Source: Octopus vulgaris (taxonomy: Eukaryota). From it: 64,000 nt of DNA. The notes beneath the pieces were generated by a model. The model was not told the origin of the DNA and did not search any database. It saw only the letters and a list, made by a program, of their open reading frames with translations. This document shows, one piece after another, positions 1 to 64,000 of this stretch (position 1 is the first letter of the stretch; the number at the start of each line of letters is the position of its first letter). The position numbers and the translations under genes are program-made. The stretch is taken from assembly GCA_951406725.2 (NCBI GenBank), contig OX597824.1, positions 67,828,001 to 67,892,000 of the forward strand. The letters are read 5' to 3'.

Positions 1-199
1 AGAGGAAAATAAACTTTAGGATAAAATGATTACTGGTGGAATTCGATATAAAATAGTTAACTAATAATATAAGAATAAACACCAAGAAACATATATAAGG
101 CATAAATAAACCAAACATAACAAGGAGGAACTAATAAAATTGAAAGATAAGAGAATAGAAAAATGGTCAAAAATAAAGCACTGTGATAATGAAAATTGA

Positions 200-826
200 G
201 ACCTAAGGTACCTAGGCAGCACTATGTCTGTAAATGGTTCAATAGATAAAGAGATCACAGCCAGGATCCAGAAAGCCAGCCAAGCACCCGGTATACTCAG
301 AGTCAAAATACTACAACAGAATGGCTTGCGGCTGTCCACGAGACTCAAGATATACAAAGATGTCCTTCTCTCCACGCTGCTGTATGGTTGTGAATCATGG
401 ACTCCATACGGCAGACACATCAAGCAGTTGGAACACTTCCATACAAGATCACTGCGCACAATCATGGGCATCAACTGGCACGACAGAGTCTCTAGTGAAG
501 GAGTCCTAGACAGAGTAGTGGTATAATGTGGTGTAGCATCCAGCTTCGCAAACTCGAGACCGCAACCACTAACAAGGCTACCTGGAGGTCAATCACCAAC
601 ACTGCTGTAGCTGCCTTTGAGGAGAATAGACAGCAATGCCACGCTGCCACAAGAGACAAACGTCACTGGGCCGCATCTTCCTTAGTCTTGATCACAGACT
701 ACCAGTGTCCAGCCTGCAGGTGACTGTGTGCTTCTAGCTATGGGCTACGGAGTCACATGCGTTCCCACCGCTGACTTCTGAGACCACAGACTACGTCTTC
801 ATCAGAGATTGATGGACTATCAAGAA
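200..826 (+). mobile_element. RTE-clade LINE, 3' fragment (degenerate)
   Basis: ORF 224-526 has the RTE RT C-terminal pattern DKEITARIQKASQA...LRLSTRLKIYK..LLSTLLYGCESWT.Y..HIKQLEHFH.RSLR.I.GI.W.DRV; downstream has a C-x2-C...H-like tail. Interrupted by stops. Confidence 0.8.
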
Positions 827-849
827 TATATGTATATATATATATACTA

Positions 850-990
850 TAATGAAAAATGCGAGCCAGGGATACTATATTCTTAAGTATTTAATAAACC
901 TGGAAAATTTCAGGACAAGAAGTAAGAGAAAAGTTTCTATTTAAGAAGTAAGAAAGAGCTTAAAGTATTGCAGCTAAAATAAAATTTGAT
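850..990 (+). mobile_element. Partial copy of the MITE terminal repeat seen at 34855-35745
   Basis: aaaatgcgag..gggata.tatatt.ttaag...cctggaaaa.ttcaggacaag...tattgcagctaa.ataaaattt matches the left arm at 34855-35045. Confidence 0.55.
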
Positions 991-1369
991 TGGGTTGCCC
1001 ATTCAATAAAGTATTCAAGTAAGCCAAGCCATTCAATACTGTCCAACCGTCTTTCACCCAAGAAATAAAAGAAAAGACATGAAAATACTACAGCTAAATA
1101 TATATTCGATAAAAATAATCTGATGCTTTATCTTAAATGCTTATATATTATTTTAAAATTATATATTATATATCGTTAAAATTATATATTATATATTGTT
1201 TAAAAATTTTTAAGTAGCGGTTCACTTTTGTTTATTACTGATATAATGTTATAAAGATGATCATTATGTTCTTTCATTCTGATTAACTCTTGACTTCTGC
1301 ATTTATTTGAGGGAAACTTAGATTTACCTAACATAAAATGAACTGTATAAGGCCTCAAACACCTTTCAT

Positions 1370-2204
1370 ACGTTGTATATATAACATTTCTATGCCAGAT
1401 TTTGGGAGGCGCATCCTAAATCCTGTCATTATTTTTCGTGTTTTCCTGTTTATTTTGATTAGTTCACTTAGAGTCCAGTTAAGAATATTGTAGCTGTAAC
1501 TTATAACTGGGACAGCTAGAGTGCTTATACCTATTATCTTGTTTTTCGCATTGAGCTCTGTTTTCAGTATTAATCTAACATTCTTTTCTTATCTTCTCGT
1601 TCATTTCTGTGTGTTGTATCGTATCTAGTTCATTGATTCCTAAGCATTTGTATGTCTGGCTTTGGGCTAATTCTCTTATCTCATTTGTTTTATCTAGTGT
1701 GATGTTTCTACTCTTATCTGGTTTTCCTTTCTTCAAGGTTGCTTTGGCACATTTTTCTAAGACGACTTTCATGTTTATTTATTTGATAAATCCATGTACT
1801 GTCTATAGTAATGTTTCCATTGTACAGTTTTATCATTTGTAGCGTACAGTTTTAGATCATCCATATATAAGAGGTGGTTGATTGTGTTGCCGTAACAGTT
1901 GTATTCACATCCAGTTCTGTTTAGCATGTTAGATAAAGGTGTCAGTGCCAAGAAGAAAAGGAGATGGCTTTAGTTTTTATGAGTCCCTCTTTCGTCTGGA
2001 GCTGTCGCACTGTCAGCTATTTATACATGGAATGTTTTATATATTTAATGGTTATTGGTGCTACCTTGCTCATGGCTAGTATTTCTTGGATCGATGTGTG
2101 GGGAATACTATTAAAAGCCTTTCTATTATGGATCCAGGCCATACTTAGAACATTCTTCTTTCTGCAGCTGTCTTCAGTTATGGCTTTATTGATCAGTAGC
2201 TGAA

Positions 2205-2205
<1 letters not shown>
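1370..2205 (-). mobile_element. R4/Dong-type non-LTR retrotransposon RT fragment
   Basis: Minus-strand translations (LEKCAKATLKKGK...IRELAQSQTYKCLGINE...MNEKIRKEC; HLLYMDDLKLYA) match the copies at 5056-6561 and 62175-64000. Abuts (TTA)n at 2207-2280. Confidence 0.8.
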
Positions 2206-2280
<75 letters not shown>

Positions 2281-3367
2281 TATATATATATATATATATA
2301 TATATTATGTGTGTGTGTGTGTGTGTGTGTGTGAGAGTGTGTGTGTTCTGTATTGGTTCATTTAAATTCTTCTTCTGAAGGGGCTGGTTTCTATCAAAGA
2401 TATAAAGCTCTATCATTGGAATGTAGATAACAAAAACAATGTCATATTTTAAACCTGAGAAAAGTCTTGCACAGATTTGCTTTTCCACTTGCAGATTGTA
2501 TTTGTAATGTGCGAGTCAGTTGGATCATTTCCTTTTTTGAAAATTCAAGTTTATTCAGACAGTTTGGCATTTACTTATAAAGCCAATATAAATTGGTAAT
2601 CTGAAAGTATGTATGCATGTATGTATGTATATATGTATGTACGTATGTACGTATGTATGTATGTATGTATGTATGTATGTATGTATGTATGTATGTATGT
2701 ATGTATGTATGTGTGAGTGTGTGTGTGTGTGTGCAATGCAATGTGTGTGTGTGTGTATAGTTGTATTTAGTTTTGTCAGCCGAATAACTGTATTTTGCCA
2801 CATAATTCTAGCAATGTCGGATATTTAATAAACATTTAAGTAAATTTATATTTCATAGTTAACATCAATAATTTTATTCGTTGCCAGTTTTTACTTTCGA
2901 TTTTCTTTTTGAAGGAGGTTCGTTAATACAATTACTTAATGAATTCATTGTTTATCTCGGCTGCATCCCCAATAACATTCAAATATTTCACATGAGATTT
3001 CACGCATTTGAAGCATTGGTTAATTGTTGCGCTATTTCAGTCATGTTAGCAACAATAAATTAAGTTTGAATATACTCATACAATTCTGTCTTCGAGCTGC
3101 TACTATCTCCCTCAAAACTATCCAAACATGCACGTATATAATGGCAATATCCTGCGACCAGTTCGAAAGGCGAAAAGTAGAATCAGTTGTTTCTGATCAC
3201 GGGACATACACGCAAAACAATAACGTTAAATCGGATCCGATAGTAATTCACTATTGTTTCAATATTTGTCTGTATTCACTGTTTGAAAAGACATATGCTT
3301 ATTTTCAATAACTTTTCCATTTTCTATTAAATTTCAAACTTTTCTTTATTGTCCTCATTTTTCGCAG

Positions 3368-3570
3368 GCATATCTTTTTAGCTCTATAAATTTGATTTGT
3401 GAATTATACGCAAAAGAAAGACGAATTATTATGTCAAGTACATTTATGTGTATTTGGGCTATTTATACGTCTTCTCTCGGATTCATAGCCTACATGTTGA
3501 AGGATTACAGTTGGAACACGATATTCCTGTTTAATGCTGTTATCTCGGGATATTTTCTTGTGGATTTCTT
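3368..3570 (+). CDS. SLC22-like transporter gene A, internal exon (equivalent to exon 4)
   Basis: ttcgcAG|GCA...TTCTT|GTaagt. Translates AYLFSSINLICELYAKERRIIMSSTFMCIWAIY...LKDYSWNTIFLFNAVISGYFLVDF (EL...R motif and TM5-6). Phase 0 in, phase 2 out. Confidence 0.9.
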
Positions 3571-4013
3571 GTAAGTATCCTATTTTGTTTTGCATTAAAT
3601 GCTTACATCCATACTCACATTGATATACATTCATGCATGCATATATACATTATATACATTATATACGCGTTTCATTATATTTTTCAATGCACCAACATAT
3701 ATATTTCAATTGGCATCATCATCATCACTGTCGTTGTTTTTGTCGTCGTTGTCGTCGTCGTCGTCACCATCATCATCGTCATCAAAATAATAATAATGAT
3801 AATGATAGTTCTTTCTGTTATACACAGAATACTTGAAATTTTTCGAGGAAGAGGCTAGTCGATTACACAAACTCCAGTGCTTAACTGGTATTTGTTTTAT
3901 CCATTCCGAAAGGATGAAAGGCAATGTCGGCCTCAACAGAATTTGAACTCAGATCACAAAAAGGGACGAAATGCAGTAAATAATAATGATGATGATGATG
4001 ATGATGATAATAA

Positions 4014-4079
<66 letters not shown>

Positions 4080-4402
4080 GCCATGTGTTGAGAGGGATTC
4101 TTTGGGGTTTGAATAATTCACCTCTGGAAACATGGGTGGTTCTTTCAACATCCTTAAACAGCCCTTATTCAGGGACCGTTTGAGCGGGATGGGCTACACA
4201 ACCTGAAGAAAATTCTAACTGGGCCCCATCTTCAAGGTCATGTGCTGTTTATCTTGATATGAGATCACCATGTCGCGCACATATGGTTGTGATGCATGTG
4301 CCTGGTGTACCATTATCAGATGGGTAGTCATGATGAGTATATTGGGCTTCGTATATTTTACACCAGTGTCACTTTGATGGCATGAACTGCTCTCTCACTC
4401 AA
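4080..4402 (+). mobile_element. Non-coding retroposon (SINE-like or LINE 3' UTR) embedded in (TAA)n
   Basis: Near-identical reverse-complement copy at 61588-61910; both copies flanked by TAA/TTA arrays. Confidence 0.7.
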
Positions 4403-4403
4403 T

Positions 4404-4444
<41 letters not shown>

Positions 4445-4446
<2 letters not shown>

Positions 4447-4796
4447 CCACTTTGACCCACGAATAGTCAAGAAGAAAGGCGAAAAGATAGACAGATACAA
4501 CCCTCTTAAGTACGAAATAGCCCGGCTATAGGAAATGAAGATGATGAAGATAGTGCAATTATTGTTGGGTCATTGGAAACAGTATCAGAAGGCATCAAGA
4601 GGAATATAAAGGAAAATGAAATAGAGTGCCCAATAGAACTGTTACAAAAGATTTGTCTCCTTGGCATGGCCAGAATAATCAGGAAAGTACTAGATAGCTG
4701 AAAATAACGAATAGCATAGTACCGTAGGCTGCAAATAGTAGGTCCGCTACGCATGCAAGACTCCAGGAGCTCCAACAAAACCTGTGGTAAAGGGAA

Positions 4797-4797
<1 letters not shown>
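4445..4797 (+). mobile_element. 5'-truncated R4/Dong-type LINE 3' end
   Basis: Degenerate endonuclease C-terminus (..IIVGSLETVSE...IELLQKICLLGMARIIRKVLDS*) plus short 3' UTR, flanked by (TAA)n. Confidence 0.7.
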
Positions 4798-4893
<96 letters not shown>

Positions 4894-4911
4894 TGATGAT
4901 GATAATAATAA

Positions 4912-4970
<59 letters not shown>

Positions 4971-4983
4971 TATGATGATGATG

Positions 4984-5055
<72 letters not shown>
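4797..5055. repeat. (TAA)n/(TGA)n microsatellite, representative of many
   Basis: Direct reading. Similar TAA, TA, TACA, TAGA, CA, GA and TTC arrays occur throughout (e.g. 2207-2345, 49874-50206, 61221-61588, 63077-63148). Confidence 0.95.
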
Positions 5056-6561
5056 GAGCAAGAACAAACATACAAATATTTAGGGATAAATGAAGGCTCT
5101 GGTATTCAGCATGCAAGCATGAAAGAGAAGATCAGGAAGGAATGTTATAGGAGAGTTCGTGCAGTCCTGAAATCTGAACTAAATGCACGTAACAAGGTGT
5201 TAGCTATAAATTCCTTAGCAGTTCCAGTTGTTACTTATAGCTATATGAGTGAAGTAAAGAATATAGATAGGAAAATAGCAAGCTGCTGAGTTGTAATAGG
5301 ATGCACCACCCAAAGGCAGATGTAGATCGCCTTTACCTTCCCAGAGCCCAAGGAGGTCGAGGCATGATCCAATTCGAACTAGCTTACAAAACAACCACAA
5401 TTGGACTGGCCAAATATCTCGAAATATCGAATGACTGGATGCTAAAGCTCGTGGAAAATCACGAGAGACGAAAGAAGCTTCATCCTATCATAAAGGAAAG
5501 CAAAAAATTTGCTATTGATCTCGTGCAGGATACCCAAACTGAACAACCCGAGGGAAGTACGGCAACTATTGTTGCAAAGAAGGTGAAAATAATGGCAACG
5601 AAAAAAGCGCACGAGCAATTGGCTGATAGGTAGGAGGAGAAACCTCTGCACGGCAAATATGTGACCCGCAGCAAACAAGCTGATGTTGACCAGAAGCAAA
5701 CCCATCAGTGGCTACGGAGCTCAGGGCTAAAAGCAGAGAGCGAAGGTTTCATCCTGGCTGCTCAAGATCAAAGCCTATTAACCCGGAACTACCAGGCCAA
5801 TGTGATGAAAAATGGAGCAGACCCAAAATGCCGATTCTGCAACGACATGATTGAAACAGTGGACCACCTAATCCCTGGATGTAAAGTCTTAGCACCAGTG
5901 GAGTATAAATTAAGACATGACAGAGTTGGCCAATATCTACACTGGCTAATAAGTCGGCATTACAATATCAAAACTGCCGACAAGTGGTATAATCACCACC
6001 CTGAGGCTGTAACTGAAGGAGAAAATGTAACCATTCTGTGGGACTTTCCAGTACATACAGACCGAACCATCAAGGCCAATAAACCAGATATTGTTGTGAA
6101 AGACCAAAACAATAAAGTTTGCTTATTGATCGACATGAGCATCCCCTGTGATCATAATATCTCAGCGAAAGAGTTTGACAAGCTCAGAAAATATAAAGAC
6201 CTACTCATTGAAATTGAGAAAATGTGGCATCTCAAGGCGGTAACAATACCAGTGATCGTAGGAGCACTAGGAATGATCAAGGAGGGAACCGAAAATTATA
6301 TGAGAATGATCCCTGGCTTACCATCCCTGCAAGAAGTGCAAAAGATTGTCTTAACTGGTACATCACACGTATTGAGAAGAGCATTGTCGATGTGAGAACT
6401 GTTGCTGCTCATGTATTTTAATTTAACTTAAAAAAAAGAAAATGAACGAACTATTGAGTTTGGTTTAATGGCCTACCAATGTATACTATGAGTTTCTTTG
6501 CCCTAGGAGTCAGGAAGACACTCGGCAAGAAATGGAAGCAAATTTGAAAGAAGAAAAAAAG
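5056..6561 (+). mobile_element. R4/Dong-clade non-LTR retrotransposon (RLE type), 5'-truncated
   Basis: RT thumb (YKYLGI...HPKADVDRLYLPRAQGGRG), CCHC knuckle CRFCNDMIETVDHLIPGC, RHD motif and restriction-like endonuclease ANKPDIVV...LIDMSIP...KYKDL (ORF 5661-6395). Internal stops. Flanked both sides by (TAA)n. Confidence 0.9.
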
Positions 6562-6584
6562 TAATAATAATAATAATAATAATG

Positions 6585-6617
<33 letters not shown>

Positions 6618-6619
<2 letters not shown>

Positions 6620-6968
6620 CCGGCAGATGACAACGTGTCTCTAAAAGAAATGGAGAAACTCTCAAAATACAAAGACCTGGAAATAGAGGTAACTAGAATG
6701 TGGAATCTGAAAACAGAAACAATTCCTATCATAGTAGGTGCATTTGGCATGATAAAAAAATATTCAGACAAATACATAACAAAAACACCAGGACTTACAA
6801 ACACATATAACATACAGAAAATTGCACTACTAGGCACTGCACACATCCTACGCAGAACACTTTCCATACAATAACCATCAGAGCATCACAACAAATCACA
6901 GCACATACCCAAGGCACACAGAGCTGCGCTCGGTAGTGAAGTGAAAGCACGCTATAAAAATAAAACTA

Positions 6969-6972
<4 letters not shown>
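6618..6972 (+). mobile_element. R4/Dong-type LINE 3' end (second subfamily)
   Basis: ORF 6635-6874 KEMEKLSKYKDLEIEVTRMWNLKTETIPIIVGAFG; same 3' UTR as the minus-strand copy at 62175-62500; flanked by (TAA)n. Confidence 0.85.
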
Positions 6973-7047
<75 letters not shown>

Positions 7048-7559
7048 TAGCCCCGCACTGATTAAGAACATGGACGTGCTACACCGGGCTCCCTATTCAA
7101 AAGTAAATCTAATCCAATAACATCGATAGAATTAGATAAAGGAACCTGTAGAAGACTTGAAGGAAGCGGACTTTTAACGAAAATAATAAAGAAAAACGAA
7201 ATTTTACTGCGTACAAAGCACAGTTTTTCTTATACGCGATGTCTCAGGGAAACATGTGCGAAACACACACATGACGTCAACAATGGAAAGTTTACAAATT
7301 ATAAAATAGATATGGAACAAATCTGTAAGTACATAAATTGAGTAATTTCGCATACACTCGAACGTCTATATAATCATATATACATTCTGATACCCATAGG
7401 ACTACACATACATCTCAATGTTTACACAACTATGTGAAATTTACAGGACACACATTCACTCATATGAAATCACGTGTCACAAACGAAGCAAAAACTAAAA
7501 ACAAAACTTTTTCCTTTATTTATTTATCTAATATTTTTTCCAACTAACACAGACAAAGC

Positions 7560-9560
7560 GAACCATTCATAAGTTTAAAAAACTATGCTGGAAGATAAAA
7601 CTATCAACAAAAAAAAAATAATAATAACACACAAATACAGATCTGTTAGTCTTAAGAAGCTACGGTACGAGCAATGTTTACATGCAGAGAATTCGGTGAC
7701 AGTGTTGTCTGAAAATAATTGACCCCAACAGACAAATCCGTCACCTAATGTCAACGTCGAAGCTCGTCATGCTTCAATGATAACAAAGCAAATTACAAAC
7801 CAGATTAGTCGTCGACCCAATTTTTTTTAAGGAATATAGGGAAGATACGAGTTACAGTAAAGCCAAACCCATCAAAAGAAGAAGCGTAGGAATTTTGGAA
7901 TAAAATTTGGGCAGAAGAAAAACCACACAATGAGAAGACCCCTTGGATTGATAGAATATCTACAGACTTAGACTCCTTAGAGGAGCAAAAGTGGAAGGGT
8001 GTCAAGGTAGAATATATAAAATCTGCTCTCAGGAGGTCAAGCAAATGGAAGTCTCCAGGAAAGGATAAAATTCCTAACTTTTGGTTGAATGCCTTCCCAG
8101 AGAGCCAAGAACTACTAACAAAACTTTACCACGATGTTTTGCAACATCCTATTATGATCTCCTCTTGGCTAGTTAATGGTTTAACATTCCTACGTTCAAA
8201 AAATAAAACAAATGAACGAATAAATTATCGACTCATAACCTGCTTAACAACAATGTGTAAAACGCTAATACTTGTCCTGACTGAATATACATATAGATTT
8301 TTAATAGAAAGTAGGATATTGGATTTAAACGTTGATCTTATGGTTGTAAAAGCAGCTACTCATCAATAAGATGATCTTAGAAGATTGTCGCAAATGACAC
8401 AAAAACTTGTCAATAGCCTGGGTAGACTATAAAAAAGCTTTTGATAGCCTACCACATAGCTGGATTAAGAAATGTCTGGAAATGTATAAAATAGCTCCTA
8501 CTCTGCGAAACTTTTTGTTTGTAAGTATGAGATCATGGAGAACCACACTGACTTTGAACAGTGACAATGAATCTCTAAAGCTGGAGATGTAAGAATTTCA
8601 TGTGACATTTTCCAGGGTGATTCACTATCACCACTCCTCTTTTGACTAGCGTTAATACATCTCTCAAAATTGCTCAATGATACACAGTACGGTTATAAAA
8701 TGTTTGATAAAAAATGGATTGTTTAAAGCTCCTTGCAAAAAAATTACCAACAACTCAAGGGCTTACTAGCGATTGTTAAACAATTTAGTGATGACATCAG
8801 GATGCAATTTGGCTTCGATAAATGTGTAAGAGCTACCTTTATCAAGGGAAAATTGGCAGAAGCATCTAACGTTAACCTTGACCAGCAGAATATCATAAAA
8901 GAGTTAGAACCGGTGCAGAGCTACAAATACCTAGGGGTAATTGAAGGTGATGGAATCTAATATGCAGTGATGAGGGAAAGGTTGAGAAGAGAAAGTTATC
9001 GCAGAGCTGAATGTAAAAAACAAGATCGAAGCAATCAATGCTTTTGCCATACCAGTCGTGACTTACGGTTTCAATATCATCAACTGGTCAATTACTGAAA
9101 TATGTAATCGTAAAAGAAAAATACGAAAACTGTTGACAATGCATAGAATTCACCAGCCTAAGGCAGATATAGAGCGACTTTATCTGCCAGGAAAAGAGGG
9201 AGGCCGTGGACTTTTACAACTGGAATTAACAATGAAGATTGCCACAGTTGGCCTACATACCGACCTGAAAAACTCTGCAGACTGGATGTTAAACCTTGTG
9301 TGGAAACATGAAAACAAGACAGCATCATGCTCAGTAACAAATCAGGCAAAGGAATATCTAAGTGAATTCCGAATACAACAATCTCCAGAATTAAACATAC
9401 TAGAAACAAACGCAGAAAAAGCTAATCGTATGAAAACTCCTGCTAAAACCGCTGCCTTAGATATTCTGACTGATAAATGGCAAGGAAAACCTCTCAATGG
9501 CAAGTACCCATAGAGAGCGAGCAATGCCGATGTTGACAAAGCCCTTACCCATCAATTGCA
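7560..9560 (+). mobile_element. Degenerate R4/Dong-type LINE RT region
   Basis: Fragments WKSPGKDKIPNFW, NYRLITCL, AWVDYKKAFDSLPHSWI, IFQGDSLSPLLF, FGFDKC, YKYLGV, HQPKADIERLYLP..EGGRGL across ORFs 8085-9513. Many stops and frameshifts. Confidence 0.85.
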
Positions 9561-9892
9561 TGGTGTCCCGAAACAATTAGGTGGTAGTATTGATTTACTA
9601 ATGACCCGGGCCGATCATGGCCGAAACCAATCTAAGTTAACTAATTTATCTAAATTATATTATGAATGCACGAGAAATCCTCATTAAAACTTTCTCATTA
9701 CTATTACTAAAAAATCTGGAATAATTCACTTTAGCAAACACAACACATACGAGCGGGGGCATACACGCACATACACACACATTTAACAAACTTCCAAAAC
9801 AAATATTCTACAGCTGTATAACATGATAACTGTTAAAAAAGAAAAACAATGACCAAATGAACTATCATCAGTGTAAGCCATTCTAGGAAAAG

Positions 9893-10215
9893 ACCACTAA
9901 GGGTGGATGCTACTGTAGCTTGTAGCCCCAGGAGAACATCTCCAGCTGGCTATTGACACATTTTCTGTGCCCTATCAGTATTTGCAAAGGGAAGCCATCG
10001 TTCCCATCGTCGACCTGACGTGATACGCACAGACCCGGGTTTCTGTGTATTTACCCGTCATCAGCGCACGACATTCACCGGTCTTCGATGCGAAGGGGTC
10101 CCAATGCAAATACATATATCCTTTTTTCAGTCGATAGCCAGCTGGTGATGTTCTCCTAGGGCTTCAACCTACAGTAGCATCCATCCTTAGTGGTTAGCCA
10201 CATTCAGATGGCATA
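9893..10215. mobile_element. MITE-like element with ~60-bp imperfect TIRs
   Basis: ccactaagggtggatgctactgtag...ccagctggcta (9894-9952) is inverted at 10135-10193. A related arm occurs at 18620-18745. Confidence 0.6.
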
Positions 10216-10222
10216 TATACTT

Positions 10223-10266
<44 letters not shown>

Positions 10267-10402
10267 CATACATACATACATAATACATACATAATACATA
10301 CATACATACATACATACATACATACATACATACGTACATACGTACGTACGTACGTACGTGCGTACATAAATACATACATACATACATACATACATACATA
10401 CA

Positions 10403-10433
<31 letters not shown>

Positions 10434-10505
10434 GTACGTGTGTGGAAATAAAACAAAAAATATATATGCATGCTTACAATTACTCGACCATCTATGTAAT
10501 TTGTG

Positions 10506-10790
10506 GAGGCACAATGACCGGTCGGAGGATCGTGGTTTCGATTCCCAGACCGGGCGTTGTGTGTGTTTATTGGGTGAAAACACCTAAATACCTCCACGAG
10601 GCTCCGGCAGGGGGTTTGGCGACCCCTGTTGTACTATTTCGCCGCAACTTTCTCTCACTCTCTTTTGCTGTTTCTTGAGTAACGCTGCGATGGACTGGCG
10701 TCCTGTCCAGCTAGTGGGGAACACATACGCCACAGAAACCGGGACACCGGGCTCATGAGCCTGGCTCGGTTTGAAAAGGGCGACGTTTAT
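10506..10790 (+). mobile_element. tRNA-derived SINE (family 1)
   Basis: B-box-like ggtttcgattcccagacc; aligns along its length with 11464-11765. Confidence 0.75.
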
Positions 10791-10851
10791 CGTTTTATCT
10801 ATGTAATTTATAATCCCTGCTTACTACAAAATTATTTTTCCATGGCTGCAG

Positions 10852-11172
10852 TTTCCTGGAGGAATCTCTCCGGTGGCTATTTGCTAATTCGAAAATAAAA
10901 GAAGCCAAGAAAATTATCAAAAAAGCTGCGAAACAAAACAAAGTTGATTTTAATAATGTCTGGAGTATTATATTAAAAGACGTTTCAAAAGAGACTGTTA
11001 ATCCCGCAAATGAAACCAGTTCTGGATGCCAAAGTAGCGAGTCCACAGCCCCGATTGACATCACAACAGTACAACCAGACAGTGAAAAAGAAATCTCAAT
11101 GCTTACACATTTACGCGATTTCTTTAAATCATCCTATCTGAGAAGAGTTACCATTGTTATTTCTATAGAAAT
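10852..11172 (+). CDS. SLC22-like gene A exon 5 (large intracellular loop)
   Basis: tgcAG|TTTCCTG...GAAAT|GTaagt. Translates FLEESLRWLFANSKIKEAKKIIKKAAKQNKV...DFFKSSYLRRVTIVISIE (PESPRWL-type motif). Phase 2/2, consistent with neighbouring exons. Confidence 0.92.
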
Positions 11173-11463
11173 GTAAGTTTCACCGATTTATTGTTGATAT
11201 TATTTTTACAGTTACCATAAGCCTATCGGAAGAATAATGAAGAGCGACATTTTTGTTTAGATTGTGTTCCAATATTTTATTAGACCCAATATTTTATAAT
11301 TTGCAAGATCAGAAGACGTGGGTATCACATCTTTCCAAAGGCATTGGTGATGTAGATGAGCAGAAACTAATTAAATTGGAAATATTTGTTCCATAACACG
11401 CGTATTGCTGCTGTATATTGGCAGTCTAAATAATTTTATCTCTCTAAATTCTAGTAAATGTTG

Positions 11464-11765
11464 AGGCGTATTGGCCCAGCGGGTAGGGCAGCGGACTCGC
11501 GGTCGGAGGATCGCGGTTTTGATTCCCAGACCGGCCGTTGTGTGTGTTTATTGAGCTAAAACACCTAAAAGCTCCACGAGGCTCTGGCAGGGGACGGTGG
11601 CAACCCCTGTTGTACTCTTTCGCCACAACTTTCTCTCACTTTCTCTTCCTGTTTCTTGAGTAACGCTGCGATGGACTGGCGTCGCGTCCAGCTGTGGGGA
11701 ACGCATACACCACAGAAACTTGGAAACCGGGCTCATGAGCCTGGCTATGCTTGAAAGGGGCGAAG
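11464..11765 (+). mobile_element. tRNA-derived SINE (family 1)
   Basis: A-box-like tggcccagcgggtagg, B-box-like ggttttgattcccag; homologous to 10506-10790. Confidence 0.75.
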
Positions 11766-12120
11766 AAAAAATTCTATTAAATAACAAACGTATTTTCATT
11801 GAGCAGATCTCAGTCAAGTCTTCCATCACAAATTCTTGTTTTAACTTTGGAAATGTTAGATTACGGTGGAAACATTTAATTGAATTAACATTCCCTAAGA
11901 TGCTAAATATATATTACATATGTTCGTCTGTGGCCGAGTCTCATTGAGTGTAGCGGTATATCTGAGTGCATTGTGTGTGTTTATGCGTATGAGAATATGA
12001 TCTTACTTATGTATCAAATCTGCTGGCATTGAACGCGGTGAACATGAGTTTTTTTACGTTGTTAGATGTTTTCTGATATTTGTAGTGTAACTTAATTTAG
12101 TTTGTTTTTGATTTTAATAG

Positions 12121-12255
12121 GGCTGTAAATGCAGCAGCATGGAACAGTATGACACAAATGCTGGAAGTTCTAACTGGCAGCATATATCTCAACTTTTTTC
12201 TGATGTCTATAGTTGAAACCGTTTCACTCGGAGTTTACTCTGCAATAGCTAAAAG
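12121..12255 (+). CDS. SLC22-like gene A exon 6
   Basis: taatAG|GGCTGTA...AAAAG|GTgaa. Translates AVNAAAWNSMTQMLEVLTGSIYLNFFLMSIVETVSLGVYSAIAKR (G.IYLNFFL...VE motif). Confidence 0.9.
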
Positions 12256-13898
12256 GTGAACCATTCTAACAATATTATGTGAATGAATTGAAGAGGTTGA
12301 GAGACAGAAGCAAAAATATACTCTACCAAATGCCAGTCAGTAGTTTACTTACCTAGGTTTATTTCTGAAGTTTAAATCCCGGTGGATTAAAATTTGCTTT
12401 ACATCAGTCATGATTCGATGGAATTAGTAGGTTGGTAGAATTTCTTTGGAATTAAGAATTATCATTCCGTAAAAATTTCATAATTGGCGATGGTGGGTAC
12501 TGTGTCCGAAGAACACGAGTAAGAGAGTGGCAGGCACCCAAGTGGCTATGTAAACCAATGATTGACGCTGTGGAGCTTTTCTTCCTGCTTGCCTTATGTT
12601 CAGTCTGCTTGCCCTATGTTCATAAAGCGAAGTTCTGTCTGTACACTCTGATTCCACTCTTTAGATCTGGAGGTCTAACTACAGCGACTTAGCGGATTAA
12701 GAGATCTGAAGTGACAGATGAAGGTTTTTATATTGGAGTGGCCTTCTAGGTGAGTAGCTTTACAGGACTAGATTTGCTTGTAGGGTGTCAAAGAACTGAA
12801 CTGAGGGACTGTATCCCGTGATTTTCTGTCAAGTTTGACTACACCAGCTTTAACCTTTCTCACAGCACTCACAGGGGAATGGGAGTTTGTACTTGGAGTT
12901 TCTTCCCATGCTAATTAATTCATAGCTGGGACCTTGACAAGTGTAACTACTCCGGGCAAGAGTAAACCAGGAGACTTTAGCGGCTAACAGGTAGTTCCAT
13001 ACTCCTCCAAACGCAGGAACTCTCGATCCATGGCCCCATATTGGATGCAGTTTAAAGTCATTCAATTTATAGACTTACAAATGATTTGTTCTGAGACCAT
13101 CTGTGTGAAACTAAAACAATTATAGAGTAGTGAACACATATAGACATTTCGCAAGCACAAAACTGTTAAATTATTCGACTTTATCCCAGACAGTTTCATT
13201 ACAACTCTATCAGTGATCAAGTCGCAGAGAGTGCGAATAAATTTTGTTTCCGAATAATAAATAAGTGAAACCCAAATTTTTTCTTGAGCTCTTAAATCGT
13301 TTATACGTGTCTTCCACGCTGTTATTACTTATGGGATTGTAGTTTATGCAATACATCCCCCTTATCTGAGTTTGTCATGACCCGATGTTGATTCAGCCAA
13401 TTAACACCAACTGCATCGTTAACATACTAACAAAAAGGTATATTTGTTGACTATTCAATAGAAACTAATATTTAGTGTACCTATATTTGAATATACAGAA
13501 ACATGCATGCACTGAGTTTTGAACATTTATTTTTATTAAATATACTTTTTTGTTATAGATTAAAAGTTTTCAATAAATAATTCTAGCAATGATAGGAGCA
13601 CTCTTCGAAGAATATGAAACAGAATGTGGATACATTCTTTGCTTAGATCCTCAATTTGTGAAGAGTTCTCTAAGATAATGTAGCAAACGTATCTTTGTAT
13701 ATATCTCTATAAACACAAGAGTGAGAGGAGCCACTTAATAAAGTAAAGATGGTAACAATGATGCAAAACATTACCAGGAATTATGTGTTTAAGCATTTCA
13801 ACACAGCCAAGACTTTATTATAAGGTACAAACTCATATAGGAAATATGAAATACATATAAAATACATGAAAGGAATTGGACATTTTATATATTTTATA

Positions 13899-13957
<59 letters not shown>

Positions 13958-15079
13958 GTCCAACCCATGCCAATATGGAAAAGGGGCGATAAATAATGAT
14001 GATGAAATGATATTCAGAAATACTAAGACACTGACAATTAGAATATAAAATCGAATATAAAGTATAAAATGAATATCATAAAACCAAATAAAAATATAAT
14101 TAAATGGAAACATGTAATTTTAAAGACAAAATGGTACCTATGTGAGTAAAATTAGAGAAATAGGTAAAAACGTAAGAAAACAGAGTAGAAAAGTTTTAAA
14201 AGAAATATTAAAGAGGAGGAAAAGCAGAGGAAATGAATGAGTAGAAGGGCCAGAGTAGACAGGGAAAGAAAAATGATTGGTTTAAAATGATAAACAATAA
14301 ATAGAATTATAAACACACGCAGTTTCGGAAAAGTGGAATTATTTCTAAAAAAATGTGATTTAATAAGAATGTTAATAAGTATTTTTAAATGATTGCTATT
14401 AGGCATGTTAGCAAGACAATTTTTGCATCAAATATAATGCTGAGGGTTATTTTAAGAGGTTATGTCGTATATAAAATCCGTTCTGTCTGTCTGTGTGTGT
14501 GTGTGGCTTCTAGGATCTAGGGCATCCTCCATACGATTACGCTCAAATTTGATATGTAGATGGTATCAGGACGTGTATAAGTCTTGAAAAATCGCAAAAA
14601 TCGATTCCAGGTGAGAATGCGATCGATAAAGCCGAGGGAAATCGTTTTTCTTTTGATTAGAAAAAAGTCTATCTTTATTTCTTTTTTTGCTGGTGTCTCA
14701 AATTTAGGTTAAATCAGTGTTTCTCAAAGGGGAAGTCTATGGGACGGTCGGAAAAGTTGTTTTGAGAAAATTTGGTTTAAATGTTTGACAACTCAGCACC
14801 GTTCATTTGACGGGGGGCGTTTTGCTCGTTGACTTATATGATAGAACCGATGTTTATGTGTAATAGGCTTATACTTGCGCAGGAGGATGTATATGTTACA
14901 GGTTTAAGAGAGATGATGGTCCGATTAGTACCCGTCATGTATATAAAAATGTTCCTTTAATAAGCTTAGCAAATAAAATTATTTCTTTAAATAATTTTAA
15001 TTAAGTTTCAGTGTTAACAACATAGTTAATTTCCAAATATTATGTTACACCCTAATAGAAGCAAATACTGTAACTATCC

Positions 15080-15285
15080 TTTCTACTAAAGGCACAAGGC
15101 CTGAGATTTGTGGGAAGGGGGCTGGTCGATTACTTCGACCCCAGTGATTCACTGGTACTTAATTTATCGACACCGTAATGATGAAAGGCAAAGTTAACCA
15201 GGGCGGAATTACAACTCACAACGTAACGACAGGTGAAATGCTGCTAGCCATTTCCTTCAGCGTGCTAACGATTCTGCCAGCTCAC
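15080..15285 (-). mobile_element. SINE with Meta-domain-like core
   Basis: Reverse complement of gcctttcatc...ggtcgataaattaagtaccagtga also seen at 33945-34350, 17050-17170, 3850-3970 and 54570-54770. Confidence 0.65.
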
Positions 15286-15299
15286 CCGGTGGTCAATAT

Positions 15300-15370
15300 G
15301 CCTCGGTGGTTCAGTGGTAAAATACGTACCTGCCACGCGAGCAGTCTGGGTTCGATTTCCGACCGACGCG
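15300..15370 (+). pseudogene. tRNA-Gly(GCC) pseudogene
   Basis: GCCTCGGTGGTTCAGTGGTAAAATACGTACCTGCCACGCGAGCAGTCTGGGTTCGATTTCCGACCGACGCG follows the metazoan tRNA-Gly-GCC layout (A box, CTGCCAC anticodon loop, B box, T-run at 15381). Acceptor, anticodon and T stems are mispaired. Confidence 0.75.
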
Positions 15371-15476
15371 AGTAATGTTCTTTTTAAATCCTCTCTTTCA
15401 AACACTCATACGTCAGAATCGACGTAAGTGACCGTCAAATGAGGTTTATATTTGTATTTGTATGAATGTATGTGTA

Positions 15477-15531
<55 letters not shown>

Positions 15532-15807
15532 CAAGATAAGGACAAAAGAAAAATTGAATTAACCCCGAAATTGGGACCAATACGGTAATAACGGATTTTT
15601 TAGAAGTTTCTATCGGTTTGTTTCGAGACGCATAAATTATAATGGTCATTGTCAATGTTTGCCTTTTTTTCGGCATATTTGGCATTATAAATTTTTATTT
15701 TGCCCTTATCTTGTAAATTATTTATAAATTTAACCTTTAAAGGTATTTTTTGATATGCTGCCCATTGATAACATTTTTTTCCCGAAAAACATTTTATCGT
15801 ACATTAG

Positions 15808-15890
<83 letters not shown>

Positions 15891-16030
15891 GTATGTATGT
15901 ATGTATGTATGTATGTATGTATGTATGTATGTATGTATGTATGTATGTGTGCCACACCGCTTTTCTATACTTATACACATACACACAAACACACACAGAT
16001 ACATATGCTGCACGGTTTTTCTATTCTTAG

Positions 16031-16116
16031 GTTCGGTCACAAAGTAGCACTGCAACTCCTGAAGACACTTTGTGCTGCGTCTCTTATTTCTGTATCCTTG
16101 CTAAATGTATTGACAG
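16031..16116 (+). CDS. SLC22-like gene A exon 7
   Basis: ttcttAG|GTTCGGT...GACAG|GTaac. Translates (R)FGHKVALQLLKTLCAASLISVSLLNVLT. Phase 2 in, phase 1 out. Confidence 0.85.
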
Positions 16117-17294
16117 GTAACACTGAAACATGTTTTCTACACATTCGTTCTTTTCATTTCACCGACATTCTCTCAACTGATTCTTTCGTTGCTTTCTTTT
16201 TGTTTTGGTGGTGCTGGTGGTGGTGGTGGTGTGTTTTAATGGTGATTTAATTAATATTTGCATTAATATCCACTTGATCGTCGTGAAGACATCGAACACT
16301 CTGATTTCACGAATTGAAATAGATGGTGAATACATTACTGTTTTAGTTCTCCTTGTTGACTTCAGAGGGAGAAACTATGAGATTTCTATTCTGACGTAAT
16401 AAATAAATGGTCCTTTCCACACAACACATTTAATTACAGTCACCAATGAATAATAAGGTCGAACTAAATGAGAAAATTAAGCTTAGGTTAGTGACTGTCA
16501 GTAATTATACGATATGTAACAATTATGCAACTTTGTCTCTGTATCTATCTCATTCTACTTTCACAATTTTTTAGGCATGATTCCTTTAAACACGGTGGTG
16601 GTTGAATATATTCTTAAGTCCATTTCGTCAATCGCAGCAGCTTTCAAGCTTCACCACTACTTCAGTTATCAACTGAATTGCAAACTGAATTGCAAATAGG
16701 TCACCTCTTCAGCTACACTTTGGGATAAATATTTTGAGATTTGGTTCCGTAGATAAAAATGTTACATCAAAATATGTTTGACCTGAACGTGGGCAGTATA
16801 GCAGGTGTTCATTTTTAATTAACATAATTTTTTAAATTTTAAAATAAAAGTATACTTTTCTTAGGCTTAAATGGCAGAAAAATGCATGAGGAATCCAGAA
16901 TCGTCAGTCGCCTTCAACAAAAATTAGTATAAAAAGTTATGAGTTAAAATGTCCAGAAACGTAAAATAAATAAGTGAGGAAGTAAAGGAGTAACGCCCCA
17001 AGCAATAATTCTAAGAATATATTTCTAAAATGAATGCGTACCACCTAAGGCAACGAGCAGGCAGAAACGTTGGGGCGCTGGGTGAAATTTTTGCGGTATT
17101 TCGTCTATTTTACGTTCTGAGTTCAAATTCTGCCGAGGTCGACTTTGACTTTAATCCATTTCGGGTCTATTTAATTTGAGGTACAGATTATTTAATTAGA
17201 TTTTTTTAACTAAACACTTAGAATATGTCACATAGAACAGGGTTTACTCTTAAGGTTTTTGATAAAATTTTGTACTTGAGATGTTATTTTTTCA

Positions 17295-18490
17295 GAAGTT
17301 ATAGAGTGACAATGGCCAAATTCGTGTTTGATAAGTGCCAATACACGAAACTCTCAGCTTTTGATTTGCTCTCTAACTTCTGCCAATGATATATATATAT
17401 ATACATGTATGTGTTTACAAATCTCATCACGCAATCAATGAAAGAGCCTCTACCTGGTCACTAAAAATAGCAGCCAAAGATCCCCCTACCTAGATCACAT
17501 GACCATTGTACGTAATGTCCTAGATTGTCCCTAAAAAGACTGTTTGCTGAAGGCTGGAATGCCTTTGATGATAAGTTTGCTGTATCAGGGTTGATGTGAC
17601 GCTAACTAACAACATTATGATAAATTTCTATTTTAAACCCCTCCCGCCACCAAATTGGAGGTTTTTGCGTGGAATCAAGTACCCTGACCTCCTAATATGC
17701 TGCAAATTTTGCTTCAGAAAAAGTGGGGGCGAGTGGGGACCCACTCATCTCAGAATCATTGGAAAGTGTTTTTTCCGTTGAGTGATTTCCTGTGACCTAA
17801 TATGCTACAAAACCCTTTTTCTGGTGAGGGGAAAGACATTTTTTCCTCAGTGAAAATCGTGCGGGTGAAAAAAAAAACAGGTGAAATTTCCGAGGCTTCC
17901 ACCTCACCCCACCACGTTTTTCGGACACAAAGAAGTGTTTTGTAGAAGTGTTTTGTATTAGGAGGTCATACGAATTCATTCAACGAAAAAAAATTTCCAA
18001 TGATTCCGGGATAGGTGGGTCCCCCTCGCCTCCCCTTTTTCCGAACCAGAATAAGGGATTTACAGCATGTTAGGAGATCAGGGTAATTGATTCCACATAA
18101 AAAATCCAAGTTTTTTTTTTTTCTTAGTGAAAATCTCGCGGGTTTTAATACAGAAATTTGCCATACTTTCGTTGTTATTTAGCCTCAAAATAACCCTGAT
18201 AAAGAAAACCTATCACCAAAGACATTCCAGCCTTCAACAAACCGTCTTTTTAGGGATAATCTAGGAAATTACGTACAGTGGGCGTGTGATTTAGGTAGGA
18301 GCATACTTTGGCTGCTATTTTTAGCGTCTCGAGCGACCATGTAGAGGCTCTTTCATTAGTTCAATTGCGTGATGAGATGTTTTTTATACATATATGTAAT
18401 ATGTATATATATCATTGGCAGGAGTTAGAGAGTTTCGTTTATTGGCACTTATCAAGCACGAATTTGGTCATTGTCACTCTGTAAACTCTG
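17295..18490. mobile_element. ~1.2-kb diverged foldback/palindromic element
   Basis: 17295-17390, 17420-17620 and 17620-17790 are reverse complements of 18405-18490, 18170-18380 and 17990-18160 respectively. Confidence 0.75.
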
Positions 18491-18742
18491 CGGATATAAA
18501 TATTAGCATTGGGACCCTTCCATCGAAAACCGGTGATTGTCATGCGCTGATTACGGGTCAATACCCAGAAACTGCAGTCCGTGCGTATCACTTAGGTTGA
18601 CGTGGGAAGGGTGACCTCCCTTTGCAAATACCGATAGGGCACAGAAAGTGTGTCAATAGCCAGCTAGAGAAGATGTTCTCCTGGGGCTACAAGCTACAGT
18701 AACATCCACCCTTAGTGGTTAGCCATATTTAGATGGCAAATA

Positions 18743-18847
<105 letters not shown>

Positions 18848-19199
18848 CAAAATAGTCTATAATTGTATACATAATTAGAATGAAGGGTCGGCTAATGGCT
18901 TCGCGTACTGAATTAGAAATAGACGCTAATGTCTTTTCAACTATCATACAAAAATCCGAGAAAAAACACTTTTTTTATAGTATGGAAAAGGGAAAATGAT
19001 GAATCAAATCGACAACGGTTAATTCTTGATTGGGAAGCTTCCAGACCGAAACACGTCCACTCTCTGAAAATAATGCAAATCTGGATTCATCTGAGAAATC
19101 ACTCTATCCCAAAATTGACTGGATTTTTCTGACATCTCCTTAGCCCACTTCTTTCTTTTCATGATATTAATTGGTTAAGGAGAGGTTTTCTTCTATCTT

Positions 19200-19560
19200 C
19201 TCGTCCATAATACCAAAGATTATGCAGACATGTAACACACGTTGTTGGATTAACTTCTAGCTGTTTTGCAATGTCAGGAGCCTTCGAACGGGGTTAGTTT
19301 TCTACAATTCTCTTCAAACAGCGAAGCTTCCTTTCCGAGGGCCCAATTCGGCCGGGGCGAGAATCTGTTGATTTTTTTCCTTGGCTTTTGAATTGCACTA
19401 TAATTCTATTAACAGTAGCAAGAGGAATCTGAAGACCAGCCTCAGATTGCCCAACAAAACCACATCTTTGAAAATCTGACAGTTCTGCTGAATTTTTTGT
19501 GCATGACATAGTAACTCTTGGTAAATGTTTAATATAATGGCACCTGGAATGGAAAAGAAT
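19200..19560 (-). mobile_element. Tc1-like transposase 5' remnant
   Basis: ORF 19294-19509 [11 protein letters not shown]...[13 protein letters not shown].....RPGR resembles a Tc1 paired-like HTH N-terminus. Confidence 0.6.
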
Positions 19561-20303
19561 AATTACATTGTAAATTCTACACCGCTGAAAAAATATTAAG
19601 ACGCTAAGTTCAGAAATTTTGAAACTTAAAGGTGTCTATTTACTTCCTGCATGTCTGTGTATGTGTATATAATATACCGAGGAGACACAGCTTGTGCATC
19701 TTTCGCAGAAATTAATTTATGTCATCAATTGAATTTGAAAGTTTTAATAAGCAAGGTCCATCCTAGCGTCATCTGTTAAATTGATTTCTTTTTTTCGCCA
19801 CTTGAAGAATAAAAAGTATAGGGCGAAGTGGAGACCAAATTTGTTTTCACTTTTGAACATTTCGTTTGATATTCTTGCGAAATTGGTTTATAGTCAAGTT
19901 ATGATAGATTCTGTGGAAACTGTCTACCATTTCTCAATCGCTATTTTATAATCATTCATCATTGATTCACCGAACTTTCAATATTTTGACTTCAAACTTT
20001 CAATATTATAACTTCAGACTTCCAATATTTTATTAAGATAGTCACGTGTGACAAAACTGATGACCCACAAATAATTTTTTTCATATTAGTACTTTTCATT
20101 CATAATTCCATGTTCGACGAAATAAACAGACAAGTACTTAGTTTTTTTATACTAGCATAAACTTGCGCTCATATTAAAACATCATTATTTTTATATGTTT
20201 TATATCATTATATTGATGTTGTTCTATTTTCCCGTTTCGTTAAATGAACTGTTGGTGTAGATACGAAATTTATTTTCACATCTAACGTATCTTTTTCTTT
20301 CAG

Positions 20304-20424
20304 AGAGCAGTAACACGACTGAAAATATCATCCTTATTTTGTACATCTTAGCAGTTGCTGAAGTGAGTGGTGCCTCCTGTGGTGATTACATTTACATTTC
20401 AGAACTCTATCCTACACACATACG
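20304..20424 (+). CDS. SLC22-like gene A exon 8
   Basis: ctttcAG|AGAGCAG...ATACG|GTacgt. Translates ESSNTTENIILILYILAVAEVSGASCGDYIYISELYPTHIR (ELYPT..R motif). Confidence 0.92.
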
Positions 20425-20539
20425 GTACGTAATCATCGTGTATATATTTATATATATATATATATATTCTAAATGTGACCGCGTGTGTACCATTGGCGAA
20501 TTTTTTTCTCCCTCTTTCCTTCTTTGGATCTTTCCTTTT

Positions 20540-20585
20540 CCTATGTTCCTGACGAAGAACTCCGCTCGAAACGTTAAGCCCTCCT
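20540..20585 (+). ncRNA. Degenerate minimal hammerhead-like motif in a small repeat between (TA)n tracts
   Basis: CTGACGA-A-GAAC-tcc-GCTC-GAAA-CG-TTA at 20549-20576. Stem II has a mismatch and stem I is weak. Confidence 0.4.
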
Positions 20586-20676
20586 TTTTACCTTCCTTCC
20601 TGAGCGTCCAATAATACTATATTTGTTCCATGTCCTCGCGTTGTTGTGTTTTCTCTTTCTGTTTTCATGTTTGAAT

Positions 20677-20745
<69 letters not shown>

Positions 20746-21283
20746 AAAAGGGTAATAATATAGATTACTACCAGTGGCTCAGCACAAAAGACGAATTAGT
20801 CATTAGACAAAATATTATTCATATAGAAAAATATTATTCATGTAGAAATATAATTAAGGGCTCCTAAATAAAGATGCCAAGTGCTGGGAACACAAAAAGG
20901 GGATAAACTTATCGAGAGTGAAAATCAAAAACATTTACCGATAACTTTACATCTCGGACTGATATCAGTTTCTACCTCTTTCTAGCAAAACACAGAATAT
21001 GTTTGCTAAGGCTGGTTTCATCAGCGAGACGCCTAAATTGAATCGAGATACGCAGCGCGTTAGACCATGTGTTGATCTCAACAACTTGCAGATCTTAACT
21101 TTTCAAATCTCTGCGCAGACGCAAAATATACCCGGCGATATAGGGCATGCCGGGAAAAATTTTACGAATAAATCTATCAAGTAATATGCGAATATAAACA
21201 AAAGGGTAATAATATAGATTACTACCAGTGGCTCAGCACAAAAGACGAATTAGTTGGTAATTGTAAATCTCTTGTTATTGTAG

Positions 21284-21356
21284 AAGTGTTGGAAATGGTA
21301 TTGCTACGACTTTCATGCGAACCCTGTGTATGATATCACCTTTCCTCAAACTCTTG
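21284..21356 (+). CDS. SLC22-like gene A exon 9
   Basis: ttgtAG|AAGTGTT...CTCTTG|GTaagg. Translates SVGNGIATTFMRTLCMISPFLKLL. Confidence 0.9.
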
Positions 21357-21559
21357 GTAAGGAAATACTGAGTTTTTTAATCTAAACTATTAGTGAGATT
21401 TTCAAATACATATTGACTGTCCTGAATAGCATTTAATTGCACAGCAGATACAAATACACACACATATATGAAATATATCTATCTATAAAATTAACCAATT
21501 CTTTTACTATATCTTTGTATTTATTCTATCTCTCTCTCTCTCCCTGTATATGCATATAA

Positions 21560-23177
21560 TCTATATGTAAAATTCTTTGTCTGTCTGTTACCTGTGCATT
21601 CTCAAACGGTTGGATCAAATCAAATTTTACGAGGCAATAGTATGAGCGTCAGCATGTAATTTTTAGTTTCATTTCGATTTAAACAATATAGCATTGACAC
21701 TGGTTCGGTATTATGTGTCAAAAGTGAAAGAATAAGATCTATATTGTAATGTGATATAATATTGTTCCACTATCCTTTCTAACTTTTAATTCTAATGTGA
21801 TAAGGCTATAATGTTGCTTCACTTTTATTCTTTCACTTTTAATTCTAATGATATCACTCAGATCACCTTATTTCTATTAGACAGAAGAGAGATGAGCCTT
21901 ACTCAAGATCAACAAAGGCACACTGCAGCACAACATCAAATGGAGTTTCAAGAGAGAAGGAAGATGAGGCTTCCACAAGATCGACAACTGCATGCTGCAG
22001 CACAACAAATGATGTCTCAAGAGAGAAGCGAAATTAGACTTTTCCAAGATCAGCAAAGGCATGCCACAGCACATCAAATGGAGCCTCAAAACAGAATCGA
22101 GATGAGACTTTCTCAAGATCAGCAAAGCATGCTGCAGGATATCAAATGGAGTCTCTATTCGGAAGGAAGATGAGACTTTCCCAAGATCAGCAAAGGTATA
22201 CTGCAGCATGTCATACGGCGTCTCAAGACAGAAGCGAAATGAGACATTCTCAAGATCAGCAAAGCCTTGCTGCAGTACGTCAGGTGGAGTCTCAGGAGAG
22301 AAGGGAGATGAAACTTTCTTAAGACCAGCAAACGCATGCTGCAGCGTTTGATCATTATAACAACATTTTAATGATTAGACAGAAGTCCAAAAGAATAGCT
22401 CTCAGAAACAGACTACTTACAAATTGGTTCTTGACAACATCTGGGGGTGCTTTCAGATACGATCCATCCCATTCTAATAAAAATGATAATTTTGTCCAAA
22501 TAAGTGTGCTAAACTCAAATCGTCGTTACTGCAAAAATTGAAAATTTCTAAATGAAACTAATAACATGTACTGCTCAGGTGGTAAAGTCGGATTGCCAGC
22601 ACTACTAGCTCCTCTTTAGCCTCCTATGGATCTTCTGGAAGGCGTTTCCATCCTGTCAAAAGATTTTCATTACGATATCAAACAATATAACTCTGAATTT
22701 CAAATGACATCGTTTGGTGCATCTAAGGAGATAGTTGAACATGGATTTAGGCCGACGTTCAAAGTTCAAGGGCAAGTCTATCACCTCAATGGTTCCCTGT
22801 TACCTACAAATGAATATCCACAGTTCCTCTAAATGAGTGATGTAGGACAACAAATCCCAAGGAGGTCTCAAAACTTCAAACGATGGGTCATGTTAAATGC
22901 AGCACCGACTGCTGCTATGGAGAGTACATTCGCTGACAGATTTTCGGGGTGTTCAAAACTCACATAACCCCACCCTCAATTTTGCACGACAGATTAGGGC
23001 CTGGAATACTCCAAACAGACGCAAGACATGTTGCTTTGTCGAATTAGCCCATCATTTACTCCACAAATGTTTTGTCGACAATGTTGCTCTTTCCCGTATC
23101 GCCAGTTTAAAGATAACTGTAATATATACACAAATTATGCCATTTTAATCCCGAGTAACGCCGGGTATCTCTGCTAG
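21560..23177 (+). mobile_element. Internally deleted Helitron
   Basis: Probable 5' TC. ~69-bp coding tandem repeats 21892-22350. Rep/Hel N-terminal block IKQYNSEFQMTSFGA...GFRPTFKVQGQVYHLNGSLLP (ORF 22626-22832). 3' hairpin cccgagtaacgccggg followed by CTAG at 23174-23177 then T. Confidence 0.85.
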
Positions 23178-23236
23178 TATAATATAAATTAACAAATATG
23201 TTTGTATGCGCGCGCGCGTGTGTGTGTGTGTGTGTG

Positions 23237-23280
<44 letters not shown>

Positions 23281-23858
23281 TGTGTGTGTGTTTGAAGAAA
23301 ACTTTTGTAACAAGTGAGCTATCTTTAAATAATCTTAGAAAAACAGAATGAAACAATTTTGGAAAGTAGATTTCCTATTCATTCCATAATATTGTGCCTG
23401 AAACTATGCACAGTTAAGTTCATGACAGACTTGATTCCAATACAATACTCTTTTCCTTAATTTTAATGTGCATCATACTTTCTTGTCTATCATCATTTCA
23501 ATTCTTTTCAACAATCTTCCTTTCTAGATAAGTAATCTACATTCATTCTTTTATCTTTATAAAAGGTTTTCTCTTACTAAAACTAGTATTTCTCTTACTA
23601 AAACTGTCTTCTCTCTCTAAAACGATATTTCTCCTACCCATTTGTGTTCCCTCTTTACGTATCTCTGTTTCTCTCTAAATCTTCGTATAGAGTCTATGCG
23701 CCTGTTAGAACAATCTGCTCGATAATTAAATGCAATAATTATAAACACGTTTTCCCATTAATTGAAATCATATATTTTCCTGATTGGTCAGATTGCTATC
23801 TCTGTCGATAAATTTATTTGATATAATTTCACTAATATTATAAGTTTTCTATCTACAG

Positions 23859-24041
23859 GCTATGGCATTTCCGTGGGCTCCTGGTGTTATCATAGGCGCC
23901 AGTTGTATAGTTACTTCAATTTTGATCCAAGTATTTTTACCAGAAACTGGAAACCGTGTTCTACCACAGAGAATTGAAGATCTGAAAATGGCGGAAAAGA
24001 AAAATAAGAGAAATGATATAAAAATGCAAGGTGTATCGTAA
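23859..24041 (+). CDS. SLC22-like gene A terminal exon 10
   Basis: ctacAG|GCTATG...TCGTAA. Translates AMAFPWAPGVIIGASCIVTSILIQVFLPETGNRVLPQRIEDLK...GVS* (LPET..LP..IED motif). ATTAAA at 24071. Confidence 0.92.
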   Translation, partial: AMAFPWAPGVIIGASCIVTSILIQVFLPETGNRVLPQRIEDLKMAEKKNKRNDIKMQGVS

Positions 24042-24407
24042 AAATATTTGAGAGGGTCTTAGACAGCAAGATTAAATTCATTAAAAATTCAAAACATGAA
24101 GTGTATGTTGGGATGATGTTTTACAATCCAATTCAACGCATTCCATTTCACTATAGTCTTTTGTGAAACCCCAAAATCAATCCCATGACCTGAAGTTGAC
24201 ACACCTAAATATACACACCAGAATACATAGTTCTATATGCATGAATACATTCTGAACAAAAAAATGTAATTAAACCCCAAATTTAATCAGTAGAATTGTT
24301 AATAACTCTTCAGCAGAACTTACCCTACAACCTAAGTATCATTCAACAGAGCTCCACACACCCCGAAGTCACTATCAATACTATTGATGTTGAAGATATC
24401 ATATATA

Positions 24408-24455
<48 letters not shown>

Positions 24456-24517
24456 TGTGTGTGTATGTGTGTGTTTGAGTGTGTGTGTTTGTGTGTGTTT
24501 GTGTGTGTGCGTGTGTT

Positions 24518-24556
<39 letters not shown>

Positions 24557-24936
24557 CATCAGTTTTTTGAGGATTATCCCTTTGAAGAGCTCTAACACTT
24601 CTAACTTTTTTTTTTACTTTACCTTTCAGATAATAAAGTCATGCACCATGTTAGCTCAGCAAATTAAAATCATGGTGTAATCGTTGCCTTAAAAGGGAAG
24701 TATAGTGATGCAGAGATAGCTTGCTTCCTAAATGTGTACCCGATCCTATGTTGTCAAAATTAGAAAGAAGCTAGATGCTGTTGAGGAAATCCAACATCAG
24801 CAGAAATAACATTTAATGTTCCACATTTCAATCCTCTTGATTCTCAGAGTTTTAGAGGACATGTGAAGTATACGCTATATTTTATCTCCTCACTATTTAT
24901 GTTCAATTTTCTTCTCACGCTTTGCTTCATTTTCCG

Positions 24937-25140
24937 GCACATATTTTTAGCTCTTTTATTTTGGTTTTTGTTAGTTAAACCCAAAAGAATGACCAGTTAC
25001 TATGCCTAGTACTCTTATGATTATCTGGGTCACATATTATTCTTCCCTTATGTTGATATCCTATTATCGGAGGATCACATTTGGAACACGTTATTCCTGT
25101 TTAATGGTTTCCTCTCAAGATAATTCTTTATGGATTCCTT
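24937..25140 (+). pseudogene. Decayed copy of SLC22-like exon 4
   Basis: Colinear with 3368-3570 (e.g. ttggaacacg.tattcctgtttaatg; tggatt.cttgta). Acceptor AG lost and frame broken. Confidence 0.75.
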
Positions 25141-25934
25141 GTACTAGATTCCGCAAACATTATACATACACACAGACACACAGACACACACATATTAAAC
25201 TTTTTAATACTTTTTGATAGTTAAAAAAAATAAATAATAAATAAATATATAAAAAAATACAAATAAAAATAAATAAACAAATATATATATATATATATAT
25301 ATAAATTTATAAATATAAATTAATAATTTTAAATTTTTCACTTTAAATTTTAAATAATTTAAATTTTGAATTTTATATTTTATATATTTTGTATATTGTA
25401 TTAATTAATTTTATCTTTATATTTTGGTTTATGTTTTTCACTGTTTGATTTGCCTAATAATGATTTTATCTCTAATTTAATAATTATTTATATACATATA
25501 TATATATATAAATTCTATCTTGTGAAACCTTATTAAATTTAAATGGTATTTTTTTATTCTTGAAAAACTTGTCTTTATTAATGGTGTTGAAACAGCTGTA
25601 ATTTACAAGGTGACATTTCTTTCTATAAAACAATAAAATTGAATTGAATTTATCATTTAATCATTAATTAATTTGATTGTACAATTTATTATTTTGGTTT
25701 CCATTTCTAATTTATATTTATATAAATTCTAAATTAAATAAGTATTATTACCTTTATTAATAATAATTTTGGTAATAATAAAGTGGTTAGCAAATTTATA
25801 CTTTTACAGGTAAAATATGAACTAAATTCAAAATACAATAGAATTTTGAATTTAGTTCATATTTGAATAAAAAATTCAAAATACAAAGCATACCCGCTGC
25901 TCTAAACAGAGCCATTGCTCCAAAACCACAAATT

Positions 25935-26096
25935 AGGAGCGACTGTGTGGTAAGTAGCTTGCTTACCGACCTCATGGTTCCGGGTTCAGTCCCACTGCAT
26001 GACACCTTAGGCAAGTACCTTCTACGATAGCCTCGGGCCGACCAAAGCCTTGCGAGTGGATTCGGTAGAGGAAACTGAAAGAAGCCTGTCGTCGTA

Positions 26097-26152
<56 letters not shown>

Positions 26153-26340
26153 TGTATGTATGTATGTATGTATGCGTGTGTATATGTTTGTGTGTGTGTT
26201 TTTGTTGCTCCAAAAGGGATAGATAGATTAAGTACTAAGCTTACAAAGAATATGTCCTGGAGTCGATTTACTCGCCTACAGGCGGTGCTCCAGCATGGCC
26301 ACAGTCAAATGATTATAAACAAGTAAAAGAGTATAAGAGT
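25935..26340 (+). mobile_element. tRNA/CORE-like SINE (family 2) with internal microsatellite
   Basis: gtggtaagtagcttgcttacc...ggttccgggttcagtcccactgc..gacacctt.ggcaag. Further copies at 56897-57055, 57494-57790 and, on the minus strand, 38945-39085 and 50450-50600. Confidence 0.75.
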
Positions 26341-27539
26341 AATTAAAGTACACACGGCCAATGCAATAAACAGAACAGAAACAGGCGACTTACCTTGCGT
26401 GCAATACAGAAGTAAGTAATGCGCATATCTCAGGATCAATTGATTTCGCTTTCTTTATGAAAAATCGTACTTAACCTCATGAGGCAAACTTAACGGTACA
26501 ACATCTATTTATGAAATATTCATTGCATTACATCGTATGCGTTCTTACATTTGAATGCCCCCGCGATATTTAAAACGAACTTATCGATCGTGAGCCAGTT
26601 TTATTTAAAATTACATAAGTATTATTACCGGTATTAATAATAATTTTGATAATAATAAAGTGGCTAGCAAGTTTACGCCTTTGTTGCATGGGGCGTGTGT
26701 ATTTTAATTGTGAATAATTTGTGATATTGGAGTGATGGCTCTGTTCATAGCAACTGGTATGCTACCTTTCACTTACTTAACATCTCTTGTTGGTCACATT
26801 GGAAAAGTTTTGACTGAGCAAACAGTAGTTAATTCAGAAAAGCATATGCGTCAAGTGATAGAAAAAGTGAAAGAACAAAATATTAACAAGAGCAATCAGA
26901 GAACGCAAACCTCCGCCAAGGCGACACCAACGTCCTCTCAACAATTAAGCCAGAGATGAGTTTTAAAATGAAAATAACTCAAATAAACTCGACAACAAAC
27001 GAGAATACTAACAATGAACCCGACCGCTCTCAAAAATTAAGCAAATTGATAAGAAAAATAATCCAGAATCTTTTTCCGATACCGGATCGATCCCATAATC
27101 TAATCAGTCGTGCCAGTCACGAAGCCAAACATCCCTGAAGGTTTTATCCGAATCCATCCAGCGGTTCTTGAGCAAAACCGGAAAATACATAAGATTAAAT
27201 TTAATATGATTTTACTTCCTGTTTGTGAGATGGACTGAAATTGTGGTATGTTATTTCGACTTTAGCACATCATTATGTTTTAATGACTTACTAATTCGAA
27301 AATTTCTTTCCAATTAACGAAGGAAATTGTTTAGGAAATATTGCATTTGGAATACGAGGTGAATTCCAGAGGATTTGAAAACTTTTAGGTGAGGCAGAAA
27401 TAAATATCCTAGATTGTTGCGATTTTAAAATGTCAGTACGATACATCAAATAAGCTGACCTGCCAACTCTTGTTATTCCACATTGAAGGATACGACTGTG
27501 AAAGCACTCCCAACACATGCAGATAAATGTTGCTTGTCA

Positions 27540-28120
27540 CAGCCGAGTAGTTTTCTGAATGGAGTCGGGACAATTTGGAAGATTGTAATGCAATTAAATT
27601 TTATGTCAAACTAAGCAAAAACGCTGAGGAGACTTATGAAATGTTCCAGACTGCATGAGCTAAGCGTCTGCTTTTCACTGGCACAATAGACCAGGGAAAG
27701 CAAGCACCCCGGGAGGCTCGTGGTGATCCCCTTTTTCGCCAACAATAGCATCATCGATATCCACTGGAATCTCTCTGGTCAGACAGAGGGAGTTCAAGAA
27801 GAGATTTCATCGCTAAGGTCCAGAGCACCAGCCTACAATTCTGTCCTAGTAACCAAATACAAAGATGGGTATGAACACTGGTCCCCATCCAGCTTGCAGT
27901 TCAAATTTTGTTCCCTGACACTTTTGGTTGTTACCCAAGCTGAATGAGAAAATAAAGGTGGCTGTGACAAAGGTTCTGGATGCTTTCACTTTGGATGCGC
28001 CTGTGGGACCTCTACAAGTACAGAAGTTGGAAGATACTTTGAAGGTAATAGTTTTGTACTCATCTGACATTAATATCTCGTCTGAAACAGACTTAAAACT
28101 TCTGGAATGCACCATATAAT
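27540..28120 (+). mobile_element. Degenerate mariner-like transposon
   Basis: NAIKFYVKLSKNAEETYEMFQTA resembles the mariner N-terminal HTH; ends with ttaaaacttctggaatgcacc-TA. Confidence 0.55.
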
Positions 28121-29083
28121 TATACACACACATACAGACACACACACACACAGACGGACGCACGCTCGCACGCATACACACGGACGCACGAACGCACGCA
28201 CACACGCACATATATATGTATAAAAGTTATTTTAATTCTGATATTCACACGAGAACAATATACTCACGCAAACATATATGCATACATAGATACATACATT
28301 CCTACATACATACATACATACATACATACATACATACATACATACATACATAAATACATACATACATACATGATTTGGGAAAGAGAAGAGAAATTGTGTA
28401 CTGTTGTGGAAATCAGCTGCCCAGTGGATGTTAACAGAAAGTTGAAGGTCAGTGAAAAACAAAATACCAACGCAGGCCTATTGAGAAATCTTCGAAACAT
28501 ATGTCGAAAATAAAGAAAATTTGTTAATTTGTCGTTCAACTCCATTCTTTCATTTATTCATAAATTTTATAAATATATTTATATATAAATATATTGCAAT
28601 TACTCTATCCAGACTAAAAGTTCATATTTGTACCTATAATTATTGGGACATGGGGATATGTAACACACTGCCTAAATACCAATCATGTGAAATTAGTCTT
28701 CTCAAAATCAGAAAGGAAACAGCTGATTCGAAGAATATAGATCCAAGCAATCACTAGTACTGTAAAAATCAGTAAAAATTTCCAGTTTTTCATTTAAGAA
28801 TATGCGAGCAAGTCTAGGCATACAAGTATATGCATGAGAAGACATACATAAAACTAAACGTAGAAATCAGCACGTGTACATACATACAAAAATGCCCTGT
28901 TGTTGACGTTGAAGTTCCAATGAAAGTTCTTGGATCTCGGTTAGAAACCGGCTCTTTCTGTATTGGCAACAAATCTTAAAATAAAACTGAACAATGACGT
29001 TCATACATAAATCATAAATATATATATATATGTATGTATACACACACACAAAGACATATACATACATGCATACATACATACAT

Positions 29084-29142
<59 letters not shown>

Positions 29143-29202
29143 TGTATATATACATATTTACATACATAAATACATACATACATACATACACACATACATA
29201 CA

Positions 29203-29238
<36 letters not shown>

Positions 29239-29487
29239 TATATGCATTTTCGTGGATTTTTCATATTTTACGCTAACATTTCCATGTGTATTTTATACTT
29301 TCTTTTATAACATATTTCTACTATATATATATATATATATATTTGAGTAGAAAAATGAAATATCTTTTTATGGATAATTCGTTTAACCGATACCTGGGTA
29401 GCAAATTCACATCAGAAATAGCACGGTTGAAGTTACGTGCCTAGGGCAGAGACTACGTGTTTTCGTGTGGAAGTTTGTGTGTATTTT

Positions 29488-30632
29488 TATAAAATTTATG
29501 AATAAATGAAAGAATGGAGTTGAACGACAAATTAACAAATTTCCTTTATTTTCGACATATGTTTCGAAGGCTGCATATTCCTAATTGTGAAGGAATAAGG
29601 AGTACATTATGCCGCTTTCTCATCAGGAAAAACAAGGAATTTATGTCAACATCAAGATTCACAGAAACTTTTTGATGACTGCTCTCACGGAGCGCATAGC
29701 AATAATGAGTGTCTCTTTAATATTCCTTTATAAGGAGTGACGTGAAACTGGTTGAATGTAGAAAATTCTAGAAGGTTCTAAAGGTTCAAGAGTTCAAACG
29801 AAGTAGGGGGAGAGAGAGGCCTAAGAAAAGTAAGGTGATTTGGAACAGGTCGTATGTATGGTGGGTTTTGTTAAATTCTTTTGTGAATGAGTGTCTGTGT
29901 GAGTGAATGAATATAACTGTATTAATACCTATGTGTGTGTATGTGTGTGCGTGAATGTGTATGTGGCTGGGTAGATGTCAAAAAAACAGATAGTTGTGTT
30001 GTAGCAGATATGTGTCTGTGTGCTTGATTACTATAGATAGAGGGGAAGAGAGAGAAAAAGAAAGAGGAGGGCGAGGTATTGGGACAAAGGCAAAACAAAC
30101 CTCAATAGATTGGGTAGTATGTCTTTGAAAGCATAAAATTTTTTTTTAAACTGAAGGGGTGAAATATATAAATGGAAATATATTAATAAAAATTCAAGGG
30201 GGTTATCTATATTAGTCATTATTTATATGAGTGAAAGGTGTGTTTTCTCCAGTGCAAGCACCTGTAGGACCTCTCGACGATTGAGTTTATTAAAGGTATT
30301 TTGGCGAATAATATATGAAAAAATTCAGAATTACATACGCCACAAATTTGTGGCGTCTGTAATTCTGAATCTTTGACGTCACTCCTTATAAAGGAATATT
30401 AAAGAGACACTCATTATCGTTATGCGCTCCGTGAGAGCAGTCATCAAAAAGTTTTTGTGAATCTTGATGTTGACATAAATTCCTTGTTTTTCCTGATGAG
30501 AAAGCGGCATAATGTACTCCTTATTCCTTCACAATTAGGAATATGCAGCCTTCGAAACATATGTCGAAAATAAAGGAAATTTGTTAATTTGTCGTTCAAC
30601 TCCATTCTTTCATTTATTCATAAATTTTATAA
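29488..30632. mobile_element. Penelope-like remnant with ~255-bp inverted pseudo-LTRs
   Basis: 29488-29743 is the near-exact reverse complement of 30376-30632, and each arm carries a hammerhead. A partial third copy is at 28490-28580. Confidence 0.75.
30478..30582 (+). ncRNA. Type I hammerhead ribozyme, canonical core (mirror copy on minus strand ~29538-29642)
   Basis: Stem I AAATTCCTTGTTTTTC/GAAAATAAAGGAAATTT; CTGATGA 30493-30499; stem II GAAAGCGGCAT/ATGCAGCCTTC; GAAA 30554-30557; palindromic stem III CATATG; GUC triplet ending 30565. Confidence 0.8.
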
Positions 30633-31372
30633 CTATATTTATATATATATATGCTTTAAGTGCGAGTATTTTTTTATACGGCACCGTTTTTACAATCCTG
30701 CACATAATAATAATGGTATTTTTATATAAGCTTAAATCTTATGGCGATCACCGTGCACTGACTAAGGAAAATGGTGTAATAAAGGGGTATATAAGCCCTC
30801 GACAAAAAATTCCAATTCGCGTGGATAATTTAATCTTGAAGGGAAGAAAGTCTTACCTTTCGATAAGACACAATGACTTGACAATGAAAAAATACGAATT
30901 TTTTTTACAGCAAAATGTTTCTATTTTCGCTTTTGCTAAACAGTATTTTAGTCATTTACAAATCTTTTTATGTGAATGTGATTTCAAAAATGTAAATTGT
31001 TTGTGCAGTAAGTATTCATATTTTAGCTTTTTAAACAGACAATATTTTTATGTTTTTTATAATTATTTTCAAGTGAATGCTATTACAAAATTTTTGGCAT
31101 ATTCAAGAAATATTTTAAAGTGAAAATGACTTCAAAAATAACGTAAATATTCCATAAAAGAGCCGAAATACCGGTTACGTGGTAGCAGGGTATGAAAGAA
31201 ATAGCAGTTAAACATTTTCTTTTCTGTGGAAAGGGGCCGTTTACGCGTGATTTCGATGTCACGTTCGTTGAATGCATCCGAAATAATCTGGAAAAGAAAA
31301 GAAACCCCACGAAAGAAAATTCCGTTGCTGGGAAACTCAGACTTTGCCGGTGACCGAACTGGTCACGAGCAG

Positions 31373-31437
<65 letters not shown>

Positions 31438-31974
31438 TTTATATCTGTACGGAGAGAGATAAAGAGGGATAGAAAGAGGGATAAAAACAGGTACAGACAT
31501 ACAGGCAGACTACGACACATTGAAATAAGCTTAGCTATCACTGACAAACGTGTTTGATTTGGGAGCTTGCGTTATGATGTCGCTTAACGATTTTAACTCC
31601 GGATTAATGGCAACAGTCATAGCTACCATGTTGCTCCTTCCACACTTGGCTCACTGCAACATCGACTATGTAAAAGCTAGAATGAGAGAAGTTTGTATTA
31701 GAAGTCGACTGGCACTAATGTTTAAGTAATTGAACTTGGAGAGCATGAAACCATGTGCTTGGTGCATTATTATGCATGTATATGTGTGTAGTTGTTTATT
31801 TAACTTAGTGGGGAGAGAAAGATATAGAGTGTGAGAGTGAGCGTGTGTGTGTGTTATGTTTGTGTGTGCGTGTGTGTGCGTGTGTGTGTGTGTGTGTTAA
31901 GCAGACAATTAGAGAAACTGGAATTTATATATTATATAACCTTGGAATATAATTATTGAAGAAAGTAAAACAGT

Positions 31975-32113
31975 ATGAGATCTTCCCAAGTTGACGTTGA
32001 TCGAATCCTACGTGTTCTGGGACAAACAAGATTTTTCCACACCACTCAATGCGTTCTGATTTGTGCCTCTGTAATTTTAGCGTCGATAAATAGTTTTTTC
32101 TACGTATTCTTTG
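31975..32113 (+). CDS. SLC22-like module B exon 1
   Basis: ATG...TTTG|GTatgt. Translates MRSSQVDVDRILRVLGQTRFFHTTQCVLICASVILASINSFFYVFF. Same length (139 nt) and phase as 43096-43234. Confidence 0.8.
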
Positions 32114-32369
32114 GTATGTAACAATACATATATTTGCATGCATTTGTATAGCAGGGCCTTTTGAGGAAAACAAATTGTGTTGCAGTGAATTCATGTGTTT
32201 TGATTTTGAATTGTGTATGGGTATATGAAACGTGGCCACAGCATTGGGTGAACTTAAATAACTCGGATATGTTTCGACCAAAATTTGGTTCAAACCACGT
32301 TTAACTTGACAGCACTACATAATAGGATCTGTTAGGTCACTTTTAAGTCAATTATTGTAGCATCATTTC

Positions 32370-32600
32370 TCATTCCTGTTGTGAGTTGTTGTTGGCTGAG
32401 ATACACCCAGGCATAGGCAGCTTTTCTGGAATCCCTTGATGAAATTTGTCCATGTCTCTTTTGAAGGTGATGGGAGCCTTTTCTTCTATGATTTGTTTTG
32501 GGGTAATGTTAAAGAGAGAAGGGCCTTTTGAGAAAATGAAATTGTGTTGCAGTGAGCAAATGATGCAGGGCTCGGGGCGGCGCTGGAGAGAATAAAGTTT
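32370..32600 (-). mobile_element. CR1/L2-type LINE 3' fragment
   Basis: HNFIFSKGPSLFNITPKQI.......FKRDMDKF...IP resembles the CR1-group ORF2 C-terminus. Confidence 0.55.
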
Positions 32601-32669
32601 CGATGTTTTATGAATATATATTTCTACACACACACACGCACACACGCCTATATCTATCTACCTATCAAC

Positions 32670-32754
<85 letters not shown>

Positions 32755-32789
32755 AATATATATATATTTGTTTCTCAACTTTTTTTTGT

Positions 32790-32835
32790 GTATCTTTCTG
32801 TCGAAGAGCGTAGGCTCGAAACGTAAAAGACTTTT
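32790..32835 (+). ncRNA. Degenerate minimal hammerhead-like motif
   Basis: CTGTCGA-A-GAGC-gtag-GCTC-GAAA-CG-TA at 32798-32825. A6 is substituted; same layout as 20549. Confidence 0.4.
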
Positions 32836-32926
32836 TCTATTTCTATCCCTGAGCGCTATACTAATACATTTGTTTGTTTGTACTCCACCTGCCTTCGTCT
32901 TTTGTTTATTTTCGTAAACTTTCCCG

Positions 32927-32973
<47 letters not shown>

Positions 32974-33114
32974 CGATGAGGACCGAAATGTCAAACATCT
33001 AAGTCCGCTGGTACAGTCCAAATAAAGAATATATATAAAAATATATATATACTTAGTATTTGCAAAAACTGTAATTTTTTTCCTTTCTTTATACTTCGTT
33101 CTATATATGTGTGT

Positions 33115-33166
<52 letters not shown>

Positions 33167-33242
33167 GTGGGTGTGAATGTGACTAAATATATATATACCT
33201 ATATATACTTCATTGATTAAACCTCGCCAAGTTAAATATGTA

Positions 33243-33312
33243 AACCACCTGAAGAATGACTGTAACTCGAAAATTTTAAGAATTGAACAGCCATGAAACG
33301 ATCGTACTGTTA
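33243..33312 (+). ncRNA. Hammerhead-like motif, canonical core, degenerate stem I
   Basis: CTGAAGA 33249-33255; stem II ATGACTGT/ACAGCCAT; GAAA 33295-33298; palindromic CGATCG; TA. Confidence 0.5.
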
Positions 33313-33458
33313 TATTAATTATCTTTTTTAATAATTTTGATATATATTTAAATAATATAAATTAATTAATCTTATGTATTGGCTTAAGTTTTTCATTTAA
33401 GTTTTAAGTTTTCACTATTTGCCTAATAGTGGTTTTATCTCTAATGTAATATAATATA

Positions 33459-33492
<34 letters not shown>

Positions 33493-33498
<6 letters not shown>

Positions 33499-33717
33499 AA
33501 TCCCTCGACTATGCTGGGTGTTACGTTCTAAAAACCCCGTGATAGGTGAAAATCTGCGAAGTAGAAGCAGTACTGTACTGTATATTTTTAAAAAACTATT
33601 TCTATAATTTGCATGTATTTTTAATTATAAATTCAAAACAACACCACAGCGAAATCGACGTAAGCTTAAATAATAAACCGCGATAGGTGAACCGCGATAT
33701 GGCGAGGGATTATTGTA
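33493..33717. mobile_element. pogo/Tigger-type MITE
   Basis: Termini ta-cataaatccctcgactat... and ...atatggcgagggattattg-ta are inverted; TA flanks. Confidence 0.6.
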
Positions 33718-33944
33718 TATGTAAGTATGTATATATATGTGTGTGTAAGTGTGTGTGCGTGTGTGTGTGTGTGTGTTTGTTTGTGTTTGTGTGTGTGTGC
33801 GTGTGTGAATAGATATTTATATGTATGTATACATATAAGCATGTATATACCTCTCTCTCCCTACAACACAAACAATGATAATAATTATAGTAGTATGGAA
33901 TTCCATAGGCTGTAGTTACGCATCATTATTATGCTACGAGTTAC

Positions 33945-34350
33945 TACTGGCGTGCTGGCAGAAACGTTAGTACTCCGGGCGAAATGCGTAGCCATATTTC
34001 GTCTGCCGTTACGTTCTGAGTTCAAATTCCGCCGAGGTCGACTTTGCCTTTCATCCTTTCGAGGTCGATTAAATAAGTATCATTTACGCACTGGGGTCGA
34101 TGTAATCGACTTAATCCCTTTGTCTGTCCTTGTTTGTCCACTCTATGTTTAGCCCCTTGTGGGCAGTAAAGAAATAGGCATTTCTCTTGTCGCTACGTTC
34201 TGAGTTGAAATTTCACAGAAGTCGACTTCGCCTTTCATCCTTTCAAGGTCGATAAATTAAGTACCAGTGAAACACTTGTATCGATGTAATCCACTAGTCT
34301 CCACCCCACCCCCACAAATTTGAGGCCTTGTGCCTCCAGTATAAGAACTA
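33945..34350 (+). mobile_element. Two tandem SINEs with Meta-domain-like core
   Basis: ttctgagttcaaattccgccgaggtcgactttgcctttcatcctttcg.ggtcgat occurs twice. Confidence 0.7.
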
Positions 34351-34528
34351 TATTTATCCTAAGCTGAAAGGAGTTCCACATTTGCATACCTATACCATTG
34401 GGTTATCCCAGAACATGGAATTAACATGTGGTAGACAAAAGGCATAGGAGCTTTCAAGAGCGCAATACGAGGCTTTTGCCCACTCTAAACTAAACGAATA
34501 TATATATATATTGTTATTGTTATTATTA

Positions 34529-34605
<77 letters not shown>

Positions 34606-34854
34606 GTTATTATTATTATTATTATTATTATTTCTAAGTCTATCTAGAGGGGACTACGGCAGCAGTACTGGGTATTAATAGTTATCACCATCAGTGCTGC
34701 TGCTCTAGTCTCCTTTAGAGAGATTTAGAAATAATAATATTTATATTTCGGAAAACCAGTGGATGTGTTCCATGTGTATATATAAACTTTTGTAAATTAA
34801 ACAGTTAGGTTCGACTACGCCACATTGATAAAGGGCAAATACTCTGAAACATTG

Positions 34855-35745
34855 TAAAATGCGAGCAAGGGGAATAATATTTTTAAGATTATATACCTGG
34901 AAAAGTACAGGATTATATACCTGGAAAAGTACAGGTCAAGTTTTTACACTTGGAAAAGTTCAGGACAAGTTATTACAACTGGTAAAGTACTGAACAAAAC
35001 ATTTTTTCCTTAAAATATTGCAGCTAAGGATAAAATTTCAAATTATTTTGATTTAGAAAATATTAGCTTTTGTTGAAACTAAAAAATGTATTACAAGTTA
35101 TTACTGCCATTTGTTATTACTTGTTACTTCTATTAAAAATTAATAATAACTCAAAACCTTTTTTTGCATTTACGAAAAAAATTCATTTGTTTAATTATTA
35201 ATTAATAAACATTTGAAAATAGGTTATAAAAATAATAGTACTACACAATTAGTACAATAAATAGGATAATAAAAAAAATCAGTTATATATTACAATACAA
35301 TCTACCCACACCAATAAATTAACAGTAAAATTGGCTTGAGTTATTGCCTAAGTTATTGCCAAGTCTTCACATTTTTTGTCTTGACCCAATGCCTATTTTT
35401 ACATAATGAATTTACCTACCATATATACTATTCTACTTTGCATAAAACTTTAACCATATTGGTACTTCTGGCTCTCGTTTTTAAAGTATTCTAGTGTGTC
35501 AATATTTTAACAAAATAAGAGTATCTTTTTTTATATTTTTTATGTTACTTAGTAAATTAAAATCAAATAATTTTTAATATTCAAATTTTATCCTTAGCTG
35601 CAATATTTCAAGTAAGAATTTTCTTGTTCTGTACTTTATCAGATGTAATAACTTCTGAACGTTTCCAAGTGTAATAACTTGTCCTGTACTTTTTCCGGTT
35701 TATAATCTTAAGAATATTATTTCTCTTCTTCGCATTTTTCCATGT
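34855..35745. mobile_element. MITE with ~190-bp TIRs containing subterminal repeats
   Basis: 34855-35045 is the reverse complement of 35580-35745; internal repeats of cctggaaaagtacagg. Confidence 0.7.
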
Positions 35746-36186
35746 AATGTTCTTTCCAGGCTATGCTATTATGCTAATTAAAAATTGATAATGTGTCAAT
35801 AATTTAAGATTTTACATTATTGAAAATTGAGTAATAAATTTAAAGTGTGTGTTGTATGTGTATGTCTGTGTGGGTGTGAGAGAGAGAGATGGTGGGTGTG
35901 TGTTGTTGCTGCTGTGTATGTGTGTGTGTGCGTGTGTTGTTGTTGTTGTCGTGTGTGTGTGTGCGTTTGTGTGATGGAAAAAGAGTGAGACAGCGTACAT
36001 TTTTTAATTTTTACTCACATCTTTTTTGAGTGATTGACTGAGAGGGAGCGGTGTGTGAGGTCAGAGGGTTAGAGAGAGAAAGTGGGTGTTGCTCTGTGTG
36101 TGACAGAGAGAGAGAGAGAGAGAGAGAGAGTGATAGCGGAAATTTTATTCATTTACTTTTTCTCACATCTTTTTCAGTATGTCATT

Positions 36187-36226
<40 letters not shown>

Positions 36227-37441
36227 GTGTCTTGCTGTGTGTGTGAGAGAGAAAGGGGGGAGAGAGTGATAGCTTAATTTTTTATTTAGTTTTGCTCGCA
36301 TCTTTTGTAGTGAGTGACTATGTGGTTGATTGACTGAGAGAGTGAGAGGGGGAGAGGCTGTTACACACGCGCACAAACACATACGTGCACCCATTATCTG
36401 TCGTATACACGTACCTGTACAATTACATATGCAAACATGTTTTTTATGTTTGCGTGTGAGGAAGAGAGCGAAAAGTCACTCACTGAGTAAAGGTGTGTGT
36501 TCTCATGATAATATTTTTGCATGTAAGTATAAGTAGCTAAGTAAAATTTTCGCTGTCATTCCCTCTCTCTCTCTCTCACTCACTTTCTCCCCCCCACACA
36601 CACACACATAGACAAACAACACAGACTTTATGTCTCTTATCCCCCATCAACATACATCTGTGTCCATTTGCTCTCATTCACTTTATGCCGACTTCAAACA
36701 AAATGTACATTTCTACACACAAAAATAAATAAATAAAATATTTTTACGGAATTTACCGAACGCCGTTAGGTAACAGCTAAGCTGCGCATACACGCCTTCG
36801 ATTTGAAACCAAAGATTGCCAAAATGTCTTGGTTATTACTAAAATTTTTCATTGTTAGGATATAATTGCATTAATATAGATGACGTAATTAAACTAATTT
36901 TTTCCTTACCACAATGATGCTGGTGACATATTAAATGTCCCCTTATAGAAATATATTACTACCCTCAAATTTGAGAAACAAACACATAATTTTTCTCTTT
37001 TGAAATTTCATTGCATGAAATTGATACCATGAAATTCCTCGAACTGAGCTCTATCAATTAAGCTTAATTAAAATATAGTTTGTCTTTAAAATGAAAAAAG
37101 TTAATTATAGTTAAATCTAATTTTTTGCCTTATATTCTTTTTTCATGATATTTTACTTCACAACTTTCTGGATACAAATTTTTGTTGCTTGGGATAAAAA
37201 CTATGAAATTCTTCTTGCATTTTTCTTTCGTTGAATATATATTTTGCTTTTAAAATTAAATATATATATATACTTATGCACAAAGATACAAACTCATATG
37301 TGCATAAACGTATATTTGTCTGTTTATATGTATAGATGTGCATTGTTTAGCACTTCCGCTATTCCTAAAAAATTTAGAAGTAAAATTGAAACTGATCATA
37401 TGATACTATACGTAGCTCACTTACTCCACCTTGTTCCACAG

Positions 37442-37650
37442 CCATCACCCCTGAATACCAATGTAATAATCTGACAGAGTTTCAACTCAATCAATACAAC
37501 ATATCGATTGATGAAGCCGATCTGATATATGATAAATGCTCTATAGACATCATCATTACCGATGGAGGGTTTACTACCGAGAATCGAACTCTGGACTGTG
37601 TGAATGGTTATTACTATACCACACCAGTTGATAAGTCTATAGTGTCACAG
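37442..37650 (+). CDS. SLC22-like module B exon 2 (extracellular loop)
   Basis: ccacAG|CCATC...TCACAG|GTaggt. Translates AITPEYQCNNLTEFQLNQYNISIDEADLIYDKCSIDIIITDGGFTTENRTLDCVNGYYYTTPVDKSIVSQ (loop cysteines, N-glycosylation sequons, SIVS motif). Confidence 0.82.
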
Positions 37651-37819
37651 GTAGGTTCAGTTCTATTACTGTATTAAACTGTTGTTAAGAATTGATATGT
37701 GTTCATCTGAGGTGTATGTCATCTCTGTGTTCTGACTTCTGTCAAGTATGAATAATGTTGTCTGCTATTTTTTAACGTATAAAAGCGCATTGAAAATAAC
37801 TGTAAATAAAACAATTCAT

Positions 37820-37890
<71 letters not shown>

Positions 37891-38290
37891 TAATCCTTTA
37901 CTTCAGTCATTAGACTGCTGCTATGCTGGTGCACTGCCCTTAAGAATTTATAGTCGAATGTATCGACACCAGTACTTTTTGATTAAAGCCTAGTACTTAT
38001 TCTATCGAGTTCTTATTACGGAACCGCTAAGTCATGGGAATATCGAGACACTTACACCGGCATAGAGAGAGAAAGAGAGAGAGAGGAACGGAGTAAGGAA
38101 TGGACAGTTTGGTGTAGGTAGAGTTGGCAGTGTGAATTGCGTCATGGTGCTGTTTTTCTCACAGACGGCGCCCAACTGACCCTATTATATCATATGTAGT
38201 CGACAAAATCAAAAACAAACCATGCGTATGCACGAAATAAAAAATAATAAAATGGCGACAATTTACTCATCGTACATTATGTGTGTGTGC

Positions 38291-38353
<63 letters not shown>

Positions 38354-38359
38354 CACACA

Positions 38360-38625
38360 CAAAGATAAATTGATAGATACAACTGAGTGGGCAAACAAAA
38401 ATATGAGACACAGCGTAGTGCTTTTTTTATGTTGATAAGCCTGGTACTTATTCTATTAGTTTGTTCTTGTGAACCCAGTAAGTTATGGGGATGTAAATAA
38501 ACGAACAGCAGTTGTGAAGCAGTGATGAGGGTGAAACACAGAAACAAAGTCACACACATACGCTTAAATATACACATACATATATATATACGATTGATTT
38601 CTTTAAGTTTCTGTCAACGAAATCG

Positions 38626-38707
<82 letters not shown>

Positions 38708-41422
38708 GTACACACACACACACATACACAAAGATAAATTGTGTGGGCAAACAAATATATGCGATTCTGCGTAGTGTTTTTTTTTGTTTTGATAAGCCTG
38801 GTACTTATTCTATCAGTTTCTTCTTGTGAAACCAGTAAGTTATGGGGATGCAAATAAACGAAAACCAGTTGTGAGGCAGTGATGAGGGAGAAACACAAAA
38901 ACACACACACAGACTTACATATATACATACATATATATACGATTGATTTCTTTCAGTTTCTGTCTACAAAATCCACTGACAAGGCTTTAGTTAGTGTGAG
39001 GCTCTAGCAGAAGACCCTTGCAAAGTAACCATATAGTGGGACTGAACCCAGGACCATGTGTTTTGTTACCACACAGCCAAACCTGCAACTACGTATGTGT
39101 GTGTGTGTGTATGGGTGTACATATCTATGCATGTATATATGTGAATATATATGTGTACATATTACATGTACATCTCTATATTTATATATATCTACACATA
39201 TACATGTATACATATACATCTATATGTATAAAAATAAATGTATACATAAACAGCTATACACACATACACACACACACATACGCACACATACATAGCTACA
39301 GGTGTGTCTATGTGGTAACAAACTTCGTTCCAAAACACATGCTCCTGGGTTTAAATTTAAATTTAAAACAATAAGGGTGAGAAATTGATTATTAATTTGA
39401 TTAATATGAGTTGAAAACCAGAGGTGTAGCATATAAGACCATAGCGGATCTTCTAGCAGAATGGATGTCCACTGTTAATGGTTCATCCCTCCAATATAAT
39501 AGTTTCAGTATTAAAGTGATAGTACCTGATATTACAATAGAGATATGCTTTTTTCACTTTTAACACGTAATACTGAAATAGTGGAGAAGATATGATATTG
39601 CTGTGGGCTCGCCCTAGGCAAGAAGTTAGAAGTTTCTTGCCCATGACACTATATGGACCCTAAGTAAGGCATGTGTAATATTTGAATGAAATTGGTTGTG
39701 TAGTTCTCAAATTTTAGGGATTCACATAGACACACATACAGACAGACACACAGACAGACAGACACACATTCTCAGTTTTATATATATATATATATATATA
39801 TGTACATACACATATATATTTATATACATATTTGTGTATGTGTGTGTGTGTGTTTGTATGTGTTTGCGTTTCTGTATGCGTTTGTCGCATAGTAAGTACT
39901 AAGGTTGATTCGTTCGATTAAAACTCTCCAGGACAGTGCCATAGCTAGGCTGCAGTCTAATGACTAAAACAAGTAATCGATAATGGGTAAAAGGTTGGAC
40001 AAATAAAGAAGGCACTGGGTGGTTTTAAGAGAGAGAAAGAATGATAGAGAGAACTCTTCGTGTTTAGATGGACTACACTCCTTTGACTTTTACGGTTAAA
40101 AGTATTTTCCTTCTACTCATTGTCGGTATGCTTTTCTTTAAACCAATATCTACTTGAACATTTTAAGTGAAGCCAACTGCAAATTAATGTACTTCACTGA
40201 AGAGATCTAACTAGGTCGAAACTTGATTTAAGGCAGGCTTAGTGGTTAGAACGTTCTTGAGAAAAACACTTAATTTCGCGTTGCTCTAGTTCACTCAGCT
40301 GTAGAAATGAGTTATAATGTCATTAGTGCCAAGCTGTATCGGCCTTTGCCTTTCCCTTGGGTAAAATGGGTGTCGTGGAGGGGAGAGGGAAATATGAATG
40401 GGTGACTGATGGTCTTCCACAAACAACCTTGCCTGGACTTGAGCCCCCATAGGTAACTTTCTAGGTGCAATCCCATGGTTATTCGTGACCGAAGGCGGAG
40501 GCTAAATGCTCTTCAAACAACATTGTCTTCATTTCCAAAGGAACTGGATCAGCGAGTATGATAGGAACAGCTTGTCTTTGCCGACTGTTTTAGACTTGAA
40601 TACACCCTTAGGGGATAATCTCAGCTGATTGAAGTATTTCCGATTACTATATTACATACATATACACAGATGCACACATACTTTATATGTACATGCAAAT
40701 AAGTATGTATATATATATATATATATATGTGTGAGTGCGCATTTGCATTTATAACTACGGGAACTCCGTCGGTTACGACGACGAGGGTTCCGATTAATGG
40801 AGTAGCCTGCCTATGTAATTAGCGTGCAGGTGACGAAGCATGCCACAGACACGTGTACCTTAACGTGGTTTTCGGGAAGACTGAGCTGGCCCTTTGACAT
40901 ATAAGAACTACTCTTTTTTACCAGTCGAGTAAACTGAAAGAGAAGGTTTACGTCAACAAACCGGAGATCCTGGTGCAACTGAAAGAGAATGTCAACAAAG
41001 AAATCAGAGAAGTGGGGCCTGAAACTCTTGAGGGTGTTATGGTGCAAGTTTTGGAAAGAGTACGAGCCTGCGAAGCCGAAAATGGTTGCCGTTTAAGCGA
41101 TGTCAATTTTCATATGTGATCTAGTGGTATTGCAACATTGGGACTTGTGAATATCAAATTCCATTGTCGTTTATATTGTATAAAAATTTCATGCATTTAT
41201 TTGTAAAGTTAAGAAAGTTATTAAGAAATTGAAACCTATCAGTGCCTTTTGAGATATGCTGTATACACATAAGCAAATATACATATTTGAAAACACAAAT
41301 GCACATACACGTATATATGTATGTTTGCATGTATAGTGATGTATTAGCTATTTTAAAACATTTTGAAGTAACATTGAATATTTATCTCTTGTTGAAATTA
41401 TTCAAACAAATAATGAGATATA
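38360..41422 (+). repeat. Segmental duplicate of gene C intron 1 (paralogous remnant)
   Basis: Blocks 38360-39090, 39540-39780 and 40945-41422 match 50220-50600, 50960-51145 and 52030-52507 in the same order. Confidence 0.8.
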
Positions 41423-42405
41423 CAGGTGTTGGACAAAATAATGGAAACACCTAACATCGTAGCATCATAATTTTGTAGTATCGATAAAACTGTCAAAATC
41501 TTGTATATTTTTATGCTTTTTGATTTATTATAAATTTTGCGTAATATGTTTTGCGAAAATTGCTGTATCCTTTTAGATATCATCAGAAAAAGTTAATTAA
41601 AATTCATTAAAATGACAGATCAATCGGACTTTCAAATAGGTCAAATTGTTGATGCTCGTATGGCAGGCGCTAGAGTAACGAAAACATCTGAAATATTTGG
41701 TGTATCAAGAAGTACTGTCTCGAAAGTAATGGCAGTCTTTGAGAAAGAGGAAAAAAGCTCCTCGTCGAAACAAAACTCTGGAAGAAAACTTTTAGATAGG
41801 AACCATCGGACACTTACGCGAAATTTTTAAAAATTACAGCTCCCAAAATTACTACAGAGCTTAATGATCACCTCGAGAACTCAGATTCCACAAAAACTGT
41901 TCGCCGGGAGCTGCACAAAGCCGTATTTCATGGGATGGCTGCAATCAGAGAACCACCACTTTCAATAACAATCGATGCAAAGCGTTTAGAGTGGTCCCTA
42001 GAGCAGTAGAAGAATGTTATTTTCTTGGACGAGTCATCCTTTACCTTATTTCCGAACAGCGGCTGAGTATACGTGTGGAAACAGCCAAAAGAAACATTTG
42101 ACCCAGACTGCCTTCTTCCAACTTTTAAACATGGAAGAGGATGTGTGAAGATCTTGAGGGGGGCTATATCTTGAAAATCCGCCGGTCAATGGTTTACCTT
42201 CATGGCAGAATTAATAGTCTATTTAAGCAATTTACCTCATCAAGTTCATCCTACTGTAGCGGAACTCTCTCCAGCGGAAAACGCAATCTTTCAGGAAGAT
42301 AATGCACCAATTTACACGTCTAGAGTTGTTACTGAATGGCACAAAAAACATTCTAGTGAAGTTGAACATCTTATCTGGCCACCATAGTCCACAAATCTCA
42401 ATATT
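41423..42405 (+). mobile_element. Tc1-family transposon, 3'-truncated, degenerate
   Basis: TA + TIR caggtgttggacaaaataatggaaacacc; MTDQSDFQIGQIVDARMAGA...GVSRSTVSKV; DES; FQEDNAPIY; WPP. Confidence 0.85.
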
Positions 42406-43095
42406 CGACTAGGGTTCGGGATACCTTCAGTTTAGATGATTTCAATGGGATCTTTACGAAGTGGAAGGAGTGCTACAAGTGCATGATGTCAGAGGACTTT
42501 ACTTTGAAGGAAATTAGAGTTTTGCATTTCTTTGAAATTTATGCTACGACTGCACATTGGAAATCCCTATCAAAGTCATTTTATCTAATTAATACTGATA
42601 TTCACACACACGAACAGGAGATTACTTATACTGATATTGGTTGCTTTTATTCATAGAGAAACATAAAGTTACATGATGTTTACATATTTGTGTGTACTTC
42701 CTCCCGGGAACTAGACACAAATACATACATACATATATACAGATAGACAGACAGACACATATACATACATGTAGGTGTGTGAATGTGTATATGTATGCAT
42801 TTGCGTATATTCAGCTTGAAGGAGAGAAATTTGCATAGGCCCTCTGCTAATATTAATTTTTATGTGCAGGCATTAGTGGAACATCATACGATACAGATTA
42901 TTTGTTTACGTATGCATGTATAATTATACATTTATCATTGAGGGCAAACAGAGAGACAAAGATAGAGAGGTTCGAACAGTAAGAGAGGGAGAGTGACAGA
43001 TAGAGAGTAAGAGAGCATGAGAGAGAGTTGCAGATAATTAGATAAAGTGGAGTATAGAAAAACCTTCGAATGTATTGACAGAAGACAAAAACAAT

Positions 43096-43234
43096 ATGAA
43101 GTCTTCCCAAGTTGATGTTGATGGAATCCTACGTGCTTTGGGACAAAACAAATTCTTCCACATCACTCAGTTTATTCTGATTTGTGCCTCTACAATTGTA
43201 GTAACGAGTAACAGTTTTTTCTACATATTTTTCG
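43096..43234 (+). CDS. SLC22-like gene C exon 1
   Basis: ATG...TTCG|GTatgt. Translates MKSSQVDVDGILRALGQNKFFHITQFILICASTIVVTSNSFFYIFF (D.IL..LG...FF TM1 pattern). Confidence 0.88.
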
Positions 43235-43374
43235 GTATGTATAAAATCTGCATATAACAATGAATATAGATGTGTGCATTTGTGTGTGTGTGTATACACA
43301 CATACACACATATATAGAAGTATATATAAGCATATATGTCCCTCTCTCTCCCTCTCTCGATTTGTATAGACAGG

Positions 43375-43424
<50 letters not shown>

Positions 43425-44624
43425 GTCTTTAACTTTACAAATAAATGCATGAAATGTTTATACAATGCAAGCAAAGATTACCGGCGTTGCCCGGTTACAT
43501 TTAATTGAAGAATTAGACTTTTCTGTTATATTTTCTGTAATGAACTGGAATATCTATGCTTCGAATTTCATCAAAATTGCAGATGAGAGTTATTTCCCTC
43601 TTTACACACCCTAAAAAATTGTAATCGTGCCACATATATCCCATACTACTGATTTTATGCGCATATTCCAAAATTCCAGTCTTATTGAACCTGTTGAAAA
43701 GATTTTGCTCCTGAAAAATGAAAGTCATGGAGCTCCAAAATGTGAGAGTTAAGGCTCCTGTTGGGGGTAGGCATCCTAATGTCAACCAGAGAAGTTGAAT
43801 TGTTGAGAATCTGTTGAACTTGGGTCTTATATCTATTGCTTGAATTTCTTTGAAATAGGAAATATATGTTCACTGGGTTTGTAAAAGAGAGCTAAGCTAC
43901 AGGAAACCAAACGACGAATGATCACAATAAGCAGTCAGCTACCCTACCCAGTTACTCATCTTGGAAGGCCTTGAAATCAATGTTACCATCTGGGGACTAT
44001 GTGTGACCTAGTGATAATAAAAAGACTGAAAGGAGGTCTGCAATCAAATAACTTTACTCAACACTTTGCAACTGAATCAGTGGAGGCAAAGATGCCTCCC
44101 ATTTACTTGACAATTTATGCACCACATTGAAGAAATCACAATGTAAGTGTATGTCAAAGCACACTCTTACACTATTGTACCATTGAAATACAAATAATGC
44201 TCATCTTTTATATTCGGGTAACCCTACAGATTCCAAGAGCACAACTGTATTCGTTTTTGCTTAGATAAGATGACAAAATTGAGGGTGTTAAGTCCCCATG
44301 AAAGGGTCTTCTAACTTGTAAGAAGATGAAATTTTATAAATATTACTTCATTTTTGCCTAATATCTACGTTTAAAATTTCCTCAACAGCAAAAATATATG
44401 AATTGCCATGGGGGGGGGGGGGTTATGGCCCTTATGCATAGAATATAATTTCCAAACTTCATAAAGATTCATTCAGTACTTTTGACCTAGTTTGGGATCA
44501 TAAAAGAAATGACTAAAATTTGGGAGTTAAGGCTCCCATTAGGGTGTTATATATAAATGCACTAAGCCACTATGTGTCAAATGGATGTACTATTAAATTA
44601 GTATAAAAATGTCTCACCCTTATT

Positions 44625-44692
<68 letters not shown>

Positions 44693-44721
44693 AAAAAGAA
44701 GTTTGTAAACGCCACTATATT

Positions 44722-44786
44722 AGATAAATTTTAATTTTACATGTTTCGGTCCTTGAAAAAACGAACCTTATCAAAAAAATTTATTA
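44722..44786 (-). ncRNA. Type I hammerhead in pLTR, U3:A8 variant (second copy ~49310-49372)
   Basis: Minus strand TTGATAA (44768-44774), stem II GGTTC/GGACC, GAAA, palindromic CATG, TA; AT-rich stem I. Confidence 0.65.
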
Positions 44787-45711
44787 TAAAAAGTATAATG
44801 GAACAGTTCATAATCGTTACATACATTCAATAGAATCCATGTTCTTGAAAAGACGAACCTTATCAAATATATTATAAAGAGTATAATAGAAAAATCCATA
44901 GTCGTTCCTTACTGTTTTGTCGAGTGTAGTGGAGAAGTTCATTATAGATTTCTTGCTGGTATCAAAAGGAACCGCTTTTATGTTACCTTGTGTTCCAATG
45001 GAAGCAACAGTAGTGATTCTTGGTCGTCGTCTGTTGGTCGTAATTTTGGTAACCTTGGTGGTGGTTGGGGTTATATCAGCTAAGCTGTGGCTGTGACAGC
45101 AGCAGTAGCCGTAGTAAAGGGCTGTTGATCGTAGTAGCAACAGTGGTCGGTTCTCTGGCACTGTTCAGTGACGTCACATAATTCCAAACCAATCAAAACC
45201 AAACTTCAACGAATATAAGGAAAAGACCCATAACTGTATCCTGTAAGGAAACCAACGAAGCAAGCAGGACGACAAGCTTGACCACGGAAGAAAAACGTCA
45301 TCAATTTTTTAACGAATCAAAATCAGATCTGACCCATAACTGTATCTTGTAAGGAAACCAACCAAGCAGAACAAGCTTGACCACGGAGGCAAAACGTCAT
45401 CAATTTTTTAACGAATCAAAATCAGATCTGCTCGCAGAGAAAAAATCTTTTTATAAATTCATCTTTCCCTAAGACCAGCAGGAGTGACTGCAGGAGTGAC
45501 TGTTTAAGGATCTGAGAAATTGTAATTCCCCCACCTCCACTATTTTAATTCTCTCACTGTGGCCGTAGCAGCAGTAGTAGCAGTAGGGGGCTGTTGATCG
45601 TAGCAGCAATAGTAGTGATCACGGTGGTTGTAGTAGTAGTGCTAGTGGGAGCAGTCGTAGTGGTTGTGGTAGAATTTCATTTTTCTTTTTCGGAAGACCA
45701 ATGTTTTGTTT

Positions 45712-48006
45712 TAATATTCCTGGCCCAGGGTGTTTAAACTTGGTCTAAATTTTTTGATGAAATAAAGTTCTTAATTTTGGCATTGAGTGAAGGTTACGCT
45801 GTCACTGAATTTGTAAAGTGGGTAAGTTGTAAATTTCGGATTTTCATTTGCAGTACATCTATCTATGTGTCCGCTGACCGGTATTTTCCGGTATTCAGGG
45901 TTTCTAATTTGTGATTTATGCACCGCCATCCTTTTACGTAAGCTATTTTTTGTATGGCCTATATACTGCCTATTGCAGCCTGCGCATGTTAAGACGTAAA
46001 TTAAGTTTTCTGATGCACAGGTGAAGTTTGTTCTAATGGTGAACTGATGGCCTTGTTCTAGTATAAATTCTGAACCTTCTACCAAGATGACACAGATTCC
46101 GCAGTTGGGCCTTCCACATTTTCTAACTGCTGGTTTTGTGGTTGATGTTGAGTGCAGTTTAGCTTGGGTTAAAATCCTTTTCAAGGATTTTGGTTGCCAT
46201 TTACTTTTAATGATGGTGTGTGTTTCGAGGATCCGGTTCATCTGTGGGTCTCTCTTTAGTAGGGCTGTGCTTTGTAGTATGGTGCTGAAGGCCTCATTGT
46301 TAAGTGGGTTGTGTGTAGAGATGTAGGGAAGGGTTTTTAATTGTTCTTTCTTTTTTGGTTTTGTTTGTCTCAGGTCTTCTATACTTAATTTAAGTGCCCG
46401 TTGGATTGCACTGTCTATTAGGGGATGTGGATAGTTTCTATTTATGAGTGTGGTTCCAAGTTCCTGGAGACGTGTGTCGTGTGTTTGTGTCTGATATTAT
46501 GGTGCAAATCCTTCTAGCTAAACAAAAAGGGACATTTATTCTAGTGTGTTGTGAGTGGCATGAATCAAAGCGTAGGTACTGTTTGGAGTCTGTCGGTTTA
46601 TAATAGATATCTGTCTCTATTTTGTTGCCGGTTTTCTTAATGAGGATGTCTAAAAATGGTAATTCTTCTTCGTTATGATCCATCGTGAATTGTATATTAT
46701 CATTTATTCCATTTAATAGTATTTTAAATTCCTCAAGTTTCTCTATACTTTTATCCCAGAGGATAAAACAGTTGTCGAGGTATCTTTTCCAGTTGTTCTG
46801 GATATAGGTGGAGAAGGTGTTTCCATATTTCTCGAGTGTTATCTGGTAGGGTATTTTCTCGAGGTATCCCATCACTAGGTTGGCAAAAGAAGGCGCAGTA
46901 CGCGTGCCCATCGCTGTTCCCCGTCTTTGTCTGTAGAAATTATTGTCAAAAATAAAGTAATTGTTTTCTAAAATAAATCTAAGTCCTTCTATTATAAGAT
47001 CTTTGTTTATGCGAGTTGGGAGTTCAAAGGAGTAGTTATTCAGCCAGAAGGTGATCGCTTCTATTCCTAGGGTGTGAGGGATGTTAGAATAAAGGTTAAC
47101 TACGTCGAAGGATACTAGAAGGGTTTTCTCATTGACTGTTTTAGGGAGGTGGTTGAGCATGTCTATATCGTCTCTTACGTAGCTTTTGATGTGTTTTAGG
47201 AAAGGTTTAAGAAGTGTGTCTAAGAAATTGCTGAGGCGGTGAGTTTCACATGCTGGCCCTGCTATTATCGGTCTAAGTTTAAGATCATTTGGTGAAGGGA
47301 TTTTGATGAGTATATCGGTAGATGTTTTGCATGTTTCACTAATTATTTGGCTTTTGTGTACTTTAGGGATACCGTAGAACAAACTCGATTTGCACTTGAA
47401 GTTAGTGATGTATTCATACTCCTTGTCCGTGAGTCCTTCTCGGTATGTGTTGATTAATGTCCTGAGGTTATACATTATTTTTTGCTGATTATACTGTTGG
47501 GCCCTTTCATAATACGTTTCATCTCCTAATAGGGATAGCACTAAATTTTTATAATCGTTTGTATTCATTAATACTACCGCGTTGCCCTTATCTGCCTCCT
47601 TAATTGTTATTGTTTTATCTTCTCTTAGTTTGATGTGGTCGTTCCATTCTCTTTTGTTAAAGTTTGGGCTGTGTTTTTGTTTCTTGGTGAATTGAAAAGG
47701 GAAATTAGTTATGTAGTCACAATAGCGGTCTAAGGCTTTATTCTTTCCCTTGGTAGGGGTGTAATTGCTGTTGTTTCTAGCTATTGATTCATCATCTATT
47801 TGTTTGCCATGAAATTCTTCGGTAAGTCTTAGTTTCCTACAAAATTCCGAAATATCATCTTTCATTTCATAGTAATTAAAACGTTGTGGGTTTGGTGTAA
47901 ATTTAAGTCCTTTGGAGAGTATGCTTATTTCGTTAGGTGTAAGTTCTTTGTTTGAGAGATTGATTATTTTAATTACCTGAGGTTTCTTTTGTTTGTCTTT
48001 TGCCAT
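45712..48006 (-). pseudogene. PLE RT + GIY-YIG endonuclease ORF (ORF2), disrupted
   Basis: ORF 46438-48006 joins 45771-46241 via a frameshift near 46475 (continues RLQELGTTLINRNYP...). Premature TAA at 45771 precedes ELYFIKKFRPSLN. YxDD reads YLDN. Confidence 0.88.
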
Positions 48007-49207
48007 CGTGTGTCCCTGTTCCTGTGCGATAGGTCTAAAAAATGGTTGGTGTAGTTATGTTTAAAAATACTGTTTATCTGTCTCCTGTTGTTATAATTGT
48101 CAGAGTGAGTTTGTGGTGCTCTGTTTTGAAGTGTGCTTTTGTACCTAGTGTTCCGTCTTAGTTTATCAGGTATATTGTGTTGGTAGTTGTTTCTTCCATA
48201 GTGCATTTGTTGTTTGTTAGGTTTGTATGGTTGGTTCCTAGGGTGGATGTTTGGTGGTGGAGTTTTAGTTTGGTTATGTGGATTGTATTTCATAGAATTG
48301 TATGTTGTGGGCCCCTGTAAGTGTTTTGGGGTTGGTGTAGGTAGTGTGGGGTGTGTTTTAAATGTAGTTTTCTGGTGTAGAGTGTGTTTGGATTTCTTGG
48401 TGGTTGTTCCGTTATGTTGGTATTTGGTTTTGTTTTACTTAATTTTATGAAGGGGTTGTTGGATATGTGTTCATTTTTGAAGTTGGTTTCATAATCCAAG
48501 AACCAGATGGCGCTCTTTTCCCATCGTTGGAGGGACTTAAGTTCCTCTTTTTCACATTCTTCTTTCCATAGTGCTAGTAATGTTTCAGTATTGATGTCGT
48601 CTATTAGTTTGATGACTCCTTCGTTGATTTCCTCATCTATGGTTTTTACTTTTTCTTCATTCGTCTTAGCTCTCAGCTTAAGTAGTTCTATTTTCATCTT
48701 CATTTTCTCTAATGACATTTTTTCTCTAAGTCTTCTTTGTTCTTCTGGTTCTTCCAAGATGGGTTTTATTTGTAATTTGCGGGGTATGATTAGGGGTGTT
48801 GAGTCAAGCCACTTTTGGTAAATCTCTGCTTTATTCTGATTTTGTATCATTTTCCAAAAAGCGAATTTTCTGTTTCGCTGTAGTATTCTCCATTGGGGAA
48901 GGACTTGGTTCTTTATTTGTAATATTGAAGTTATTCGGTTCTTCCCATGTGGTCCTTCTTTTTGTTGCTCTTGTTTCGTAAAGTTTGTGAAGAATGTGTT
49001 CATTATATCGCATAGATTTTCAAGGTTCTCGTATGTTTCAGAGGGTGTTTTATTCGTTTCGGTTTCATCGTTAGTTTGTGTAGAAGGTCGAGATGTTGAG
49101 TTGAGTTTGTTTAAAACTGCTGTTAGGTTTGAATTTATGCTTTTCAATTCTTTCAGTATCTCTTCATTTATTGAGGAGATGTCGTTGGTGTCTGTTTTAG
49201 TAGGCAT
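47973..49207 (-). CDS. PLE upstream ORF1, coiled-coil-rich, probably one ORF broken near 48290
   Basis: 305-aa ORF with heptad-like segments (EEILKELKSINSNLTAVLNKL; EQRRLREKMSLEKMKMKIELLKLRAKTNEEKVKTIDEEI), followed by a 106-aa N/P/Q/R-rich ORF overlapping the ORF2 start. Confidence 0.6.
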
Positions 49208-49871
49208 TTTCAGGAGCTCGTACGTAATATGATATTTATAATAAGAGTAGATCGTATACGAGTGGGTATATATTTGTAAAAAAGAAGTTTGAAAACGCCC
49301 CTATATTAGATAAATTTTAATTTTACATGTTTCGGTTCTTGAAAAAACGAAACTTATCAAAAAAATTTATTATAAAAAGTATAATGGAACAGTTCATAAT
49401 CGTTTCATACAATCAATAGAATCCATGTTACATACATTCAATAGAATCCATGTTCCTGAAAAGACGAACCTTATCAAATATATTATAAAGAGTATAATAG
49501 AAAAATCCATAGTCGTTCCTTACTGTTTTGTCGAGTGTAGTGGAGAAGTTCATTATAGATTTCTTGCTGGTATCAAAAGGAACCGCTTTTATGTTACCTT
49601 GTGTTCCAATGGAAGCAACAGTAGTGATTCTTGGTCGTCGTCTGTTGGTCGTAATTTTGGTAACCTTGGTGGTGGTTGGGGTTATATCAGCTAAGCTGTG
49701 GCTGTGACAGCAGCAGTAGCCGTAGTAAAGGGCTGCTGCTCGTAGTAGCAACAGTGGTCGGTTCTCTGGCACTGTTCACTCACGTCACATAATTCCAAAC
49801 CAATCAAAACCAAACTTCAACGAATATAAGGAAAAGACCCATAACTGTATCCTGTAAGGAAACCAACCAAG

Positions 49872-49976
<105 letters not shown>

Positions 49977-50007
49977 TAATTAGATAGATAGATAGTTAGA
50001 TAGATAC

Positions 50008-50040
<33 letters not shown>

Positions 50041-50067
50041 CAGACAGATAAATAGATAGATACATAG

Positions 50068-50208
<141 letters not shown>

Positions 50209-50814
50209 TACACACAACATACAAAGATAAATTGAGAGATACAACTGAGTGGGCAAACAAAAATATGGGACACTGCGTAGTGCTTTTTTATGTTGATAAG
50301 CCTGTTACTTGTTCTATTAGTTTGTTCTTGTGAAACCAGTAGGTTATGGGGGTGTAGTAAATAAACCAACACCAGTTGTGAAGCAGTGATGAGGGAGAAA
50401 CACAAAGATACACACAGACTTACATATATACATGCATATACGTACAATTGATTTCTTTCAGTTTCTGTCTACAAAATCCACTGACAAGGCTTCGTTTGGT
50501 TTCAGGCTATAGCTTAAGACACATGCCAAGTTATCACACAGTGGGACTGAACTGAGGACCATGTGATTGGAACTAAGTTTGTTACCACACAGCCACAACT
50601 GCACCTATGTATGTGTGTGTGCGGGGGGAGGTGTATGTGTGTATGGGTGTATATATGTATGCATATATAGATATATATATATATGTACATATTACATGTA
50701 CATCTATATATATATACATCTAGACATATATGTATACACATACATGTATATCTATAGAAATACATCTATACATATACAACTATACATATACAGCTATATA
50801 TATGTACATGTATG

Positions 50815-50858
<44 letters not shown>

Positions 50859-50872
50859 CATATATATACATG

Positions 50873-50938
<66 letters not shown>

Positions 50939-51149
50939 TCCATATACATACAATAGAGAGATGTTTTTGTTTCACTTTTAACACGTAAGAATGAAATAGT
51001 GGAGAAGATATCATATTGCTGTGGGCTCGCCTAGGCAAGAAGTTAAATAAGTAAGGCATGTGTAAAATATGAATGAAATTGGTTGTGTAGTTCTCAAGGT
51101 TTAGGGATTCACACAGACAATAGACACACACATTCTCAGTTTTATATAT

Positions 51150-51535
51150 TTATATATAAAAGTAAGGTTGTGTGTCTGTCTACTCCGATTTAGATTCCTA
51201 ACTACTCCCACATTTTGCGGTGCAGTTTAACCAAAACCGGGTATCTTATAGTCGTGATTCATATCAAGCCCTTCTGGGTATTAGCGCGCGTCTACGATGA
51301 GTCTACGATTTTAAAAATAATTTACCATCCTTTTTTCCATTTTAATACATATTTTTTTAAAGGGAAGTAACTCTCTAAAAATGTCTACGATGAGTCAACG
51401 ATTTAAAAAAAAATTTACCATCATATTTTTTCCATTTTTAATGCATTTTTTTGCTATTTTTTGGCTATAACTCTCTAAAAATGCTTTATAGTTATTTCCC
51501 TTACAAACCCGAGCAACGCCGGGCGATACTGCTAG
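51150..51535 (+). mobile_element. Non-autonomous Helitron
   Basis: 3' hairpin cccgagcaacgccggg followed by CTAG (51532-51535) then T; same terminus as 23150-23177. Confidence 0.75.
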
Positions 51536-51544
51536 TATATAGAT

Positions 51545-52260
51545 AAAGGACAATAGAATTTAATATGTAGAAGTCCCAATGTTGCAATACCACTACATCC
51601 CATATACAAAATGACATCGATGGAATGGCAGCAATTTTAGGCTTCGCACTCCCGTGTTCTTTCCAAAACTTGCACCATAACACGCTTAAAAGTTTCAAAC
51701 CCCACTTCTCTGATTTCTCTGTTGATGTTCTCCGTCAGTTGCACCAGGCTCTCCGGTTTGTTGATGTAAACTCTCTCTTTAAGGTATCCCCACAAGAAAA
51801 ATTCGGGTTTGTCAAGTCTGGGGAACGTTAAGGCCAGTTGACATTGCCATAGCGTGAAATTATTCTCTCTCCAAAGCACTGCCGTAGCAACTGCATTGCT
51901 TCTCTTGCGGTATGAACAGTTATTCCACCTTGCTGGAACCATGTGTGAGGTCTACATTGAATGTCCCTCACGTTACCCAAACTTGACAAACCCAGGGTTT
52001 TTCATGGGGAGATACCTGAAAGAGGGGGTTTACGTCAAGAAACCGGAGACCCTGGGGCAACTGAAGGAGAACATCAACAGAGAAATAAGAGAAATGGGGC
52101 CTAAAACTCTTGAGGGTGTTATGGAGCAAGTTTTGGAAAGAGTACGGGCCTGCGAAGCCGAAAATGGTTGCCATTTAAGCGATGTCAATTTTCATATATG
52201 ATGTAGTGGTATGGCAAAATTTCACTTGTACGTATTAATTTCCATTGTCCTTTATATTGT
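51545..52260. mobile_element. Inverted duplication of a Tc1/mariner transposase 3' end
   Basis: Minus ORF 51637-51942 (PRLDKPEFFLWGYLKERVYINKPESLVQL...) and plus ORF 51854-52201 (PNLTNPGFFMGRYLKEGVYVKKPETLGQLKENI...) are mirror homologues of the SPDLNPxDFFLWG region. Confidence 0.75.
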
Positions 52261-52507
52261 GTAAAAATTTCATGCATTTATTTGTAAAGTTCAGAAAGTT
52301 ATTAAAAAGTTGAAACCTATCAGTGACCCTGGAGATATGCTGTATGCACATAAGCAAATATACATATTTGAAAATACTAATGCACATACACGTATATATG
52401 TATGTATGTTCGCATGTATAATGATGCATTAGCTATTTCTAAACATTTTGAAGTAACATTGAATCTTTATCTCTTGTTGAAATTATGCAAACAAATAATG
52501 AGATACA

Positions 52508-53775
52508 CAGGGGTTGGACAAAATAATAGAAATATCTTAAAATTTGAAACAAATTTATTTTAATGTGGAGTAGGACCGCCTTTGGCAGTAATTACACCTT
52601 GAATTCTACGAGGTGTGAACTCATACAAAGTTTGAATTGTTTCCAAAGGAATTTTTGTCCATTCTTCAGTTAAAGCAGTATCCAGTTCTTGTAGTGATGA
52701 TGGTAGAGGATATCGACACTTAATTCTAAAATGCACCATAAATATTCAATAATATTGAACTATGTGGACTGTGGAGCCCAGATAAGATGTTCAACTTCAC
52801 TAGAATGTTCTTCGTGCCATTCAGTAACAAATTTAGCCTTGTGAATTGGTGCATTATCATCCTGAAAGATTGCGTTTCCCGCTGGAGACAGTTCCGCAAA
52901 CATAGGATGAATTTGATCACATAAAGTACTTAAATAGTCTTGACTATTAATTCTGCCATGAAGGTAAACCATTGGTCCGGCGCATTTCCAAGATATAGTC
53001 CCCCAGAGCATCACAGATCCTCCTCCATGCTTAATAGTTTTAAGAAGGCAGTCTGGGTCAAATGTTTCTTTTGGCTGTCTCCACACGTATACTCGGCCGC
53101 TGGTCAGAAATAAGGTAATGGATGGCTCGTCCTAGAAAATAACGTTCTTCTACTCCTCTAGAGATCAATTCTGTAGGTTTTTACTCCACTCTAAACGCTT
53201 TGCAACGTTTGTTATTGAAAGTGGTGCTTTTCTGATTGCAACCCTCACGTGAAATCCAGATTTGTGCCGCTCCTGGCGAACAGTTTTTGTGGAAACTGGG
53301 TTCACGAGGTTGTCATTAAGCTCTGCAGTAATTTTGGGAGCTGTACTTTTGCGATCCTTTCTAAAAAACATTCGCTTGTGTCCAATGGTCCCTATCTGAA
53401 AGTTTTGGTTTACTTCCAAATTTTTGTTTCGACGAGGAGGTTTATCCTTTATTTCAAAGTGTGTCATTACTTTTGAGACAGTACTTCTTGATCACCAAAC
53501 ATTTCGGCTGTTTCGTTACGCTAGCTTCTGCCATACGAACATCAATAATTTGACCTATTTGAAAGTCCGATAGATCTGTCATTTTAATGAATTTTAATTA
53601 CCTTTTTCTGATGATATCTGAAAAGAAACAGCAATCTTAGCAAAACATATTAAGTAACGATAATAATAAATAAAAGAAATAATATATACAATAAACAAGC
53701 TTTTGACGGTTTTATAGATATTTCAAAATTATGATGATTTGATGCTAGGTGTTTCCATTATTTTGTCCAACCGTG
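52508..53775 (-). mobile_element. Full-length degenerate Tc1-family transposon
   Basis: TIRs caggggttggacaaaataat / attattttgtccaaccgtg-TA; KHGGGSVMLWG, FQDDNAPIH, WAPQS motifs (ORF 52760-53086). Confidence 0.9.
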
Positions 53776-53838
53776 TATGATACGTAAACTGTCCTAATTA
53801 TAATAAAAGTAGCTCACTTTCTCCTCCATGTTTCACAG

Positions 53839-54047
53839 CCATCACTCCAGAATACAGATGTAATAATCTAACCGAGTTTCAACTCAATCAATACAACATA
53901 TCGATTGATGAAGCCGATCTGATATATGATAAATGCTCTATAGACATCATCATTACCGATGGAGGGCTTACTACCGAGAACAGAACTCTGGACTGTGTGA
54001 ATGGTTATTACTATACCACACCAGTTGATAAGTCTATAGTGTCACAG
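53839..54047 (+). CDS. SLC22-like gene C exon 2
   Basis: tttcacAG|CCATC...TCACAG|GTaggt. 209 nt, same translation as 37442-37650 except Q->R and F->L. Confidence 0.88.
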
Positions 54048-54899
54048 GTAGGTTGAGTTCCATTACTGTATTAAACTGTTGTTAAGAATTAATATGTGTT
54101 CATGTCAGGTTTATGTCATCTCTGCATTGTTTGTAGAAATCTTCTGAACACCGTAACTTTCTAAATTGTAACTCTTAGAATGGACACAAGTATCATAACA
54201 TTTAGTACTTTTGCCTCGTATGTAAATAAATTATGAAGGCAATCATTAATTATTAAATGAGCAAATGAATATATTCATGCAGAAGTATATAACATTTCTA
54301 ATTTAAAGATTTCATACATTTATTTTTCTTAGTGTAATATAATACCATATTTCTTTTCATTGATTCTCCTAGCATTTGGACTGTTTTATTTACAGTAATT
54401 TTCAACTCTGTTATACGTTGAAAAATAATAGTTGACAACATAACAAACACATTGTTGTCAGAAGACGGAACACTATGATCTGCGAGGTGAGAGCTGGACT
54501 ATTGACATTGCCATCAGTTGAAACCTTAGAACTAGAGTAAATGTCAAGGCTGAAAATTGGCTTCAAATTTTGACACAAGGCCAGCAATTTTGGAATCGGG
54601 GTAGGCCGATAACATCGACCTCTGTGTACAACTGGTACTTATTTTATTGACTCTGAAACGATAACAGGCAGAGTCGACGGCGGCGAATTTGAACTGAGAA
54701 CGTAAAGACGGAAAAAAGCCGCTAAGAATTTTGTCCCTCGTGGGAACAATTCTGCCAGCTCACCGACTTAAATTGCCTGAAAATTTACCGCTTCTATTCC
54801 ACTTCTTTTAAGGTATACACAAACGGAAGATAGGAATTTTTTGCGAGGTAACGAAATATGGTGTTTTTTTTTTATTCACGGAAAATATGTATATAAACA

Positions 54900-55200
54900 A
54901 GGTGGTATAAAAAAATTTCGCGGACTAGTCATGTTTAATAAAAAGTAACTTATTTACCTAAGTTTTAACATCATCTCCTTCGAAATAGTCATCTTGCGCA
55001 GCAATAAACAGGTCCCAGCTTTCCTACCACTTTTGGAATCCGGCCTGCGGTTCCTTCTTGATGTCGGCAACGGCGTTAAAACAGTAACCTTTGAGCTACA
55101 TTTTCCTCTTAGGGAAGAGATGGAAATCCGCAGGAGCTAAATTTGGTGAATAGCGCGGGTAGGGAAGTGATAGCATGTTGTTTTTGGCAAGAAACGCACG
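54900..55200 (-). mobile_element. mariner-like 3' remnant
   Basis: Minus strand reads ...DLAPADFHLFPK...LKGYCF... and ...AQDDYFEGD, typical of a mariner C-terminus. Confidence 0.6.
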
Positions 55201-55417
55201 ACTGTATTATAAACTGTTAAAGAAGTGTGTTAACAACATGAATGCGAACATTTGTTGTTCTTTCCCAGCATTACATAACGTATCAGACTTACCTGGAGAA
55301 ATTGTCTCCCTTAGAAATTTTCTATGATGTCATGAAAAGAACAAACAGGCAAAATTTAAACTCTACACCTTAATCAAGTAATTTATCATTGTCTATAAAT
55401 TATGTTTATTTTTACAG

Positions 55418-55648
55418 TGGGACCTGGTCTGCAACAATTTAGGATTGGCTGAATCAACGCAAACGGTTTATGCTTTGGGTCAAGTGGTCAGTGGTCTGTT
55501 AGCACCATATTTAGTAGAAAAATACGGACGAAAACCTACGAGAGTGACAAGTAATATTTTGCTGGTAGTCTTGAACTTAATCGCAGCATATTCTCAGTTT
55601 TATTGGTGGTTTACAACAATCAGATTTTTCGCTGGAATAGTTCGTGAG
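55418..55648 (+). CDS. SLC22-like gene C exon 3 (gene continues beyond window)
   Basis: tttacAG|TGGGAC...CGTGAG|GTaata. Translates WDLVCNNLGLAESTQTVYALGQVVSGLLAPYLVEKYGRKP...IRFFAGIVRE (WDLVC signature, MFS motif A). Phase 0 out matches the exon 4 type at 3368. Confidence 0.92.
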
Positions 55649-56113
55649 GTAATACTATTAAACACTGTCCTTACTCAAATATACAAATACACAAAAACAC
55701 AAAACTACACGCTAACTGCCCCCTATATATAGGACAAAAAATACATACAAATCAGTTAGTTTGACACCCCCACCCCTCTCTCACTCTTTCTTTCTCTCTC
55801 TCTGTCACGATATGTATATATATAAAACTGAGAATGTGCGTGTGTTTGTTTGTCTGTGTGCATCACTAAAACTTGAGAACTACCCAAAGATTTCATTCAT
55901 GGACCAAAATACACATGCATACATACCAATCATTCATGGACCAAAATAACTTTCAAATACTTTCCTAATGCGAGACCGGAGCAATCTCTCATCTCCCAAG
56001 CGGTTTCAATATTACGTGTCAAAAGTGAAACAATAACATATCTATTGTAACGTGAGATAATAGTTTCAGTTTTAATAGTTTCATTATTATATGGAGCCAA
56101 TTTCAATTACTAA

Positions 56114-56177
<64 letters not shown>

Positions 56178-56179
<2 letters not shown>

Positions 56180-56490
56180 AGAGCGTCGAGCTTACGATCG
56201 TGAGGTTGTGAGCTCGAATCCCGGACCGGGCTGCGTGTTGTGTTCTTGAGCAAGACACTTTACTTCACGTTGCTCCAGTTCACTCAGCTGTAGAAATGAG
56301 TTGCGACGTCACAGGCGCCAAGCTGTATCGGTCATTGCCTTTCCCTTGGATAACACTGGTGGCGTGGAGAGGGGAGGCCGGTATGCATGGGCGACTGCTG
56401 GTCTTCCATAAACCACCTTGCCCAGACTTGTGACTAGGAGGGTAACTTTCTAGGTGCAATCCCATGGTCAGTGTCGTGACCGAAGGGGGA
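56178..56490 (+). mobile_element. tRNA-derived SINE (family 3)
   Basis: ttagagcgtcgagc...gagctcgaatcccggacc...ttgctccagttcactcagctgtagaaatgag. Inverted copy 59295-59615; another copy 40235-40500. Confidence 0.8.
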
Positions 56491-56613
56491 GGGATTCCCG
56501 GATGTATATATATATATATATATGCATATATATATAGATAGATAAGTATATACATATATTTATATATGTATGCGTATGTTTGTATATATATATATATATA
56601 TATATATACATAC

Positions 56614-56667
<54 letters not shown>

Positions 56668-57056
56668 CCATATATATATATGTATATGTACATTTTTTCT
56701 CTAGTTTCAGCTCAGAGCTACGGCCATGCTGATGCACCGCCGTTTTGTCCTACACTGTTATTACGAAGAACCTCGTCTAATATGTGGCACTTGGTGAAGA
56801 ATGGGGTTTGATATAGCTACTCTCATATGTATATATATATGTATATATTTATGTATGTATATTTATGTGTGTATTTTTATGTATCTTTATGTGCGCAGGA
56901 GTGCCTGCGTGGTAAGTAGCTTGCTTACCAGCCACATGGTTCCGGGTTCAGTCCCACTGCGTGGCACCTCGTGCAAGTGTCTTCTTCTATAGATTCGGGC
57001 CGACCAAAGCCTTACGAATGGATTTGGTGAAAGGAAAATGAAAGAAGTCTGTCGTA

Positions 57057-57108
<52 letters not shown>

Positions 57109-57111
57109 TAT

Positions 57112-57223
<112 letters not shown>

Positions 57224-57463
57224 GGATGTCTATGTATATATATATACGTCTATATGTATATATGTATATATAGATATATATTTCTATATATTTATAAGAA
57301 TATATATATATATATGTATGTATGTATTTATGTATGTATGTATATATTTATATATATATGTATGTATATATATATGTATATATATGTATGTATTTGTATA
57401 TATATATATGTGCGTGTGTGTGTATGTGTGTGTGTCTGTGAGTGTGTGTGTGTCTATGTGTAT

Positions 57464-57494
<31 letters not shown>

Positions 57495-57944
57495 GGCGGG
57501 GGCTTGGCTGTGTGCTAAGAATCCTGGTGGCCAACCTGATGGCTTCGGGTTCAGTCCCACTGCGTGGCATCTTAGGGAAGTGTCTTCTTCTATGGCCTCG
57601 AACCGACCCAAGCCATATCAGTGGATATAGTTGACGGAAACTGAAAGAGGCTTGTCCTGTATATATATCCTTAATTTGGCGTTTCGGTCAAAGATATCGA
57701 TAGAACAAGTTCAGTGGTAGGTCTCCCCAACAAAAAGGTTGTGCTCCAGCATGGGCACACTCAAATGATTGAAACAAGTACCAGAATATAAGAGTAATAT
57801 ATATATAATTAGTAATATAGTAATATGGTACTATATATATATATATACACACATACACCTAGGTATACATATATATGTATATATATACATATATATATAT
57901 ATACATATATATATATGTACATATATATATACATATATATATGC

Positions 57945-57994
<50 letters not shown>

Positions 57995-58001
<7 letters not shown>

Positions 58002-58364
58002 TCGCCATACTAATATGGCATTCTTATAAAAATAAGAAAAAAGCTGTCCGCTTATTAGCTCCATGAGGCCATCGCCTTAAGTTAGCTATTTGATACACAA
58101 ACTGTATCCATATAACCTTCGAACAAGGGAGGTCAGTCGCTCCACACTACTTGACCAGCAGCTACAGACGCGTTTCGGGGTATTGCCCCTTTTCAATGCA
58201 GCCGGTCAAGTAATGTGGAGCGACTGACCTCCCTTGTTCGAAGGTTATATGGATACAGTTTGTGTATCAAATAGCTAACTTAAGGCGATGGCCTCATGGA
58301 GCTAATAAGCGGACAGCTTTTTTCTTATTTTTATAAGAATGCCATATAATATGGCGATAACTAT
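57995..58364. repeat. Near-perfect hairpin (~165-bp arms) with a hammerhead at the apex
   Basis: 57995-58156 is the reverse complement of 58204-58364; flanked by (TA)n. Confidence 0.92.
58161..58202 (-). ncRNA. Type I hammerhead ribozyme, U3:A8 variant
   Basis: Minus strand GCTGCA-TTGAAAA-GGGG-caata-CCCC-GAAA-CGCG-TC-TGTAGC. Confidence 0.75.
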
Positions 58365-58424
58365 TATTTTCCGGGAACGCTGCCGCTGTTCTCTTTTAGA
58401 GAGACTTAGTTATTTTAATATTTC

Positions 58425-58497
<73 letters not shown>

Positions 58498-58533
58498 GTT
58501 GAGTTGGTGTGTGAAAGAACGTGGTAGAATATA

Positions 58534-59255
58534 TAGAAAATAGTAAAAAGTGAAAAAACTACAGAAGGCTTGTTTTAAAAGATTAAAAAATATATTTGAG
58601 TCATTATATCAGAAGAATGTTATAAAATATTTTCATATAGTGACATAGATTTTGAAGAAATTACCGGTTTCGTGTTAACTTTTCAAATTTCTCAAAACAT
58701 CGTGTTATGACTTCGTTATGAAGTGTAAAGTAGAGTTCCAGGTAAGGGGAGGTAATAAGTGATTTCTTCCGGTGTAAGGGAGATAATCGCCTTATATTTC
58801 TTGCTTCTTTTACTTAATGGGGTGAGTTTCTCTGTATAAGAATGTTAGAGTGGTTAAGTTTGGGCTTATATTTTTCAATGTGCTATTGGAACACCAACAC
58901 AAATTAGACTAAACAAGGAAACATTCTTCATCAAACTTAACCACTCTAACATTCTTATACAGAGAAACTCACCCCATTAAGTAAAAGAGGCAAGAAATAT
59001 AAAGCGATTATCTCCCTTACACCGGAAGAAATCACTTATTACCTCCCTTTACCTGGAACTCTACTTTACACTTCATAACGAAGTCATAACACGATGTTTT
59101 GAGAAATTTGAAAAGTTAACACGAAACCGGTAATTTCTTCAAAAACTATGTCACTGTATGAAAATATTTTATAACATTCTTCTGACATAATGACTCAAAT
59201 ATATTTTTTTACCTTTTAAAACAAGCCTTCTGTAGTTTTTCACTTTTTACTATTT

Positions 59256-59258
<3 letters not shown>
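58534..59258. mobile_element. Penelope-derived foldback (~325-bp arms), hammerhead in each arm
   Basis: 58534-58862 is the reverse complement of 58932-59258. The spacer encodes PLE endonuclease C-terminal remnants (IRLNKETFFI on plus, IEKYKPKLN on minus). Hammerhead GAGAAAT-TTGAAAA-GTtaacAC-GAAA-CCGG-TA-ATTTCTT at 59101-59139. Confidence 0.85.
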
Positions 59259-59291
<33 letters not shown>

Positions 59292-59611
59292 AAAGGTAAA
59301 GACCCCCTTCGGTCATGAATGACCATGGGATTGCACCTAGAAAGTTATCCTCCTAGACACAAGTCTGGGCAAGGTTGTTTATGGAAGGCCAGCAGTCGCC
59401 CATGCATACCAGCCTCCCCTCTCCACGCCACCCGTGTTATCCAAGGGAAAGACAAAGGTCGATACAGCTTGGCACCAGTGACGTCGCAGCTCATTTCTAC
59501 AGCTGAGTGAACTGGAGCAACGTGAAATAAAGTGCCTTGCTCGAGAACACAACACGCAGCCCGGTCCGGGATTCGAGCTCACAACCGTAATCTCGACGCT
59601 CTAACCACTGA

Positions 59612-59712
<101 letters not shown>

Positions 59713-60030
59713 CCTCAGGGCGACCAAAGCTTTTTGAGTAGATTTCGTACACAGAAACTGAAAGGAGACTCTCATATATATGTCTATATTTGCATTTGTC
59801 TCTGTTTTCTTCCCTGCATTGCATAACAACCGATTTTGCTGTGTTTACGTTACTATAATCTAGAGTTTCGACGAAAGACACCGATAGAATAAGTCCTAGG
59901 CTTACAAAGAATGAAGCCTGTGGTCGATTTGTTCCACCGTATGTGGTGCTTCAGCTTGGTCGCATTTAGATGACTGAAACAAGTAAAGGAATACCATTTT
60001 AATACTGTGCGAGGCCGGGTGTCTCAGCTA

Positions 60031-60134
<104 letters not shown>

Positions 60135-60147
60135 ATATGTATATATA

Positions 60148-60207
<60 letters not shown>

Positions 60208-60235
60208 AAGGGTGAAAAGGAACACACGAGTTGAT

Positions 60236-60498
60236 ATATATGAAAAAACAAATCAAAATAGAAAATGGTAAAATAATTTTATAAAGAACATTTCAGTACC
60301 GGTTTCGGTCATTTTGAGACCTTTTCAACTGTAACGATTAAATAATTAAATTTAGAAAAATTAGGAGAAAAGTTTTCTTCTAATTTTTCTAAATTTAATT
60401 ATTTAATCGTTACAGTTGAAAAGGTCTCAAAATGACCGAAACCGGTACTGAAATGTTCTTTATAAAATTATTTTAGCATTTTCTATTTTGACTTGTTT

Positions 60499-60508
<10 letters not shown>
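60236..60508. mobile_element. Spacer-less foldback (~135-bp arms), hammerhead in each arm
   Basis: Palindrome centred ~60371 between (TA)n tracts. CAG-TTGAAAA-GGTC-tcaaaat-GACC-GAAA-CCGG-TA-CTG at 60413-60450; mirror ~60293-60330. Confidence 0.88.
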
Positions 60509-60596
<88 letters not shown>

Positions 60597-60605
60597 ATAT
60601 GTATG

Positions 60606-60664
<59 letters not shown>

Positions 60665-60694
60665 AAATATATATATATATGTATTATATATAAA

Positions 60695-61220
60695 ATCCGT
60701 TGTATATATAACCTTTCTATGTCAGATTTTGGGTGGCATGTTTTTCTGTTTATTTTGATTAGTTCACTTAGAGTCCAGTTAAGAATATTGTAGCTGTAAC
60801 TTATAACTGGGACGGCTAGAGTGCTGATACCTATTATCTTGTTTTTTTTGCATTGAGCTCTGTTTTCAGCATTAATCTAACTCATTAAGATAAAAAATAA
60901 CATTCTTTTCTTGTTGCCGTAACAGTTGTATCCACATCCAGTTCTGTTTAGCATGTCAGATAAAGGTGTCAGTGCCAAGAAGAAAAGGAGTGGAGAGAGT
61001 GTGTTTCCTTGTAATATTCCCCTTCTAATGGAGATGGCTTTAGTTTTTATGAGTCCCTCTTTTGTCTGGAGCTGTCGCACTGTCTGCTATTTATTCATGG
61101 AATGTTTAATATATTTTATGGTTATTGGTGCTACCTTATTTATGGCTAGTATTTCTAGGATCGATGTGTGGGGAATACTATCAAAAGCCTTTCTATAATG
61201 GATCCAGGCCATACTTCGAA
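60695..61220 (-). mobile_element. R4/Dong-type LINE RT fragment
   Basis: IRRGILQGNTLSPLLFFLALTPLSDMLN and AWIHYRKAFDSIPH; closely matches 1370-2205. Confidence 0.8.
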
Positions 61221-61461
61221 CCATCACCATCATCACCACCATCACCACTATCACCATCATCACCACCATCACCACCATCACCATCATCATCATCATCATT
61301 ATTATTATTATTATTATTACTATTATTATTATTACTATTGTTATTACTATTATTATTACTATTATTATTATTACTATTATTATTACTATTATTATTATTG
61401 TCATTACTATTATTATTATTATTATTATTACTATTATTATTATTACTATTATTATTATTAC

Positions 61462-61497
<36 letters not shown>

Positions 61498-61545
61498 TAT
61501 TATTATTACTATTATTATTATTGATATTATTATTATTATTATTGA

Positions 61546-61587
<42 letters not shown>

Positions 61588-61588
<1 letters not shown>

Positions 61589-62126
61589 GAGTGAGAGAGC
61601 AGTGCATGCCATCAAAGTGACAATGGGGTAAAATATACGAAGCCCAATATACCCCTCATGACTACCCGTCTGATAAGGGTACACCAGGCACATGCATCAC
61701 AACCATATGTGCGCGACATGGTGATCTCATATCAAGATAAACAGCACATGACCTTGCAGGTGGGGCCCAGTTAGAATTTTCTTCAGGTTGAGTAGCCCAT
61801 CCCGCTCAAAAGGTCCCTGAATAAGGGTTGTTTAAGGATGTTGAAAGAACCACCCATGTTTCCAGAGGTGAATTATTCAAACCCCAAAGAATCCCTCTCA
61901 ACACATGGCTATGATGCTCGTGATCAGAGATGCACATATCGTCAGCCACTAAGGGACATGGTCAACTGGTTAAGGTCAAACAACTGACAAGCAAATCTGT
62001 GGTATTGAGCAGAATATTTGCTGTAGCCCATCTTTTTATACCAAGACAAAACAATGTACATGATAACACTTCCAATCAGTTAAGATCAGAAGGCATGAGA
62101 GCCACTGCCTGGTATTGCATCAGGGC

Positions 62127-62130
<4 letters not shown>
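61588..62130 (-). mobile_element. (TAA)n-flanked non-coding retroposon (longer copy of 4080-4402)
   Basis: 61588-61910 is the reverse complement of 4080-4402; TTA arrays on both sides. Confidence 0.7.
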
Positions 62131-62168
<38 letters not shown>

Positions 62169-62174
62169 CATCAT

Positions 62175-64000
62175 CATCATTCAGTAGTTTTTTTATTTAT
62201 AACGTGCTTTCACTTCACTACCGAGCGCAGCTCTGTGTGCCTTGGGTTTGTGCTGTGATTTGTTGTGATACTCTGATGGTTACTGTATGGAAAGTGTTCT
62301 GCGTTGGATGTGTGCAGTGCTTAGTAGTGCAATTTTGTGTATGTTATATGTGTTTGTAAGTCCTGGTGTTTTTGTTATGTATTTGTCTGAATATTTTTTC
62401 TCATGCCTAATGCACTTACTATGATAGGAATTATTTCTGTTTTTAGATTCCACATTCTACTTACCTCTATTTCGAGGTCTTTGTACTTTGAAAGTTTCTC
62501 CATACATCAATTAGAAAGCATTTTTTTCTTCATGATCTCTGACAACTATATCTGGTCTGTTGGCCTTAATTTTTCTATCTGTGTGTATTGGCATATCCCA
62601 GAGTATGGTTGCTTTCTCGTTTTCTGTGACCTTTTCTGGTGTGTGCCTATACCATCTTTTTTCTGTTGTTATTCCATTATGTTGGCATAGCTTCCAGTGT
62701 ATGTAGGTCCCAACTCTGTCGTGACTGTGAATATATTCCTTCTTAGCAAAGACTGGGCAGCCAGAGAAAATATGATTTATTGTTTCTTATTACTTGTTAT
62801 TGTTTCTTGTTACTTGTTATATTTCTTTTCGTTACATGTTTTTGGTAATTTCTGGTGGGGAGGCTTTAGTCTTGTGCTGCAATTAAAAATCTCTCTGTCT
62901 CTGCTTTGAGTTCTGAGCATCTCAACCACTGCTGGGATTTTTCTTTGTCTATTTCTTTTGCATTTAGTTTAGTCCAGTACTTGCCATGAAGGGGTTTTCT
63001 TGCCATCGTTTTATCATGGTCCGTTGCTGTTCTAGTTTTAGTTTTGATTTCATTTGCTTTATAGCTTTTGTTGTGTTTCTTCTTCTTCTTCTTCTTCTTC
63101 TTCTTCTTCTTCTTCTTCTTCTTCTTCTTCTTCTTCTTCTTCTTCTTCATATTTGTTAGGTGGTATGATTTCTTGTTTGTATTTGTCAGTTTCGTTAAAC
63201 ACTGAGAACAATTTTTTGTTTTGTCGCTATTTGTATCAGTTTTCCTTGCTTCTGAAGTAGGTATATTTGAAGTCCTATGGTGGTTATTTTATAGTAGTTT
63301 TCCAGCTTTATAAGGCGTCTACCACCTTCTATACGCTGTATATATAGCCTTTCTATGTCAGATTTGGGGTGATGCATCCTAGATCCTGTCATTATTTTTC
63401 TTGTTTTCCTATCTATTTTGGTTAGTTCATTTAGCGTCCAGTTAAGGATATTGTAGCTGTAGCTTATAACTGGGACGGCTAAAGTGTTAATACCTATTAT
63501 CTTGTTTTTAGCATTGAGCTCTATTTTTAGTATTGATCTAACTCGTCTATAGTATTATTTCTTTATTTTCTCTTTCATTTGTGTGTGTTGTGTCTTATCT
63601 AGTTCATGGATTCCTAAATATTTGTGAGTTTGGCTTTGGTCTAATTCTCTTATTTCATTGGCTTTTTCTAGTGTGATGTTGCTACTCTTAACTAGTTTTT
63701 TTCTTTTCAGGATTACTTTGGCGCATTTTTCTAATCCAAATTTCATAACTATTTCTTTGGTGAATCCATGAACTGTCTTTAGTAATGTTTCCAGCTGTTT
63801 GTCATTTGTAGCGTATAGTTTTAGGTCATCCATATATAAAAGGTAGCTGATCGTTTTGCTGTAACATTTATATCCGCATCCAGTTCTATTTAGCATATCA
63901 GATAGAGGTGGCAGTGCCAAGCGGAAAAGGAGTGGAGAGAGCGTGTCTCCCTGGAATATTCATCTTCTAATGGGGATGGCTTTAGTTTTCATGAGTCCCT
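62175..64000 (-). mobile_element. R4/Dong-type LINE, degenerate, runs off window
   Basis: [55 protein letters not shown]. 3' UTR matches 6875-6972 and ends at (TTA)n. Confidence 0.88.

Follow-up and report, generated by a model that had tools for sequence, protein, structure and literature searches.

How does a long and almost perfect hairpin come to carry a single hammerhead motif in its loop? This is the question raised by positions 57995-58364 of the 64-kb stretch of Octopus vulgaris DNA that was analysed (the window). The initial annotation of this hairpin preferred a distinct non-autonomous element, rod-like and of the retrozyme or MITE type, whose cleavage releases a long dsRNA, and named, as a second possibility, a PLE inversion that had happened once and had broken at stem I. 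The evidence presented here supports this second possibility. The hairpin can with good confidence be read as two 5′-truncated copies of one high-copy hammerhead repeat, lying head to head in (TA)n and most likely inserted in a single PLE retrotransposition event: listed family contigs of three sequencing runs have one arm, the joins between inverted copies vary, and a tail is present on one side only. The parts of the locus are as follows.

57950-57994: (TA)n target tract on the left, part of a TA-rich run that starts further left
57995-58202, minus strand: copy 1, 5′-truncated, from helix I through ~172 nt downstream; its 3′ end abuts (TA)n
58161-58202, minus strand: type I hammerhead motif with a U3-A8 core, a helix I of 6 bp, a helix II of 4 bp and a palindromic helix III
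58201-58202: head-to-head junction, a 2-nt self-complementary GC overlap common to both copies
58201-58430, plus strand: copy 2, inverted, 5′-truncated and with a tail; it begins just past the cut site
58365-58430, plus strand: 66-nt tail, family sequence that extends the arm, at the right end only
58431-58493: right (TA)n target tract

Of the 165 positions in the alignment of the two arms (57998-58162 and 58198-58361), 160 match, and the arms pair perfectly and without interruption over 134 bp (58013-58146 with 58214-58347). The folding energy of the hairpin is −312 kcal/mol (z = −44), which was equalled in 0 of 100 shuffles. The mismatches between the arms include three separate sites, at each of which one arm alone departs from the letter of the repeat family described below. 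No ORF of note was found in the hairpin unit. Thus, the near-perfect duplex and the non-coding nature of the unit were both correctly annotated. The unit had also been placed between (TA)n tracts, which holds for the left end, but at the right end the arm is separated from (TA)n by the 66 nt of family sequence at 58365-58430. Because this stretch is a family tail and is present at the right end only, the real insertion extends from ~57995 to ~58430 and has asymmetric ends, rather than being a symmetric 370-bp unit. A target-site duplication is indistinguishable inside (TA)n, here as in the insertions described in PMC8557442.

The loop, read on the minus strand, contains the core UUGAAAA, in which U3-A8 replaces C3-G8, a helix II of GGGG/CCCC with the loop CAAUA, the GAAA and the GUC site in place, and a self-complementary helix III region, ACGCGU; the cut is predicted between 58167 and 58166. 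A strict motif scan gave one match in the 64-kb window and none in each of 60 block-wise dinucleotide shuffles, and a relaxed scan gave three against a shuffle mean of 0.07; the Rfam scan gave 0 hits at the gathering score. The U3-A8 pair is a described variant in PLE hammerheads (Cervera and de la Pena 2014, PMC4209133), and hammerheads with this pair have been reported to be active in vitro (PMC3088659). In the predicted monomer, helix II has a pairing probability of 0.97, helix Ia of ~0.35 and helix III of 0.0, and in ~4% of the ensemble helices I and II are formed while the core is open. Two copies are predicted to cofold into a double hammerhead with a 6-bp helix III (−31.9 versus 2 × −12.9 kcal/mol). 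Hammerheads with a short palindromic helix III are reported to work as dimers (PMC4209133), and a monomeric axolotl hammerhead, whose helix III has 1 bp and whose tetraloop is palindromic, was reported to cleave by 6% in an hour (PMC7229834).

In the family, a 3-nt UAC strand lies ahead of the helix I of the ribozyme (seen by eye in loose ends of contigs from the sequencing runs X11 and X14, introduced below). This native loop-1 strand is missing at the focal locus because the head-to-head join removed it. At low magnesium, hammerheads require the loops of helices I and II to be in contact (PMC6155905); judged from its sequence, the focal hammerhead does not have the contact between loop 1 and loop 2. 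The motif had been annotated as a complete hammerhead, which is true of the core but not of the strand upstream of helix I. The focal ribozyme is predicted to be weak here, since it has lost the loop-1 strand and would need to dimerize to form helix III.

The origin of the arms can be seen in public sequencing runs, of which 20 of the 24 listed, under six organism labels, contain at least half of the sampled words. The contigs of four runs were aligned to 57988-58436: X2 and X14 (organism A), X3 (organism B) and X11 (organism E). Contig data drop rare variants, and the X2 and X3 contigs fit either arm at the join. A 392-nt contig of X11 comprises, in this order, 24 loose letters, 58430-58350 reversed, 58010-58202 and 94 loose letters; over 58010-58202 it has 1 difference from the window, after which it continues for 94 nt in other sequence, the native upstream of the family. 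Among the contigs listed, the window is left at 58202 for non-arm sequence in X11 (1 of 1 contig), X3 (2 contigs) and X14 (1 contig). The arm is joined to the stretch 58365-58430 in contigs of X11 and X14, and loose ends past 58430 in X2, X3 and X11 show that the family continues for at least 24 nt. The layout of the family is therefore native upstream, hammerhead, one arm, the 58365-58430 stretch and at least 24 nt further.

The depth of these contigs leads in the same direction. In the bin 58198-58212 it is one third of that in the preceding bin, both in X11 (5.45 versus 16.4) and in X14 (40.2 versus 120.5), and it is zero over 58213-58347, so that no X11 or X14 contig crosses the focal join. 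In X2 and X3, depth is present across 58198-58227 and is assignable to either arm. No contig among those listed for the four runs spans the whole stretch. The summed contig depth in X2 is 1e5-1e6. In X1 and X2, 5 of 23 sampled words are missing, versus 4.5 expected if the junction and outer-variant words were the absent ones; this closeness was given no weight. Judging from these contigs, a high-copy hammerhead-bearing family is the parent of both arms. It had been named beforehand as telling against a rod-like element that all other genomic copies carry only one arm plus the ribozyme: this is the case for the listed contigs of X11, X3 and X14 which leave the window at 58202, but X2 and X3 are ambiguous at the junction, and this exact join may recur elsewhere.

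This parent may be either the terminal part of a longer PLE or a non-coding, structured unit ~400 nt in length. Upstream sequence of the hairpin family, of which 94 nt is the longest stretch, showed no connection with an RT ORF, and the arm gave no match to the PLE of the window. Exact-pattern scans of metagenome contigs with the ribozyme core and with the arm returned 0 matches. No published account of an octopus hammerhead family, of a single-hammerhead rod or of twin priming in Penelope elements was found, in a search that covered listings of mainly open-access papers. The native upstream sequence is not the same in runs from different organisms but nonetheless pairs, as judged by eye, with the arm start, and small hairpins are present in both the family upstream and the 3′ extension. 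A weak match at 41729-41759 was set aside, as it looks like an A-rich chance hit and is inside a Tc1/mariner-like remnant.

How, then, were the two copies joined? At 58157, almost the entire depth of all four runs has G as the family letter, and copy 2 can accordingly be placed as starting at +8 to +10 relative to the predicted cut. A start of copy 2 at the ribozyme cut itself, i.e., at +1, is ruled out. The right arm mirrors the family sequence to +8 and meets helix I at −35 via the 2-nt GC overlap. Copy 2 has no ribozyme because it is truncated just downstream of the cut site, and the locus has a single one since the break of one copy is on the outer side of helix I, whereas that of the other is 8 nt beyond the predicted cut. 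That helix I seems to run into the long duplex is explained by copy 2 being the reverse complement of the sequence after helix I.

These features can be accommodated in the following series of steps. A PLE protein with RT and GIY-YIG would nick both strands of the TA tract, and each nick would prime a cDNA on the family RNA, starting internally at ~+172 in one case and ~+237 in the other (nt past the cut site); with unequal internal starts, a tail would be left at one end only. One cDNA would halt at −35, where helix I has its outer edge, and the other at +8, whereupon the 3′ ends of the cDNAs would anneal via 2 nt and be filled in. As copy 1 alone would have reached the ribozyme, one hammerhead would result in the loop. 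In published PLE insertions, the partner copy is inverted and 5′-truncated, a tail is present at one end, and (TA)n is favoured as the target (PMC8557442; PMC3846280; PMC8969392). In vitro, a PLE protein has been reported to nick both strands of AT-rich DNA and to reverse transcribe from two internal starts, the spacing of which makes the tail, and the PLE hammerhead was dispensable for insertion (PMC11167929).

If joins of this kind are made by the meeting of two cDNAs, what do the joins of other copies look like? Of the 15 joints listed (out of 16), 13 run from left arm to right arm in X2, with 13 different breakpoint pairs; copy 1 ends at +2 to +151 and copy 2 at +37 to +209, with overlaps of 0-5 nt. 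The mean overlap at the 13 listed joins is 2.15 versus 0.71 by chance (P = 0.0002, 5000 draws), a value that the aligner may inflate. Each joint is from one contig, and 12 of the 13, with a short side of <30 letters at likeness 85, are less reliable; the focal join aligns without a break and hence could not figure among them. Hairpin copies that had lost their centre by deletion would also give such joints. As evidence of variable inverted joins they are good but not conclusive.

Two neighbouring foldbacks (~58500-59260 and ~60210-60505) have sequences unrelated to the focal hairpin but resemble it in layout: each arm has a hammerhead core with U3-A8 and a palindromic ACCGGT helix III, the 3′ ends face outward into (TA)n, and extra sequence is present at one end only. 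Thus, the presence of a ribozyme in each arm of other foldbacks, as annotated, was confirmed for these two, which have two ribozymes because both copies extended past theirs.

Three head-to-head hammerhead insertions are found within 2.6 kb, and every young core found in the window is U3-A8. An older foldback (17293-18490, ~80% arm identity) has hammerhead-like cores, one per arm and close to its outer end, and these cores point inward, opposite to those of the young foldbacks. A young inverted repeat at 29487-30632 (257/261 match) surrounds a 624-nt centre; no hammerhead core was found in it, and a third partial copy of the repeat is upstream, at 28490-28592. The window also contains a near-full PLE with RT and GIY-YIG (~44690-49875, minus strand), which has (TA)n at both ends, partial tandem repeats, a frameshift near 46470 and a separate 336-aa upstream ORF. 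Its RT shares 95% identity with a protein of Octopus sinensis, and its C-x4-C-x2-C linker is as in Neptune-type elements. No canonical hammerhead core was found by the scans in the repeats of this PLE.

The same family and architecture would be retained if the mirror arm had arisen by fold-back self-priming, with the first cDNA stopping at helix I and copying itself, which is possible but rather unlikely. The ribozyme stem would then be a favoured turning point, and many independent single-hammerhead hairpins should be present in the genome. The join is exactly at the outer edge of helix I, as such a turn would have it; the native upstream pairs with the arm start for ~12 more bp past a small internal loop (by eye), so that a fold-back site exists; and self-priming has been proposed for PLE inverted junctions (PMC3846280). 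However, fold-back alone cannot provide the 66-nt tail of copy 2, for which a second primed cDNA is needed, and the 2-nt overlap is no longer than at the 13 other joins and is outside the register of helix Ia.

Little can be said for a separate rod-like element, a non-autonomous retrozyme or MITE, in which the whole hairpin would spread and the ribozyme would process a long dsRNA. This reading, preferred in the initial annotation, is very improbable. The near-perfect arms and the intact core would suit it, read-through RNA would keep the 3′ end of the family and so would in principle be recopiable, and junction-crossing contigs would be compatible with the X2 and X3 depth. However, the listed family contigs have one arm plus native upstream, the ends are asymmetric and the other joins vary, instead of the symmetric fixed termini recurring as a unit that define a MITE or foldback DNA element. 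A single cut could not free the rod from flanking RNA, RT would need to traverse a 165-bp duplex, and the monomer, with helix III unpredicted and so small a part of the ensemble in an open-core form, would be poorly suited to the task, as the slow monomer cleavage of the axolotl hammerhead (PMC7229834) also suggests.

An assembly or read chimera can scarcely be upheld: palindromes are prone to foldback artefacts and none of the contigs listed for the four runs spans the whole stretch, but the three arm differences are each off the family letter on one arm only, the asymmetric ends include a genuine family tail, and the neighbouring foldbacks and the X2 joints show the same biology.

For the preferred reading, two truncated copies head to head, there remains the question of what the hairpin does as RNA. 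SLC22 exons are present on the plus strand at 43075, 53832 and 55415, and one exon of the window is 100% identical to Octopus vulgaris SLC22 models. The hairpin is probably within an SLC22 intron, which we infer with the following exon outside the window, and the ribozyme is probably antisense to the host transcript; the likeliest transcript is the plus-strand SLC22 intron. Cleavage would merely nick the loop, both halves staying paired. Release of dsRNA through ribozyme cleavage is unlikely, because the loop-1 strand has been removed, helix III is predicted in the dimer only and the motif is antisense to the probable host intron; the long-dsRNA release first proposed is thus unsupported. The long stem is predicted in either strand, and for that reason a dsRNA substrate in the host pre-mRNA is plausible even in the absence of ribozyme action. 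A-to-I editing was considered as the source of A>G and T>C differences in X14 and rejected, as the same contigs carry other changes too; X14 is merely presumed to be an RNA run and was given no weight with regard to expression. The SLC22 transporter genes of the window are in tandem on the plus strand (3365-24038, 31969-37650 and 43075-55620); the first two exons occur twice (31969/37441 and 43075/53832), followed by a single third exon.

The focal hairpin can be seen as a tidy instance of a known PLE insertion anatomy. Its by-products are a young, very abundant U3-A8 hammerhead family common to several related species, for which the literature search described above returned no paper, and a series of junctions usable for testing how PLE inversions form. 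Perhaps helix I steers the join of the inverted partner, single-hammerhead rods recur in octopus genomes, and at least one rod is now a PLE-copied sub-family that seeds 165-bp intronic dsRNA stems; this is quite improbable. If the stem-I hot spot or the spreading sub-family were real, ribozyme folding would be tied to the unexplained inversion step of PLEs, and cephalopods, which are known for heavy A-to-I editing, would seem to have long dsRNA supplied steadily to their introns.

Among known systems, animal non-LTR retrozymes (Cervera and de la Pena 2020, PMC7229834; Li et al. 2026, 10.64898/2026.07.22.740005) resemble the focal locus in being non-coding, a few hundred nt in length, PLE-related and equipped with a type I hammerhead, and the parent family could be a non-LTR retrozyme. 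As defined in these reports, such retrozymes are direct tandem repeats with a ribozyme per unit, yielding circles (10.64898/2026.07.22.740005; PMC7229834), whereas the focal locus is an inverted pair with one ribozyme, a second unit being absent from the window. The focal motif is also like the metazoan type I hammerheads of PLEs and satellites in PMC4209133, with a helix I of 6 bp, a helix II of 4 bp, a short palindromic helix III and U3-A8. Motif pairs 100-700 bp apart on opposite strands are reported there; the focal motif differs from the hammerheads of that report in being single and in having its loop-1 strand replaced by an inverted copy. The closest likeness is to the insertions of endonuclease-bearing PLEs (Arkhipova et al. 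2013, PMC3846280; Craig et al. 2021, PMC8557442; Frangieh et al. 2024, PMC11167929), which share with the focal locus the head-to-head 5′-truncated pair, the one-end tail, the (TA)n target, the hammerhead upstream of the 3′ ends and the short overlap at the join. Unlike the published insertions, as far as these papers describe them, both focal copies are stumps without an ORF, the tail is 66 nt rather than 30-40 nt (PMC8557442; PMC3846280; PMC11167929), and one copy alone reaches the ribozyme, its helix I continuing into the arms. The locus has the 5′ truncation (the family extends at least 94 nt further upstream, and copy 2 starts from +8), the inverted partner with a variable join (as in the short-sided X2 joints), the tail at one end and the (TA)n target. 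By these four tested features, it is a PLE-type head-to-head insertion with a putative RT-bearing parent.
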